From Mayamaea pseudoterrestris (taxonomy: Eukaryota), in the NCBI GenBank assembly GCA_027923505.1, contig BROI01000003.1, positions 248,001 to 312,000 on the forward strand: a stretch of DNA of 64,000 nt, given 5' to 3'. This document shows, piece by piece, positions 1-64,000 of the stretch. Numbering within the stretch: the stretch's first letter is position 1; every line of letters begins with the position of its first letter. The notes under the pieces are model-generated. The model was not told the origin of the DNA. It did no database searches and saw only the letters and a list, made by a program, of their open reading frames with translations. Position numbers and translations under genes: made by a program.

Positions 1-1606
1 ACGGCGAAAGCGTTTCGTAGGAGAATCCAACACTGACGAATAAGACTCCCGTTAGCAAAAAGCCATATAGTTGCAACCGAAAGCGCCCAATCGCCTCATG
101 ATCTAGCAACAAGGCCGCTCCAAAATATCCACAGAGCGCCACCAACGAGTTGAGCGTGGCGGCTTGGGCAAACTGCCACAACGACGTTGTTTCTTGGCCC
201 GTCAGTGCCAATATAAAGGTGCTTTGAAAGAGCTTGTTGCCGTAAAAGGCAACGTCCCACAGCATCCAGCAAAACGACACGCCAAAGAGGCGGACGCCAA
301 AGTGTTGAAGCAGCAACATGTTGGTGCTAGCTTGCGGTGTTTTGGCGTTGCCATGTTCGGTCTCTTCGTACATTGGCGCTTCATTTAACATGACGTAAGC
401 ATCATCCACATCATGATCATATCGGACAGCGACGGATGGCGCCGATAGCGAGCTAACGGAGCTCGACGACGGACTCGGTTGCGGCAGCGGCCGGTGATTG
501 CTGGCATGTTGCTGCAAAAGTATCGCTGGTGCAGCAGCAGCAGCAGACAAGGTTGCGTCGTGATTGTCTTGGTGCTCGTGTCCTCTGGTAGAGCAAATAA
601 CGTTGGCTGATGCTTGTTGCTCGCCTTGGTGCAGCGTCAATGCTGCCGCCAGCATGTGTTGCTCTCGCTCATCCTTGTCCGTTTGCCAGGCTTGCGACTC
701 GCTCAAATGTTGACACCGACTCACCAAGACGTACGTCAACACGATTGCACCAATGCCATACATACAGCTCCATATGAATTGGAGGCGCGCCTTGTCGTAG
801 TTTTCGGCGCCGTTGCTGGTTTGGCCCGTCAGAAGGAGCAGCACCATCATGACGAGCGAGTTGCAAAAAATACCCACGCCCTGCATGCAAAAGACGAGTT
901 GGACGGCTCGACCGCGGTTCTGCTTTATTGCGTTTTCATTGTTTGGTTTTACTATTCCGTCATGTGTTGATTGCTGGCGCCTCGCTTCGGTTGCTGCAGA
1001 TTGTTGTTCGTTTTCTATGGTTCGCTCCGACGCTGAACTTGCCGAAAGCGGATACTCGCCTCCCACTCCAATGCCAAAGACGAACAAGAGTATTACCATG
1101 CACTGCACTAATTGTTTCGGACGAGATACCAATGATACGCTTGCCAGTGTCAAACCAATCGCACCCGTCGCCATGAGACTCGCCGTGGCAATGGATCCAC
1201 TCCGTCGACCAACGCGATTCGCCAGCAACCCAAAACCAACCATGCCAAACATGACACCAACAATGACACTATACGTCAGTGACTGCACGAGAGTGATGGA
1301 ACATTCGTCATTAGTGTCAAAGCAACTCGGCATGATTTCACTCCACAGCGGCTGCAGCAGCCCCAAGCTAAAGAGCATGTAGGATTCACCAAACAGTCCG
1401 AGACCCGGCCAAGCGCTTTCATTGAGCCAATTTTGAAACAGTAGTGAATATGAGTTTGAGCTGTTGGAGTTGCCATCCATGCTGCTTTGGTGGTAATGGC
1501 AGTTGTTGTCTGGTGCGGCATCATGCTGATGGGCAGCAGCAATTGAGATGGATCGATTATCGCGAGTCAAGCTCTCGTCTGAAGAAATTATATTCGACGC
1601 CATCAT
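1..1606 (-). CDS. MFS inorganic phosphate (or glycerophosphodiester) transporter, PHT1/Pho84-like; 3' end runs off the window
   Basis: Manual minus-strand translation (absent from the ORF track because there is no stop in the window): GLFGESYMLFS, LANRVGRR, FGIGVGGEYPLSASSASE (matches the PHT1 GGDYPLSATIxSE signature), WMLWDVAFYGNKLFQS. First in-frame ATG after a TAG is at 1606; an upstream exon cannot be excluded. Confidence 0.85.
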   Translation of the reverse strand, partial: MMASNIISSDESLTRDNRSISIAAAHQHDAAPDNNCHYHQSSMDGNSNSSNSYSLLFQNWLNESAWPGLGLFGESYMLFSLGLLQPLWSEIMPSCFDTNDECSITLVQSLTYSVIVGVMFGMVGFGLLANRVGRRSGSIATASLMATGAIGLTLASVSLVSRPKQLVQCMVILLFVFGIGVGGEYPLSASSASERTIENEQQSAATEARRQQSTHDGIVKPNNENAIKQNRGRAVQLVFCMQGVGIFCNSLVMMVLLLLTGQTSNGAENYDKARLQFIWSCMYGIGAIVLTYVLVSRCQHLSESQAWQTDKDEREQHMLAAALTLHQGEQQASANVICSTRGHEHQDNHDATLSAAAAAPAILLQQHASNHRPLPQPSPSSSSVSSLSAPSVAVRYDHDVDDAYVMLNEAPMYEETEHGNAKTPQASTNMLLLQHFGVRLFGVSFCWMLWDVAFYGNKLFQSTFILALTGQETTSLWQFAQAATLNSLVALCGYFGAALLLDHEAIGRFRLQLYGFLLTGVLFVSVGFSYETLSP

Positions 1607-1972
1607 ATCCTACGATGAAATGGCTGTGAGTAAACAGAGTCTTGACAATGTATACGCTGCGTCCGTCGTTCTTTTGTAGGCCATGGTCGACATTGGCGAT
1701 TGTCTTGCCTTACACGTCTCACTGGCAACTTGACTGTTAGTTTTCATTCCCGCTTACATTCAGCTACCTGCTTGAGCAAATGACTTGGCTCGGGCAGGGC
1801 ATTGTAGAGTACATCCACAGTGGGTTGTAAATAAGCAGATAAAGTTCACATTTACTTTTTTAGATTTTGTGTCAGTAGCCTGGCAAGGGTAAGCCAACTG
1901 CAAACTCATCCCATTTGCTTACAGGCAATGCGCGTTGCGCCGCTTTTAGCACTGCTGCTCCTGCGTTTTGTG

Positions 1973-3926
1973 CTATCCTAGCAGGTTGCTTCGTACACAC
2001 AAGACTGGGTTTTCTCGCAGATGAAAGAACAAGCTGTTCAAGTCGTGCTGGACGGCGTGGAGCAATCGGTAGCCCTTGACGCGGTTTCCCGCGTCAACCG
2101 TCATGTAGGAGCGCCCCGCAGCGTTCAATGTGCGTAGCATGGCAAGAGTCACTTGAACGTCCTTGTACCAATACTCAATCGGATCATCCTCGTCGTCATT
2201 ATGTAGGGGCGCTTTGTTTTCGTCGTCGTCATCGTCGATATCATAGTGAAAGAGTATGCCCTCCTCGTCTCTCTTATTCAGTACCGTAAGATCAACCAGC
2301 AACGAACGGTTCGCTTTTAACGCGCTCAGAAATCGTGGCCCAGGTCGTGTGCGCTTCCATATCAACGTCTGGAAGGATAGATACAGCTTTTGCAGCCGCG
2401 ACACTTTAGAAGTGACGAGTTTCGTCATGGCCCTGTCAATTGCGTCCATGGAGGGATCGAGCATGAATGGCAAACTCAATTGGCAAAGGCTTGGACAATT
2501 CGATGCCGCGAGAATGAGCGACGGCAAAACGCCATCAACAACAATGCCGTTGATTTTGTTCCACACTCTCAAATTGATATCATCAATATCAAGTGTTTGC
2601 AGGTTCATACGCGGAAGATGTTGCGCCAACGTTGTAATGAAGCGTAACAGTTCAGCGCGTCGAGTCTCTGGCCAAAATGATATTCTCAGTTCGTCGACTG
2701 CAACGCTCGAGACAGCCTCGGCGAATCGGTTGCCATCACTCACGTGCAGATCTTCATCCATTGCAATAGTCATTTCGCGCTGCGGGCGTTGAGTCTCACC
2801 TCGCTCTTGGAGGTCACGGGCTAAATGCCGCACATTATCATCCACCATTTTCTTTACATGTTGATAAGAGGAGCCAAAGGTGCCAAAGTCGGCGATATAC
2901 AGGCGCTCAAGTGACATAATACTTCGCAGCGCCGGCAGAACAGTGCAGCAGGAGTCCACTGCCAGCCCGTAAGCCAGTAATCTCAGGCAGGGGTTTTTTC
3001 CGCAAAGCTCCCGCGAGGCTAATATAATCTTCGTCGTCTCTCGTCGACTCCAAATCAAGTCTGTATAGCCGCAAGTAACGGGTCTGCCGCATGATGCGAA
3101 TGGCAGCACTGACAGCGAGCATATTGTCGTCGCGACATTCGCAGTAGATTGTGACATCCTCGAGCGTGGGAATGGACGCCAATGTTTGGCACAACCATTG
3201 CCATCGATCATTGTACGCATCAACCCAAGGCATGCTTTCAAACGTAAGTTTTTCGATCAGTGAACTCTTCAACACACTCAAGTGCTGCGCTGCCTCATCC
3301 GTCGACAGCCTTTCGAACTTCTCCATATAGTCGCTACCAAAAGTCACGTGCAGTTGACGGGACTCAGCATGATCGCAAGACTTTCGATCTGATGCAGCGG
3401 CAGCTAGCTGTTGTGCTAGTTTATGTACCTTGCTCGCCCCGCAACACTTGTCGTTACTCTCAGTGTGTATGCTCCTATCCTCTCTATTGTGATACCTGTC
3501 TACGTAGCTAATGGATACCTTGACGGGCAAGCTTTGGTCCTCGCTGTCTGATGCGGGCAAGTTTGTGTCCTCGCTGTCTGATGCGGGCAAGATTTGGTCC
3601 TTGCTGTCTGGTGCTTTGAAAGCATAAATTGCCACCACTATCATCGCCAGAACCATTGCGCATCCAGTATAATATAAGGTGTATGGCGTACTTTCGTTTT
3701 CATAGAGCTCGGCAAGCCTTTCATAGAGGCAATCGAGTACAGGTAACCGCGCCTTTGAGGCGGCAATGCACTGGAGAAATCGATAAGATGGATGTTTTGC
3801 AGCACACATTCTTGAAAGTGCGCGCAACTGCAGCCGTCGATTTCGTCTTGTAGTCACATCTAACCCGCAATACTTGCGAATGATTCGCAAATCTCCAAGT
3901 TGGAGAGCAGCCGTTTTTTGCGTCAT
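1973..3926 (-). pseudogene. RNI/LRR-like diatom orphan-family protein with an N-terminal TM segment, split by one frameshift (pseudogene or sequencing error)
   Basis: ORFs 2907..3926 and 1973..3241 align consecutively to the adjacent paralogue 4131..5888 (DYISLAGALR|NPCLRLLAYGL vs DYTCLAGALQDCPSLRSLKYGL). The shift lies in an A6 run at ~2994-2999. Shared C-terminus LNxxGRSYM...LFFHLRENP.LC. Confidence 0.7.
3524..3612 (-). repeat. 30-bp in-frame tandem repeat, ~3 copies (PDSKDQIL / PASDSEDTNL / PASDSEDQSL)
   Basis: cgggcaag...gtcctcgctgtctgatg recurs with a 30-nt period. Confidence 0.85.
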
Positions 3927-4130
3927 TCCCGCTTGAGTATTCAGCTACTGTACGTGTAACTGCAGTCGGCTGGATATACGGACTACCGCGTAGACACAGC
4001 TGAATGAAAAAGGATCGCAAAGCATTCGCTTTTGGCAACCGCATCAAATCTAAACCTTGTGGGCAAAGTTGATTACTGAGTTTATTAACACTCTCATCTA
4101 AACTACGATAGTACCATTGGTCAGCTGCCA

Positions 4131-5888
4131 TTAGGGCTGACCACAGCGCCAGCACAATGGTGGGTTCTCCCGCAAGTGGAAGAAAAGGCAGTTTAAATTG
4201 TTCCCTGCCTTAACTAACAATTCAAACCCTTTGTTGTAGTCATTAGTATCACGCAGCATGTAGCTCCGACCCCACCTATTCAGCCGTCTCAGCATCGTGA
4301 CAGTTTGTTGCACGTTTTCACGCCAGAGTAGGTGGTCCTCCACGTCTTCTTCTTCATTGTCACCAACGTTCTGCAAATGCTGAAAACTGACATAGACACG
4401 GAGTGCGTAGTTTCTCTTCAACGCACAAAGAAAATTGGGCTCAGCTTGCTGGAGTTTGCCATTCCTGGTGATAATTGTAAGGCTAAGTGACTCCAGCCGG
4501 GAAATATGCGATTCAAAGAGGCACACCAAGGCATCATCCACGACTTTTGCGTAACGTCCAAGGGCTGGTATAGGAGGCAGCATCATTCTGCGCAGAGTCA
4601 GGCTTTTTGACGCTGAGCAAATGAGTAACGACAAAGCCTCAGCGTTCGTTGAGCCATATGGATTAATGTAGATTTCATGTATATCAAGTAGCTCAATATA
4701 TTCCATGGCAGAAATGTTCAGAGCTAGTGCGGATAGAAATTTTGATAACTCGGCGGTGCGAGCTTCAGGCCAGAATGATATATGTAGATCGTAAACCAAG
4801 GACTGCGAAATCGCTTCAGCTAAGCGCTTGCCATCCATCACGTGCAGATTTGTAAGAGATAATGAATCAGTTGCAATGTCTTCAATCCCGCCGCAAAATG
4901 CTTCAAAAGCATCCGTTGCCAAGATGCGAAGGCCATCCAATGCAAGTTTGCATATCCGACAGCCAGTTATTAGATTAGCGAGGGCATTTGCGTCTTCCAT
5001 AGCAAACCTTTCATGTTCGGAAAAATCGGGGGAAATCAAAAGACTGATTGGGGCGTTTCTTTGCAAAGAAGACAGAACTGCACGGTATGAATTCGTTGGT
5101 AAGCCATATTTAAGTGACCGCAAGCTGGGGCAATCCTGTAGAGCTCCGGCGAGGCAAGTATAATCGACATTGCCACCATCCAGCCACTGTGGACTACCAA
5201 CTGCTATAGTAAGGGTGTCAACATGCTGCAGATGCTGAATGGCAACAGATACAGCTTGTATGGTATCTGTATGACAATATATTGTGGCATCAGTAAGTGT
5301 TGGAATTGATCCTAGGGTCTGGCAAAACAATAACCACTTAGCTTGAAACCTTCCATCCGTTGGTAATTCCCAAAAGAGAACTTTGTTAATTGTTGCGTCT
5401 CGCAGCACCCTCAAAAGCTGTTCGGCTTCGCTGTCTACTAACGCAAAGAAGTGCCGCAAGTAGTCAAACTTAAACTCAACATGCACTTGCTGCGAATACT
5501 CAAAAGCAGAGTCGATTTTAGAGGCCGCGGCTGCGAGCTGCTCTTTGATAGTCCACACAAGACTCCTCCACGGGCGCCTCCAGTTAACTCTCAGTTCGAG
5601 CCGAGCAAAGTCACGACGGGCTTCTTTACGTGTCACCTTGTTCACGTAGGTAGTGTAGACTTGAACCCACTTACTAGCTTCATTTTCACAACAAGCAGTC
5701 AACACTGTCGCTAAAAGAAGTATAAATAGAAGATCGCATAAAAGGATGTAGTCTTTCCGACGAGGTGCGATCACTTTGCGCTGTTCAAGAATCGCATCGA
5801 TGCAATCGACAAAACTTTCGAGCCATGTGTTGAGCATGGATGAGAACCCAAACCGAAGCGGCAGCGGTGACGTCACGAAGACGGTCAC
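4131..5888 (-). CDS. RNI/LRR-like orphan-family protein, paralogue of 1973-3926; native 5' end replaced by LTR sequence
   Basis: 585-aa ORF whose first ~21 codons (MTVFVTSPLPLRFGFSSMLNT) lie inside the 5' LTR. Shares QLAAAAS, CQTLxSIPTL, ISFWPE and FFHLRENP with its neighbour. Confidence 0.75.
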   Translation of the reverse strand: MTVFVTSPLPLRFGFSSMLNTWLESFVDCIDAILEQRKVIAPRRKDYILLCDLLFILLLATVLTACCENEASKWVQVYTTYVNKVTRKEARRDFARLELRVNWRRPWRSLVWTIKEQLAAAASKIDSAFEYSQQVHVEFKFDYLRHFFALVDSEAEQLLRVLRDATINKVLFWELPTDGRFQAKWLLFCQTLGSIPTLTDATIYCHTDTIQAVSVAIQHLQHVDTLTIAVGSPQWLDGGNVDYTCLAGALQDCPSLRSLKYGLPTNSYRAVLSSLQRNAPISLLISPDFSEHERFAMEDANALANLITGCRICKLALDGLRILATDAFEAFCGGIEDIATDSLSLTNLHVMDGKRLAEAISQSLVYDLHISFWPEARTAELSKFLSALALNISAMEYIELLDIHEIYINPYGSTNAEALSLLICSASKSLTLRRMMLPPIPALGRYAKVVDDALVCLFESHISRLESLSLTIITRNGKLQQAEPNFLCALKRNYALRVYVSFQHLQNVGDNEEEDVEDHLLWRENVQQTVTMLRRLNRWGRSYMLRDTNDYNKGFELLVKAGNNLNCLFFHLRENPPLCWRCGQP

Positions 5889-6038
5889 ATTTAAGTAAGC
5901 GCGGTAAGCGGCAACCGAAGGAGTGGATCGAGGACGATCACTTCTTGGAGAAAATAAGTAAAGTGGTTTTATTGACTCTGTTCTGCTTAATCATTAGTGT
6001 CGCTTCAAGGGCGCGCAAGATATATTCTAGATCCAACA
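5828..6038 (+). repeat. 5' LTR (211 bp)
   Basis: TGTTGAGCATGG...TCTAGATCCAACA, identical to 10840-11050. Confidence 0.97.
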
Positions 6039-6052
6039 TTTTCTCCAAGAAG
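6039..6052 (+). promoter_or_regulatory. Primer-binding-site position; complementary to the element's own LTR rather than to a tRNA 3' end
   Basis: TTTTCTCCAAGAAG is the exact reverse complement of CTTCTTGGAGAAAA (5941-5954); no TGG start. Confidence 0.85.
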
Positions 6053-6065
6053 CGAGTGAAAAGAC

Positions 6066-9000
6066 ATGTCTTCGACGAGCAATACTCCGACGACAGGAGC
6101 GGCGTCGAGCGGTGGAGGTGCACCTCCCGCTCCGCCAGCAAGCGAAGGAAACCGACGCAACCGTCATTATCGTCGTGGGAATCGTGCTGGGAATCGTTCC
6201 GGGAATCAAGGCAATGGTAACAGACTCAACGGACCGAGTCGTGCGCCGAGTGGAAATTTCCAAGGAAGCGAGCCGACGCTCGCTGGATTCATCTACGACT
6301 ATAACGGTTCGCGCGATCCCGATGGATTCATCCGTACGACGAACGAGATCATCACTTTCGTCGGGCGCTCCTACAAGAAATATACCAAGGAGCTGCTCAA
6401 GGGCATGCGCAACGTGGAACTGGAGATTCCTGACGAGCCTGCACGTCCAACGAAGGATGCCGACACGACGGACTCGGACTGGTCCATAATGCTCGAGGAA
6501 TACAAGGCCGACAAGAAAGAGCATGTCGAGCGCGTGCGTGTATACTCCGACTTCCTCGCTGGTCTCTACGCCGTGTTGCATGGACAATGCACGGAGCGTA
6601 TGAAGGATCGTGTCAAGTCGCACGCCAAGTTCCGAGACGCCGAGGAGGACACGGACGGAATTAAGTTGCTGGCGATTATCAAGGAGATCTCGCATACGTA
6701 CGAAGGGCGCTGCAAACTTGTGGATCAAGTCGTGGACATTCAAGCTGAGTTGTTCGGACGTACTCAAGGAGCGCGCGAAAGCCTGCAGAAATATTACGAA
6801 AGCATGGTCACGCTGGCAGACGTGGCGAAGGCGGTTGGCGTCACGATGCACAACGAGATTGTGGCGTTGAACATTGCCAAGGATGACAATCGTAACAAGG
6901 CGAACAAGGAGGATATCAAGGCCGCCGAAGAGCTCGAGCTTGCGATGCTTTTCGTGCGTGGCGCAACGGGCGAATACGCTGGGTATTGCAAGCACTTGCG
7001 CAACTGCTACCTCGACGGGCACGACAACGTCCGTTTGACGATCCACGATGCATACAACATCATGCAGCGTCGTGAGCATGCGGATGGAGAAGCCACGTTG
7101 CCAACGAACGAGGGCGTGGCGTTTCACACGACTGGTACAGCGCGTGACCCTCCCAGATGCTGGACCTGTCAACAGGTTGGTCATGTGCAGCGAGACTGTC
7201 CTACGAGAACGGAGTCTACGGAGAGTGCGCCGGCTGCAGAGGCTAGTGGGGCGCAGCACTTCACGCTGGGTAGCGAGGAAGAAAGCGATGACGACGATGA
7301 GGTCGGATACATGTTCGCGCAGCCGCCGAAGGTGAACATCTCGAAGAAGGCTGTGCTCTTGGACAATCAGTCGACAGTGGATCTGTTCTGCAACGCCAAG
7401 ATGCTGACGAACATTCGCCCGGTGCCAACGTGGATGGTGATCAAGTGCAACGCTGGTACAGTAAGGACGAACATGATGGGCGACCTGGAGGGCTATGGTC
7501 CGGTGTGGTGGTATCCGCAGGGACTGGCGAACATTTTGAGTTTGGCGCAAGTCCGCAAAGAAGTTTACCGTGGAGTATCTCATGCACGGCGTGGATCGTC
7601 CAATGTTCGTTGTGGAGAAGCCGGATGGTAAGCAGCGAGAGTTTGTCGAGACTGACTCTGGGCTGTATGTTTGCGAGAGCTTTTCGAAGGGCAAGCGCAG
7701 CGATGTCAAGGATGGAGTGGCGATGTTGACTACGGTAGACGATAACCGTACTAACTACACCAATGATGACTATTTACGCGCTGTTAGAGCTAGGGAACTG
7801 CAAATCAAAATTGGACGGCCAAGCCTCAAGGATTACCTGCGCATCGTTACTAGCAATCAGTTGCCGAACTGTCCTGTGACGAAGGCCGACATCCTGGCTG
7901 CTGAGCACATCTTTGGACCAGATGTTGGCTCGTTAAAGGAAAGACGACGCGTCGCGCGTCGCATCTGGTGAAGCCTGCGATTGTTGAGCAGCTTCCACCG
8001 GCTATCATGAGTCGCTATCGAGACGTTACTCTTTGTGCTGACATCATGTATATCAACAAAGTCCCTATGTTGGTGACGTTCTCCCGCAGCATTCGTTTTG
8101 CTACGGTTGAGGTGATTCAAAACCGTACGCTTCCGGTTATGTTGAAGGCAATCGAGTCTGTGTTGAAGATTTACGCACGCGGTGGGTTCCGTGTCGTCGC
8201 GGCTCTGATGGATGGGGAGTTCGCTCCAATGCTTGGCGCGTTGGCTGATCTCGGAGTGGCGCTCAATGCGACATCTGAGGATGAACACGTTGGCGAAATT
8301 GAACGTTTTATCCGTGTCGTGAAAGAACGGGTGCGCGCGACATACAACACGTTGCCATTTAAGCACGTGCCGGCACGCTTGGTTATCGAAATGACGAAGT
8401 CTGCCGTGTTTTGGTTGAATGCGTTTCCGAACGAGCGTGGCATTTCGAAGGATCTCAGTCCACGCACTATTGTGACTGGTCAGACAGTTGACTTTAATCG
8501 GCATTGCAAGTATGAATTTGGTCAGTATGTGCAAACGCATGAGTCGCACAGCAATGACATGCAGGCGCGCACGATCGGTGCGCTGGCTCTGCGCCCGACT
8601 GGTAATGTGCAGGGTGGGTTTTATTTCCTCAGTTTGTCTTCGGGCAAAGTTCTGAATCGTGGGCACGCTACGCCTTTGCCCATGCCTGATGATGTCATTG
8701 AGCGCGTGCATCGTCTCGCTCGTCAACAGAAGGCCAATCCGGGCATCGTGTTCATGGACCGCCACCGTGTTGCGGAGGCTGCTGAGCCAGTCATGTGGCA
8801 CGAAGATGACGCCGAGGATGATGATGACTCTGATTATGATGACGACGCTTCTCGCGGTGACGACGACTCTGCCGGCGGAAGCGAAGGAGTGAATGCGACC
8901 GATGACGACGACGACGACGACGATGGTGCTGACGGCGCAATCGAAGGAGTGCCGAACGACGAGGATGGTGAGGCCATTGACGGCGAACTTGACGACGCGC

Positions 9001-10910
9001 CAGCCGTGGATGATGGCGAAATTGAAGGAGTGCCCGATGAAGGCGAAATTGAAGGAGTGCCAGCTGCTGCAGACGAAGAGGATTTCGATGCGCGCTATGG
9101 CCCACGCACTGGTCGGTATGGCCTGCGTGCGCGCAAACCTCGCTCGTTCGCTCATTTGTTCACGCTCGACGCTGCAGAGGAAGTGTCGGAGCCACTCGTC
9201 ACGGCACAGATGAATATGCGACAAGGTTTAAAGGCTTTTGGCGATGCTGGAGTGGAGGCAGTGCGCAAGGAAATGCAGCAGCTACGACAGCCACGTCATG
9301 AAGGTAGTCCCACAATGCACTCTGACTCCGCAGCAGCGCAAGGACGCTCTGGCGTATTTGATGTTTCTCAAGCGCAAGAGATGCGGGACTGTGAAGGGAC
9401 GCGGATGCGCGGATGGACGCAAGCAACGAGCATACACTGCAAAGGAAGACGCAGCATCTCCAACGATAGCGACAGAGGCCATCTTTCTGACAGCTATCAT
9501 TGACGCTATGGAAGGGCGCGAGGTTGCTGTGGTTGATGTACCGGGTGCTTTCATGCAAGCGGAAATGGATGAGTTGGTGCACGTTCGTTTCACTGGGAAG
9601 ATGGTGGAGCTACTGTTGGAAATTGATCGCGAGATGTACGAGCCTTGCGTCACAATGGAGAATGGCGAGAAAGTCATGTATGTTGAATTACTCATGGCGC
9701 TTTATGGTACGCTTCGAGCAGCGCGACTATTCTGGGAGAAGTTGTCCGCAAAATTGCTTGAGTGGGGCTTCGAGAAGAACCCGTACGATCCGTGTGTGTG
9801 CAACAAGATTGTCAATGGGAAGCAAATCACCGTGGGATGGCACGTGGACGATTTGAAGATTTCGCACGTCGACGTGAGCGTAGTGGATGAGTTCATCGCG
9901 CAGATGGATGAGGAGTTTGGCAAGGAGACTCCAATGAATAAGTCACGCGGAAAAGTGCACGACTACCTCGGCATGGTATTGGACTATACTAAGCCTGAGA
10001 AGTAGCAATCAACATGGTTGACTATGTGAAGAACATCCTGCATCATGCGCCAGACGACATGGATGGAACGGCAGCTACTCCGGCAGCCAGTCACTTGTTT
10101 CAGATATCGGAAAATCCTGTCATGTTGAGCGAAGCGAAGAAGCAGATTTTTGTGACGATTGTGATGCAGTGTCTGTATCTGAGTCAGCGAGCGCGACCGG
10201 ATATTCGCACAGCGATTTCTTTCTTGAGCACGAGGCTGCAGCAGCCTGACGAAGACGACTATAAGAAGGCTGCAAGAGTGATTAAATATTTACGCGGAAG
10301 CGTGGACATGGTGTTGACGCTGAAGGCGGACCAGTCCGGGATAGTCCAGTGGTGGGTGGATGCGTCGTACGCGGTGCACCCAGACATGAAGGGTCACACT
10401 GGTGGAACAATGACACTTGGCCAAGGATCAGTGTACAGTACGTCGGCTAAACAGAAGTTGGTAACAAGAAGCTCGACGGAGAGCGAAGTTGTGGGAGTTC
10501 ATGATGTGCTACCGCAGTTGCTGTGGACAGGATATTTTCTGAAGGCGCAAGGTTTCGGGGTCAAAGACACGAAATTGTATCAAGACAATATGAGTTCAAT
10601 GCTGTTGGAAAAGAATGGCAGAAGCTCAAGTACAAAGCGCACGCGACACATGAATGTTCGGTACTTCTTTGTGAAAGATCGCGTGGCAGCTGGTGAAGTC
10701 AACATTGAGCATTGTCCGACCGGAGACATGGTCGCGGATTTCTTCACGAAACCATTGCAGGGAGCCCAGTTTGGCAAGCTCCGCAACCTGGTTATGAATC
10801 TGGCCTCGAGCAGTAAGTACTACTCGGCCCAAAGGAGTGTGTTGAGCATGGATGAGAACCCAAACCGAAGCGGCAGCGGTGACGTCACGAAGACGGTCAC
10901 ATTTAAGTAA
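6066..10910 (+). CDS. Gag-Pol polyprotein (~1615 aa when restored) interrupted by 4 frameshifts
   Basis: Zn knuckle CWTCQQVGHVQRDC; protease LLDNQST; integrase CADIM..MDGEF..EHVGEIERFIRVVKER; RT DVPGAF..LYGT..WHVDDL; RNase H WVDAS..SSTESE..QDN..ADFFTKPL. Shifts at ~7558, ~7938, ~9285 and ~9997. Confidence 0.95.
10831..10839 (+). promoter_or_regulatory. Polypurine tract
   Basis: AAAGGAGTG immediately 5' of the 3' LTR. Confidence 0.8.
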
Positions 10911-11050
10911 GCGCGGTAAGCGGCAACCGAAGGAGTGGATCGAGGACGATCACTTCTTGGAGAAAATAAGTAAAGTGGTTTTATTGACTCTGTTCTGCTT
11001 AATCATTAGTGTCGCTTCAAGGGCGCGCAAGATATATTCTAGATCCAACA
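10840..11050 (+). repeat. 3' LTR (211 bp)
   Basis: Identical to 5828-6038; contains the Pol stop codon (TAA 10908-10910). Confidence 0.97.
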
Positions 11051-11173
11051 ACCCTGCGTCTTTCCTGCAAGGTAGTCGACGGTGCTGTCGAACTTCTCCT
11101 TCACGTTCTCGGTGAAGGTCTTGGTGGGGGCGTTGTCGGAATGATCCGGAGCGACGTTGTTTGGGTTGACCAT
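11051..11173 (-). pseudogene. 5' part of a small hydrophilic (LEA/hydrophilin-like) gene truncated by the retrotransposon
   Basis: aacaaaATG then MVNPNNVAPDHSDNAPTKTFTENVKEKFDSTVDYLAGKTQG with strongly C/G-ending codons; reads into the LTR (CWI-stop at 11039). Confidence 0.6.
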
Positions 11174-11591
11174 TTTGTTTGTTGTTTGAGTTTTGTCGGG
11201 TTGATAGTTGCTGCTGAAGCTTTTTGTGAGAGGATCTGATCATGATCGCATCCTCGATCCAAAAAAGCACGGAGGTTCGCAAGAGACTCGATGCGTTTCG
11301 AAGAGCACCTTCGTGCATTGCAGCCCTGTGACGCGCTTCCGGGAAAGCACGACTGCCATTCTTTGGAAATCGATGGAGGACGATTCGATTCATTATAGCT
11401 AGGTAACTGCTACCAAACTACGACTAACACTAACGATAGGTTTTGAAGTGGTAGCTCTTAATTTCAAGCTTACTAGCAAACTTGTGAAGCCATCTATCAA
11501 ACCTGTACCAGCGTCTACTTTAGTTAAACTATAAGCGCAATTGTTATCACATAGATGCAGTTACGCAAAACTGTATTTGCTGACACCTTAG

Positions 11592-13232
11592 TTACAGCAT
11601 TAGCAGCTGCGGCTGGTTCATATACTGCCGAAACGCCGACAGAAACAAGGCTGCAGTTGGTTCATCAACCGCTCTGCGGTCGGCAGACAATCTAGCCGTC
11701 ATGATGGTTTGAATTACCGGCGATTTCTGGTCAACCGCGCCATCCACATACGGTGTTGGAACCACTCGTCGGGAACCTCCTCCTACCGCAAGAATGGCAG
11801 CTTGCGGAGGGTTAATCACTGCTGAAAATTCGTCAATTCCAAACATGCCCAGGTTGCTAATGCTAAAGGTTCCGCCCTGATACTCGGCCGGAGCCAACTT
11901 GCCCTCGCGAGCGCGGCCGGCCAAATCCTTCACCTTGTTGGTAATCTCTGCTAGCCCCAGCTGGTCCGTGCCAAAGACAATCGGTGTGATCAAGCCAGTT
12001 GGCGTTGCAACCGCGACGCTTATATCAACTGTTTCGGATACATGAATGGCTCCGTCAGTGTTTTGAATCGTTGCATTTACTCGAGGTACATCTCGTAGCG
12101 CCATGGCGCAGCACTTGATGACAAAGTCGTTGATGCTAATCTTGACATCAAACTCATTGACTAGTTGCTTGCGAAGCTTCATTATTTGATCCAGCTGGAC
12201 GGGCATGGCCGTGTAAAAGTGCGGAACGTTGCGCTTGCTGTCTGTCAATCGACTAGCAATGATTTTGCGCATCTTGTTATTGGCAACATCTTCGTAAGAG
12301 CCTGTTGTATGTATCGTCTCAGCAACCAAGTCTTGAAGTGTCAATGGAACATGAGCTCTTGTAGTCGCTGCAGGTGCTGGTGGAACTGCATTAGTCGTTG
12401 CAGTCGTTGGTGCAGCTGCTTGATCGTTCGTGCTGGATGGTGCTTTGGCAGGTTCTTCCTTTCTCAAGGCTGGCATACTTCCATCGACAAGTGCCTGCAT
12501 GACATCTCCCTTGGTAACCCGTCCTCCTTTTCCACTTCCAGACAGAACCGTCGCATCCAAGCCCTTGGATTCGGCCAAGTGTCGAGCCGACGGCAGCAAG
12601 ATGGAACCACCACCGCTCATGCTTGTCACAGGGGAGGCGACAGATGACGTCGAGTCTTCCTTGATCTCTTCTTTAGATTCTACCGCAGCTGCAGCTGCGG
12701 CATCCTTACTTGCAGCAGGACTATCAGCTACATAATTAGCAAACGCTGCAACATCACCTTCTTCCTCGACAACCACACAAATAGGCGTTCCCACCGCTAC
12801 ACTCTCATCCGATCCAGCCTGCAACAAGATTTTAGCCAAGATTCCATCATCCTGCGCCTCAAAGTCGACGCTTGCCTTGTCGGTATCAATGCTGCAGAGT
12901 GCCGTGCCGGCACCAAAGGAGTCGCCCTCCTGGACGAGCCACTGGGAAATGCTTCCGGAATCCATGGTTGGACTGAGGGCTGGCATGGGGAAAAGTATAT
13001 GCGGAGGATAATCCTCTTGAGCAAACTGAATGGAGCTGCATGAGTATAGTCGTTTCGTAGATGCTGGCCATGATGAAGGACAAACAGAGAAAGCAGCAGA
13101 TGGCGCGAATGTTCGACTGGAGTTCAAGCTGCATGACGGTGTAGCTGTCGTTGAAAAGCTAGCGCCTGGAGCAGCTGACCTCGCCAGAATGCGTCGTGAT
13201 ATGTTTCTTCGAAGGAACACAGCAGTCGACAT
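11592..13232 (-). CDS. Pyruvate dehydrogenase E2-family protein (lipoyl + E3-binding + 2-oxoacid_dh domains), mitochondrial; probably E3BP/PDHX-like
   Basis: MPALSPTM..IDTDKA (lipoyl Lys); GSGKGGRVTKGDV; GTFSISNLGM..INPPQ; C-terminal SADRRAVDE in place of DHRxxDG; Arg/Ser-rich presequence from ATG 13232. Confidence 0.9.
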   Translation of the reverse strand: MSTAVFLRRNISRRILARSAAPGASFSTTATPSCSLNSSRTFAPSAAFSVCPSSWPASTKRLYSCSSIQFAQEDYPPHILFPMPALSPTMDSGSISQWLVQEGDSFGAGTALCSIDTDKASVDFEAQDDGILAKILLQAGSDESVAVGTPICVVVEEEGDVAAFANYVADSPAASKDAAAAAAVESKEEIKEDSTSSVASPVTSMSGGGSILLPSARHLAESKGLDATVLSGSGKGGRVTKGDVMQALVDGSMPALRKEEPAKAPSSTNDQAAAPTTATTNAVPPAPAATTRAHVPLTLQDLVAETIHTTGSYEDVANNKMRKIIASRLTDSKRNVPHFYTAMPVQLDQIMKLRKQLVNEFDVKISINDFVIKCCAMALRDVPRVNATIQNTDGAIHVSETVDISVAVATPTGLITPIVFGTDQLGLAEITNKVKDLAGRAREGKLAPAEYQGGTFSISNLGMFGIDEFSAVINPPQAAILAVGGGSRRVVPTPYVDGAVDQKSPVIQTIMTARLSADRRAVDEPTAALFLSAFRQYMNQPQLLML

Positions 13233-13454
13233 GTTTGTTACAAGGAATAGTACCAGTAGTCGAAGCGATGAGACTGCTCGCCCACTTTTGCTGCTGCATG
13301 CGTCGCTGTACGCGACGAGAGATGATTTAAGTACCGGTACGATGCAGTGGAGTCTCGTTACGACGTCGACGTCCTCATTCATCACGATATATTATGATGC
13401 GTCGACCATGAAAATACATCACCTCCTCTGGCGGATGAAATTCTCGACATCACC

Positions 13455-15061
13455 ATGAAGAATCAGCGCAGCTTTATATCTCTAATAGCATTACTTCCTG
13501 TCAGTGGATGGTTACTACAAATTAGACATCCGACTTCGAGGATACCAGCGAGCCATTTCCGTCGACAGTCACGCATCGATGCAGCATCGGATGGAATTCA
13601 CAACACTTCGCTTCTTGACAACGGCAATAATATATCGAAGGAACAAGACCAAGTAGAAACAACTCGAAAGTATAACCTTGGCTTGGGCAAAAATCGACCA
13701 GTCGTCGTTGATAGTAGCAGCAGCAACAAAGTCAACGGAGACTTTAATTCTTCCTATTGGATCGCTCCCGATCCAGTCGCTAAACCAGCCACTTATCGAC
13801 CACCAAATGGAGCACCAAATGATGCAGCAATATCAGAAACAATACCAAGGACGAATGGCGAGCCGCAAGCAATCAAAACTCGTCGCATGGTGGCCCGAGA
13901 CAATGATGCGCAACGACTGCGAGGTGTAATTGATGAGGAACATTTCAATGCGCCAAAAAACATGGATGAACCGTCGCAGCATGAACAAGCAGCCGACTCT
14001 ATCAGTAACAGCATTGGGAATGATATATTAAGTCAGTCATCTAATCCTACGGTTGCACGCCCTAAGGCCTTTTACCCAGACATTGACTTGTCCATTCCCG
14101 ACTCTGTCTACTGTCCAGCAAACGGAACGGACCTCGTCTGGGACTTGCTGCGATGGGAAGCCTACCAACAGGCCCAGCAGGAACCTTTACTGGTATCATT
14201 TTTGCATTCGACCATTTTGAATCATCGCTCGCTCGAAAGTTCATTGGCCTTTTTGCTGGCGAATCGCCTGCAGAGCCCCGCCATGATGATTTCCACGCAG
14301 CTGCAGTCGCTGATACTAGAGGCACTCAAGTGCAGCACCTTTCGACGAGCCCTTCGCGCCGACATGATGGCTGTTCGCGACCGAGATCCTGCCTGCGCCT
14401 ATCTTCCTGATGTATTCTTGTACTTCAAAGGCTTTCACGCACTGCAGAGTCATCGGGTCGCTCACGTGCTGTGGGAGCAGGGTCGACAGGTGCTGGCACT
14501 CTACTTGCAGTCGCAAGTGAGTCAAATCTTTCAAATTGATATTCATCCCAATGCGACGCTGGGGAGGGGTATCATGCTGGATCATGGAACCGGCATTGTG
14601 ATTGGAGAAACGGTGAGCTCTCATGTGTTTTAGTGCAGAACATCTCGATGAGTGCATGCGCTTGTCTTGTCCAGTTTCTAGACTGCCATCGGAATAAGCG
14701 ACTTACATTTTTCTAATGTTTGCTTTGACAGGCAAGCGTCGGCCATAACTGCAGCATATTGCACCACGTGACATTAGGTGGATCCGGCAAGAAGGGACTC
14801 ATTCGACATCCACAAGTAGGCGATGGCGTCTTGCTTGGTGCTGGCGCCACTGTCTTGGGTTCAGTCTCTATTGGCGACGGCAGTCAAGTGGGCGCAGGCA
14901 CGTTAGTTATTGTCGACTTGCCTCCCCACTGCGTGGCGGTTGGCGTTCCAGCGAGAATCATTGGAAGCTTTGTGGATGTGACGCAGCAGCCTTCGCGATC
15001 GATGGATCAAATGATGGATGACAAGAATATTATCTTTACGTTCGAGTCGGATGGTATATAG
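13455..15061 (+). CDS. cysE: Serine O-acetyltransferase, probably plastid-targeted; exons 13455-14612, 14732-15061
   Basis: DRDPAC..KGFHALQSHRVAH..IDIHPNA..DHGTGIVIGET|ASVGHNCSILHHVTLGGSGK..RHP; GT-AG intron 14613-14731. Confidence 0.95.
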
Positions 15062-15392
15062 TATGCGGTTTTTTGGGTGAGCTAATTCAAATTAGCGGTG
15101 ATAAGGCTCGGCAGCTCAAATGTTAGCATTGTTTGAGCTGATGGGTCTAACAATAGGCTATGCTGCGCTAAAGATCAGAGTCTGCTTATGTGACAGTGTG
15201 ATAGCTGTGGATTAGGCCATCAAGATGAGTCAAACAACTTGATCGTTTTGGCGCTAGCGAATGGATGGGTAACATAGCACATTAGGGTTAAGGATTTGAG
15301 TCGAACAAGTCGAAGTTGAAGCCTGCACCACGCAAGATCGCGACGTCTGCTTAATGCAATTGGCATATTCCGTCTGGATTCATACTGTCACC

Positions 15393-16270
15393 ATGGCCAA
15401 GCTTTCCCTACCTGTCATTGCCACCCTTGTTGCAGGAGCCTCTGCCTTCGCGCCGGTCGCCCGGCCAAGCGCCAAGTCTTCATTGCAGGCGGCAACTGAA
15501 TCGAAGGGCTACTGGGATCCCCTAGGATTGTACGAGCTGGGCAGTGGAGAAGCATTCGACACATTCCCCAACATGTTCCCTGCCAAGCAATACTTGGATG
15601 ATTCCGAGAAGAAGCACGGACGCATGGTATGTTGCTTTTGGTTTGGTGGAAATTATAGGTCGCTGGGATTTGCTTCGGAAACGAGACGATATCATTACAT
15701 CGAACTTGACGACTATCTGCTTGCTCGCAAGAACACAGTTGCGATACTCTGTACGCTCACATTACTTCGTCTTTCCTACAGGCTATGCTTGCATGGACAG
15801 GAATTTGGGCAACCCATCAAGGAGGCCTCGGACTTGGCCTTCACTGGGACGGCTTCCCAGAAGCCGAATGGACCGATGCCTTGGGAGTCTTCGCCAATGA
15901 GCAACCCGGTTGGTTCGGAGCCATTCTAGGTTTCATTGCGATTGCCGAGGGCGAATCTGTTGGGCATTCAGGCGACAACTTCCGTGGCTTGTCTACCAAG
16001 GAGGCTGCTGGTGACCTTAACTTTGACTACCTTGGCATCAAGAAGAAGATTTCACCAGAAAAGTTGGCACGTTATAATGACGTCGAGACAAAGAACGGCC
16101 GCGCGGTAAGCATCTTTACTTGTTTGTCGAATGTTTAGTAGTCAATGGCGACTATGTCTCACATGACTTTCCGTGAACCTCTGCAGGCGATGATTGCCAT
16201 GGCATCCTTGTTCGCATATGAATCCATTCCAGGAAGTGTCCCAATCATGGACCTCCTCGGTGCTAACTAA
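15393..16270 (+). CDS. Light-harvesting complex (fucoxanthin-chlorophyll a/c) protein; exons 15393-15626, 15782-16105, 16187-16270
   Basis: ASAFAP targeting motif, WDPLG, EKKHGRM|AMLA, ETKNGRA|AMIA; two GT-AG introns. Confidence 0.95.
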
Positions 16271-16398
16271 AAATCAAATTACATACAGCTCTCTTATTAG
16301 TTCGCATTTATCTTTTGTAGCAATGTCATTGTCCCGTTGTTACAGCATAGTCTGTGGTTGTGGGGATTTATCTCGGGCAAAGTGTCTACGTAGGCCCA

Positions 16399-17166
16399 TC
16401 AAATTCTCGGCACCATGGACGAGTGTACAAATCGAAAGACACTCATCAAAAGTAGTCCAAAACCAATCTCTAAGGGCATGATACCTTCCTCCGGTATAGA
16501 TCCGACAGATCGGTGCTGTAAACAAGCCATGATGAAGGCGACAATCAATCGTAAATTGATGGCATGCAAGAACGTTGAAAAGCCCAGCAGCATGGCTGCC
16601 TTTGGGCCGCCTCGTTCATCCGATGCATCATAGTGACCATCTTTAGCCGAAAAAAGAAAGGCGCCATTGATTAGACCAGCGCCAATCCAAAGTAGACTCA
16701 TCAATGACCCTTCGCTGAGTGCGGCTGGTAGAAAGGAAATGTCCATTCGATGAGTCACCCAAAAAGAAATCGACAGCGCCAGATTCACAATGAGAAAGAT
16801 GTCGTAGTATAATAGACTTGTGTCTTCAATCTTGAAAGGTGGAGTCTTATTCAGTAGTTCTTCGCCTTGTTTTCTCACAGATTGCATCAGTTTGGACATC
16901 ATGTTCTCTGCGTCGTCAGCTTTTCGTTCGAGACTTTCCGTAATCTTGTCCTCATCTTTTACCTCGCTTGACATTTGAAATGAGTAGAGACAACTTTGTC
17001 GATTGTGAAATTGATGGATTCGACTAAGACTAAGCTGCTGTCCAAGTCGTGACAAAGGCAAAGATGACGCGACGAACCCATGGCAATGGAATGGTATGAG
17101 CACCAACAAAATTGCAGCCCAGTGATGCGGCGCTCGCCTCCTTAATGCTCTATCTGATGCAACCAT
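16399..17166 (-). CDS. Hypothetical multi-pass membrane protein, probably plastid-targeted
   Basis: Signal peptide ending CHG-FVAS, Ser/Arg-rich transit region, ~4 hydrophobic segments; the start at 17166 is inferred. Confidence 0.65.
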   Translation of the reverse strand: MVASDRALRRRAPHHWAAILLVLIPFHCHGFVASSLPLSRLGQQLSLSRIHQFHNRQSCLYSFQMSSEVKDEDKITESLERKADDAENMMSKLMQSVRKQGEELLNKTPPFKIEDTSLLYYDIFLIVNLALSISFWVTHRMDISFLPAALSEGSLMSLLWIGAGLINGAFLFSAKDGHYDASDERGGPKAAMLLGFSTFLHAINLRLIVAFIMACLQHRSVGSIPEEGIMPLEIGFGLLLMSVFRFVHSSMVPRI

Positions 17167-17457
17167 CTTTCTTTCAGTTTTTTTGTTCGGAGAAATCTTG
17201 TAGGAGTTGATTGATGGAAAGGCAAACCACCTCCTGTTCGACTTCCATGGACGCGAACAGAACTTCGTCCTGCTCGCAGCTTCGTCAGCGATAAGTGAGT
17301 ACCCATCCGACATGAGTGCTGCTGCGACGCATCGCCTCAAGGTTTGCGCAAGATGTTCCGCAGTAAAGCTCCATACAAACAAACCAAAACAAAAGTATAT
17401 GAATGTACACATATAAGTAATTACTTCTTGTAAAGCCTGGCAAAATTTGTATGGTTT

Positions 17458-18254
17458 TTACTCGGCAGCACCACCTCGTTGCATGCAAATCCGATAACAG
17501 CCGGCCAGACAATACGCTTGGCATCGGCCACACATGACCAAGACGGGTCGAAGCAAGTGACCCATGACAGCCATGACATACTTGAGACCCGCTGCCCCAC
17601 CAGGTAGAAAGCTGATTAGATACCATAGGAGCGCCGCGAGCTGAACGCCGGATGCTGCAATGACCATGGCGTATCCTCGTAAACCTCCAAACGAAAATGT
17701 AAAATACAGTGTCGATAGCATAGAACCAACGTAGATTGTCGTGAAATAAAGACGCTCCCGTTGTAGCATGCTCATCAAATGTTCCTTGGGTCCTTTTAGA
17801 ATCGCAAAGGAAAACATGAACATGAGGCTCCCCATTGTGAATGACAAGGCAAACTTTTGCGGCCGCACCGTAATCATGGGAAGTCCCACAAAGAATGCAA
17901 GAGCAAAGAACAAGGCCGACAGAAACAAGATAGCGCAGAAAACCTGTTAAAAAGAAAGCACCGGTTATAACTTCAGATGAGTATGCAGTGCTTGCCGACG
18001 AACAAGAAACACTCGCAGTTGACTGTATCTACCTTGAATCTTTGTTGATATCCCATACCCATGACCTTTTGCGGCATCTGTGCCTCCATACTAGACTTCA
18101 TTCCGTCCCAGCTTATCGTGGGTATGGACTCTGTACTGACGTTGAACAGTGGCAAAACATCTTCAGTGGATGGAAACCACGAGGAAGACGACGGCGTGCC
18201 AGATTCTTCGGCACGCTTGTCGTCGTACCACTGCCCAAATGAAGACGACGACAT
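17458..18254 (-). CDS. SFT2: SFT2/Got1-like vesicle transport protein; exons 18033-18254, 17458-17943
   Basis: YQQRFK|VFCAILF..RPQKFALSFTMGS..LKGP..ERL..TLYF..Q..ALLWYLISFLPGG; GT-AG intron 17944-18032. Confidence 0.9.
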
Positions 18255-19068
18255 GCCCTTTCTGTTCCTTCCTGTTGTTACCGTAATGATTGTTTATCGT
18301 TTAGATTCTGCACGGTTCCAAAGTGACGGCGCTTCCGTCATGGTTGAGCGGCGGAAGGCGCGCGTCGTTTCGAGACTGTCAAGTCGCAGTGGGACTAATT
18401 TCAGTACCGGTCAGATTCATTGCTAGCGAAACGCAGCTAACAAACATGCCGAATGGAAAGCCTACTGGTGCGTCGTTTCGCAAATAAGACTAAATGATCA
18501 AAACAGTTTATGTTTAGCTTAGACCTGGATGGATAAGTACAAGGAGAATAGAGAATTCAGCAGGTCCAGGTCCCGCCTAGCGCCGAACTTTAATGAATGT
18601 CCAGGCATGCAGATTCAACCAATCAAAAACGTTGAGATGACGTCGAACGCCTCAAAGGCCAATCGCAAAGCTCCACCATGGAACGACTTGCAACTTGACG
18701 ACCATGGTTCAGATTTTATCCAAATGAAACAATGATCGGGCGCGGCGGGACCGTCGCGGCGCCGCGCAGGCATGAAGCCATGACAATAATGCAGCCAATT
18801 TGCCATCAACCGTTAGCTTTCATCTCTCGCTGAACCATCATGCATTATTTCGCAACCATCATTCATATCTTTGCCTTCGTCTCCTTCGCTTCGTTCGCTG
18901 GTGACGGTGACGGTGGCGGTGACAGCAAGCCTCTTGCGACAATGCAAGCGTCCATCGGTGAAGAAGGGGTACGATACTATGTCTGCGATTGGTGCAGTCG
19001 CTTGTAGGCAGGCACAATGTATCACCGTCAATTCATTTTTCGCTCGTTTTGTCCCTTAGCAGGTCGAC

Positions 19069-19668
19069 ATGAGCTACAAGTACAACGTCATTCCGACTGC
19101 ACCTCTTCGCGGATCTTTCCGTTTGGTAACAAAACCGACCTTGACATCCGCCAAGGCCAATGACACTGCTACAGCTCGTTCCTTGTCGCATTCGTCTTCC
19201 GCGAGTCTGGAACACAACAAGACGCCGACCACGAACGACAATGCGTACGTTAGTGTCGCCGGGGTTGCCTTCCGTTTCAATGCGCCCACTGACGCGCCAT
19301 CTACCAATGGGAAAGATGCTGCTGCGTCTCGCGCAATGTCGAGCGTCGATTATAACTCGACTGTCGCGAAAACAAGTGATTTGATTTGGAAAGATGACGC
19401 TTACAACACCTTTCGTGAATATGGTCGGTCAACGATTCTTAGTCTTCAAACGGTTGCTGCTTGTTTGTTGGAGTTTACAAACTGGATGACTTTACCGGGC
19501 TTTTTCTACTCCAGCAAGAGTACTACTGCCGTACCGGTTGAACCGGAAAACGAAAGAGTCAATGGAACTTTAAGCTTTTTGTCCGAGGATGCCTGTGCTA
19601 CGTTGGTACGTTTCACCCAGCAATTTTGTCGGCAGTTGCTGCGGTCGCTTGAATCTACTTTTTCCTAG
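19069..19668 (+). CDS. Hypothetical protein (orphan; possibly a fragment of a decayed larger gene)
   Basis: 199-aa ATG-initiated ORF with no recognisable motif. Confidence 0.35.
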   Translation: MSYKYNVIPTAPLRGSFRLVTKPTLTSAKANDTATARSLSHSSSASLEHNKTPTTNDNAYVSVAGVAFRFNAPTDAPSTNGKDAAASRAMSSVDYNSTVAKTSDLIWKDDAYNTFREYGRSTILSLQTVAACLLEFTNWMTLPGFFYSSKSTTAVPVEPENERVNGTLSFLSEDACATLVRFTQQFCRQLLRSLESTFS

Positions 19669-20062
19669 TGGTACGACTCATGCGCGCTTCTTAACGCATT
19701 TTTCATATCTTTTTGTAGAATCGCTGGCAGCAATTGGTGATTTCAAGTGTTTCGCATGTATTTCGGGTGCTCTTGCGTGTGGCGCACGCCCTATATGAGT
19801 ATGACAACTTATTGGAGCCGTCCGGGGTAGAGGCGAACTCGGTTAGGTCAAAAAAAAACGTGCGGAAAAGGTTTGGGCATGGCTAATATGAGAATGGAAC
19901 GAAGCAAAGCAGATCCAGAACGCGTCAGATCAAACATGGAGCCTAAGGACAAGAGCGAGAAAGTAAATGGAGGCACCATGCTGTTGAATGTCTGGGAATG
20001 TCTGAGAAATCTGCTGGTTTATTTTAGCGAGCTGGTGTTTCATAGGGGCACGGAACTGACCG

Positions 20063-21490
20063 ATGAAAGCACGGAGCACTAGACCGTACGAAAAATGGAC
20101 TTGTATGCAGTGCATCATACAGCTGGAGGGTAGCAATGCGGGTGTGAGCGATGATAGGCTGACCAAAGACTACAAGCTGATCATTGACAAGAGCGATACA
20201 TTTACAAAACGATGTATCCGGCAAGCCGCGAGACTGTTGGACGCTAGCGGGGTTGAAACAAGTCCCGTAGCACTTTGTTCCGGACTGTCTTTCCTTGACA
20301 TTGTGATGTGTTGCTGGGCCATTGACCATTGTCGAGCCTCTAAGCGTGGTGCACAGCATGCTTTAGAGAGCATTGCACAAAACAATAAAATCGGGCAGCT
20401 ACAACAGCAGATATCTTTCCATGTGATTGTGGGGGGTTGTTGGGCCATTGACCATAGTCGAGTCTCCAAGCGTTATACACAGCATGCATTTAAGTGCATT
20501 GCTATCAAAGAAGAAATCGGGCAGCTCAAACTGCAGAATAAGCGGCAAGCCGCCAAGAATTCTCAGCTTACTTGGCAAAACCAGCAACTCGTGGAGCGAG
20601 GAGCGCAACAAGAAACTCATCGCGACACTGAGATTGGCCCGCAGCCGGCCAAATTGATTGCTGCTCATGAAGCCGAGTTGGTCGAATTGAACTTACGACT
20701 AAAACAACGTGACAATGCTTTGGCCGAGAGTGAAAACAAGCAGAACCGACTCACTGAGCAAAACGTGGATCTCACTCAACAAAATGTGGACCTCTCGCAA
20801 CTAAATTCGGACCTTAACAAGCAATTAGGCATGGAGCTTCTAAACAACAACAACGAAATTGCGCGACTCAAGCAGAAGCACTTAGCTGCTCTCCACCCTG
20901 AGCAGCATATGGTGACCTTGCAAGAAGCCGAGCAAGAATTTTTGTCCGATGAGGTTGCTGCGTTAAGGAACAATATTTCTGTACTTGCGGGGCACAGCTT
21001 ATCCCTTTTTAGTGAGATTATTGAGCACGACGGTGAAATTGGTCAGCATTTTTGGGGATTCGAGCACTTAGTCGAACAGGCAGCCAAGAAGGACTGTGCG
21101 AATAATTTGCTCAAGCAACGTCTAAACATGTTCACGCGGCGACTTAAAAAAAGCCAAGAACGGGCCGTCCAACATGCAGTTGAGGTCGAGGAGCTGAAAC
21201 GCGACCTAGACTTTTGTTTCGACGAGCTTGCCGATGAGACTTATGGTCATAGAAAGATGTTGTCTACAATAGTGGAGTGGATCTTGAGGCGTTGTCAAGA
21301 TCATGTCCATCGCTTGACGGATCTCGATAACGAGCTTGTTTCATTACAGAACAAGCTCAACAAGCGCATGAGTTTAACGCCAGTTAAACAAGCCAACGTG
21401 CAGCGCCAGGAAAAGAATCACGAAGATGGCGGGTCTATTGGTCGCGTTGGGGCTGTTGAAGCCAACCTTGCGAATGGAGTGCGAGTTTAG
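20063..21490 (+). CDS. Orphan coiled-coil protein with an internal 42-aa duplication
   Basis: 475-aa ORF with Q/E/L heptads (LTEQNVDLTQQNVDLSQLNSDL) and two CWAIDH..SKR..QHA..IA....IGQL units. Confidence 0.55.
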   Translation: MKARSTRPYEKWTCMQCIIQLEGSNAGVSDDRLTKDYKLIIDKSDTFTKRCIRQAARLLDASGVETSPVALCSGLSFLDIVMCCWAIDHCRASKRGAQHALESIAQNNKIGQLQQQISFHVIVGGCWAIDHSRVSKRYTQHAFKCIAIKEEIGQLKLQNKRQAAKNSQLTWQNQQLVERGAQQETHRDTEIGPQPAKLIAAHEAELVELNLRLKQRDNALAESENKQNRLTEQNVDLTQQNVDLSQLNSDLNKQLGMELLNNNNEIARLKQKHLAALHPEQHMVTLQEAEQEFLSDEVAALRNNISVLAGHSLSLFSEIIEHDGEIGQHFWGFEHLVEQAAKKDCANNLLKQRLNMFTRRLKKSQERAVQHAVEVEELKRDLDFCFDELADETYGHRKMLSTIVEWILRRCQDHVHRLTDLDNELVSLQNKLNKRMSLTPVKQANVQRQEKNHEDGGSIGRVGAVEANLANGVRV

Positions 21491-24400
21491 TGATTGCGAG
21501 GCTCCGCGCCACGACCGTGAGAAGTAGTGCAGTGGAGAGCAAGAACAGATTTCAGAGGACGACGCATTAGTGGTGGCTGCGTGACTTACTGTTAGCGAAG
21601 ATCACTAGGGGGCTATCTTTCACGCGCTACTTTTTAGGCTTGACATTGAGCCTTCACGAGGGGATGTCTTCGGGGATAGCATGTAGGTAGTTTATAAAAA
21701 AAATTGGCGTATCTTGCTTCGTACTTCGTTCCGTATACGATCGAGCGATGCGAGCTATCAACATAGTTTGTATCGAGGGACATAGCTGACTCATCAAGAC
21801 ACACTTTCACGAGCCGCAAGTCTTCGCGCAAATCAACCATTCTTTTAAACGCCTGTTCATTCCGCGGTCAAAGTACTTGTGTTGGTGCAAACTTGACATT
21901 GTGAAGTCGCCGGAGGAGCATCAAAAACTTGGCTTCATAGACATCATCTCTAAAAGGCAGCCAGAGCGCCTCGTGTCTCGTCCGGTCAACGCGACTACTG
22001 CGACCAAAAATCTTTCCACATGCATTAATCACACGTCCACTCATCCTCCGCCCATCAAGGTGCCCCACTTCCTATTTTCGTCTTGCCCGCAAGCTTTAGA
22101 AACAATGCGTCGCACCAACGACGGCATGTTAGTGCGGCCGCAGTGGTCTGCTCAACGAATGAAGACGAAATTCGCACAGTATAGTGCAGATCATTTGATT
22201 TTCGAATCTCTAACAAATGCGGGCAAGGTGGAACATAGTCAGTGACAGTAAAAGTTCAGTTCATTTCGGCGGTGCGGGTGAATCATGCAATGATTTAAAC
22301 TGGCGACCGAGCGACCTACAATCTAGTCTCTCTTCTTCGGCGAGCTAAAGTGCGAGCTGAAGGGCAAGGCCCTTGGCTGTTATTCGTGCAGTGACGGCGA
22401 TTTCAGCGGGTCTTACGTCGGCCATCTTGATTTTGTGTGCGCTCGAATTGGCCATGCGAAGAACAAGATCCTATCCATGTCGCATAGGTGTTAAATTTAA
22501 ACCGCTGCGACTTTTCACAAGATTGGCCTTGCATATCGGCCACAACGACCAGCAATGGCGTTTGCTGGTCGAGATGCAATGAGTTGTGACGTCCGTATGC
22601 CTATTGCACAATGAAGAATAACAGTTAGATATAAGTGGCTAAATGACGAGAGGGAACTGCAGCAGGCTGCCATGTTTATCCAGTTGAGATGTCCACATGC
22701 AGAAGCCAGTACGGAGGGACCACAGCAAGTCTAGCAAACATCGACAGAAGAGAGCGTTGAATAGAAAGCGAAGGTCATTGCACAACGTACAATTTGCACA
22801 TCCATATTGGTGGCTCGAGGCATGAAACTCTAGCTTTTGCATTCCGTGATGCTTTACGATTCTGTGGCTGTTGCCGATGCTTGCAAATCGCTGTCGTTTT
22901 TGGAGGCACGCTGCACGTCCGTTGCTTAACAGTCGCCGCAATCATCTCATCGCAATACATGGATGAAAGGTTTCTTCATTGCTGGACTGGTGTCGATTGG
23001 CAACGTTCTCCCCGGTCAGTGTCTTTTGGAACCAGCGGCAACGACCACTCCTTGCTCATTCACTGTTTGAGACACATCAATCAACATGTCTTTTCCGAAC
23101 AATTAATTCACGCGGCAATATACTTGTTTCATCACTTTATCTGGCACTAGCGCTCCGTCTGTCCCTCTGACTTTGCCGATATCTTGAGAAAGTGGCAACA
23201 CTCTAGTTCGTTGTGATTTGTTCGCCACTCACATTGGGCGTGCATTGCCTTGTCTCTAGATACGATCGTGACGGACGGCTCCGTCAACATGGCACGTTTG
23301 TCTGGTGCATTTTTTGCTTGAAACTTGGAGAGTGGGGCGTTTGGAATACAGCAGTCTACTTGCGACCCAAAGTAGCATGTCGTTCGCTTTGATGGCGCAT
23401 GTCAGCGGAGCGTTGGTGAAAAACCGACTTTATACGCCGTTTACCGGAGCTTGAAATGCTACATGGTGTCTGTAGACGACGTTGTCGTGTCACACGATAC
23501 AAAGCGCTGCATCCTTTGCTTGAAAAATAGTTCGGGCCAGCATCATCAGTGGTATCGGTTGGGCAGAACTATAGAAAAAAGTATTGAGGCTACACGAACA
23601 AATCAATCAGCAAGCAACAATCTGCCAGTCTCTTCATCTGCTCCGAGCTTCTGCTTTGGTTTTTCTGTTGATCCATTGTGGGTTTGCAAACGTCTCTAAC
23701 GTCTCGTATTTGTGGCTCGACTGGAGCCATTCATCGGCGTATAGGCGCGGCCAGCATACACGATGCAACCTGACTGAACAGTGGTGGAGATGACTTGTGT
23801 TCCAGTACATGCGATACTCTTGTGAGGGATATGATGAGGCCTCGCTCCTTAGAATGTCGGTCACTTTAACGCAGTGCCTTAGGTTTTGTCGCCATGAGGC
23901 AACCGTAGTTCTGCTCGGAAAGGTCTATGCCGTTGTGAAAGGATAGTCTGCTGATGTGTGCAGAGGCGGGTCGACCGATAGCTCTCTTAAACGAGTTTCA
24001 TAAGGCAGCAGTGTACTATACTTAGTTCAATGGAGTTGCGGCAGTAGCATGTCCTGTCCTTGCGTGCTCAAATTAGTCGCTATCAACGCCTGCGTGCGCA
24101 TGTGAGTTTCGATTGACAACTTTGCAACATGTTTTTGGAGAATCCTATAAGGTTGTGCTTGCTAGCTGATGGTCAACGCGGCAATATACTTGAACCTTTT
24201 AGCTCACTGTAAAGGTACAAACATTTCTGCTTATTTTCCTGCGGTACATGCCATGAGGCTCAGGATTTTGGTAAAATGAGCAACGTCTTTGCGTTGTTGT
24301 CGTCGCTAAATTTTGTGAGCATTGTGGCGAACGACGAATTGAGACCGTGTCCGATAAAGCTGCGGGCCGACTGCAATGTTGGCATGAGGTCTGGCACTAC

Positions 24401-26199
24401 GCATTCCGCTCGAAGGTTTTCTGCATTTCTTGAGCCGTTCCATCCTGAAATCAATCATCAATCAACCAGGTTCGGATCGCAGCCTGGGATTAGTCCGCAA
24501 TAGACAGCAATTCACACCGGCTTCAGTTGCATATCTAGCGGAGAAATGCACGCGAAAAATTACCATGCAGTTGTTTCCTCTTGCTCACAACTTGGTTGAT
24601 GTGTATTGAAGGCAGTTAATTCGGCTTGCCGAATATGCAGTTGCGAGTTGGACGATGCTTTGTGGTGTCCCATTTGCAACTGAGGATCATATAGTGGTTA
24701 ACGTCTATCCACGCCCTGGCTTGTGACACTTTTTTCGCGGCGAAGCTGATACCTGTTAAATATCGCAGCAGAGCTGCAGTGCTTGTTGTCCTCCGCTTTC
24801 ATCGACGCGCACGCCTTAGTAGCGATTAAGATCATAAGCACCACCAGCCTTCCGCATTCATGACGAGTTTCAGCTCAACGATTTGAAGCACCACGTATGC
24901 AATTGTCGTGCTTGCGCGACATGAATAAATTCTGCACACCCACCAGTTAACATGCTGCTTGATGCGGCAAAAGGATCAACGAGATCGATCCCATACTGAT
25001 AGATGTCGTCCCTTGGGTTTCGATTCTCTGCTACTAGAAGTCTGCTTCCCTGGTTCGCAGAGGACAATAGGACGATGTATGACCGACGCCGCTTTTGCAA
25101 AAAGATAATATGGCGAAGGATATTTGCCGACGCCCGCACTATCGCCATCTCAGCACCGAGTTTAATTCGCGCAGCAAAATACGAACCGACCTCGACATTC
25201 ACCGTCTCTAAAAGCATTAAGCGAGATCGCAAACCAATTGTCACTTCCAGTCACTTTCGCTGGCATGAAGTAGCGCAACGACGATGACAAGCAATTCACA
25301 ATTGACATGTAAAGTCCCCGAAACATGGCAGACTACCCACAGTACGTCGACCGACTGGCTAGAAATAGCTGGAGTAGAGTTGCAACATCGTTGCAACACT
25401 AAACACATTATGGCTTTGGGCCGCGAGAGAAGATTTTCTCCTTGAGACGCTACTTGCCAATATAGGCCGGCAGTGGTGTATCGCAGGACAAACGTCAGAT
25501 TCTGTTTTGGTTTTCTTTGGCTAGTTTCGTTGGAAAAATTTTATATGAGACTATTTAACGCGGCAATTATCTGTGAGCTGTCCCCGGTGCTTACAATACA
25601 CGCAAAATTTGAGTATCAACGCATTATGGTGATCATCTCTGGTCGGAGGAGTGCAAAGTGTTATCAGGCTCAGGAGCCATGGAATGCTGCAGCAATAAGT
25701 AATCTACACAGCCATCTCCAAGCATATCGTTTGCTACCTTTCGCACCGTCTGCTGTGAAATGGAGGGACGAATCGCCACGCAAGCATACTGCGGTAGCAT
25801 GTCTCTCGTACTGAATCACTGTTAAGGGCGTGTCGGCTTCACAGCGGAGCTGTTGGCTTATGCTAGACGCGTCTGCGACTTCTGCTGCCACCATCCCCCA
25901 AAGTATGTACTCGCAGTTCAGTGACTGATTCGCAATAAGATTCTGGCTCAAGAAAAATCCTTATATTTGGGAGCGTCCACTTGAGACAGCATGGTTGGCA
26001 CGCTCCTCGCTCGAGCTTGCGTGTCCATCTGTGCATATGCTGCGGCAACAGACGCTTGCTATTGTTGGCTCTCTTTTGTGGCAATCCGCGTCGGTGTAGC
26101 TGCAAATTACGAACGACTGCGTCGTCAGTGTATAGTGGCGCAACCTAGTTGACGTTGAACTTGGCTCGAGGGTCTCACAAACATGGCCGTGAACTACGC

Positions 26200-26505
26200 A
26201 CTCCCGGCTCATTATATTTAATCAGCCAGTTCACATTAAGGGAGTGGCAATCCATCATTCTGTTGTGCATAGCATGGCCAACACCTGCCGGTAGTGATGT
26301 CCGCCGCACTCGTCTAAAGGTTGGACACTTTTTAATGGGCAGCGATGACGAAACTCCCGGCTCATTATATTTTATCAGCCAGTCACAATTGGGATATTAT
26401 TCTCATCATTTTGTAGTGCATAGCTTTGCCAACACCTGCCGGTTGTGATTTTAGCCGCACTCGCTCAACGATTGGACCCTTTTTGACGGGCTGCGGCGAC
26501 GATAC
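26200..26505. repeat. Diverged 153-bp tandem duplication (2 units)
   Basis: actcccggctcattatattt.atcagccagt at 26200 and 26353; gccaacacctgccggt.gtgat and gccgcactcg in both units. Confidence 0.9.
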
Positions 26506-26769
26506 CGGCAACCCCACTGACAAAACTTATGGGCATCTGTAATATGTAATAGTTTACGATTCTTAGTCCAGAAGGAGCTGATGTGTTAGCTATGCATAGG
26601 AATGATAAGATTGGTGACCGAACGCGAATTGCGAAGAACGCGAACTCCATCGGATATTCATTATCGCCCCTTCCGTCCTTTCACGCGAGGTTGCAGCGGC
26701 GCATTGGATTTGAACCGTTTTGCTTTTCGTTTATCGACATTTACGTCGTCTCTCTCTTGTTGCTACAAA

Positions 26770-27655
26770 ATGATGAAGGCCTTAGCCATCCGTTTCGTTC
26801 TGAGCAGTCTGCTTGTCAGTTCCTGCTTGGGACCTACCGTGAGCCCGGAATCCAAGTCGCTAGAGGTACGAACTCTCAATGTTACCGCTTTGTCGTTTCC
26901 AGTGGGGTCGTTTCAACATTGCAACGTTTAAGCACTTGCAACGCAGCAAGTTATACTTGTCTCATGCTGCCATTTTATTTGTGTTTTTGCAGCTCGGCAT
27001 GGACCATGGCTTAGGCAGAGTCCATGACTTGTGTCATGTGGCCTCCGATGTTTCGGAAATGAAGAAACACTGCAAGTACACGTCCTCGCCCGTCGCGCAC
27101 CAACTACAAAGTGAATCGCCAATAGAGTCAGAGTATGCTCCGTCGCCTCAGCAGGGCTCTACGCCGACGATGCATGGAGGTTGCATGTACACAAGGATGG
27201 AGCTCATTGAAACAAGCTTCCCCGCTGATTGCCCGATCCCTGACGAACGCGCGGGCTGGCACGAAAGCACAATTCTCATTCTTGCGGCGATTCTAGCTGG
27301 CCGTGTATTCACGCTCCAGCGGGCGCTTGATGGCGCAATTAAACGACGTTGCGAGACTGAGCTTAATGCGGCTGCGATCGCCCAAAGCAAGATGGAACAT
27401 TACAGAGACGAGGAAATGCTTTTAAGTAAGTGTGCCATGACGATTGATCGTCTGCACAAGGATTTAAGTATCATGCAGAAGCAGATCATGCTCAATAAGA
27501 TGAAAGAACAGGCTCTAGGTAAAGCCGTCGCGGGAATCTACCAGCGTATCCAGATTGCTGCTGCTGCGGGAGTCGCGGTCGAGTGGACCGAATGGCGTGA
27601 GCCCCTTTTGGAAATGCTTGATTGTGCTGAAAGCCTTCTCGACGAGACAACGTAG
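26770..27655 (+). CDS. Hypothetical protein (signal peptide, TM, coiled coil); exons 26770-26865, 26993-27655
   Basis: MMKALAIRFVLSSLLVSSCLG exon joined in phase 0 by a GTACGA...TTTTGCAG intron to the 26879..27655 frame. Confidence 0.55.
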
Positions 27656-27780
27656 ACGTAAAGGCTTACAACCATTGCCAACGTGTATCTATAATTTCGA
27701 CACAAAAACTTTTCTTCTATTTTCATGAGCTTATAACATGCGTATCGTCGATTGGCCCTCATAAAATAAAGACGCATAAT

Positions 27781-30249
27781 TCAACGCTTTTTACGCTGTG
27801 AGTCTGTCAGGAAGGGATTTGCTTTCGTTTGCGGTGAAGGAAACGATGTCTCTGGGGGTAGTCCCAAGGCGCGGCAAGCGTTGTTGCACACATGAGTCGC
27901 AAAGAATGCTTTCATTCCCTTTTCACCAAGATCTGTTCGCCCAAACTTCAAATTCTGGAGAAACAGGTTTTTCTTGCGCGTGTGAACCGCTGGGTCCGTG
28001 AATATGAACTCCCGCCGGCCATCCGAATGAATCTTCAAAGAACCTTGTAGGTCGACCACTATAGATTGTCTATTGCTTTTGAGGTAGGAGAAGTGGCTAA
28101 AAGCTTGAGCAAAGTCACCATCAGGTATCACTTCGTCTGTCATAATTGGCGCGGCACAAACATGTTGTCCGTCTACTAGATGAGCAAAATAGTCCGTGCC
28201 TTCGCAGGAAAAAAATTGAGTCAGATTGGCGTCTTGCACAAACGCTTTGCCCCAACTGTCGTCATTCTGAGAGCTTTCTTCTTCCGACTGAGAAATTTCG
28301 TCATCCGATTCTTCCGCCACAGCCGCCAGCAATGGAGCAATTTTGCCTCCCATGTTCGTTTTTCGACCAACTTTGGATGCCATTGCCGCCTTGTTTACCC
28401 CATCTTCAGCAGAGGTGGCCTCAAAAAGGTCACCATAATTACCGTTATATTTTGTATACTCTCCGTCAATGAATGGCTCGACAAGAACATTGTAAGTCTT
28501 TGAGTCGTCGACAAGTTCAAATATGAGCGGCTCAAGGAAGCAAATCCGAGGAAAGGCATGCACGCGTTGCTGAACGTCTGCTGCGTTTCGTGCAGCTAAA
28601 TTATCGAAATACTCATTAAACTTATCCGCACATCGGGATGCGAAAACCTGCGCCGTCATGAATTGTATATGATCCCTGCGATTATGTTCGTCAGGACGAT
28701 CATGAACAAACCTTGACTCCTTTGCCACCATGACTGGCCCAATAAAATTGTCGTCATCATTGAGGAAACGAAACTTATAAGCGACGCGTTCCGCTCCTTC
28801 GCCAAAACATGCTCGCTTCCAAGCAACATTGTAAGATATAATGTCCTTCTTTTGCACAGCTCCTTTTCGCCGCTCCTCAAGCATAGCGCAACAATCCTCT
28901 TTTCGGTGTCCGCGCCACATACCGTCAGCAATGCATCCGCTGCATAGATACGTTGCTTTGCACCCATTACAGATTTCGCCCCTTGTCCCTGTCTCCCAGG
29001 CTTGATCAGCAACAAGCGAGAAACAGGAATGGCAACGACGGTCTAAAACTCGACAAAAGTCACCGTCTCTAGTATTCCATTTCCAAACATGCTTGGTGTA
29101 TTGACTGCTGTTTGAGGCACGAAAGACTCGCCAATCAATCGAGGGCACATGGTCATCAGGTGTGTCGCCGCGCTCCCGAAGAATATCGATGCGGACCGAC
29201 TTTCCTGGGGCCGTCTTTCCTCGCACGGTTTGCGAGAGTTCCCTCTTGGTTAACGCAAGCGTCGAAACATGATACGAAATAATTCGAGAAAGAGAATCTA
29301 CATCAAAGCTTGATGTGCATGATGGATGGTCAAACCAACCATTTGCTCCGTATGCTGCTGCTTCGTTGGCCATTTTGATTAAAACGCTGAAATCTTCATC
29401 TCGGTCTGCAAGGCCAACGCAGCCGAAAGTCAAGCGACGACCAAATTGAGATGCTATTTCCCCAACGGTCTTTACAATGTTGCTAGTCGCCCCTGCATCT
29501 GATGGTTTACCATCCGAGCAAAAAAAGACGGAGAGACCGACTGATCCCAAAGTGTTTAGTTGCAAGAGTTTTTGAACCTGTGTCAACGCAGGAAGGTAGT
29601 TTCCATGGCCTTCTGGCCGGAACTTCGACCATTCTTTCATGGCCACGAGCTTGTTATAAAGAGCCCAGGTCATTGGCTCATGCCGTATAGCAACCTTTGC
29701 TCGCTTGCCCATCAGCACGACGGAGACTATATCAAACCAGTTCTTTTCCTTGTCCAAGTGAGCTTTCACAAAGTCACGCGCGAGGCATGTCCATACTCCA
29801 TCAGACCGACAGCGGGCTCCATTTACATCGTCGGTTCGCATTGATCCGGACATGTCTACAACGAGAATGTGATGATTCGTCCATCGCTCCTTCTTCGACA
29901 ACGCATCAAAGTCCTCGTGACTGCGCAAATACTGTTCAGTGACGTGTTCCGTGTCCTTCATAACCATGACTGGATCGACAAACTTGGAACCAGACTTTGT
30001 GCCGCACTTGTCCTTGGTGGGGTAACAAGTTATAGCACGATTCGTTTCAGCGTCGTGCACATAATACGTTCCGCCGAAGGTGTACCCGACTCTGCCATTT
30101 TCAAGTGGTTCGGACAAGCCCATTCGTCTGGCTTTCTGACAAAGAACCTTGGCAATGTTACGTTCCTCACAGCGTTCTCGATGGTGTGACGTTGACACGA
30201 GTGTCGAGTTGGCGAGGGAATAGCTGTAGAATCGCTGGGTGCTTGTCAT
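27781..30249 (-). CDS. vWA-alpha-kinase (eEF2K/MHCK family) with an N-terminal DUF4258-like domain and a MYND-like Zn finger, copy A
   Basis: vWA ILVVDMSGSM..SDGKP; C2-C2-C-C-H-C finger; alpha-kinase FGEGAER, VAKE, VEPF..KYNGN, AFSHFSY, VVDLQG, FTDP, FG.TDLG..G..FF..H.CN..C. Confidence 0.9.
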   Translation of the reverse strand: MTSTQRFYSYSLANSTLVSTSHHRERCEERNIAKVLCQKARRMGLSEPLENGRVGYTFGGTYYVHDAETNRAITCYPTKDKCGTKSGSKFVDPVMVMKDTEHVTEQYLRSHEDFDALSKKERWTNHHILVVDMSGSMRTDDVNGARCRSDGVWTCLARDFVKAHLDKEKNWFDIVSVVLMGKRAKVAIRHEPMTWALYNKLVAMKEWSKFRPEGHGNYLPALTQVQKLLQLNTLGSVGLSVFFCSDGKPSDAGATSNIVKTVGEIASQFGRRLTFGCVGLADRDEDFSVLIKMANEAAAYGANGWFDHPSCTSSFDVDSLSRIISYHVSTLALTKRELSQTVRGKTAPGKSVRIDILRERGDTPDDHVPSIDWRVFRASNSSQYTKHVWKWNTRDGDFCRVLDRRCHSCFSLVADQAWETGTRGEICNGCKATYLCSGCIADGMWRGHRKEDCCAMLEERRKGAVQKKDIISYNVAWKRACFGEGAERVAYKFRFLNDDDNFIGPVMVAKESRFVHDRPDEHNRRDHIQFMTAQVFASRCADKFNEYFDNLAARNAADVQQRVHAFPRICFLEPLIFELVDDSKTYNVLVEPFIDGEYTKYNGNYGDLFEATSAEDGVNKAAMASKVGRKTNMGGKIAPLLAAVAEESDDEISQSEEESSQNDDSWGKAFVQDANLTQFFSCEGTDYFAHLVDGQHVCAAPIMTDEVIPDGDFAQAFSHFSYLKSNRQSIVVDLQGSLKIHSDGRREFIFTDPAVHTRKKNLFLQNLKFGRTDLGEKGMKAFFATHVCNNACRALGLPPETSFPSPQTKANPFLTDSQRKKR

Positions 30250-30770
30250 GCTGGTGGCGCTTGCACTGCTGATTGCTGTCTTGTATGATGGCTATGGAAC
30301 TGTGGTATGAAGGCTATCAGAGTTTTTTGCAGCAGAAACGTCGGCGATTGGAACGGTCATGTGCTGAGGCAAGTTTAGTCATCGCTCATGATTTATGATG
30401 CTCGTTGCTTTTTCTTCAAAGAAGAAACGGATCATATGTCGGACCGGTAATGCTCGAGTCGGTCCGTTACTCGTCATTTCAACGTTAGCGAAAGCGCTAC
30501 AAACCCAGCACCATCATCTTATGGTTGATCCATTTACTCGCGCACATGCAGTATACGACTATGACATCGTCATCGCAATACATATTAAAAGTAAAGGCAT
30601 CACTTTGGTATGCTTGCATGCGCGTTCTTCATAAAGAACGACCAAGCGCGCGAGAATCGACATCCAACAGCGCTGCATTGACCTATTCGTACCATATTTT
30701 CGATCACTTTGTTTGGTGTGCGCATAAGTTCTAACTTACTTATTAAGCTATCTATGCACACTGACATATC

Positions 30771-33206
30771 CTAAAAGCAAAAGAGTTCGTCCGGGGTCTG
30801 TCCCATCGCCGTCTCCGGAGTCAGACCGAATAGTTGACAAGCGCCGTTGCACACATGAGTTTCAAAAAAAGCTCTAATTCCCTTTTCACCAAGATTCGTT
30901 CGCCCGAATTTCATTCCTTGCAGTTGGGGGCTTTCTTTCCGTTTGTGAACAGCTGGATCGGTGAAGATGAACTCCCGGCGACCATCCGAATACTCTTTCA
31001 TCGAACCCTGCAGGTCGACCACCATAAACTGCTTCTTGCTAGTGTAATAAGAAAAGTGACTAAATGCATGGGCAAAATCTTCGACAGGAATGGCTTCATG
31101 GAGAAGAATCTGCGGCGCGCCAGCATATTGTTCACCAATGAGGTGGTCGAAGTACTCCGTGTTGTCGCCGGTCTTTCGTGCAGGCTTTGCTCCTTCGTTC
31201 CAATCGCCGTCGTCATCAGAATCTTCCTCTTCTTCTGATTCCTCCACCAAAGCAGCCAGCGGACGCGCATTTATCACCCCAATATTTGCCTTTCGTCCAA
31301 GCAAGGACTCTATCGCGGCTCGGCTCAATCCCGTATTGTCATCAGAGACCGGGGCCGCCTTGGCCACACCCCCGAAATTTCCGTTGTACTTTCTGTAGAC
31401 CCCTTCAATGAAAGGCTCAACAAGAATATTGTACATCTTTGAATTGACTGCATCGGCGAGTTCAAATATAAGTGGCCGCAGGAATCGAATTCGAGGAAAG
31501 TTGGTGAAGCGTTGCCTGAGTTGGGGGTTTTGCACCGCTAAACGATCCAACCAAGAATTGTATTCTTTGGCGCATCGTGAAGCCAAAGCCTGGGTTGTCA
31601 TGAACTGTAGATGGTAGCTGTGCCGATGACTCTTCAAATAAGAGGAAGCGTCTTTCGCCGTAGCAGCGGTGTCATCTTCGACAAACCTTGACTCTTTGGC
31701 AACCATTACAGGTCCCATAAACTCGTCATTTAGATTCAAATAGCGAAACTTATAGGCAGCCCGCTCTGCACCTTCTCCGAAACAAGTGCGTTTCCAGGCA
31801 ACGTTATAGGCAAGAATAGTTTCCTTTTGCACCAGGCCCTTCCTGCGTCTGTCTGCCATTAAGAGGCATTTGTCCTTTGGATGCCGCACACCAATAGCCA
31901 TGCACCGAGTACACAAATAAAGTGCCTTGCACCCCTTGCAAACTTTCCCTCGATTCCCAGTCTGCCAATCTTGATCAGCGACTACTTTGTAGCAGCCATT
32001 GCAGCGTCGGTCAATAACCAAACAAAAGTTACCGTCTCGATCGTTCCACTTCCAAATGTTTTTCGTATACTTTTCATCGCTCGAAGCACGAAAAATTCTC
32101 CAGTCATCCGTGGGATGTTGATCGTCGGGTGCGTCCACGCGTTCACGAACAATGTCAGTGCGAACTGTCTTTCCTTTGCCCGTTTTGGTCTCTGTCATTT
32201 CCGTCTTGGTCATTGTGAGTGACGAGACGTGGTGCGAAATGATATGCGAAAGCGAGTTCGCATCAAGCGATGGCCGGTTGAATGATGCAACGGCGCCAAA
32301 TGCAATTGCTTCGTCCACCATCTTTTTAAGGACGCTAAAATCCTCGTTGGGACTTGCCATGCCAACGCAGCAAAGTGAGAGTCGGCGCCCAAATTGAGAA
32401 GCTAGAGTTCCGACGGCGTCTACGATTTGTTTCGTAGACGATTGAGATTCAGATGGTCTGCCATCTGAGAAGAAAAAGACGGAAAGAGCGCAAGATCCCA
32501 AATCGTTTGCTCGCAAGAGAGAATGGACTTCTTTCAAGGCGGGGAGGTAAAAACCAGGCCCTTCAGGCTTCAAATTTGTCCACTCCCTCAAATCGACAAG
32601 CTTATTGTAAAGAACCCATGTCATCGGTTCGTGTCGAATGACAACAGTCGCCGTCTGGCGCATGACAACGATAGAAACCAAATCATACAACGTGGTCGTA
32701 TGCTGCTCCAACTGATTCTTGACAAACTCGCGAGCAAGACACGTCCAAACGCCATCAGACCGGCAACGAGCCCCATCTACATCATCTGTACGCATAGAAC
32801 CGGACATATCCACCACAAGAATCGTATGACTCTTCCATAGATTCTTCTTTGAGAGGGCAGACATGTGCATGAGCTCGTGGGCCCTTTCCAAATCAATTCC
32901 TTCATGGTCCGAGCTCTTTTCAATCATGACAGGATCGACAAATCGTGAACCAGAGCTAACGCCTTGCTTGTCCCTGCTTTCAAAACAAGTAATCGCCATG
33001 TTGCGTTGGGGATCGTAAATGAAAACCTTGCCCGACAAAGTGTACTTGATTCGGCCGCGACTGTTTCCTGGCTCTTGCATGCCAAATCGCCGCGCTCGCA
33101 GTAGGTCAGTCTTTTGAATCTGACGCTCCTCGCGACGTTGACGATCATGTAGCGTCGAAACGAGTTCCGATTGAGCAATGGAGTTGCTAACGACGCGGGC
33201 GCTCAT
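30771..33206 (-). CDS. vWA-alpha-kinase with an N-terminal DUF4258-like domain and a MYND-like Zn finger, copy B
   Basis: Collinear paralogue of copy A with all alpha-kinase motifs intact. Confidence 0.9.
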   Translation of the reverse strand: MSARVVSNSIAQSELVSTLHDRQRREERQIQKTDLLRARRFGMQEPGNSRGRIKYTLSGKVFIYDPQRNMAITCFESRDKQGVSSGSRFVDPVMIEKSSDHEGIDLERAHELMHMSALSKKNLWKSHTILVVDMSGSMRTDDVDGARCRSDGVWTCLAREFVKNQLEQHTTTLYDLVSIVVMRQTATVVIRHEPMTWVLYNKLVDLREWTNLKPEGPGFYLPALKEVHSLLRANDLGSCALSVFFFSDGRPSESQSSTKQIVDAVGTLASQFGRRLSLCCVGMASPNEDFSVLKKMVDEAIAFGAVASFNRPSLDANSLSHIISHHVSSLTMTKTEMTETKTGKGKTVRTDIVRERVDAPDDQHPTDDWRIFRASSDEKYTKNIWKWNDRDGNFCLVIDRRCNGCYKVVADQDWQTGNRGKVCKGCKALYLCTRCMAIGVRHPKDKCLLMADRRRKGLVQKETILAYNVAWKRTCFGEGAERAAYKFRYLNLNDEFMGPVMVAKESRFVEDDTAATAKDASSYLKSHRHSYHLQFMTTQALASRCAKEYNSWLDRLAVQNPQLRQRFTNFPRIRFLRPLIFELADAVNSKMYNILVEPFIEGVYRKYNGNFGGVAKAAPVSDDNTGLSRAAIESLLGRKANIGVINARPLAALVEESEEEEDSDDDGDWNEGAKPARKTGDNTEYFDHLIGEQYAGAPQILLHEAIPVEDFAHAFSHFSYYTSKKQFMVVDLQGSMKEYSDGRREFIFTDPAVHKRKESPQLQGMKFGRTNLGEKGIRAFFETHVCNGACQLFGLTPETAMGQTPDELFCF

Positions 33207-33580
33207 GATCCGATGTGTATTTTATTTGCGGTATCAGCTACGATAAATCGCTCCTTGTACTTGCTGAATTAAATAGTCGCAAAGACGCAGCAACAAGGCG
33301 TCTAGAAATTTTGAATATAACAGAGACGTCTAGTCAATAAAGACTTCTAGTTACAGTATAGCGCAGTGATCAGTCGTTCTCCAAGTTTTCTTGTTACGGT
33401 TGGCGACGAAAACGGCCACGATCCTTTGACATTCAACACCATCTCTTTCACGGCAGGTGGCCATGGTTCGCTGGATTGGCGATATGTCTTACCGGTTTTT
33501 AAGCGTCGGACCGGTACTGGACAAGACCAAGCCGCGCTCCACCATGGAACATTCGACTATCTTTGAGGCCGATACACACC

Positions 33581-34882
33581 ATGACATCTTCATCTCTACT
33601 GGTTTGCCGACTATACAGATCAATACTAAAGGCGTCAAAGCCATTTTGCGACAAAAACTCGCTCACTCAGGCCAAAGTCCTGACATGTTTACTGCATCGA
33701 ACTGGACGAGAGGATGAGAGTTGGGCGAGCTTCTTGAGGGAAACGTCAGACGACGACAATGAATATTCATCCGACGAAGACGAACAAATGAAGGAACCTC
33801 AGAGAGTTTTGTTTCGAAATTTGCTGCGTGAAGTTGTAGCTGGTTCATCGATACGGCAAATGCAGTGGCCCGTCTCGGTTGATGTGTCGTTGCTTGATTC
33901 CGTCATTCGACGCGAGTTTCGAGGCTCGAGCGAGTCAAAATCAGCTCAACACCCGCTAGCAACAAGACAAGCACTTGCATTCATGACTTTGGCGGCTTTG
34001 AACCAAAAGCTGGCCTGGTACGAAGCTCTCCGCGCCAAGGCACCGTTAGTCAGGCCCCAACAAGGGGCTGCCTACGTTTCACCTCTCCCACTGTCGCCGC
34101 CATCCTCCTACCTTCGACCTGGCGCTTATTTGATTGCACATCCACACATGACTGGCTACTTTCGACGGACAGTAATCTCTATATTGGATCACAAGGCCGA
34201 GCATGACAGCCCGGCCGGCTCGTATGGAACCTATGGTCTCATTGTCAATCGAACCCGCCTTTCGCCTCAAACACACAAGGGTTTGACGCTGGAGGAAGTC
34301 CTGCGACCGCTACCTCACGATTTGGTGACATCCTTTGGCGGATCTACTGTCAGAGAAGGCGGCCCCGTGCACATGAGCCTGCAAATGCTTCATTCATTGA
34401 CTCCCGATCAGGAGGAACTTCGCATTGGAGGCAGTCCAATTTCCATGATTGGTAGTGATAAAGGTGACGATCAGCAAGCTGACCAATCTACCGTGACTTC
34501 TGCTCAGCGCTCCGATCGTGCCATTTACTACAAGGGCGACGTTTTGACGGCTGCCAATGCCGTCCTATCGGGTCGCTTGGATAGGGAGGATGTATCGTTC
34601 TTTGTTGGGGCATCGGCCTGGCAACCAGGCCAGCTGGACAGTGAAGTGGAACGCGGATTTTGGATGCCGGTCAGTGGTCCACCTGAGATTGCTCACTCCG
34701 GATCGTGCGAGCACGACTATGTCACTCCCGAAGGTGAAGCAAGGCCTCTGGCGGATCTGTGGTTAAGCATGCTCTCGGCGTGCGGACCGGCGGAAGCAGA
34801 GCTTGCGCATTTGATGTCAGTCGACGACGGAGAGAGCGAACTGGGAATGGCATGTGATGATGATGATGATTATGACTATTAG
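33581..34882 (+). CDS. DUF179 / AlgH-YqgE (UPF0301) domain protein
   Basis: GAYLIAHP..YFRRTVI..DH..YGLIVNR..EGGPV..FFVGASAWQPGQLDSEVERGFW. Confidence 0.85.
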   Translation: MTSSSLLVCRLYRSILKASKPFCDKNSLTQAKVLTCLLHRTGREDESWASFLRETSDDDNEYSSDEDEQMKEPQRVLFRNLLREVVAGSSIRQMQWPVSVDVSLLDSVIRREFRGSSESKSAQHPLATRQALAFMTLAALNQKLAWYEALRAKAPLVRPQQGAAYVSPLPLSPPSSYLRPGAYLIAHPHMTGYFRRTVISILDHKAEHDSPAGSYGTYGLIVNRTRLSPQTHKGLTLEEVLRPLPHDLVTSFGGSTVREGGPVHMSLQMLHSLTPDQEELRIGGSPISMIGSDKGDDQQADQSTVTSAQRSDRAIYYKGDVLTAANAVLSGRLDREDVSFFVGASAWQPGQLDSEVERGFWMPVSGPPEIAHSGSCEHDYVTPEGEARPLADLWLSMLSACGPAEAELAHLMSVDDGESELGMACDDDDDYDY

Positions 34883-35083
34883 CACTTTCTATAGCGTGCT
34901 TGTCCGCGTGGCCTGCATCTTCACATGAAAGGAACCTCATCATCATCTGCAAATCCATCTCACCGGTTCTCACGAGACCTCGTCCTAGGTTCGCATCGAA
35001 CGAGACGACGATGATCCAACGTGATGCGTCCATGCGGATACAAGAAGTGATCCGGCGAACCAGTTCCATCTCGCACCAGTATA

Positions 35084-37445
35084 ATGCAGTCTACTAAAAG
35101 TGAAGATATGACGGCGATGGTGATGCAAGATACCAATGGAGACTATGAGCTTGAGCTTGATCATAACCTGAACGATTCGTCGTCGTCGGCCGCCGCTGCA
35201 CATCGCAATCAACATTATGTGTCTGGCGTGGAGCAAATTGAACGTATAGAGGAAGGTTATGTCCAAAAGGAAACACAAAAGCGCTTTAATGATCCATCCG
35301 AAGCCTTTTCTACTCCATCTCAGGACGGACATTCGCTTGAATGGACGAACATCTCCATGACAACGATTCCACCGAAAGCCAAGGTTGACGGCCGACGCAT
35401 TCTTGAAAATGTATGGGGACGATGCCCGAGTGGAAAGGTGACAGCAGTAATGGGGCCGTCTGGTAGTGGAAAGACATCGTTGTTGAACGTTTTGTCGGGT
35501 CGCATGACGAGCAAAAGGACCAAAAGCGTCACCATTGATACCAAGAACAACATTCTTTGGAATAACTACTTGGTGGATCCAGCGTCCATATACTTCCGCA
35601 AGACGATTGCTTTTGTTGCGCAGGATGATTCGCTTTTAGATACTGGTGCGTGCAGTTCTGTGAGTGATGGCTGTTACGCGCTATTTAATCATTAATTATC
35701 CACTCACCTTCTTATACTTGCGAAACGCATAGCTACACCGCGCGAAGCAATCGCTTTCTCGGCCAAACTGCGTCTTCCTAAAACTACTACTGAAACGCAA
35801 ATCAAAGCAATTGTTACCGGCATGCTTCATGAGCTTAATTTACTTGACTGCGCAGACACCATGGTTGGAGGTGCCCTTGTCAAGGGCCTCAGCGGAGGCG
35901 AGCGCAAGCGAACAAGCGTGGGCGTTGAGCTTGTCACACGGCCTCGCATCATTTTTATGGATGAACCAACAAGCGGCCTCGACTCGTTTAATGCATTGGA
36001 ACTGATACAAGTTTTGCGCAAGGTCGCCAAGACAGGATCGTCCGTTTTGCTGACGATTCATCAGCCATCGTCGCAAATCTTCTCCGCCATTGATCGACTA
36101 ATCTTACTCAAAGCTGGACGAGTCATGTACGGTGGTCTCGTGAAGAATGTTCCACGATATTTTGCCAAGCGAGGTCATCCGATTCCTGAGCACCATAACC
36201 CGGCTGATGAAATTATTTTTATTGCACAGACCCAGTCGGTCGAGACATTGGAACGCCAAGGCTTTTTCCATCGTCCGCCTGAGAATCCAAATGCTCCGAC
36301 AACAGGATTGGAAGATAACGACGATGCCCGGCGGTCCATCAAGAGCGCAGCAATGATTAACAAGCCAGGCTTTTTTGTCCAAGTGAAGCTCCTATTCCAA
36401 CGTGAGTTGCGCCACTTGGTGCGAAACAAGAAAGGGCTTCAAGCTCGAACGGGAATGACCCTTGTCGTGTCACTGCTGGGTGGTGCCATTTACTGGCAAG
36501 TTGCCGATTCGGACTTTTCGAACTTTATCAATGTTCAGAGCACTTTTGGAGGGCTTTTGCTTTCGTTGCTGGCCAATGTTTTCTCCGTGGCGTTGCCGTC
36601 GTTGATCTCCTTTGCTACAGAACGACCTGGTGCGTATAATTTTGGCAAGGGCTCCTGTGGGAATAGCATTTACTTTGACTAACCCGATCTCCGGTCGATT
36701 TTGCAGTTTTTGTCCGCGAGTACTCGACAAATCATTATCAAACAAGTTCTTATTTCCTCGCGGTAGGTTCAGTCAGTCCTTTCCATGTTTTATACATTTT
36801 TGGTAGCTTACATTGGGTTCTTTCGTTGTTGCAGCGATTCGTGACAGAGTTTCTAGTCACTGCCGGTCAAGTCATACTCAGCTCCATGCTGACATATACA
36901 ATGATGGGATTGAACGCTCGCTTTGGCGTCATCTGGGCCAGCCAGTACTTGCTTGCGTTGACGAGTACAGCTCTTGCCGTGCTTGTGGGTGCGACTGCCT
37001 CTGAGCCATCGCTGGCGATTGAGGTGAGTTGCCTATGAATACAGCTTTCTCGCGTCGCGGTCATGATGCACGGCAACTCACTTTGCTGTTGTCGCAGTTC
37101 GTTCCGCTTATATTTATGCCACAAATTCTGTTTGCAGGATTCTTTGTTCCACCAACTTTGATCCCAGTCTGGCTTCGATGGCTTACCTATGTTTTTCCTC
37201 TTGCGTATGCGACGAAAATTGTGCTTGTGGCCGAGTTTGATGGAGCTTGCGACGGCTTCGAGACGACTCAATCGAATCCAGACGGATCTACTACATCAAT
37301 CAACTACTGTGACCGAATCCTTTTAAACACGCAAGCTTACCCAGAAGATGTATGGTGGTATTGGCTGATCATTTGCGCGCAGTTTGTATTTTTCCGGCTT
37401 CTGGCTCTGTTCATGCTGCAAAAGAAGGCGTCAAAATTTTACTAA
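35084..37445 (+). CDS. ABCG (white-like) half transporter; introns 35646-35732, 36630-36706, 36763-36834, 37024-37097
   Basis: Walker A GPSGSGKT, FVAQDD, LSGGERKR, MDEPTSGLDS, TIHQPS; NBD-TMD order; ERP|VFVREY; frame-preserving GT-AG introns. Confidence 0.95.
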
Positions 37446-37686
37446 GTATTGCACACATTATATTGCACGCATTAAATTACTGAGTAGATTGACTATGAGA
37501 TGCTGCATGTGAAGTTCTCTCATCTAACAAGGCTCCCTGGGTCAGCGCGCATTAGCTAACGGTGCTTCGCGGTCTGACGTCGGTCCGGTACTGTCACACA
37601 TTCTTTGACGACGAAGACGATGCTGCAATCTGCAATACTACCAAGCCCCCACACATTCAATGGAAGCTTGATGCTATGATTAAACG

Positions 37687-39378
37687 ATGAAAATGTTGCA
37701 AGGCTTGATTGTAGTGTTTCTAACGACTTACTTTGTCGCCATATACTTACTACAGCGCGCCATGTTGAATTTCAATCCACCGGCGTCGCACGGGCCAAAC
37801 AACTCCTTTCATAAGCAGCTTCAAAGCAATAATACTAGCACAATCAGCACCTTTCAAATAAACAAAAGTAGGCGATATGTTCGAAAGAGTGGACTCTGTC
37901 CAGTTTGTCAAATTGCGGAAACTGGTGACAAGCGGGTACCGACCTGTGAGAATGCTGTCCGCCGATACCTTGCCAAGAACAATGCGACGGAACTTGAAGC
38001 TTTGAATGAAATTTCTTCCAAGTACAAGCCATGCCAACTCGCTTGTAGTATACCATGCTCTGACTCTGATCGATCGACTCGGATATTTTGGCGCTTGGAC
38101 GATATTGCACCACCCATAATACACGGTCGGACCTACTACTTGCAATCGGTTCCCGACAAGCATCGAATACCAAAGGCAGCACTTGCAGATTTAGATTCCT
38201 ACTTTGCGAGAAAGGAGAATGTATATCCTCAGCGTAGCTATTTTTTCGAGTACAATCCAAGTATTGTAAAGATACCTGACGGCTGTCAGCTTCCAGTGTC
38301 CTTGGCCGAGAAGCCAGTCTATCTTGCTTCATTTCGCCTCGCAACAACACAACAATGCGTAACGGGATCAACGGAAATGACAATGTTCGGTGGTTCCTAT
38401 CCATATCCAGCTGATGACAATGCACTAGGGATTGCATTGCTGCGGGCGGACTTGAGTGTCATATCTGATGTAGCGGTCAACATGAAGGCCATTGACAGCT
38501 ACGTCCAAGATTATCGTGTGTTTGCATTCGACAATCAGCTGTACTTGTCATCTCATTACTTCATGAGACCCTTTTGGCTAGTGCCTCCAACTGGTCCAGC
38601 GCGCAGCGGCACAGTAAAGCTTAAGCACAAATTTGACGATAATGGCCAACACTCGTTTGACTTTTACATTCGCGAAGCACCTTCCTGCACCCGCTACAAG
38701 GAAGGCAAGCGGAACGGAAAGAACTTGAACTTTTTCATGGATCAGAAAACAAATGAGACAATGATGGAGTTACTACCCATGGGTCCCAAAATTCGCATCG
38801 ACTTGAGCGAGCCATGCAACTACACTGCCGAACCGCAGGAGCCACATATATTGCCTCCAGCTGACTCTGCGTTGGAGGCCACCTTTCGAACAATGGAGGA
38901 ACGATTCTACGGCGATGCTGTACTCTTCATGAGTGATCGAGGCAGTGCTTGCTGTGTATCGTTTCCAGATCCCCGCGACAAAGCCGGTCCACCATTGCTA
39001 CTTGGAATATCCCATACAAAGACACTTCGAGGACCCGTTGAGGGCTTTGGAAGTCAATATGCATCGAGATTCTACGCCATGGAATCTGTCAGTCCATACA
39101 AAGTCGTTGCATTTACTGGTCGGTTCTGTTTTGGATTCCCCAATGAGCAGGAACAGGACAACCCATATGCGCGCCTCAATTTGCGTTCATTATTCATGGG
39201 TGAGCCTAATGATTGCCCCCGCATTCATTTCGTGAGTGGAATGCTGGAAACGGACGACGACCCATCGCAGCTGGTGATTGCGTACGGCGTCAACGATTGT
39301 GCTCCACGAATCGTTCAAGTGCAGAAGGAATATGTCATACGATTACTATTTCCTACAAGTGATATGGAGCTGAAATAG
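37687..39378 (+). CDS. Type II membrane protein, putative five-bladed propeller glycan-active enzyme (GH130/GT91-like)
   Basis: N-terminal TM anchor; YNPSIV, QDYRVF, GKNLNFF and YGVNDC resemble the NPS / EDxR / KNW / YGxxD pattern of that fold. Confidence 0.5.
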   Translation: MKMLQGLIVVFLTTYFVAIYLLQRAMLNFNPPASHGPNNSFHKQLQSNNTSTISTFQINKSRRYVRKSGLCPVCQIAETGDKRVPTCENAVRRYLAKNNATELEALNEISSKYKPCQLACSIPCSDSDRSTRIFWRLDDIAPPIIHGRTYYLQSVPDKHRIPKAALADLDSYFARKENVYPQRSYFFEYNPSIVKIPDGCQLPVSLAEKPVYLASFRLATTQQCVTGSTEMTMFGGSYPYPADDNALGIALLRADLSVISDVAVNMKAIDSYVQDYRVFAFDNQLYLSSHYFMRPFWLVPPTGPARSGTVKLKHKFDDNGQHSFDFYIREAPSCTRYKEGKRNGKNLNFFMDQKTNETMMELLPMGPKIRIDLSEPCNYTAEPQEPHILPPADSALEATFRTMEERFYGDAVLFMSDRGSACCVSFPDPRDKAGPPLLLGISHTKTLRGPVEGFGSQYASRFYAMESVSPYKVVAFTGRFCFGFPNEQEQDNPYARLNLRSLFMGEPNDCPRIHFVSGMLETDDDPSQLVIAYGVNDCAPRIVQVQKEYVIRLLFPTSDMELK

Positions 39379-39537
39379 CAAATTTTCAGGGATGGCATTT
39401 TACGTGCTGGCCTTACCTTGATTCGATTGAAATGGCATGTATAGCTAAAGGGTGCTTCGAAACCCGGACATGGGGTACGTCATTCGTTTCGCGCTCACTT
39501 CTTTTCGCGATCCGTTTCTTCAGATCCAAGATCCACC

Positions 39538-41190
39538 ATGAAGCAACGGAGCGGGTCTATCCTTGTGACGACAACGGCATGTATCGCGTTAATTTATACA
39601 GGAGATGCCTTTACATCATGTCATCGGACGCTTCTGTATCCCAGGACAGTCCGCAACCATCCGTCAGTGACCTTTTACGATGCTTCCTTGCCGGTTGATT
39701 CCGCCGAAGTCGATAATAGTCCATCAACCTCGTCCGAGGCAACAACATCTTTGAGCTCGTCGAATGAGAAACCAATTCGCGGAAGCAAACGAAGCATGAT
39801 GAAATTTGCCGTTCCGGCGCTCGGAATCTTCTTGGCGTCTCCACTCCTGAGCAACATTGACAATGCGTTTGTCGGCAGAACGGTCGGATCTGCGGGTTTG
39901 GCGGCACTGTCACCAGGAACCATATGCACAGATACGTTGCTATATCTCTTTTCATTTCTCAGCCGAGCTACCACCGGAATTGTATCACGAGCGTTCGCCG
40001 CAGAGGATGAGGAAACTACGGAAGGAAACATTGATGCGGCGCGCGAAGCTGCGTCGGCTCCGTTGTCTGTTGCCCTCATTAGCGGAGTGATTTTGTCATG
40101 CCTCTATGCATACTTTACACCCAATCTATTGGAAATATTCAATGTTGATTTGGCTCTGCGAAAGGACGCTGCTTCGTATATCTACTGGAGAGGTGCGTTC
40201 ACGTGGGCAGCTCTCTTTCAAAGCATTGCGTTGACTGTCTTGCTCGCGACCCGAGATGCCATAACACCATTGAAGATTGTTACCTTTGCAAGCGTGTTAA
40301 ACATTGTTGGTGACTATATGCTCTGCGTATGGCCAGTCAAGTGGGGATGTGCTGGAGCAGCAGCCGCAACTTCGGCTGCAACTTTGATCAGCAGTGGGTT
40401 CCTGCTGCAGGCCCTGAGGAAAAAGCGTCTGTTGCCAGCCATTCGATTTCCCAGCAGGAAGCAACTAGGCAGTCTGATGGAGTTCACCGGGCCGTTACTA
40501 GCGATTACATTGACGCGCATGGGTGGTTTAATAGCCATGCAAAAGAGTGCCATGGCGCTCGGTGTGCAATCACTTGCTGCTTATCAAATGTGCATCAACT
40601 TGGTCATTTTCTTCCTCTTGTTTGGTGAGCCGTTGTCGCAGCTTTCGCAGACCAAGCTTCCGTCTCTTGTTGACGCTGGTGACCGTGATGGAGTCAAAGC
40701 GACGCTCAAATCTGTTGGCACCTTGTCAGTCTTGGTAGCGGCCAGTGTCGGTGGCATTGCCTTTGCTTCACTGCAATGGTGTTCGGGATTGTTTTCCTCA
40801 GACCCCATTGTGCAGATGATGTCACGAAACGTTGCTCCAGCTGTCTTTATGACGGTGGTAGCATCTATAGCATCAGTCGCTATCGATGGCGCCATGCTTG
40901 GTACGTGGGACAATGTGTATGGTGGGCACGTCTGAAAATGCCTACTGACTGATGTCTCATTTCTTATTCGTTGTTTGCTCTCACCAGCCTCCAGAGACTT
41001 TGGATTCATGCTGACTGTCGGACTTACGACATTTATTGCACAGCTTGGTATGCTAAGGCATAGCACGTCGTTGAGTTGGGTCTTTGGGTCATTCACCATG
41101 AGGCTAGGGATTTATAGCATTCTGGCTTTGGTGCGCGGAGCTCTCGGGTACGGCCCCATTGGCCGTATGCTGAAAAAGAAAACAACATAA
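39538..41190 (+). CDS. MATE-family transporter (DinF/EDS5-like), probably plastid; intron 40901-40987
   Basis: FAVPALG..SPLLSNIDNAFVG..LAALSPG; RDAITPL..LNIVGD; IDGAML|ASRDF; GDA-F signal cleavage. Confidence 0.9.
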
Positions 41191-41378
41191 AATAATACGC
41201 ACTGGTAGCATTACAATACCAGAAGTTCCTGCCTTTGTCGAAGCACCGTAGCTGGTGAATGATAGACGTCACACTGGTACTGCAAAAATTGCGCGACGGC
41301 GCGCCATCAATCACTCGCACAACAAGCGTTTCCATTGCTTCTGTTGACGCCCATCATTTGCGGATACCTTTACATCAA

Positions 41379-42419
41379 ATGTCTGCTGCTGCCAACACTA
41401 GTGCGAGTGATGCATCGGGCAATGAAGATGTAGTGGACGAGGATGGTCTGCGTCGCTCGCTACGTGCTGCCATGCAGTACGTTCAATCGAACGAACCGCT
41501 CGAAGCAACATACAAGCCCTTACTGCTGAATAGTGCCATTACTCAACGTCGACCTGTACTCGTCAAGGACAAGCTATACAAACGACTAGGAAGTCAGCTG
41601 CGTCCGCGCGTTGAAGCCTTTCTGCAGCAGACGCAGGGCAAGGATCCGTTTGATCGCATTGCGCAGCGACAACCACTCGGAAACGAAGAAATGCGAGCAG
41701 CCTTTACACTTCGGGATGCCAAGGAGCATGAGCAACAAACATTATTGGAAGTAACACTGGCGAGTATGCCAAGACGAAATGGAATGGACCAGGAGACGCG
41801 TATGAAATACTTTGATGCCGTCGCCAAGGGATTGCAGAACAAGAAACCGCCGTCCACCTTTCGAGCGGCACCAGCAATAGCTTCCACCATTAGTGCGGCG
41901 GAGCAAACGGAGCAAGCCATTAAGAAAGCTGAATTGGAGCGAGAACGAGACTTGGCACGCCGAAGAGAGGAAGCTCGTCGTGAACGAGAGGAGGCTGAGC
42001 GACGAGTTCGTGATGGCGAGCAACAAAAGCGTAGAAGAGTCGAAACACCAAAGCAAGCCTTGCATCAATTATACTATCCACTATTTAAGGCACTATGGGA
42101 TACAGAGTTTCCGCAGTTGGGAGGAATTAATCCGTTTCGAATCGTCATTGATCGCGAAAACTGCGCCGCCGTCGGAGCACCGGATTACTTTTCGGTCATT
42201 ACAACTCCAATGAACTTGACTTACATTCAGCAAAAGGTGGATAATATGGAATACGACGTCTTGGCAGAATTCTTTGCAGACATTGATTTAATGATTAAGA
42301 ATTGCCTTCTTTACAATAGCGATCCCAAGAATCCCTACCACCAAGCAGCGCTGGAGCTCAAGAAGAAGTACATGCGCCTCGGCAAGAGTCTCGTCAAGAA
42401 GGTCAAGGGTAGAAAGTAA
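41379..42419 (+). CDS. Bromodomain-containing protein
   Basis: NPF..APDYFSVITTPMNLTYIQQKV..Y..F..DI.LMIKNCLLYN, preceded by a coiled coil. Confidence 0.88.
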   Translation: MSAAANTSASDASGNEDVVDEDGLRRSLRAAMQYVQSNEPLEATYKPLLLNSAITQRRPVLVKDKLYKRLGSQLRPRVEAFLQQTQGKDPFDRIAQRQPLGNEEMRAAFTLRDAKEHEQQTLLEVTLASMPRRNGMDQETRMKYFDAVAKGLQNKKPPSTFRAAPAIASTISAAEQTEQAIKKAELERERDLARRREEARREREEAERRVRDGEQQKRRRVETPKQALHQLYYPLFKALWDTEFPQLGGINPFRIVIDRENCAAVGAPDYFSVITTPMNLTYIQQKVDNMEYDVLAEFFADIDLMIKNCLLYNSDPKNPYHQAALELKKKYMRLGKSLVKKVKGRK

Positions 42420-42574
42420 TTATTTGATGTTATAAATGTCCGGTCAATGTTCATGTAGATCTGTTATCATCGGCATTCGTGCTTGACGAAAGGCACCAAC
42501 AGTGCATAACGCTCACGCCGTCCGTGCCATCGTCAACTGCATAGTTTCAAGTCCATTATGCTATCTCGCTCATA

Positions 42575-43483
42575 TCATAATACTCTTGCCTGCGGATGAG
42601 GCCAATCTTGTCGCTTTGTTTTGGAAAGCTTGACCAGTAATCGTTTGTTTCCCTTGGCCACTGACGTTTTGACAGTCACCACAGCGGCATATAGAGCTCG
42701 AATATGCAAGCGATACTCAACGTCAGTGCTCGTCGTCAGCGTCACCAATAGTCCCTTTTCCGTTAGTTCGCTTCGGTGGTCCAAGACTTGCAAGTCCCTC
42801 CAAGCAACCAAGTCACCATTCGGGAGTGGCAGTTGGTCAATACGAATGGTGCCAATCGTTGGCGTGTCGTCCCACAAGTATTTTGAAATAGGTATTATGG
42901 TTCGACTTGCTTTTTGAAGCTGCTCATCCTTCATTTGATCGTCGTTTGCGTCAGCGTTTGCAGCATGCGACTCTTGTGAATCGCTGCAAGCTGCAACTGG
43001 CTCCTCCAGCGATACCGCACTCCCATTTCGACTTAGCAACCGTGGACCATTCATGGTATAATCCTCCATGCGCAGTCCATCCTTGTAGCCTCCCGACGTT
43101 TTGGAATTGTTGTGAGCGTAATAGTAGCTTGATCCAAAGGGTTTCGCTTCTCCGGCGCCCGCCTTGTGGTTGAGTGAGGCTGGCGCCACTCCCTTGGCGA
43201 TGCGTTCCGCCCACACATCGACCGGTGCAGTACAAGATGTTACCGAAGGTGCAGGAGCAGCAGAAGATGATTTCGTATTGAATTGGCCTTGGCTCATCTT
43301 CTTGTCCCTCTTTTCCGGCTCCTCTAGCAATTGCTGCTTAATACACGATGAAAATGACGGTCGCTGGCGACGAAGGGCAAACGTTGACAAAACAAGGACT
43401 ATCAGTGCGACGAGAACGGCTGCTTCCGTAAGCGAGTACTCCAAATCCACGCCTTTCAACATATCCAGTAACGAGGTAGGCAT
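42575..43483 (-). CDS. CS (p23/CacyBP-like) domain protein with an N-terminal TM segment
   Basis: SSYYYAH motif; ISKYLWDD..Y.L.I..LY..V....K..RLLVKLSK...W. Confidence 0.65.
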   Translation of the reverse strand: MPTSLLDMLKGVDLEYSLTEAAVLVALIVLVLSTFALRRQRPSFSSCIKQQLLEEPEKRDKKMSQGQFNTKSSSAAPAPSVTSCTAPVDVWAERIAKGVAPASLNHKAGAGEAKPFGSSYYYAHNNSKTSGGYKDGLRMEDYTMNGPRLLSRNGSAVSLEEPVAACSDSQESHAANADANDDQMKDEQLQKASRTIIPISKYLWDDTPTIGTIRIDQLPLPNGDLVAWRDLQVLDHRSELTEKGLLVTLTTSTDVEYRLHIRALYAAVVTVKTSVAKGNKRLLVKLSKTKRQDWPHPQARVL

Positions 43484-43781
43484 GGTACAAGCATTTGCAT
43501 CAGACGATCAATGCCAAAGAGGCATCGATTTTAAAAATTGTCGGCTCGTGGCGATGTCACAGTCAGTAACGATACGAGATGACAATTTAGCTACTGTACC
43601 TTTACCGGTATGCGATGCTGGGGGTCGCATCATCTATAACATAACATACTTTTAACATCATCATTTGCAAACAAAACGTATGTTATTCAAGTTAATCTTC
43701 GCCGTCATTCTCTCTTCTAGCCTGCAGCGTCGTGGAATCCGACTCGAATCCGGCGTCCTCGCGTCTTCTCCAACAACGACT

Positions 43782-44822
43782 CTACTTTTCGCTTGCTACA
43801 TTGAACAGACACGGCATGGCGTCAAAGGTATGCGGTGGAGGAAGACTATCCTCCTTGCTCAATTCCTCCGCCGGCACATTGTTTCGCTCAAAGATGCAAA
43901 TGTGCATCTCGCAGTGCACACTCTGCATGAACTTGTGAATCGTTGGAAAGCACAATTGATCCGGACTAGCTGGATCACCGCAGTAGTGAACATCCTTGAA
44001 CACTTGCGGCAAAAAGTGTTTGCGAAAGTCAACCGCATTGGATAAAGCAATCGGTTCAATGTCTTCCATCACCAGCAAACCACCTGGCTCCAGGCGCGGA
44101 AACCAGAAAAAGACCGACTTGGCCATGTGCTCGGAGATGTGTGAGCCATCGTCAATGACCAGCTTGAGTGGAGGTGCGTTGGGAGACTGGCGCATGTCGC
44201 GCCACACGCGCACGAGAGTATCGTAGTCGGTGGCGTCACCGCAGTGGAGACGGTTCGAGTCAATGAGTTGCTGGTAGTTTTCATGCTCGGTGCAAAGATT
44301 TTCAAACGGCCACTTGCCTTCCTCTCTCGGTCCAGGTGGGAGGCAGGAGATTTCTAGCGAGTGCACCTCCGCCTTGGGCATGAATTGTTTGAAGGCATCG
44401 TGGCCATGTCCCCTCTGAAAGCCAATTTCCAGCATTTGAAACGGCTCGACATTGTTTCCGGAGAGCAGTGGTCCAAGTCTCGCATTGTACATGGTATGGT
44501 AGTAGTGGTCGATTCCGGTGCGGCACTTTGGTTCCGCCATGGCCGGCTGTTGGCATTGCGTGATATTTTTCATGCATGCGTAAAAGCTACCGGGTCCTCT
44601 CACCTTGTCGGTGCCAGTTGTGAGACCAATCGCTTCAAAGTCGAAACCTCGTTGATATGATGAATGTTTGTTCAGCGTGACTGCCGGCGGATCGGCGGAG
44701 CGTAGATTGCGGCTGCGGGTGTGAACGGTCAACATTGCGATTGTAACAATCAGCAGGATTGGGATTGCAATCCATCCCTTGCCGTAGCTAGGGCTAGGAT
44801 GTCGTGAGAATGTTTTTGTCAT
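43782..44822 (-). CDS. Type II membrane SAM-dependent O-methyltransferase-like protein (MycE/TylE-like)
   Basis: GTDK..HYY..Y..MLEIG..LVIDDGSH..FPRLEPGGLLVMEDI. Confidence 0.75.
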   Translation of the reverse strand: MTKTFSRHPSPSYGKGWIAIPILLIVTIAMLTVHTRSRNLRSADPPAVTLNKHSSYQRGFDFEAIGLTTGTDKVRGPGSFYACMKNITQCQQPAMAEPKCRTGIDHYYHTMYNARLGPLLSGNNVEPFQMLEIGFQRGHGHDAFKQFMPKAEVHSLEISCLPPGPREEGKWPFENLCTEHENYQQLIDSNRLHCGDATDYDTLVRVWRDMRQSPNAPPLKLVIDDGSHISEHMAKSVFFWFPRLEPGGLLVMEDIEPIALSNAVDFRKHFLPQVFKDVHYCGDPASPDQLCFPTIHKFMQSVHCEMHICIFERNNVPAEELSKEDSLPPPHTFDAMPCLFNVASEK

Positions 44823-45128
44823 GGCTCAATCGTCGGAATGGTATGCTATCTTGTGAGATTTACTGCTCTTGGATCTCTTCCAGAAAAGTTTGGCGAGAGT
44901 TGTTGACGCACTTTGAGTCGATCGTTGGCCGACGAGTCGTTGGAAAGCCGGGCCCGCGCGCGTCTATTCAGTGGTGATGTGACAGACTTTTCAACTGGTT
45001 TTCAATAGTGCATCGCAAGAAAGTTGCGACTGGTCCCACAAAATACTGCATGGCATCAACGATGGATTTTGATACTGTACCAATGCTCCATGTAATCAAC
45101 AATTTGCAACTATCTCAGTGATCGCTTC

Positions 45129-46667
45129 ATGAGCCAGAATTTGAAACGCAAGAGAGATCCCGCTGCCGAAGTATTGTTCGAATCGCTGGTGTCTCCCAAC
45201 TTTGACGAGCTAGCGCGCCGGTTTCCCGACTTTGGCCGCGCCTACCAAGACGTCCTTGGCGAGCAACACGCCAGAGGTGGCCACTTTTCATCCTTTGTCA
45301 CGCAGGAATTTAGCACAACTCTCACCAAAGCGTTGCTGCATGTTCACTGGAATTTGGCGCTGACGCACATGCCAAACGACAGGTTGTGTCCACCCGTTCC
45401 GAACCGATTCTTCTTCGTCAAATGGATGCTACAACATGTCATGCCTTGTACGAGAAAACATTTTCACGTGAGTCGTTGTTTGACGCACACTTGTCTCGAC
45501 ATTGGAACTGGTGCATCCGCCATTTACCCGCTACTGCTAGCCGGAGAACTACGGCGGACGGAGGCTGAGGCACTTTACCAAATTTACGCGACCGACATTG
45601 ATGCCGCATCAGTCGCACTGGCGCGAGAAAATGTTGGCAGCAATCATTTCGAATCGCAAATACACGTGCTGCATGTTTCCAATGGCACCAACGCGCAAGA
45701 GCGGCAGCAACTGCCGCACGGACCGCTTCGCAACAGTCTACATTGCCTGCCGGTGCAGCATCGCACGCTCGACTTTTGCATGACCAATCCTCCCTTTTTT
45801 GACGACGCTGGCATGCTGCAGGAGCCTCGACAAGGCGACGGCCGAAATAGAACCAACATGTCAGGGTCGGAAGGGAGTTTTCCTGGAGGTGAAGTTGCCT
45901 TTTGCTTGGACATGTTTGTTGACGGCCTTTTGCTGTGGATGAATCACGTGCGAGATGCTCGACTGCCTCCACCACCTCTATGGTCAGCCTGCATGTGCGG
46001 TAAAAAGTCGACGTATTTGCAGCTAAAGGCAATATTGACGCAAGTGCTGGGTCCAGGACATGTCATGGCGGCCGAGTTTGGACCCGGTCACTTGACTCGA
46101 TGGTTCCTGGCCTGGACCTTTGAGCAACCCAAAATTGATTCGCCGCTTGCCAAGCATGGAAGCGAATTAACATTCAATGTTGGAATTGCAGATAGCGGTC
46201 ATGCTTGTCAGGATGTAGCAGAGCGTCTCGAGGTGTACTTTAGCGAGCTTCCGGATGCCAATTTTACAATGGACAAATGCGTCGGAGCAACAGATGCAAT
46301 ACGTATACATGTATGTGAAAGTTTGGGTACATTGACGCCAACAATGTCGAATGAAGAGGAACAAACGCATCAGCTCCCGCCAAAAGTGCAGACAGCGATT
46401 GCTGAAATGGACTCGCATTTCCGACAACGATTAGCTCCACCCGAGGGAGAATCTCTCATGATCATTACCCTTGCGATGAAACCTCTGCAATCTACCATTG
46501 TATCCGTCCACGTTGAGTGTTACGCGCATTCAGCCAGAAGCAGACTCTTGTTGGACAAGATTCGAAGCCAATTAGCAGGCGAAATTTGTCGGACCAATCG
46601 TCGTTGGAGGCGTCGGCTCAAGCAGCAGCACCAGCACTCCACTGATGAAGCAATGGTCACTGACTAA
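45129..46667 (+). CDS. METTL16: METTL16/RlmF-family RNA m6A methyltransferase
   Basis: LCPPVPNR, LDIGTGASAIYPLL, MTNPPFF, GGEVAF, TRW.LAWTF. Confidence 0.9.
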   Translation: MSQNLKRKRDPAAEVLFESLVSPNFDELARRFPDFGRAYQDVLGEQHARGGHFSSFVTQEFSTTLTKALLHVHWNLALTHMPNDRLCPPVPNRFFFVKWMLQHVMPCTRKHFHVSRCLTHTCLDIGTGASAIYPLLLAGELRRTEAEALYQIYATDIDAASVALARENVGSNHFESQIHVLHVSNGTNAQERQQLPHGPLRNSLHCLPVQHRTLDFCMTNPPFFDDAGMLQEPRQGDGRNRTNMSGSEGSFPGGEVAFCLDMFVDGLLLWMNHVRDARLPPPPLWSACMCGKKSTYLQLKAILTQVLGPGHVMAAEFGPGHLTRWFLAWTFEQPKIDSPLAKHGSELTFNVGIADSGHACQDVAERLEVYFSELPDANFTMDKCVGATDAIRIHVCESLGTLTPTMSNEEEQTHQLPPKVQTAIAEMDSHFRQRLAPPEGESLMIITLAMKPLQSTIVSVHVECYAHSARSRLLLDKIRSQLAGEICRTNRRWRRRLKQQHQHSTDEAMVTD

Positions 46668-46821
46668 AATGAAGTTAATACTCGCAGACAGTAGTTTTTA
46701 ATTAATATACATGTATTCGATAGTAATAAAAAGCACGGTGATCTATATACATGTATAACATATAACAATGTACAGGTTTCGTCGAAATTGTGTTGGTGCG
46801 TCGACGCCATGTTTTAATTAG

Positions 46822-48365
46822 CTATGCTGCGACGCGTAGCTTCCGAATGTCTTGTACAAACTTGACTGTAGATGAGTAGAAGAGAAAAGCAGGTGAGTCG
46901 ACCGTAGTAGACACAACTTTTGGTACACACAACAATAGTTTTACTTGTACATACCTGCGCCTTTGACACCAAACCGTTCCGCCAGCATGGACGGAACGGA
47001 ACTGGAGGCTGCATGCGTAATGGATGTCAGGATACACGAGTCTTGGTCGTCAGAAATTGGCTCAATGAGGTTGACGCCAAGCAAAATGTCGGAACGACCT
47101 GCGTTCGACAAATCTTGATTGTCAAAGTACGCTTGGCCACCAACGGCGCGACTTACAACTAGCCATGCTCCCTGGTCCAGTGGTTTTGCGTGCAATAGTG
47201 TCACGCCAACGAGAGCGGAACCGACTGGAGGCTGCACCTTGTTCTTGACAATCTTGGTCGTTCCACTGATACTTTCACTTGCTGCTTTCTTGTTCGATCT
47301 TATTTGAGCAGCTGCATCTGAACTATCATGGATCCAGCAATCAATTCGACCAATGCTCCAAGGATTATATGTTTTTATTCTTGACGAGTCGAGGAGCAAA
47401 TCTTTTAGTTCGACCGGCGAAAGCGGTATCCGTGATTGCGACTTGATTAGGGGAACATCGGCTCCATGATAATGGCTGCTGCCTTGTTTGGCGCGCCCCG
47501 TCCATACGTGAATCGTTTCAGAGTCGTTCGCGTCAAAAGAAGCACCATGCTTGCCATATTCCTTCCAATCAATCCATTCGCCGCCGTTTAAACTGCGAAT
47601 TAGTTTTTCGCCCATGCTGGTCAATCCTTCCACTAGGTCTGGGTGTTTTTGAAATTCGTTTCCTGTCAGCGACTCCCATACACTTGCAAGCATGAGAGGT
47701 TCCGTCAATGATTGTTTTATAACGTCTTGTTGTATTGATGATGAAGAATCTGGTGATTGATACACTTCCATTAAATCGATGTGTACGTCGACTTGCTTGT
47801 TGTCACTGCTACGCCGTTTCCGCCGTCGCAGTTGCGGCGCTGCAGCCACCAAGCGAGACAGCAATGACGGCAAAGGCAACGATGTTTTGGCCGATTGGCG
47901 AAGATGATGAGCCACTTCCTCCTGCGTCACGACGGTGGAAAGGTGCGCTTGGTAGTCAAAGGCCACACGCGTGGAGGACTTGGAGCGGTGAAGCTGCATG
48001 TACTGATGGATCCTTCTCCATATCGGTACTCTCTTGTATGGAGAATTACTTTGTGTAAAGCCGTCATGTATTACGATTTGTCTGTCATGATTGTCATGCC
48101 AATCGAATCTTCCAATCGATACGTAGTTTCCAGCAATCTCACCACTTTGGTAAGATGATCGTATTGCCGACACCATGACGCATAGGATTGTCAGCAATAC
48201 AATTCTGCCTCGCCTTGTCGAAGCGACCATGAATATAAAGGGCACGGCAATCATGGTAATGATGTATAAAATATGATGAGAATTGTTTGTTGCATGGATG
48301 ATGACTCTTCGAGTCGTCGCAGCTGCGCTGTCGGAGGGTGCTGCGGTGTTCGCTAAAAACATCAA
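46822..48365 (-). CDS. START/SRPBCC lipid-binding domain protein with N-terminal TM segments; intron 46866-46954
   Basis: PLIKS..I..SP.EL..LL.DSSR...YN..S.GR.D; LVVSRAV; SDILLGVNL; GA|VKFVQDIR. Confidence 0.75.
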
Positions 48366-48611
48366 CGGAATCGCAGCGGCGTTGCAAGAAGTTTTGTCGT
48401 TGCGGTACTCGGTGCGACTCTCACACTACACCGCGTCAATATTTCGTTAGCTCGGCGCATCAGTTGACATACAATATACAAGCCATTATAACGTTACAGC
48501 TACCCGGTGCAGTGCACTAGATTAGCATATACAGTGCACGATATGCAGTAGCAATTTCAACATCATTGGTAGTTGGTAGGCTCGTCTTCGGGATTTATCG
48601 CGGGCCTAGCG

Positions 48612-51269
48612 TTATCTACCCTTGTTGCTTCTGTCAACAGAGTCATCGGATGCCATTTCAAGGACACCGGATTCAATATCAAAGGGTTGCTCCACAATGG
48701 CTTCCGCCGAATCTAAGAGACCCGTCGAGCCAGAATCCCTCTCAAAGTGGCTAGAAGGTCCCAAGTCGCTGCTCCCATGCTCATCAGAGTTTGAAACGGT
48801 CGCATTTTCGTACAAGGGAAGTGCTTGTATCTGACCATGATTGTCCGCAAGTTGTGGATTGAATAATGTTTCGGCACTCATGATACGTCGCATTCCAAAT
48901 CGTTGGAAAAAATTAATGCCAGAGCTCTTGCGAAGCACCTTGTGGGGCGATGCCGGATCCTTCTTGATGTGCTCTGCTGTTGAGTCCCTCCCTTGTTCAT
49001 GCTGCGCGTCGCTCAACGAATCTTGAATGCTCGAGTCGTCAGATCCATTCTTGATTTTGCGTCGCAGTAAGTCGTGTTCTATCTCAATGTGCAAATTCAA
49101 AAGCTCTTCCTCCTTGCGATGCTTGAGTCTTGCCTTTCTCCTCTCCAGCGCCCGCCGCCGATCCTCCTCCTGATCTAACGACTCCTGCCAGTAGCCATAC
49201 ATTTCTGCGCCCAAGTAGTTCTTTGGCGACCACTCGAGCGTCTTCATGAAACGCTTAAAGTGAAAGGCAACTTGTGACGGTTGCGCATGTAAATCAAAAC
49301 CCAAAGCTGCAAAGACTCCCCATTCGGCGTCAAAAAGCTGCTTCAAACCAATTTCCCATTCTTGCGTAAAAAATTCCAGCAGCGACGCAAACATGGTGCT
49401 GCCTCGATTGTTCGGTCTGACGAATGAAGTGAATCGATTAGCTTTACCTTCTCCGTCATGATTGATCCCGGCTTCAGGCACTTGCATGACCAAGCTAACA
49501 TTTGGTTCATTTAGCTTGGACGCAAGTAGTAAACAAGCTGCAAACGCGAGCCGTCGATTTGACTTGTCTACTCGACAGTCAAGACAGAGTCTTTCAAAGT
49601 TAACACATGCCAACGACACGGTGCCAATCTCAATGTTAGCCTTGACAGCAACCTGCAAGGCTTGGTGCTTCAACGATCGAATCTTGGACAAGGTCAATGA
49701 TGGTGGCATGCGAACTTGCTTCTCAGTAGGCAGCTTCTCACTGTGAGTGTTGTTTGCAGTTGGATCCGACGAAAGTGACGATGCCGTCGATGATTGCCGC
49801 TTCCTAGTTTTTATTGGCGTTGCCATACTCTCCTTTTCTTCCTCATCTTCATCCTGTATAGGTTCCGTCAGCACATAATTCCCGTTGATAACTCGAGCTC
49901 CAATGTATTTAAGCGCAGACTTGGATGGTTCCCACCCATCAAAGCGCTCCCGAAATTGCTTGTTCAAATCGGCCTTTAACAAAGCAGGCTCAACAAATTG
50001 AATCGTTGAAGCAATAATGGGTCCAATCACACGGTCTCCCACCATGACGTTGCGATGTCGCCCCAGCACCATGTCTGGATCGTCCAGTATACCAGGGACA
50101 TAGACATCCGAATCTTCGCTGCTCAATGATGTATCATCATCGTCATAATCATTCTCACTGTCATCTTCATTGTCTCCATTTTTGCGCAAAACAAAGCGAT
50201 TAAAAGCTCCATGGTGCTTTTCGTGCTCCTTGTACTCTTTGCGCGGCAACAAACTTCGATAGGAAATTCCGCGCCAGTCGCCTCGCGAAGGAATGCGAAA
50301 CTCTGATCCACCCCCTCCGCAAGCTTCGAGTTTGAGGCGGCGCAGTTGAGCTTCCTCTCGCTTCGGCTCATATCGAACAATGCTCATGAGACTAACTGGG
50401 TAGCTGCCACTGGCACTGAAAAACAAGCGTCCGTCCAGTAAAGGAGGTTGGTAATCGCGTACTGACGAGCTCGAGGTATTAGCTGGTGTCTTGGACACTG
50501 CACCACTACTTGCAACAGTCGTTTTGACAGTTCCACCATGTGCCGTCTGTTTCTCCCACTCCCTCAAAGCCGCCATGCGGGCAATGGTTCGCTGCTTGGT
50601 CAGGGAACTGGTGGTGACCGGCACGCTGATGCGAATGGCATCGTCTCCTTCCAAACGTCGGCCAGGAGTGTACGTGAGACTGCTCGGCTGTATCTTGTCG
50701 CGGCGAGTAGGTCCTTCCAATAGCAAATGCTGCTGAATGGATGTTTCTGATGAATTGTGGTGACTACTGTTACTGGGATTGTTGTTATAGTGTCTGCCAT
50801 GACGCTGCAATAGACTGCCAGTGATCCACTTTTCCCACCACTTTCCTTGAAAGTCTCCTGGTTTCAAAATAGATGCTTGTCGATTATGTTCTTGCTTACT
50901 TCGCGAGCGAGCTAGTATTCGATGGTCGCTGCTGCGGTGATTGTTTTCGTCGCTGCTGCTTGTGCTTTCGTATTCCTCCTGCTGCTTGGTTTGCTGCAAA
51001 TAACCGTCGCGGACAATCTTAGCTTCGGCTTGCAGCGGGATATTTAACAAAAAGTCTAGAGCAGCAATATCTCTCGTGACCCATTTGTTTTCGGCAACTC
51101 GATAGAGGCGCTTGTTGGCTTGTGGGGGTTGCTGTTGAGTGATGCTCGATGTCGGCGCAGCGACGAATGGCAATGCATGACGGCTATTCGAGCTAATACT
51201 AATATTGCGGTCGTCTAGTGTATCATCTGCTGGATGATGATCAAGTATTACAGCTTCTGGAACATCCAT
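48612..51269 (-). CDS. CABLES-like cyclin-fold protein
   Basis: LDDPD...GRHR, LKADLNKQFRERF, SLTLSKIRSLK, TVSLA.V.FERL, KSNRRL...ACLLLASK. Confidence 0.85.
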   Translation of the reverse strand: MDVPEAVILDHHPADDTLDDRNISISSNSRHALPFVAAPTSSITQQQPPQANKRLYRVAENKWVTRDIAALDFLLNIPLQAEAKIVRDGYLQQTKQQEEYESTSSSDENNHRSSDHRILARSRSKQEHNRQASILKPGDFQGKWWEKWITGSLLQRHGRHYNNNPSNSSHHNSSETSIQQHLLLEGPTRRDKIQPSSLTYTPGRRLEGDDAIRISVPVTTSSLTKQRTIARMAALREWEKQTAHGGTVKTTVASSGAVSKTPANTSSSSVRDYQPPLLDGRLFFSASGSYPVSLMSIVRYEPKREEAQLRRLKLEACGGGGSEFRIPSRGDWRGISYRSLLPRKEYKEHEKHHGAFNRFVLRKNGDNEDDSENDYDDDDTSLSSEDSDVYVPGILDDPDMVLGRHRNVMVGDRVIGPIIASTIQFVEPALLKADLNKQFRERFDGWEPSKSALKYIGARVINGNYVLTEPIQDEDEEEKESMATPIKTRKRQSSTASSLSSDPTANNTHSEKLPTEKQVRMPPSLTLSKIRSLKHQALQVAVKANIEIGTVSLACVNFERLCLDCRVDKSNRRLAFAACLLLASKLNEPNVSLVMQVPEAGINHDGEGKANRFTSFVRPNNRGSTMFASLLEFFTQEWEIGLKQLFDAEWGVFAALGFDLHAQPSQVAFHFKRFMKTLEWSPKNYLGAEMYGYWQESLDQEEDRRRALERRKARLKHRKEEELLNLHIEIEHDLLRRKIKNGSDDSSIQDSLSDAQHEQGRDSTAEHIKKDPASPHKVLRKSSGINFFQRFGMRRIMSAETLFNPQLADNHGQIQALPLYENATVSNSDEHGSSDLGPSSHFERDSGSTGLLDSAEAIVEQPFDIESGVLEMASDDSVDRSNKGR

Positions 51270-51658
51270 GGCACATTTATAGGCGACAGAAAGTTCAGTT
51301 GTAGGGTGATTCGACGGCGCGGATCTTCATGGTCGTCGAGTAATTCTGATGAGTAACGCTGCGATTCGTTAAAATTGTAGCACAATGAGCCAAAGAGTAC
51401 ACAAGACGGAAGGCTATTGCCACGCCAAAATGCAAAGCACATTAGTTGCAGCGAAACAATGAGCGAAACCTTCGTCTACGGTGGTGCATCCAATCTTTAA
51501 TTCAAGGAAGGATCGCGTGGAAGCATAATCTGTTTGGTCGTTTTGTTGCTGCTGAATTTCCGGTTAGTACTTGCGCTTTGTCGAACGCAAGATCCCCAAA
51601 TCCATCGCCGTCGGCATTGACTGTCCACGAGTCGGACAAGTGTGACAAACCTTTTGTC

Positions 51659-54163
51659 ATGGGGCGAAGGAGGACTCGGGAAAGCCAACGAGATCGTGCC
51701 AGTATGTCGTGGGAGGAGGAAAAGAAGGAGATGCCTTTGACAGACAATCTGATGCAGAGCAATGAGGAAGCTGCTGCTGCTGCACTTAGGCTGGGAAAGA
51801 GCGACGAGGACAATGACGAAGAAGAAGAATCCGACGAAGACGAGACGAGCGGTAGCCCCAGTCAACATTATTACGAAGATCCATACACGTACTCGGACGA
51901 CTCTGCGTCGCTCTCTGATGCCTACTTTTTTCCGCAAGCCGGCGAGGATGACTTGGCTCGTCCTCCACGTTACAATAGGCAGGAGCAGCATCAGCAGCAG
52001 CACTTAAAACAGGAAGAACTTTTGCTTGATACACCACCGCGACAAATGAAAGCTAATACGAGTGTGGTTTTCACAGACAATGTCAATTACTCGACCTTTT
52101 ACGGAGCAATCGGCAGTTATGGCGGCGGTGGCACTGACAATGGATTAGTCAAGTCTCCTCCGCTTTGGATTAGCGGCGCCATTGACGAAAACCGAGAACA
52201 AACAATAACGGTGTCTCCCATTGCCTACAACTATCAAGAAGGTAATAAGCTTGCCATAGATTCCACGCATGGCAGTAAAAGTGGTCGCAAGCAACGACGA
52301 AGCTCGTCGCGCAAGTCGCAGCAGCGACTTAATGGACTGCGGCAACAGCAAGCAAGTGCGCGAGAGCGTCGAGTCGCGCAAGTCAAGGGGCGGCCACAGT
52401 CAACGGATATTTGGCGAAATCCAATGTTTGCTATTTTGTTCTTGATGCAGCTACTTTTGGTTGTTGGATTGGCAGTTTACAGTGTAGGGTCGTCCGAGCG
52501 ATGGAGTGCAACTCGGCAAAAGCAACACTTGTCGTCTGCATCTCATCACAAGTCAAGATCGTCTCTGCGATCTTCCTCCTCTTCCTCGTTGATATCCAAA
52601 AGCCAAACTGAGACTGACTCGCCAAGCAGTAAACACCAGGCGCATACACATCGCGCCTTGACGGTTCTTCATCTCAACGAAACAACGGGCGATGAACAAT
52701 ACACGGACGATGATCAAGCAGTAGCATCTTTATCTGTCACACATGAATTAAATGAAGATGCGCTGCAAGCGTCTTCCTTTCTTTTTCCCGCTCCTGTTCC
52801 CAGTGAATTGCAGTATCGCAGCATTTTGATCTTGTTGAGTGTCCATGGATGCTTTGCCGCGCTGTTGTCCATCTGCACCTACGGTTTCATGCTCCTACTC
52901 ACGCGTGCCATTATACCAATGACTCTCATTGTATCCGTTATGGTAACGCTGGGCTGGGGCTTGTTGGGAATGACGCTGCTCGATCCCTATGGGTTTGTTT
53001 CCATTTTGGGATTCGCTGCCCTTTTGCTGACGTTGACTTATACGATATACAACTGGAGTCGCATCCAGTTTGCCGCCACGAATTTACATACGAGTCTATG
53101 TGCTCTTCGGTGTACAGGGGATGTTGCTCTCCTTGGTTTTGGAAGCTTGGTGGTGTCGCCACTGTGGTGTATCGTCTGGAGCACTGCGTTTGTGGGGACG
53201 GCCAAGGCTTTTAGCCAAGGCGCGGCTGACAGTTGCGACGCTGCCAGCGGAGCTTGTGGTAAAGCATTGTATTCTTACAGTGACCACGTTGTTCATGCTA
53301 CAGTTTATATCTTGCTGCTTGCTTCATTTCATTGGACAACTTCAGTGATCAAGAACGTTGTACGAGCGACCGTAGCAAGCGAGATTGGCAAATGGTGGTA
53401 CTTTGATCAAGACAAGAGCAACTTTTGCTGTGCGCCAACCTTTGCACGGCCGCTGCGCCGAGCGCTGACAAAGTCATTTGGGTCTATATGTCTCGGCAGC
53501 TTGGTTGTTCCGGTTGCTCAAGTCCTTTCAGCAATGGGCAACTGGATCTGCTGTGTGGTTGGCAACTCGGAATGTCTCCACCAAGCACGAAAGGATGAAG
53601 TCGCGCCTGGCAATGCGATGAGGCCCCATCGCCTAGCGATGGTGGAGGAGGGTGATTCAGCGGCAGACTCGGTGCAGTTGGGTTCGCTGATTTGTCGGCT
53701 GGTGCGGAGGGTGGGGCTGTTGCTCAGGGCATGCAATTGCTGGTCGTTTACCTACATTGGCATGTATGGGTATCCCTTTCACGAAGCGGGTGAGCACGCT
53801 TTGATCTTGTTTGAGACTCGCGAGTGGTTGGAGGTTGTGAGCGATAATCTGATTAAAAATGTCTTGCTGATTTCCTGTCTCATTATTGCTGGGAGCACGG
53901 GTACGTTTGCTGTTCTTGTTGAAGATGCGGATGTACGCTACTTGCCAACTCTCCACATGGCCACCGCCTGGGTGTTCATCACTGGATCAGTTGTGGGTTA
54001 CGCCCTGAGCAGTATATTCCTTGTCGGTGTGGTTGGAAGCGCCGTCAATACGGTGCTTGTCTGTTTCGCTGCCGACCCTTTTATCTTTGACAAGAATCAT
54101 CCCACACTCAGTCGGGAGATGCGTGAGAGTTGGAGTCAGCAAGTCTGGTCATCCAATGGATAA
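51659..54163 (+). CDS. Choline transporter-like protein (CTL/SLC44/Pns1)
   Basis: Multiple TM segments; HWT..VIKNV...TVA..IGKWW; RALTKSFGSICLGSL; N.W.FTYIGMYG..F; SAVNTVLVCFA.DP. Start position inferred. Confidence 0.88.
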   Translation: MGRRRTRESQRDRASMSWEEEKKEMPLTDNLMQSNEEAAAAALRLGKSDEDNDEEEESDEDETSGSPSQHYYEDPYTYSDDSASLSDAYFFPQAGEDDLARPPRYNRQEQHQQQHLKQEELLLDTPPRQMKANTSVVFTDNVNYSTFYGAIGSYGGGGTDNGLVKSPPLWISGAIDENREQTITVSPIAYNYQEGNKLAIDSTHGSKSGRKQRRSSSRKSQQRLNGLRQQQASARERRVAQVKGRPQSTDIWRNPMFAILFLMQLLLVVGLAVYSVGSSERWSATRQKQHLSSASHHKSRSSLRSSSSSSLISKSQTETDSPSSKHQAHTHRALTVLHLNETTGDEQYTDDDQAVASLSVTHELNEDALQASSFLFPAPVPSELQYRSILILLSVHGCFAALLSICTYGFMLLLTRAIIPMTLIVSVMVTLGWGLLGMTLLDPYGFVSILGFAALLLTLTYTIYNWSRIQFAATNLHTSLCALRCTGDVALLGFGSLVVSPLWCIVWSTAFVGTAKAFSQGAADSCDAASGACGKALYSYSDHVVHATVYILLLASFHWTTSVIKNVVRATVASEIGKWWYFDQDKSNFCCAPTFARPLRRALTKSFGSICLGSLVVPVAQVLSAMGNWICCVVGNSECLHQARKDEVAPGNAMRPHRLAMVEEGDSAADSVQLGSLICRLVRRVGLLLRACNCWSFTYIGMYGYPFHEAGEHALILFETREWLEVVSDNLIKNVLLISCLIIAGSTGTFAVLVEDADVRYLPTLHMATAWVFITGSVVGYALSSIFLVGVVGSAVNTVLVCFAADPFIFDKNHPTLSREMRESWSQQVWSSNG

Positions 54164-54358
54164 TGTGGGTTGCTGTCAAGCCAGCGTATGTTGATTTGTG
54201 CTGTTCATTGTTTTGCTGTTACTATGTTGTTGTTTTTATTATTATTGAGGATGCCTGAAAAGATACTGTAATCATGTATGTAACGTCCATATTATCATCT
54301 TACTGAGTTGCTGTGCAGCTTAGATTTTATTAATTTGTAGTTTGTATACCTTTTGCAA

Positions 54359-54646
54359 CTACACAGTTGCCAAATCTTCGCCAACACGTTCTACGGAAGA
54401 AAAGACGTTTTGGTCAAGCCATTCTTCCACTTTAAGGGTAATTTCATCCTTGGCTGAATGCTTGACTAAAATATGTGTGGCGTCTAAATCTTGTATAACG
54501 AATTTCTTTTCGACAGGCTTGAGCTCGTTTAAGTACTTTATAAACTGTTTAGTTGGAATGTCGCAGGAAATGAGGTAGCCGGCCGATGGAGGAAGATCAC
54601 TGGTCGAGACCTTGCGCTTATCGGGTGATTTGGATTTTGAAGTCAT
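54359..54646 (-). CDS. TFB5: TFIIH subunit p8 (Tfb5/GTF2H5)
   Basis: GYLISCDIPTKQFIKYLNE..FVIQDLDATHILV. Confidence 0.9.
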   Translation of the reverse strand: MTSKSKSPDKRKVSTSDLPPSAGYLISCDIPTKQFIKYLNELKPVEKKFVIQDLDATHILVKHSAKDEITLKVEEWLDQNVFSSVERVGEDLATV

Positions 54647-55030
54647 GGAGGAACAAGTTATTGATCGAAGCGGAGGTAGATTACAAGTGTATACGTTAGT
54701 AGATGATATAGATTGTGCGCCTCATTGTCTCATGGTTACCGCGCAGATGTTGTTGTGATGTTGCCGCATCGTTCATTCATGACTGTGTCGTACCGTTAAT
54801 GGTCTCGGATTTGGGATCATCGCGCGCAAGATCCGGCCGTCAGACAAAACTACCGATAGTTTAGTATAGTATAAGCAACGGCGTTAGTCGCCGCCACTCC
54901 GTTTTAACAAGCTAGCAAAAGAATCGCCAGTAAATGACTAGAATTGTATAGGACTGCCGCGGCAAAGTACACGACTGTGAGTCGGTTTAGCTACCAGTAG
55001 CCAGAGTCAAACAATATTCTCAGGAACAGC

Positions 55031-56359
55031 TCATTCATTCCCAAGTCTTTCAAGTATCAGCGCCAACGCTGCCTCGGACGACAATACTCCGTCAACGTCC
55101 TTGCTAAATGTTTTAGTAAACTTTGTAGGGTGCGCTTGAATTGTCGTCGACATGCTGGCCGAACTGATCGACGGAATGAATGCGTGTGAACAAGCCAGAG
55201 CCATTTCCAAGTCATTGTCATCGTCGCAAATGCATACGCAGCGAGTGGAAAGTATACTTTCGGATCCGCCAAACTTTCCGGCAATGTACTTGCAGCTACG
55301 TAGAGTAACGAGTCAGCGAAAGCAACCTGATAACGAAACACAACAACTGGTCAACACTCACCATTGCTTCTTCCCGCTAATGTTTGGATAAAAATCAATA
55401 CAGCCCAAGTTCACGCTCGAGTCAAGCTCAGGTGGATAGGCTATGTCTCCGTTCAGCAGTTTGTCAAACAGGGCCAATGACTGGTCGTTCGCTTGTTGCT
55501 TTCGATTGACTCGAAAACACGTGGCATATCCCTTTGTGTCAAGAACAAGACCCTGCTTTTGCAGCGACTGGGCAAACGACCAAAGCAATCCTTTTCTCTC
55601 CTCGATTAGAACAGCATCTTGGTCAGTCATGTCATTCCCGACGAAACCATCCGGTCCGCAAGCATCCAGCTGCTCCATGCGGCTCCTCCAATCCATGTCT
55701 TCCGCCACATGGAATGGCTCCAAATCTTCTTCGCTCGCTCCATGATACGAGACTGGTTCGATTTTACAGAATCCATGTGATGCGTCGTCGTCCGTCGCTG
55801 CCGCTGTCGTTGGGTAGTAGATGCGACCTCCTGCCTCGCAGCAGTAGGCATCGGCACGTGGCAAGTAGGGCATGCGCTTGAGCAAGGTGGATGACCGCAT
55901 TCCGCTCACAAGCACTAGCTTGACGCCTCTTTGACGAATATCTTGGCATTTGACGAGAGTTTGCGCGGATATAATGCCAACCAATCCGGTAGAACTGGGC
56001 GGAAGTTGAATGATGGAAGATTGGTCGCCGTCGACTGCAGCTTCATGTATCGTATCTGGGTAGTGGATCAGCGTTCCGTCAAGATCGCTAAAGACGACAA
56101 GAAGTGAATCTTTACCATCATTATCTGATGTGCGTGCTGCGTTCATATCTGCTTTTGGGGCAGTTGCCGTTGCCATTATTTCTTCGACTTTAACTGCGGT
56201 GGAAGAACCTCCACGATACATTGGCGATACTCGATTCGGATTTTGAATGGGTTTCGGACTGTCAGATCTTCCTTCCACGACAATATTATTCGAACAAAGG
56301 ACAAGATGCAATGATAAAACCAGAAGAAACCTATTAGACAGCGGGTGCAGCAGCGCCAT
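55031..56359 (-). CDS. HAD-superfamily phosphatase (sucrose-phosphatase/Cof-like) with a signal peptide; intron 55296-55361
   Basis: FSDLDGTL, VSGMR, SGK, CDDDNDLEM (motifs I-IV). Confidence 0.85.
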
Positions 56360-56481
56360 GGTCGATTTCTTCGGGAATAATGCCGATGAAGGGAGGTCAA
56401 GTACCGCTGCGAGTTTTGTCACGCATCGATCGTCCGTTTCCGTTTTTGCTCCACTAACAAATTCAAATTCCATGCCCAATC

Positions 56482-57173
56482 ATGACGAGATTGCGACTCC
56501 GACACCAACTCTTGCTACTGATGCTTGTTATCTACATGTTAAAGGTTGACTCATTTGCGTTGCGAGTGAGATTCAATTCAATCCGACACTTTTCAACTAC
56601 GTCCATATACGCGAGCGAGAACGACGAGCAAAATGATGCCCATGACAGCATTTTACACCTCCTACGACCCTCCACGGACCGAAGGATTGAGCAAATGAGC
56701 TCGACAGATTTGGCTTATATTGGAGATGCCGTCTTTGAACTATTAGTAAGATCCAAAACAGTTTGGCCGTCGAAAAAGACATCTAATCTGCAATCGATCG
56801 TCGTGGGCCTTGTTCGAGGTGAGTTGTCAATGGATGCTTAATTGCATAGAGCGAGAGCAATGTTTATAGGAATGCTGAATGTTAATTTGATAATCGCCCC
56901 TTTCTTCTCTTACTCTCAGCGGAGCACCAATCGAACTTACTCGCAAAGTTACGAACGGACTTTGATTTGACCTTAATGGAGCAACAAGTGCTTTCAAGAG
57001 GACGCAATTCGTCGACGAATAGCAGCAAGAATCGCCGCAACCCTGTCGCGTATCAAGATGCTACGGCTTTGGAGGCGCTGATAGGATACTTGTTTATTTC
57101 TGACACGCGACGATGTCAGGAGCTGCTGACATGGATTCGAACGAATTTGGATCTTGAAAATAGCGAACAATGA
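56482..57173 (+). CDS. mrnC: Mini-ribonuclease III, probably plastid; intron 56819-56919
   Basis: LAYIGDAVFELLVR..VR|AEHQ..E..V..RGRN..YQDATALEALIGYLF; VDS-FALR signal. Confidence 0.9.
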
Positions 57174-57237
57174 TACAGTACAAGTCGAATAAAAATCACA
57201 AAGACATAGTTTATTATGCTACATATAATAATGACAA

Positions 57238-58390
57238 TTAGTAACCATCCGTACTGACCAACCACACAAGTGCCAAGTAAATACCGACAATTTGAAAGAC
57301 AAAGGCAACAAGCCAAAACTGTACGCCGACGCAACGAGGGAAACAGCACGGAATTAGTTTGGAGCACGCCACTGCATCGCTGCCTTCCGCCGTGCGAACA
57401 ATCAAGTCGTCATAAATGTCTCGCACCTGGACAATGAGCAAGTTGGCAAAGAGTGATGTGAGAAATTTGCTTGAAACATTCATACGTTAACAAGCGTTGA
57501 TAGACTTACGCTAAACCAACCAATAAAGACTCCGTAAAACAGTGTCACGTAAACCAAAAAGGGTGTGAACAGGAACCAATCAATGAGTACGCAGGCAATG
57601 TTGACAGCCGAAAAGAAGAGAGAAAGAGCGACAACGACCCCGTTTGGTTTGTATCTGCAACGAAAACAAGGAGCAATATCGTGAGTTCCTTCAATAATGA
57701 TGCGGCAATGCCATCAAATTCCATATATTAGTGTACATACAGGAGCGACAAGAGTAGAGCAAAGGTAATGATACTGGCGACAACGGTGGCTCCGACGCGG
57801 TTTCCGCTGAGTGCGACAAAGGCTCCTCCCCAGAATGCGCCTCCAACGTAGCCGGCAGGAATGACCAAGCAACGAACACCCTAATAAGTTGAGATCAAGA
57901 CTCTGTTAGTTTAAGACGTCAACGAATCATCGAGTATTGTCGTTGTTCTGTACTGCTGTACTGTTTTGACTTACGCCAGTGTAGCCTGTAACGCCACCTG
58001 TGTGAACATCATTTTAGTCCGTCAAATATGTCAGATAAAGCGAATCATAGCATACATAGGACCTCGAATGGTGTACGTACCTTCATTATTGTAGACTTCA
58101 ATCTTCTTGACGGATCCACCCGTCAGCCAGCAAGCACTGGCATGTCCAAACTCGTGGACAAAGACTGCGAGTAGTCGGAGTGGTTTCAGCAAGGACGTTT
58201 TACCCAAGAGCAATGCAATGAGAGCATATGCCGCATAGCAACAGAGAAAGACAATCTCTTCGCGATCGCAGCATGTTTGGAGACCCCAGCCAATGGACAT
58301 GATTGGTGACGCTATTTCTTCGACTTGGCGGAGAAACTGATCGACGGTTTCGGAATATGAGAAAGTCCAGTCAAAGAGCGTCGATGTCAT
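57238..58390 (-). CDS. Peptidase M50B-like membrane metalloprotease, 5 exons
   Basis: VFVHEFGHA; EG|GVTGYTG|GVRCLVIPAGYVG; DIYDDL..SDA; four GT-AG introns. Confidence 0.88.
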
Positions 58391-59069
58391 TCACTGTTTG
58401 TCAGTAAATGGCTATCTGATGGTCGGCTATTTGCTTTGCGGATATTAACACGAAATGCTGAATTGACACTCTCAAAACGGTAGTCGATGGTGGCCGCGAT
58501 GAAGGATGCACAAAAGCTCGTCGTCGCATCTGCTCATTGTCGCGGCAGCCATCAGCCTGCCCATCATTCATTGGAAGACTGGATTTCGCAAAGATTCGCA
58601 GTACTCTCTAGTCCATAGTAGCCGGCTCCCTCCGACCTGCCTCCGATCAGGACGCGGGATCGGAGGCCTATGTCATTTTGTCGCAACGTCAACGAAAGAC
58701 TTATGTACAACACGAAACGGATCGTTTCTCGCCCCGCGCTTTTGCGAGCAAGCATCGCGACGAACCGATGTTTGCACCGCGCCACTGCCGACCGCGCCAG
58801 TCGGTTCCAACCCAACCTTTGCATTCGTTCATTTTTCGTCGAATTGAACACCTCCATCATTGGTTTGAACTCCTCTTTGCACCGCCAAGCATCTATTCAA
58901 ATAAGAATCAAATCAAGTTGACTGCCTTGACAAGACTCTCTTCTTCTCCCGCATTATTTACTTGGTCCATTTCTTAGCCGCAACTCTTCAGCCGCACCTC
59001 CTCCATCGTCCAAGATCGATCCTCGCTCAGCTACTGCACATACCCATCACTTACGTTTCACAGCCCAAG

Positions 59070-60833
59070 ATGCCAGTTCAGACGCGCCGATCAATGCAAA
59101 AACCAGCTGTAAATGAGCACGACGATAAGTCGCCTCAAGAAATATCAAGACCGACGAGGCAGTCCCAAGCAGCAGAAGCATCCACGAGCAACAAGCGCAC
59201 AAATGACAAGTCGACAGCGGCTGTCATTACCACCAAAAAATCCAAGACTACAGACGATGCACTCGAAACTTCCTTGTCCTACAATTTGCGATCGTCTGCT
59301 CGCAAGCCGTCGCGTACAGACGCTGCTACGGTGACTCCCGCCACCATGGCCACAAATCCGCGACGACTGACGCCGTTTGCAACGCCTCCGTTTGCCTCGC
59401 ACCATGCGAGAGCAGACTCAATGACGTTTGATAGCAGCAGCAGCTACTCCAAACTACCTCCAGGAGTCATTGACATTTACGATCCTCTGCAGCCATGCGT
59501 TTCGACTCATCGCACCTGCAACTGCCCATCGGATCGCTGTCTTGAGCTTGGCACAGACGTTGCCTTTGCGCATATTGCTCACTACGGGGAGGACTTTGGC
59601 GAAATTATCAAGGAGCGCGAGCAGATGGAACATGCGCGCCACTTGTCGCGGATTCCACAAGTAAGGTTTGACAATGATAATGACGAGGACGAAGACAAGG
59701 AGAATAACAGCGGGCGTTCCGATTGCAACAAGACGGATGAGGATTCCAAGTCGTCGTCGTCATCGTCGTCCAGTCGATACACGCCTCCAGCAAACGCGCG
59801 GACGCAGGTTTACCCTCGTGGCCTTGAATTGAATTCCTTTCATGCCAATGGCTCGGAAGCGGAAGCTGCGCGCAGCCTATCTCTTCCTCGTCAGCCGGAA
59901 CTGAACACGACGATGCGCCAAATGCTTGTCAACTGGATGGTGGAAGTATGTCTCGAGTACAAGGTTTCGGACGATGCCTTGCATTTGGCAGTGACGCTCG
60001 TTGATCGCGTACTGCTGCTGGGGCCAACCGAGGACGAGCTTGAGGATTGGGACGGTGATATTTTGTACGACAGACCAACTGAGTTTTTCTATGTGCCAAA
60101 GGCCCTGTTTCAGGCGCTTGGATGGTAAGTGACACTTACAATCATTTCAATTCCATTCTCTAGCTTCCAGCTAACCCGATCGTCTCCTTCTGCGTTCAGT
60201 GCCTGCATTTTGATTGCCTCCAAGCTCGAGGATCGTTCCACACCCAAGATGGAAGACTTGTGCTATATTTCAGACTATTCTGTCTCGGAGCCAAAGCTTC
60301 GAGAAATAGAGGAAGACGTTTGCCGATTGCTCTCCTTTCGCCTTTCCCCAGTGACTCCGCAACACTTTGTCAATGAGTTTTTGCGAGCGAGTCATGCTTG
60401 CCCCTCTCGGTCTTGCCAGTACGACCACCCAATCCTTCGCAGTGTCGTCGCTTACATTCTTGCGTTGAGTCGACTTTCCTACGCCCTTAGCTTACTTAAA
60501 CCCAGCCTTTTGACAGCTGCTTCTGTGTATCTGGCTCGTGCGACGCTTGGTATCAGGGAAGAAGATCCAGACAAGCGATGCCAGCCCAGCAATCCGTTCT
60601 GGACCAAGACCCTCCAGCACTACACGGGATACTCCATTGCCGAAATAAAGCCAATCGTGCTGGTGCTACATAAACTTCAGTCTGCCGCGGAGTTTGTCGA
60701 GAATGAAAAGGGTGTCTTTGCCGCTTACCGATCCAGTGCCAGGCACCTGGCTAGTCTCAAAATTGCAGTGCCCATGGAAAGCCTTGGATTTGGCCGCGGT
60801 CATCAGGAAATGCTTATTGAGGATCTGTTTTAA
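59070..60833 (+). CDS. Cyclin (A/B-like cyclin box); intron 60125-60199
   Basis: QPELNTTMRQMLVNWMVEV..LHLAVTLVDR..FQALG|CACILIASKLE..DLCYISD. Confidence 0.92.
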
Positions 60834-61170
60834 TGGAAAAGTCAGTTCTTGGAGAATGATGACGAGTGTGTGTAGTATGGTTGGATCGACGGGACGTTAG
60901 TGTCCGTCTGTACAGATCCGCGGGTTCCAATCAGAAAATATAGCTAAATTTGCGTAGTAACGAGCAACGTTACATGCAACTACCGGTATTTTGTGACACG
61001 TCTATAATAGAAAGTGTTTATGTAAGCGTTATTGACGGCGATTTCTTATTGCAAAATGTGGCGGAAGCTGCGAAGAGCTACAACGATCCCTACGAACTGA
61101 GCTGGACGCATGGCTTTTATCAATCAAAAGCCTTACAACGACACGAACCATCACCCTTCACTAGATGTTG

Positions 61171-62499
61171 TTACTCAACTTCTATCTTGCCATCCAGCTG
61201 TGATAATTTTGGCATTACTAGACCTGGAATCAGTCGATAGTCGTCCTCACAAAGGTCCTTGGCCATGTCCAGCGTCGACTTTTCCTCGCCCATGACGGGC
61301 GAAAGTGCTGCTACCTGCTGATGCTCACTGCTATAGTATTCGTTCAGTTTACTGCTCGAGTCGGTCGCATGATGTACGGTGACGGGTCCATCAAACATGG
61401 CACCTCCATGGGGCGGCCATCCGTTGGAGCCATGCTCGTCCCATGCACCCACTTGCGTCAACAGTTGACGAATATCGTCCGCCATGCTGTCCATGTATCC
61501 GATAAAGTTGATGAATCCAGGGCTCTTCCAATACTTTAAATCAAGTCGAAGTGATTGAGGCTTCCAGTGCGGATCGTTGCGACAATCAGAGTGAGGATGA
61601 TGCTTGATCAAGAACAGAAAGTCTCGAAAGGTCAACAGCGGCGGCGATTTGTCTTGGCCCTTGCTTTCGAGTTCACTTGCAATAGGTCCTTGATGCGCTT
61701 TCTTGTTAGAACACTGGAGTAGATTATAGAAATGTTTGTGGACTGCTGTTATGTTTGCTGCAGTATCCATGTCGTCATCACTGTCGTCGCTTTCGTCGTC
61801 GTCGCTCACCATCAGTCCTCGACAACAATGAAACTGCATGTACTGATTCTGCACTCCCTTGTCCAAATACGCGCTCAAGAGTCGCTCCAATGGCTCTCGC
61901 ACAATCATGGCGCGCGTCCATTCATTGGATGTCAGCATTCCGTCCGCGACGCTGGGTGGATAGTCGTACAGATAGGACAATCCGTTTCGCTTGGGTGCAT
62001 GCGGCAGCGGATGAACGTCGTCGCGCCAGTCTTGATAACCCATGACGCGGCGACAAAACGTTTTGAGTAGCGTGCATCCAACCTTTGGAATGGTGAATAA
62101 CAACAGTTGGTAGCGCTCCAAAACAATCGGTGCTGCATCCCATGGGCCGTACTGATAAATCGAGTCGTTTGGTCGGAGAATGGTGCAATTTGCAAAGGCT
62201 GAATCTAGATGGGATGGCGGCGGTGGCTTTTTATAATGTTTGGATGTTGCCTGCGGTGTTGGAGGAGGCATTATTGTTCGACGAAACGACTTCTTTGTAA
62301 TCCTTTGCGTTGCTCGTGCTACATTTGACGCAGCAATGTTTGCGTCGGTCGAGGCTGTTTCTCGCTCATTCGAGTGAACATGTTGGACCAGATAAAGTTC
62401 CAAGCCAGTCAGCAGTATCATTGTTGTTACTAGACAGCATGAAAAGACTAAGAGCCGATGCTTTCGTATTGGCCGTCTTGCAGCAGCAATGATCGCCAT
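61171..62499 (-). CDS. Golgi-type carbohydrate sulfotransferase (Sulfotransfer_2 family)
   Basis: N-terminal TM; IPKVGCT (5'-PSB), VREPLERLLSAY (3'-PB), DPHWKPQ. Confidence 0.88.
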   Translation of the reverse strand: MAIIAAARRPIRKHRLLVFSCCLVTTMILLTGLELYLVQHVHSNERETASTDANIAASNVARATQRITKKSFRRTIMPPPTPQATSKHYKKPPPPSHLDSAFANCTILRPNDSIYQYGPWDAAPIVLERYQLLLFTIPKVGCTLLKTFCRRVMGYQDWRDDVHPLPHAPKRNGLSYLYDYPPSVADGMLTSNEWTRAMIVREPLERLLSAYLDKGVQNQYMQFHCCRGLMVSDDDESDDSDDDMDTAANITAVHKHFYNLLQCSNKKAHQGPIASELESKGQDKSPPLLTFRDFLFLIKHHPHSDCRNDPHWKPQSLRLDLKYWKSPGFINFIGYMDSMADDIRQLLTQVGAWDEHGSNGWPPHGGAMFDGPVTVHHATDSSSKLNEYYSSEHQQVAALSPVMGEEKSTLDMAKDLCEDDYRLIPGLVMPKLSQLDGKIEVE

Positions 62500-62761
62500 G
62501 GTGATTCTTGTGGACGCTGGTTTTCAGCGATACGACGCGACCTTTGCACCTCGCGCCACGGAGCGTTCGGGAATGAAAAGACGCCTGCCAGGTTGCTTAA
62601 GTAAGTACCGGTGTGACGTAAAGTGACAAGAGACGCGCGGTCATTTTTTCGATCCGCCTTTTCCTTGTCCATCTGCCTCATTCTTTGTTCTTTGTTGCGT
62701 ATCGAAATTCCTGTTTCACACTAGAATCTTCACGTTACAAATTGCCAACACTGATAAGATT

Positions 62762-63646
62762 ATGACGGACCGTCGAATCCATGTCAGCACACGGCTTCAG
62801 ACATGCTTTGATATGGATAACGCGACTCTCGCCGAGTTTGAGAGTGACGAAGGATTCCAAGCAACCCGCGGTGTACTCTTCTCTGACCTCGTGGAAAAGT
62901 ATCAACATATACCGTGGGAGTTCTTTTGGAATATCGAACTCAATGCCGACAACTATCGACTGCTTTTTACAGAGCTAGTCTTCGGACAGAATGCGAATCA
63001 ACGAACGACGTCATGGCCATTTGGTGCCTGCGGCTATGACTGTTCGAATTTGAGTCACACGGAAACAAAACTCATCATTTTGACAGCTCCACGGCTGTGT
63101 CTGCTCTATTTCTATGTCCTTGCACGAGATCCAGGTGGATGCGTCAAAGTGTTTGATCCACGGATTATGCATGGATTACAGTCTCCCTGCCTTCGTCCGG
63201 ACGTTCTTCAACGCGACGAAGACACTGGCACATTCCCTGAGACACTAACTAATTTTGCGTACTCTATTGGGACAAACCTGTACGGTCTAGGTCGGCACAT
63301 TATTGGAGCAGTACGATTCAACATTACACAAGGTGCCATATACTATGAGCTGACAATGGCTGATTACTTGACGTTTCAAGGATCGCATCGTTGCCTTCAC
63401 CCATGGTGTATGCACCATGTGATTTTTGAGCCAATGTATGTAAAATCGTTTCGCATTGGTTGCCGAGGCTACATGCGCACACAGTTTTGTGAGCGTAATC
63501 GGGACACGCTGCCGTGCCTCCATGGCCCACATAACTGTTTGGTAATCACAGTTGATCAATGTATCGCATGGGATGGGGTCGCTCCCTTCTTGGCAGCTGA
63601 CGCTCGATCTGCTCGTACTTTACCTCCCCATGAATACCCTTTTTAA
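62762..63646 (+). CDS. His-Cys box (His-Me finger) endonuclease-like protein
   Basis: SHRCLHPWCMHHVIFEPMYVKSFRIGC...C.....C.HGPHNC matches the SHxCxxxxC..HxxxExxxxNxxRxxC..C.H.P.C pattern, with Lys at the Asn position. Confidence 0.7.
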   Translation: MTDRRIHVSTRLQTCFDMDNATLAEFESDEGFQATRGVLFSDLVEKYQHIPWEFFWNIELNADNYRLLFTELVFGQNANQRTTSWPFGACGYDCSNLSHTETKLIILTAPRLCLLYFYVLARDPGGCVKVFDPRIMHGLQSPCLRPDVLQRDEDTGTFPETLTNFAYSIGTNLYGLGRHIIGAVRFNITQGAIYYELTMADYLTFQGSHRCLHPWCMHHVIFEPMYVKSFRIGCRGYMRTQFCERNRDTLPCLHGPHNCLVITVDQCIAWDGVAPFLAADARSARTLPPHEYPF

Positions 63647-63655
63647 TATGCATCC

Positions 63656-63684
63656 TTATATATATTATATATATCTATATATAT
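63656..63684. repeat. Imperfect (TA)n tract between convergent 3' ends
   Basis: ttatatatattatatatatctatatatat. Confidence 0.8.
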
Positions 63685-63711
63685 AAAATTACTACCATAG
63701 CTGTTACGCTT

Positions 63712-64000
63712 CTAGCTTACATCATAAACATCCCTGAGTGATTGGCTACGCGTCCGCCAGCCAAGTCCAACGCGGTCGAGTGCTAGGATTCTAATTGGCG
63801 AAAGACTTTGGTTTTGAAGGTAAAGACGTTGCTTCTGCAACCATCCGTAGTATGTCGAATTCCGATCAATCCGATAGCCAACTCCAGGATTGTGGTATCG
63901 AAGATGAATGAGGTAAAACATCTGCGGCATTACAAAGTGAGACGCGTATACTGATAGCACATGTAAGCATTAGGACTTACCATCCAACGCAAGTCTGTAC
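63712..64000 (-). CDS. 3' end of a helicase-associated (HA) domain protein; intron 63922-63980
   Basis: RWM|MFY..LRY...GWLQKQR..L....LS..RI.ALDRVGLGW resembles the HA consensus; GTAAGT...GCAG intron in phase 0. Confidence 0.6.

Follow-up and report, generated by a model that had tools for sequence, protein, structure and literature searches.

Covarying complementarity between LTR and primer-binding site points to self-primed reverse transcription in a diatom-type Ty1/copia lineage

A Ty1/copia element of the pennate diatom Mayamaea pseudoterrestris probably primes reverse transcription with the 5' end of its own RNA, and its primer-binding site (PBS) would be copied anew from that primer in every cycle. 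The element, 5.2 kb long with two identical 211-nt long terminal repeats (LTRs), lies in a stretch of 64,000 nucleotides of contig BROI01000003.1 that was analyzed as a whole (the window; all positions given here count from its first letter). The complementarity of the PBS to the element's own LTR, the fixed register of this pairing, its co-variation among relatives, and a PBS that is not of the tRNA type are direct observations.

The direct repeat that delimits the element spans 213 nt (5826–6038 and 10838–11050, identical copies). For the LTR proper, the most likely length is 211 nt (5828–6038 and 10840–11050), because a relative with a perfect 5-bp target duplication (locus L018) begins with TGTTG, because the junction AGGAGTG/TGTTG recurs 33 times among the loci described below, the window included, and because one public contig spans exactly 5828–6038. 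The earlier note had ended the 5' LTR at 6038, which stands; the extent of the repeat and of the LTR proper is corrected here accordingly. The genes follow the copia order, Gag-PR-IN-RT-RH, with the zinc knuckle and the reverse transcriptase (RT) recognized by Pfam and the protease, integrase, and RNase H by eye; the integrase gave no Pfam match in the window element. The features are as follows.

5828–6038, plus strand: 5' LTR, TGTTG...CAACA; U3 is 5828–5940, and R-U5 would begin at about 5941
5938–5942, plus strand: initiator-like TCA/CT, fitting TCAH+1W, with the predicted RNA start at 5941 (sequence, published motif)
5941–5954, plus strand: predicted 14-nt self-primer; T5955 may add a 15th pair with A6038 (complementarity, folding)
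5997–6016, plus strand: small bulged U5 hairpin of 4 bp, a bulge, 3 bp, and a 5-nt loop (by eye, post hoc)
6039–6052, plus strand: putative PBS, adjoining the terminal CA of the LTR and complementary to the element's own 5941–5954 (sequence)
6066–7631, plus strand: Gag, with a CCHC zinc knuckle at about 7155–7202 (knuckle by Pfam); frame break near 7557
About 7356–7373, in the Gag frame, plus strand: protease-like LLDNQS, assigned by its resemblance to the known protease motif (by eye)
7905–9231, plus strand: integrase core (D..D..E-like residues at about 8030–8340) and acidic linker (by eye)
9232–10002, plus strand: copia-type RT (Pfam RVT_2, E 2.2e-16, above the cut-off)
9999–10910, plus strand: end of RT, and RNase H ending in ADFFTKP (by eye; an ADxxTK motif is described in PMC5445492); the frame enters the 3' LTR
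10831–10839, plus strand: short polypurine-tract-like motif ending in AGGAGTG, directly 5' of the 3' LTR (sequence)
10840–11050, plus strand: 3' LTR, identical to the 5' LTR, with a second copy of the primer 14-mer at 10953–10966 (sequence)

No PBS follows the end of the 3' LTR. The RT carries GRGCADG and WHVDD motifs, where plant copia RTs have KARLVA and YVDD. The RNase H piece is 100% identical, and Gag 98% identical, to a 1477-aa polyprotein without stops (P0035), which carries the label Mayamaea pseudoterrestris at NCBI; when the RNase H piece was compared with PDB sequences, no match fell below E 0.21. A close copia polyprotein, P0040, is labeled as coming from a Comamonadaceae MAG and is likely eukaryotic contamination in a bacterial bin. 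The pol frame extends 71 nt into the 3' LTR (10840–10910), and the polypurine-tract-like AGGAGTG lies within coding sequence, where it coincides with a conserved RSVL protein end.

The window copy has no target duplication (CCATG at 5823–5827 versus ACCCT at 11051–11055), a lack that concerns this copy and not the family. Its left flank lies inside a long minus-strand frame (4131–5825) without a Pfam match, its right flank lies inside a different, short minus-strand frame with its ATG at 11173, and in a public contig the right flank is preceded by a different left neighbor. Frame breaks and indels near 7557, 7934, 9283, and 9996 are absent from the contigs of all four runs covered (of five listed), and those contigs also differ in letters from the window at 7029–7034 and 9291–9312; these indels and differences probably reflect errors of assembly or lesions in this particular copy. 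Because of the missing duplication, the other left neighbor of the right flank, and the frame breaks, we regard the window copy as probably a misjoin, or a recombinant between two copies, with local errors that leave the primer region unaffected. Contig depth over 5788–11050 is about 1,100–4,400 in run X1 and about 3,000–57,000 in runs X3 and X4, with flanks below 75; this depth, from runs whose kinds are not on record, is not a copy number and suggests a family that is high-copy or highly expressed. Two long contigs of run X2 begin at 5951 and end at 10978 (equivalent to 5966 of the 5' LTR), ends that may fit an RNA start at about 5937–5951; a hole between contigs proves nothing, and we do not count it. 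Elsewhere, the window holds host genes for a 2-oxoacid dehydrogenase E2 subunit (11592–13391, minus strand) and a serine acetyltransferase (13398–14633, plus strand), whose stop-to-stop frames abut back to back; related long frames in tandem (27781–30291 and 30771–33221, minus strand); and repeats at 3524–3613, 20288–20537, and 26200–26505, comprising one 3 × 30-nt repeat and two short local duplications.

The earlier note had observed that the 14 nt immediately following the 5' LTR (6039–6052) are the exact reverse complement of 5941–5954, that no TGG stands at the PBS position, and that the LTR arm directly follows a TCA (5938–5940); the sequence bears out all three. Between the arms lies a loop of 82 nt, where the note had put about 85 nt for its inferred fold-back. 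The helix comes to 15 bp, gaining one pair inward (T5955 with the last LTR base, A6038) and none outward. When the longest perfect complement (offset 0–3) to the preceding 213 nt was sought at 63,660 window positions, seven positions reached at least 12 nt, and an exact 12-mer at the position itself occurred only at 6038–6041, all of which are the PBS site. Shuffled LTRs reached 12 nt once in 20,000 trials and 13 nt in none of 20,000. In folding from 5941, the mean pair probability of the primer helix is 0.98, and the global folding z-score of 5941–6070 is only -1.9; the signal therefore lies in the placement of the helix and not in overall stability. No tRNA gene was found within the window.

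Relatives were gathered with an alignment of 17 Gag-protease sequences, namely that of the window and 16 of 31 matches. From the best 80 of 519 that were confirmed, 79 loci were taken from metagenome contigs; they are related to one another, and the counts that follow are not independent. Scans of viral contigs and of prokaryote genomes yielded no relatives. A blind search upstream of gag found a perfect stem of at least 12 bp in 29 of 39 regions, the window included, versus none of 39 gag-internal regions and 1 of 195 shuffles. Anchoring on the LTR end alone set aside 38 loci with too little upstream sequence and two without an anchor, leaving 39 relatives plus the window. Among these 40 elements, 36 pair at 12 or more of the 14 positions and 31 pair perfectly; in part of the rows as many as five LTR ends were candidates and the best one was used, a choice that the controls do not mimic. 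None of 200 offset 14-mers reached 12 pairs; 4000 composition-matched PBS shuffles reached 12 positions 117 times, 13 seven times, and 14 once; and when the PBS of one element was set against the LTR of another, 10/702 tests reached at least 13, every one between close relatives.

Four of the 40 elements fell short. For L004, the upstream sequence is only 69 nt long; L016 reaches 12/14 at an alternative LTR end (by eye); L019 carries a false anchor, and its true LTR gives 14/14; and L047 is decayed, with 10/14 pairs including two G-U, and was excluded from the positives. Mutated LTR ends also occur in L013, which has a 1-nt indel in the duplex (by eye), and in L042, whose duplex is perfect. 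With the LTR start as a second anchor, the junctions of L007, L019, and L050 pair at 14/14, all of them after TCA. L007 and L050 belong to seven further loci analyzed in this way; the other five, with at most 10 or no candidate, may be 3' LTRs or incomplete. Gag starts 16–72 nt beyond the LTR end in the 36 positives.

Co-variation of the two arms across relatives, the check that the earlier note had named for its proposal, is strong whether judged by two-sided changes, by RNAalifold, or with the second anchor. In 27 distinct arm/PBS pairs, we count 380 Watson-Crick pairs, no G-U pair, and four mismatches. On a Gag-protease tree (FastTree, 27 rows, median identity 33%, the window being a flagged long-branch join), 11 disjoint pairs of relatives (22 rows) show 42 compensatory two-sided changes versus three one-sided ones; several of these 11 pairs are distant, and using L035 in place of L008 adds one more one-sided change. 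RNAalifold, run on 19 of the 27 rows, predicts the 14-bp primer/PBS helix as the sole helix, with two-sided changes at 14/14 pairs, and the covariation score from the primer/PBS pair counts lies above all shuffled and slid controls. MAFFT placed five of the 19 rows out of register, the window among them; the G-U and broken helix cells of that alignment are therefore partly errors, and the anchored counts are preferred. In predicted folds, the cis duplex has a mean pair probability of at least 0.86 in 26/27 elements.

The outer edge of the duplex is equally regular. In all 36 positives, the arm begins directly after TCA, a triplet with a background of 0.019 per position; its +1 is always C or T, its +2 is always A or T, and its length is 14 nt in 28/36 and 15 nt in 8/36. 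Kadono et al. proposed TCAH+1W as a diatom initiator-like consensus (PMC4686930). The register of this motif would place +1 at 5941, and the RNA of the element is predicted to start at about that base; the motif as such is common, occurring in 68% of 80-nt upstream regions, and only its exact register is informative. None of the 27 distinct arm/PBS pairs has a PBS starting with TGG. In 8/27, the base 3' of the PBS could pair with the TCA triplet's A, against a background of T of 45/216; copying of the cap into this base by the RT is unsupported, with C in 11/27 versus 57/216 in the following bases. The primers of the relatives are about 89% A/T (11% G+C arms), unlike the window primer with its 5 G/C in 14, and arms of 89% A/T offer less scope for G-U and more chance matches. 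This bias might stem from overlap with a poly(A) signal.

We propose that transcription by RNA polymerase II begins at 5941, immediately 3' of TCA, and that the first 14 nt of the RNA (15 in some relatives) fold back over R-U5, as folding predicts, onto the 14 nt after the 5' LTR. Cleavage of the RNA would follow nt 14, with the RNase H of the element as the probable nuclease to judge by analogy with Tf1, and would leave a 3'-OH opposite the terminal A6038 of the LTR. The RT would then synthesize strong-stop DNA, starting at 6038 and ending at about 5955, and jump to the 3' R copy, and plus-strand synthesis would copy the still-attached RNA primer, so that the PBS would be rewritten in every cycle. 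In other retroelements, the PBS is normally restored by the copying of a tRNA primer during plus-strand synthesis. Rewriting from the element's own RNA would let the duplex sequence drift freely, keep it strictly Watson-Crick, and end it where the RNA is predicted to begin; each of these three features, the last as a sharp outer edge, is observed. Since the LTR end of a retroelement is set by the position of its primer, the primer must pair with the variable sequence that follows the LTR.

Accessory structures give a mixed picture. The U5 hairpin (5997–6016), seen by eye and post hoc, fits 14/27 elements versus 452/5400 shuffles, with two or three of the 14 matches at other offsets. It holds 17 G-U among 98 pairs; these RNAs therefore tolerate G-U elsewhere. 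Tf1 requires a three-duplex "pretzel" (PMC10085805). Its duplex between post-PBS and post-primer sequence reached p<0.05 in 1/30 elements here, with a Wilcoxon p of 0.33 for own versus cross pairings, in a test confined to 25- and 30-nt segments adjoining the primer. A stem at the end of U5, before the PBS, reached p<0.05 in 9/24 elements (family p=0.0006) in segments chosen post hoc, with p=0.88 for the window element. The U5 loop showed no sign of an intron, with no joints among the contigs of the four runs.

The alternative that survives best keeps the primer sequence and changes its source, which could be, in trans, a second packaged RNA, an abortive 14–15-nt transcript, or a small RNA from a solo LTR, or else a trimmed 3' R copy (10953–10966). 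Such a primer predicts identical complementarity, co-variation, and lack of G-U, so that sequence cannot separate cis from trans, and the third duplex, which guides cleavage in Tf1, was not seen here. Yet the cis duplex dominates the predicted folds, and the sharp outer edge at TCA sits poorly with a 3' R copy, which has U3 upstream. We consider a primer from any of these other sources unlikely.

Less probable still, and in our view quite doubtful, is that the helix is a regulatory RNA structure and another primer is used. The helix could mask a poly(A) signal, AU-rich and located within the 5' LTR, or it could control translation of Gag 14 nt downstream. Regulatory hairpins of this kind are known in retroviruses, the arm is very AU-rich, its partner occurs only after the 5' LTR, and the start of Gag lies 16–72 nt beyond the LTR end in the 36 positives. 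However, regulation leaves unexplained the fixed register, with TCA on one side and the terminal CA on the other, the length of 14–15 nt, and the absence of G-U next to a hairpin with 17 in 98 pairs, and it leaves open what else would prime 26 different PBS sequences. A regulatory role may be a second function of the helix.

Priming by a host tRNA or tRNA half, with an incidental self-match, is the copia default (PMC6317226), yet it is very improbable for these elements: their PBSs lack the TGG start, and the 26 distinct PBS sequences, each of which matches its own LTR and almost never another's, are too varied for a single tRNA to plausibly fit them all. An inverted repeat arisen by chance or an assembly artefact, for which the four indels and mismatched flanks of the window copy might speak as signs of assembly trouble, is refuted by the shuffle, offset, gag-internal, and cross-element controls, the same geometry being present in dozens of independently assembled relatives and no letter differences in 5941–6052 being among those listed for the contigs of the four runs.

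Self-primed reverse transcription with a re-copied PBS is thus the reading that we prefer. Beyond the single element, we lean towards a broader view, in which a copia lineage of diatom type, large and old, came to prime without tRNAs independently of the Tf1/sushi elements, with a 14–15-nt primer fixed by the host initiator, a U5 stem, and no pretzel. The PBS would be rewritten in each cycle, the absence of G-U would be the fingerprint of templated copying, and the copia RNase H or another nuclease would cut the RNA-RNA duplex by rules other than those of Tf1. In the literature found, only the Ty3/gypsy element Tf1 has been shown to self-prime, and among copia elements the mechanism has been predicted from complementarity. 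The present data extend this geometry to a whole copia lineage and add strong co-variation, a register that is fixed at the start, and the absence of G-U as a signature. It now becomes testable whether self-priming had more than one origin and whether the primer is the template from which the PBS is restored; because the family includes a stop-free 1477-aa member in a diatom that is in culture, such tests are practical. Annotation tools that demand a tRNA PBS would probably miss elements of this kind, and silencing by tRNA fragments at the PBS would presumably not apply to them.

The closest parallel in mechanism is Tf1. Tf1 has been shown to self-prime, and the same is proposed for Tj1 and other Tf1/sushi elements; in Tf1, the initial 11 bases of its RNA pair, and RNase H cleaves between bases 11 and 12 (PMC7175516, PMC4600332, PMC10085805; for RNase H cleavage, also PMC5341516). 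Tf1 and Tf2 of Schizosaccharomyces pombe, Tj1, Tosmo, and the Tf1/sushi Ty3/gypsy chromoviruses resemble the present element, on the reading proposed here, in that the PBS after the LTR complements the 5' end of their own RNA, without a tRNA. They belong to the Ty3/gypsy superfamily, whereas the element described here has the copia order, with the integrase preceding an RT that is RVT_2 and not Ty3/gypsy, and gave no chromodomain match. The primer of Tf1 is 11 nt long and that of this lineage 14–15 nt, the accessory duplex after the PBS is unsupported here, and self-priming in the present system is predicted from sequence. The element appears to work like Tf1 and is not a member of Tf1/sushi.

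Within copia, self-priming was predicted for the plant TAR lineage (Houba, Osr-1) from a match of at least 10 bp between the PBS position and the 5' LTR (PMC6317226). The statement of the earlier note that copia elements normally use tRNAs holds as a default, to which the TAR lineage is a predicted exception. TAR elements are alike in being copia elements with predicted self-priming and differ in their plant hosts and in a prediction drawn from complementarity alone.

The CoDi elements of diatoms (Blackbeard, Surcouf) share the diatom host, the copia order, and TG..CA ends; their reported size is 5182–8062 bp, with the window element near the low end, and CoDi6 families are reported to have a CCHC finger (PMC2806351). 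The earlier note mentioned a similar self-priming proposal for Blackbeard, which found no support, the main text of Maumus 2009 having no match for "priming," "Tf1," or "tRNA" (PMC2806351). Repeats of the Mayamaea pseudoterrestris genome are reported to be mainly Ty1-copia, in a main text with no match for "primer binding" (PMC9724779). Among the matches listed in our search, which left subscription journals and theses mostly outside, no paper on self-priming of a diatom element was found.

Fungal GalEa elements are likewise a copia clade without a tRNA PBS. Their Conserved Hairpin Site is situated entirely downstream of the LTR, with a conserved sequence, and its description reports that no complementary LTR sequence was found (PMC5445492). 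Unlike in GalEa, the pairing partner in the present lineage lies inside the LTR and varies freely.

Follow-up and report, generated by a model that had tools for sequence, protein, structure and literature searches.

A toxin-type RNase fold predicted at the N-terminus of an apparently undescribed family of algal vWA alpha-kinases

Two long open reading frames (ORFs), P0001 and P0002, lie head to tail with a gap of 521 bp on a contig of the diatom Mayamaea pseudoterrestris, within the stretch of 64,000 nucleotides analyzed here (the window); the source genome comprises 30.6 Mb in 41 contigs. As a first-pass annotation of this DNA had described, they are collinear paralogues (822 and 811 aa, 55% identical over the 821 columns of an end-to-end alignment) that carry the N-terminal motifs it quoted and a four-part layout, in the order N-module, vWA domain, Cys/His finger and intact alpha-kinase. 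The genes and their parts are as follows:

27781..30249, minus strand: gene P0001, 822 aa, one uninterrupted ORF; old tandem paralogue with a selectively diverged N-module
30016..30204, minus strand: P0001 N-module, residues 16-78 (sequence comparison with the family)
29215..29883, minus strand: P0001 vWA domain, about residues 123-345 (alignment, Pfam)
27853..29133, minus strand: P0001 alpha-kinase, about residues 373-799 (with its catalytic and zinc-binding residues retained)
28891..29034, minus strand: P0001 finger, Cys406 to Cys453 (alignment with P0002)
30771..33206, minus strand: gene P0002, 811 aa, one uninterrupted ORF; nearer than P0001 to the family consensus
32973..33167, minus strand: P0002 N-module, residues 14-78 (modeled as a helix pair ahead of four strands)
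32187..32843, minus strand: P0002 vWA domain, residues 122-340 (Pfam and structure match)
30816..32102, minus strand: P0002 alpha-kinase, residues 369-797 (Pfam, structure, motifs)
31866..32003, minus strand: P0002 finger, Cys402 to Cys447, with a single His among seven Cys (homologue alignment)

The description of both genes as intronless is borne out, each being a single open frame. When four sequencing runs of one study, none of them recorded as RNA, were compared with window positions 24000-37500, contigs from two of the runs (X2 and X4) were found to skip four GT..AG introns of a neighboring gene and therefore to hold spliced transcripts. These contigs span parts of both ORFs with no joint within them, which supports the absence of introns and weakly indicates that P0001 and P0002 are expressed. 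Some of the contig pieces that match P0001 differ from it at many positions, so that a different allele or gene copy may be their source. The orphan-rich zone at whose edge the pair had been placed is recognizable only loosely: four scanned ORFs at 16.4-27.7 kb have no Pfam match better than E 0.05, whereas the other flank holds ordinary genes (DUF179, MatE).

Both proteins match the Pfam Alpha_kinase family (E 1e-37 and 7e-38; 130-131 bits against a cut-off of 21.3), and structure comparison returns MHCK-A by Foldseek (E 2e-11) and Z scores of 18.0-18.7 to 4kuj, 3lkm and 1ia9. The earlier claim of intact catalytic and Zn motifs is correct for P0001 and P0002 alike: the catalytic Lys, the two Asp, the Gln and the His2Cys2 zinc ligands are kept in both, and both catalytic Asp motifs align with those of MHCK-A. 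In P0002 the kinase residues are Arg482, Lys504, Glu597, Asp731, Gln733 and Asp750, with a zinc site of His717/His784/Cys786/Cys790, and the kinase residues are invariant in 73/73 or 72/73 homologues; the P0002 kinase also carries a disordered acidic insert at about residues 613-704. The vWA domain matches Pfam VWA_2 below the cut-off in the two proteins (E 3e-5 and 2e-4); its fold is confirmed by structure comparison (Z about 20, rmsd 2.2-2.6 over 184-187 residues), and Asp133-x-Ser135-x-Ser137 and Asp248 of P0002 are invariant in all 73 homologues, so that this assignment too is upheld. A complete vWA metal site consists of DxSxS, Thr and Asp; the position that we take to be that of the Thr is Asn in 45 of the 73 homologues and Phe in P0002.

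The finger is probably derived from MYND, as its first designation as MYND-like implied, and is an accessory part of the family rather than a core one, being found mainly in one diatom clade. The fingers of P0001 and P0002 match no zinc-finger family (0/2); 9 of 20 family fingers match zf-MYND (PF01753), one of them above the cut-off, and at the same place one distant relative carries an unmistakable MYND finger (E 2e-6). Its seven Cys, kept in 65-72 of the 73 homologues, and one His follow the order seen in MYND, whereas the third pair is C-x2-C rather than C-x3-C and the family finger sits inside a kinase. Because structural alignment of the kinase to three alpha-kinases begins at residues 368-370, ahead of the finger at 402-447, the finger is an insertion in the kinase N-lobe, which refines the domain order given in the original description.

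Modeled alone, the N-module is predicted (pLDDT 89) to form two helices (residues 8-17 and 21-30) followed by four strands (32-35, 42-46, 49-54 and 59-65), which is the pre-helix, helix and four-stranded meander of the Colicin-like BECR layout. Comparison of this model with 48,161 solved chains gave a Z of at least 5 for 30 chains, 29 of which are titled as a CDI toxin, a colicin or the toxin of a toxin-antitoxin pair. The best match is CdiA-CT NC101 (5i4q; Z 7.8, rmsd 2.5, 69 residues aligned), and others are a Salmonella toxin (Z 7.8), BrnT (3u97; 7.5), colicin E5 (3ao9; 7.0) and colicin D (5.8). As none of the 48,161 chains reached Z 8, below which matches are common for unrelated models according to the tool, the evidence for the fold is the uniformity of this list and not any single score. 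Foldseek ranked the same folds at the top of the PDB at E 0.1 or worse, and a PDB sequence search with the module profile gave no matches. A comparison with predicted viral structures gave three matches better than E 0.001, of which the only named one is a phage protein annotated as DUF4258 (TM 0.85, rmsd 1.9, E 7.5e-4). A KOW/SH3 identity, suggested by KOW4_SPT5 matches in 9 of 42 modules (best E 6e-4), was set aside, since the modeled structure contains two helices and its matches are BECR folds. In the ESM Atlas the best score was 0.85, with a DUF4258 cluster at 0.82, which we treat as a lead only.

In sequence comparisons the link to DUF4258 (PF14076; gathering cut-off 25 bits) is weak and recurrent. 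The first 80 residues of P0001 and P0002 have no Pfam match, PF14076 included, and DUF4258 was found in 0 of 60 close full-length homologues among the Pfam matches listed. Excised modules match PF14076 weakly in 18 of 42 cases (best E 2e-4), as do 16 of 68 distant full-length relatives at E<=0.01; the best of the latter scores 21.3 bits, so that no family member tested reaches the cut-off, and the DUF4258-annotated phage protein itself scores only 17.3 bits. A blind DUF4258 search of the 30.6-Mb genome returned a sole PF14076 match, which falls in the module of a distant paralogue. Profile comparison of the module with the phage protein (E 3e-4, probability 41%) places His/Arg/Arg/Asp/Ala/Gly in register, and searches of the 42 modules against NCBIfam, PHROGs and PADLOC gave nothing better than E 0.017 and no family in more than four members. 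Given the fold match, the weak PF14076 matches and the invariant residues shared with the phage protein, we regard the module as a homologue of DUF4258/Ntox49, though one that by score lies outside the Pfam family; on the model, it is predicted to be a BECR-fold domain (colicin D/E5, CdiA, BrnT, RelE) of DUF4258/Ntox49 type. The toxin-like, DUF4258-type domain recognized at first reading is thus supported, and the RelE/BrnT-like RNase fold assigned to it holds for BECR and BrnT but not for the branch, since DUF4258 is placed with the Colicin-like and not the RelE-like proteins in the available text of a recent classification (10.64898/2026.08.28.747851).

The conserved residues of the module are His20, Arg22, Arg24, Arg25, Arg28, Lys32, Gly42 and Thr73 in P0002, and P0001 retains His22, Arg24, Arg26, Arg30, Lys34, Gly44 and Thr74. 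Five columns (His, Arg, Arg, Gly and Thr) are invariant among 42 modules, and the same five residues are common to the phage protein, the first four in register and the last as a matching Ile-Thr near its end. Across the larger set, His is conserved in 100% of 341 distinct rows, and three Arg in 99-100% and Thr in 97% of 352, figures that are partly circular because the rows were picked by the module profile; in the set obtained by whole-protein search, His is kept in 73/73 and Thr in 72/73. In the Colicin-like BECR group, which includes DUF4258 and Ntox49, the active site is described as formed by the pre-helix and the last strand, with a His and a nearby Lys/Arg, and the members tested mostly cut tRNA, according to the same available text (10.64898/2026.08.28.747851); a conserved Ser/Thr in strand 4 is given for Colicin-like RNases in the part of Zhang et al. 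2012 available to us (PMC3482391), where Ntox49 is listed with a conserved H and K/R and as occurring in stramenopiles and viridiplantae. This residue pattern is found in the family as His, two Arg and Thr in 42/42 modules, and the residues that would build a Colicin-like cutting pocket (His and Arg of the first helix, Thr of the last strand) are nearly invariant.

Substrate and mechanism are not transferable from the toxin RNases that match best in structure, because their catalytic residues differ between members; their sequence identity to the module is 6-14%. The accessible portions of two papers describe such variation among BECR enzymes and report that NC101 uses Arg200 and His248 near its C-terminus (PMC5737660, PMC9086364), so the putative site of the module is distinct from the NC101 residue set. 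DUF4258 itself has no demonstrated activity and is called undescribed in the available text of PMC11980606.

A vWA domain ahead of a C-terminal alpha-kinase is known from Dictyostelium VwkA and from ciliates, fungi and oomycetes, and no RNase-like module is described for these proteins in the available parts of the two sources (PMC2827801, PMC3019232); the window proteins differ further by the finger and by the acidic insert inside the kinase. The available part of the second source states that diatom alpha-kinases have no vWA domain, and the present family was thus missed there (PMC3019232). Databases label family members by their kinase or vWA domain only, with names such as 'myosin heavy chain kinase' or 'eEF2 kinase', and in the whole-chain AlphaFold2 model (73 homologues; pLDDT 87, pTM 0.85) the domains appear to pack together. 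The layout, the names and this packing would suit plain VwkA-like kinases that act in cytoskeletal, vacuolar or osmotic control, with the N-module as a structural or protein-binding cap whose toxin likeness is a relic. We consider this quite improbable, as the conserved positions of the module are polar His/Arg/Thr at known pocket sites, not a hydrophobic interface, and are common to a stand-alone phage protein.

The module profile retrieved 1,001 clusters (50% identity) at E<=0.001. Among the best 150 of these, a vWA domain lies behind the module in 105, and the remaining 45, of only 83-318 aa, are for the most part fragment-like; 43 of the 150 extend to the kinase C-lobe, and only 7 of the 43 match the diatom finger profile. 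In a search with a distant member as query, 113 of 120 proteins carry at least part of the module and the seven others start at or just before the vWA domain. Of 27 short proteins that match the module profile, the 11 inspected look like pieces of family genes and so give no evidence for a stand-alone form. The close homologues that have names are all from diatoms. Named hosts comprise many diatoms, Choristocarpus, Chrysophaeum, Prymnesium, Guillardia, Hemiselmis, Polarella, Bigelowiella, Mesostigma, Cymbomonas, Pseudoscourfieldia and Volvocales, with two members in Chlamydomonas reinhardtii (CHLRE_03g156650 and CHLRE_01g040950); all are algae, and most matches come without a host name. The combination of module, vWA domain and alpha-kinase is spread over diatom, green, brown, haptophyte, cryptophyte, dinoflagellate and chlorarachniophyte algae, and the first-pass notion of a diatom module must be replaced by a three-domain core in algae of several supergroups, only the four-domain form lying in a diatom-only clade. 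Single relatives bear RING, ubiquitin, OST-HTH/LOTUS or CCCH-finger additions. Searches of viral contigs, GTDB genomes, plasmids and phages, which are sensitive to close relatives only, gave no close prokaryotic or viral relative.

Eight loci of the M. pseudoterrestris genome have this layout: P0001, P0002, a near copy of P0001, two copies on contig C12, and one each on C21, C25 and C5. The architecture is therefore multicopy. The near copy, 40 kb from P0001 on contig C3, has many small indels at its 5' end and may be an assembly artefact or an allele; it was not counted as a proven third gene on C3, given these indels and a summed depth that gives no copy number. The two C12 copies lie within a 7.7-kb duplication, and in their protein (a 648-codon open frame) the module is intact, whereas the catalytic motifs of the kinase are gone and the vWA metal site is incomplete. 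An unrooted tree built with FastTree from 43 rows, with no outgroup and no VwkA row, places P0001 and P0002 as sisters in a clade (support 100) whose 14 rows are all from diatoms; duplicates group by lineage in Mesostigma, Cymbomonas, Chlamydomonas, Gonium and this genome. Synonymous sites between P0001 and P0002 are saturated, so their duplication is old. Amino-acid change between the pair is 0.52 in the module and 0.20-0.27 in the vWA domain and kinase, owing to P0001, whose module deviates from the family at 9 of the 27 conserved positions, more than in any other of the 73 homologues (median 1). Diversification by tandem duplication, as first proposed, is thus seen only in the P0001 module, whereas family-wide the module is among the most conserved parts.

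Mean pairwise identity among the 73 close homologues is 57% in the module, 56% in the vWA domain, 50-53% in the kinase and 30% in the finger; for a set of 15 sequences drawn from different groups of algae, the values are 70% in the module, 52% in the vWA domain and 46-63% in the kinase lobes. As its identity matches or exceeds that of the kinase, the module is under strong constraint. Such conservation across supergroups, together with the near-constant place of the module ahead of the vWA domain, the invariant kinase residues and the conserved basic residues Arg22, Arg25 and Lys32, which go beyond those of the phage protein, would fit an input role, the main alternative to the reading favored below, in which a domesticated RNase fold does not cut but binds RNA ends, tRNA, a phosphorylated residue or a 2',3'-cyclic nucleotide, and thereby turns on or docks the alpha-kinase in a control of translation resembling that by eEF2 kinase. 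The lack of a conserved partner gene in the flanks also agrees with it: no neighboring ORF is shared across distant loci in the window, six stretches of the same genome and 69 metagenome loci, many of them with short flanks. We think this reading possible but doubtful, as the catalytic-type His and Thr are as invariant as the arginines, and the C12 copies keep the module though their kinase motifs are lost, leaving nothing to switch.

The same strong purifying selection, the coverage of both genes by contigs of two runs with spliced transcripts, and the RNA-binding additions (OST-HTH/LOTUS, CCCH) of single relatives could also be accounted for by an active, kinase-regulated RNase that plays no part in defence and serves everyday processing or quality control of RNA, such as nutrient-linked turnover of tRNA or ribosomes. 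Core RNA-processing genes do not, however, typically duplicate again and again within single lineages, include a pseudokinase copy or have one module that changes fast, and the named hosts are all algae, so that we judge this explanation unlikely.

Set against the systems that it resembles, the family stands apart in several respects. It shares with DUF4258/Ntox49 proteins the fold (TM 0.85 to the phage protein), the topology and the His/Arg/Arg/Gly/Thr pattern; in contrast to these small toxins or C-terminal toxin tips, its module is the N-terminal domain of a eukaryotic kinase, scores below the Pfam cut-off, has additional conserved Arg and Lys and comes with no immunity or antitoxin gene that we could find. 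Toxin-antitoxin and polymorphic toxin systems have a cognate antitoxin or immunity neighbor, whereas none was found at the family loci; with no separate neighboring gene common to distant loci, there is no sign of an immunity gene. IRE1 and RNase L are kinase-RNase fusions in which a conventional kinase is followed by a C-terminal, all-helical KEN RNase. The presence of an RNase fold and a kinase or pseudokinase in one chain is an analogy to these proteins only, not homology, since the algal family has an alpha-kinase and an N-terminal BECR fold and neither a conventional kinase nor KEN.

The reading that we favor, to which we give a little under an even chance, is a self-contained, cis-regulated RNase-kinase switch of algae that acts on translation. 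By analogy with the Colicin-like group, the module would be a metal-independent endoribonuclease, most likely acting on tRNA or another RNA of translation; the vWA-kinase body would keep it off in cis, without a separate immunity gene, until a signal of stress or infection, sensed at the vWA site or through (auto)phosphorylation, released it to slow translation. The diatom finger and the RING, ubiquitin, CCCH and LOTUS additions would then be exchangeable adaptors. The fold matches, the invariant His/Arg/Thr, the retention of the module in the C12 copies without kinase motifs and the lineage-local duplicates are what speak for such a switch; against it, 70% identity of the module across supergroups would be expected of a domesticated part rather than of an effector in an arms race. 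From fold, residues, conservation and distribution we infer cleavage, its substrate, its regulation and any defence role. A broader and rather doubtful extension is that several algal supergroups share an as yet unrecognized innate stress or anti-infection pathway, in which a domesticated colicin-type tRNase under a vWA alpha-kinase would shut down translation as an independently evolved counterpart of IRE1/RNase L; paralogues that are kinase-dead or change fast would serve as regulators or provide other specificities.

vWA alpha-kinases were already known, and the presence of Ntox49 in algae was listed in 2012, with no architecture given in the available part of that paper (PMC3482391). In the literature searched, which left most subscription journals outside, we found no description of the fusion of module, vWA domain and alpha-kinase, nor of the four-domain architecture that the first-pass annotation had thought undescribed, and no mention of CHLRE_03g156650 or CHLRE_01g040950; this large algal kinase family is apparently undescribed.

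To our knowledge, the ways in which algae arrest translation or die deliberately under virus attack or stress are poorly known. A toxin-type RNase fold fixed in an algal kinase family would, if the proposal is true, be a direct candidate for such arrest or death and would provide the first function for DUF4258; even if it does not cut, no other part of this large kinase family is as conserved as the module. With only 65 residues, a single evident His as target for mutation and two family members in Chlamydomonas reinhardtii, the module is readily testable. On the predicted fold, algae may have a kinase-coupled RNA-cutting switch.

The gene for P0001, the 822-aa protein of RNase-like N-module, vWA domain, finger and alpha-kinase (window 27781-30249, minus strand), lies within a 6.3-kb repeat, in which window positions 24209-30512 match G000:C3:233000-239340 (stretch L024 of the same genome) at 95% identity, 40 kb apart. 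In the L024 repeat, the copy of the P0001 gene carries a cluster of small indels across its 5' end. This arrangement represents either a segmental duplication or an unmerged haplotype.

Other open reading frames (ORFs) of the window
20060-21490: ORF of 476 aa, coiled-coil-like, with an internal repeat of 124 nt
26879-27655: ORF of 258 aa, coiled-coil-like
48612-51326: ORF with a cyclin N-terminal domain
58905-60128: ORF with a cyclin N-terminal domain

The 258-aa ORF is convergent with P0001 and ends 125 bp from its stop codon; no Pfam family was found for either coiled-coil-like ORF. One of the two cyclin ORFs is enclosed by a 904-codon frame. Window positions 5826-11050 are probably a young LTR retrotransposon: identical direct repeats of 213 nt, starting with TG (5826-6038 and 10838-11050), flank several ORFs, one of which carries a CCHC zinc knuckle.

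Pseudokinase members on contig C12, both retaining the RNase-like module and finger
L025:2923-4866
L026:2647-4590

These two are nearly identical and sit inside a 7.7-kb duplication (98%). In the family member on contig C25 the vWA domain is broken near its start by an apparent GT..AG intron of 60 nt (L028:4113-4172 region). Among four further relatives (P0149, P0240, P0255 and P0369) there are additional OST-HTH/LOTUS domains, two ubiquitin domains, and RING or CCCH fingers. Among predicted viral structures (BFVD), part of a giant-virus protein of 963 aa that carries the name 'putative hemagglutinin' (A0A481YYZ3) matches the fold of the module (TM 0.78, E 2e-3, rank 5).
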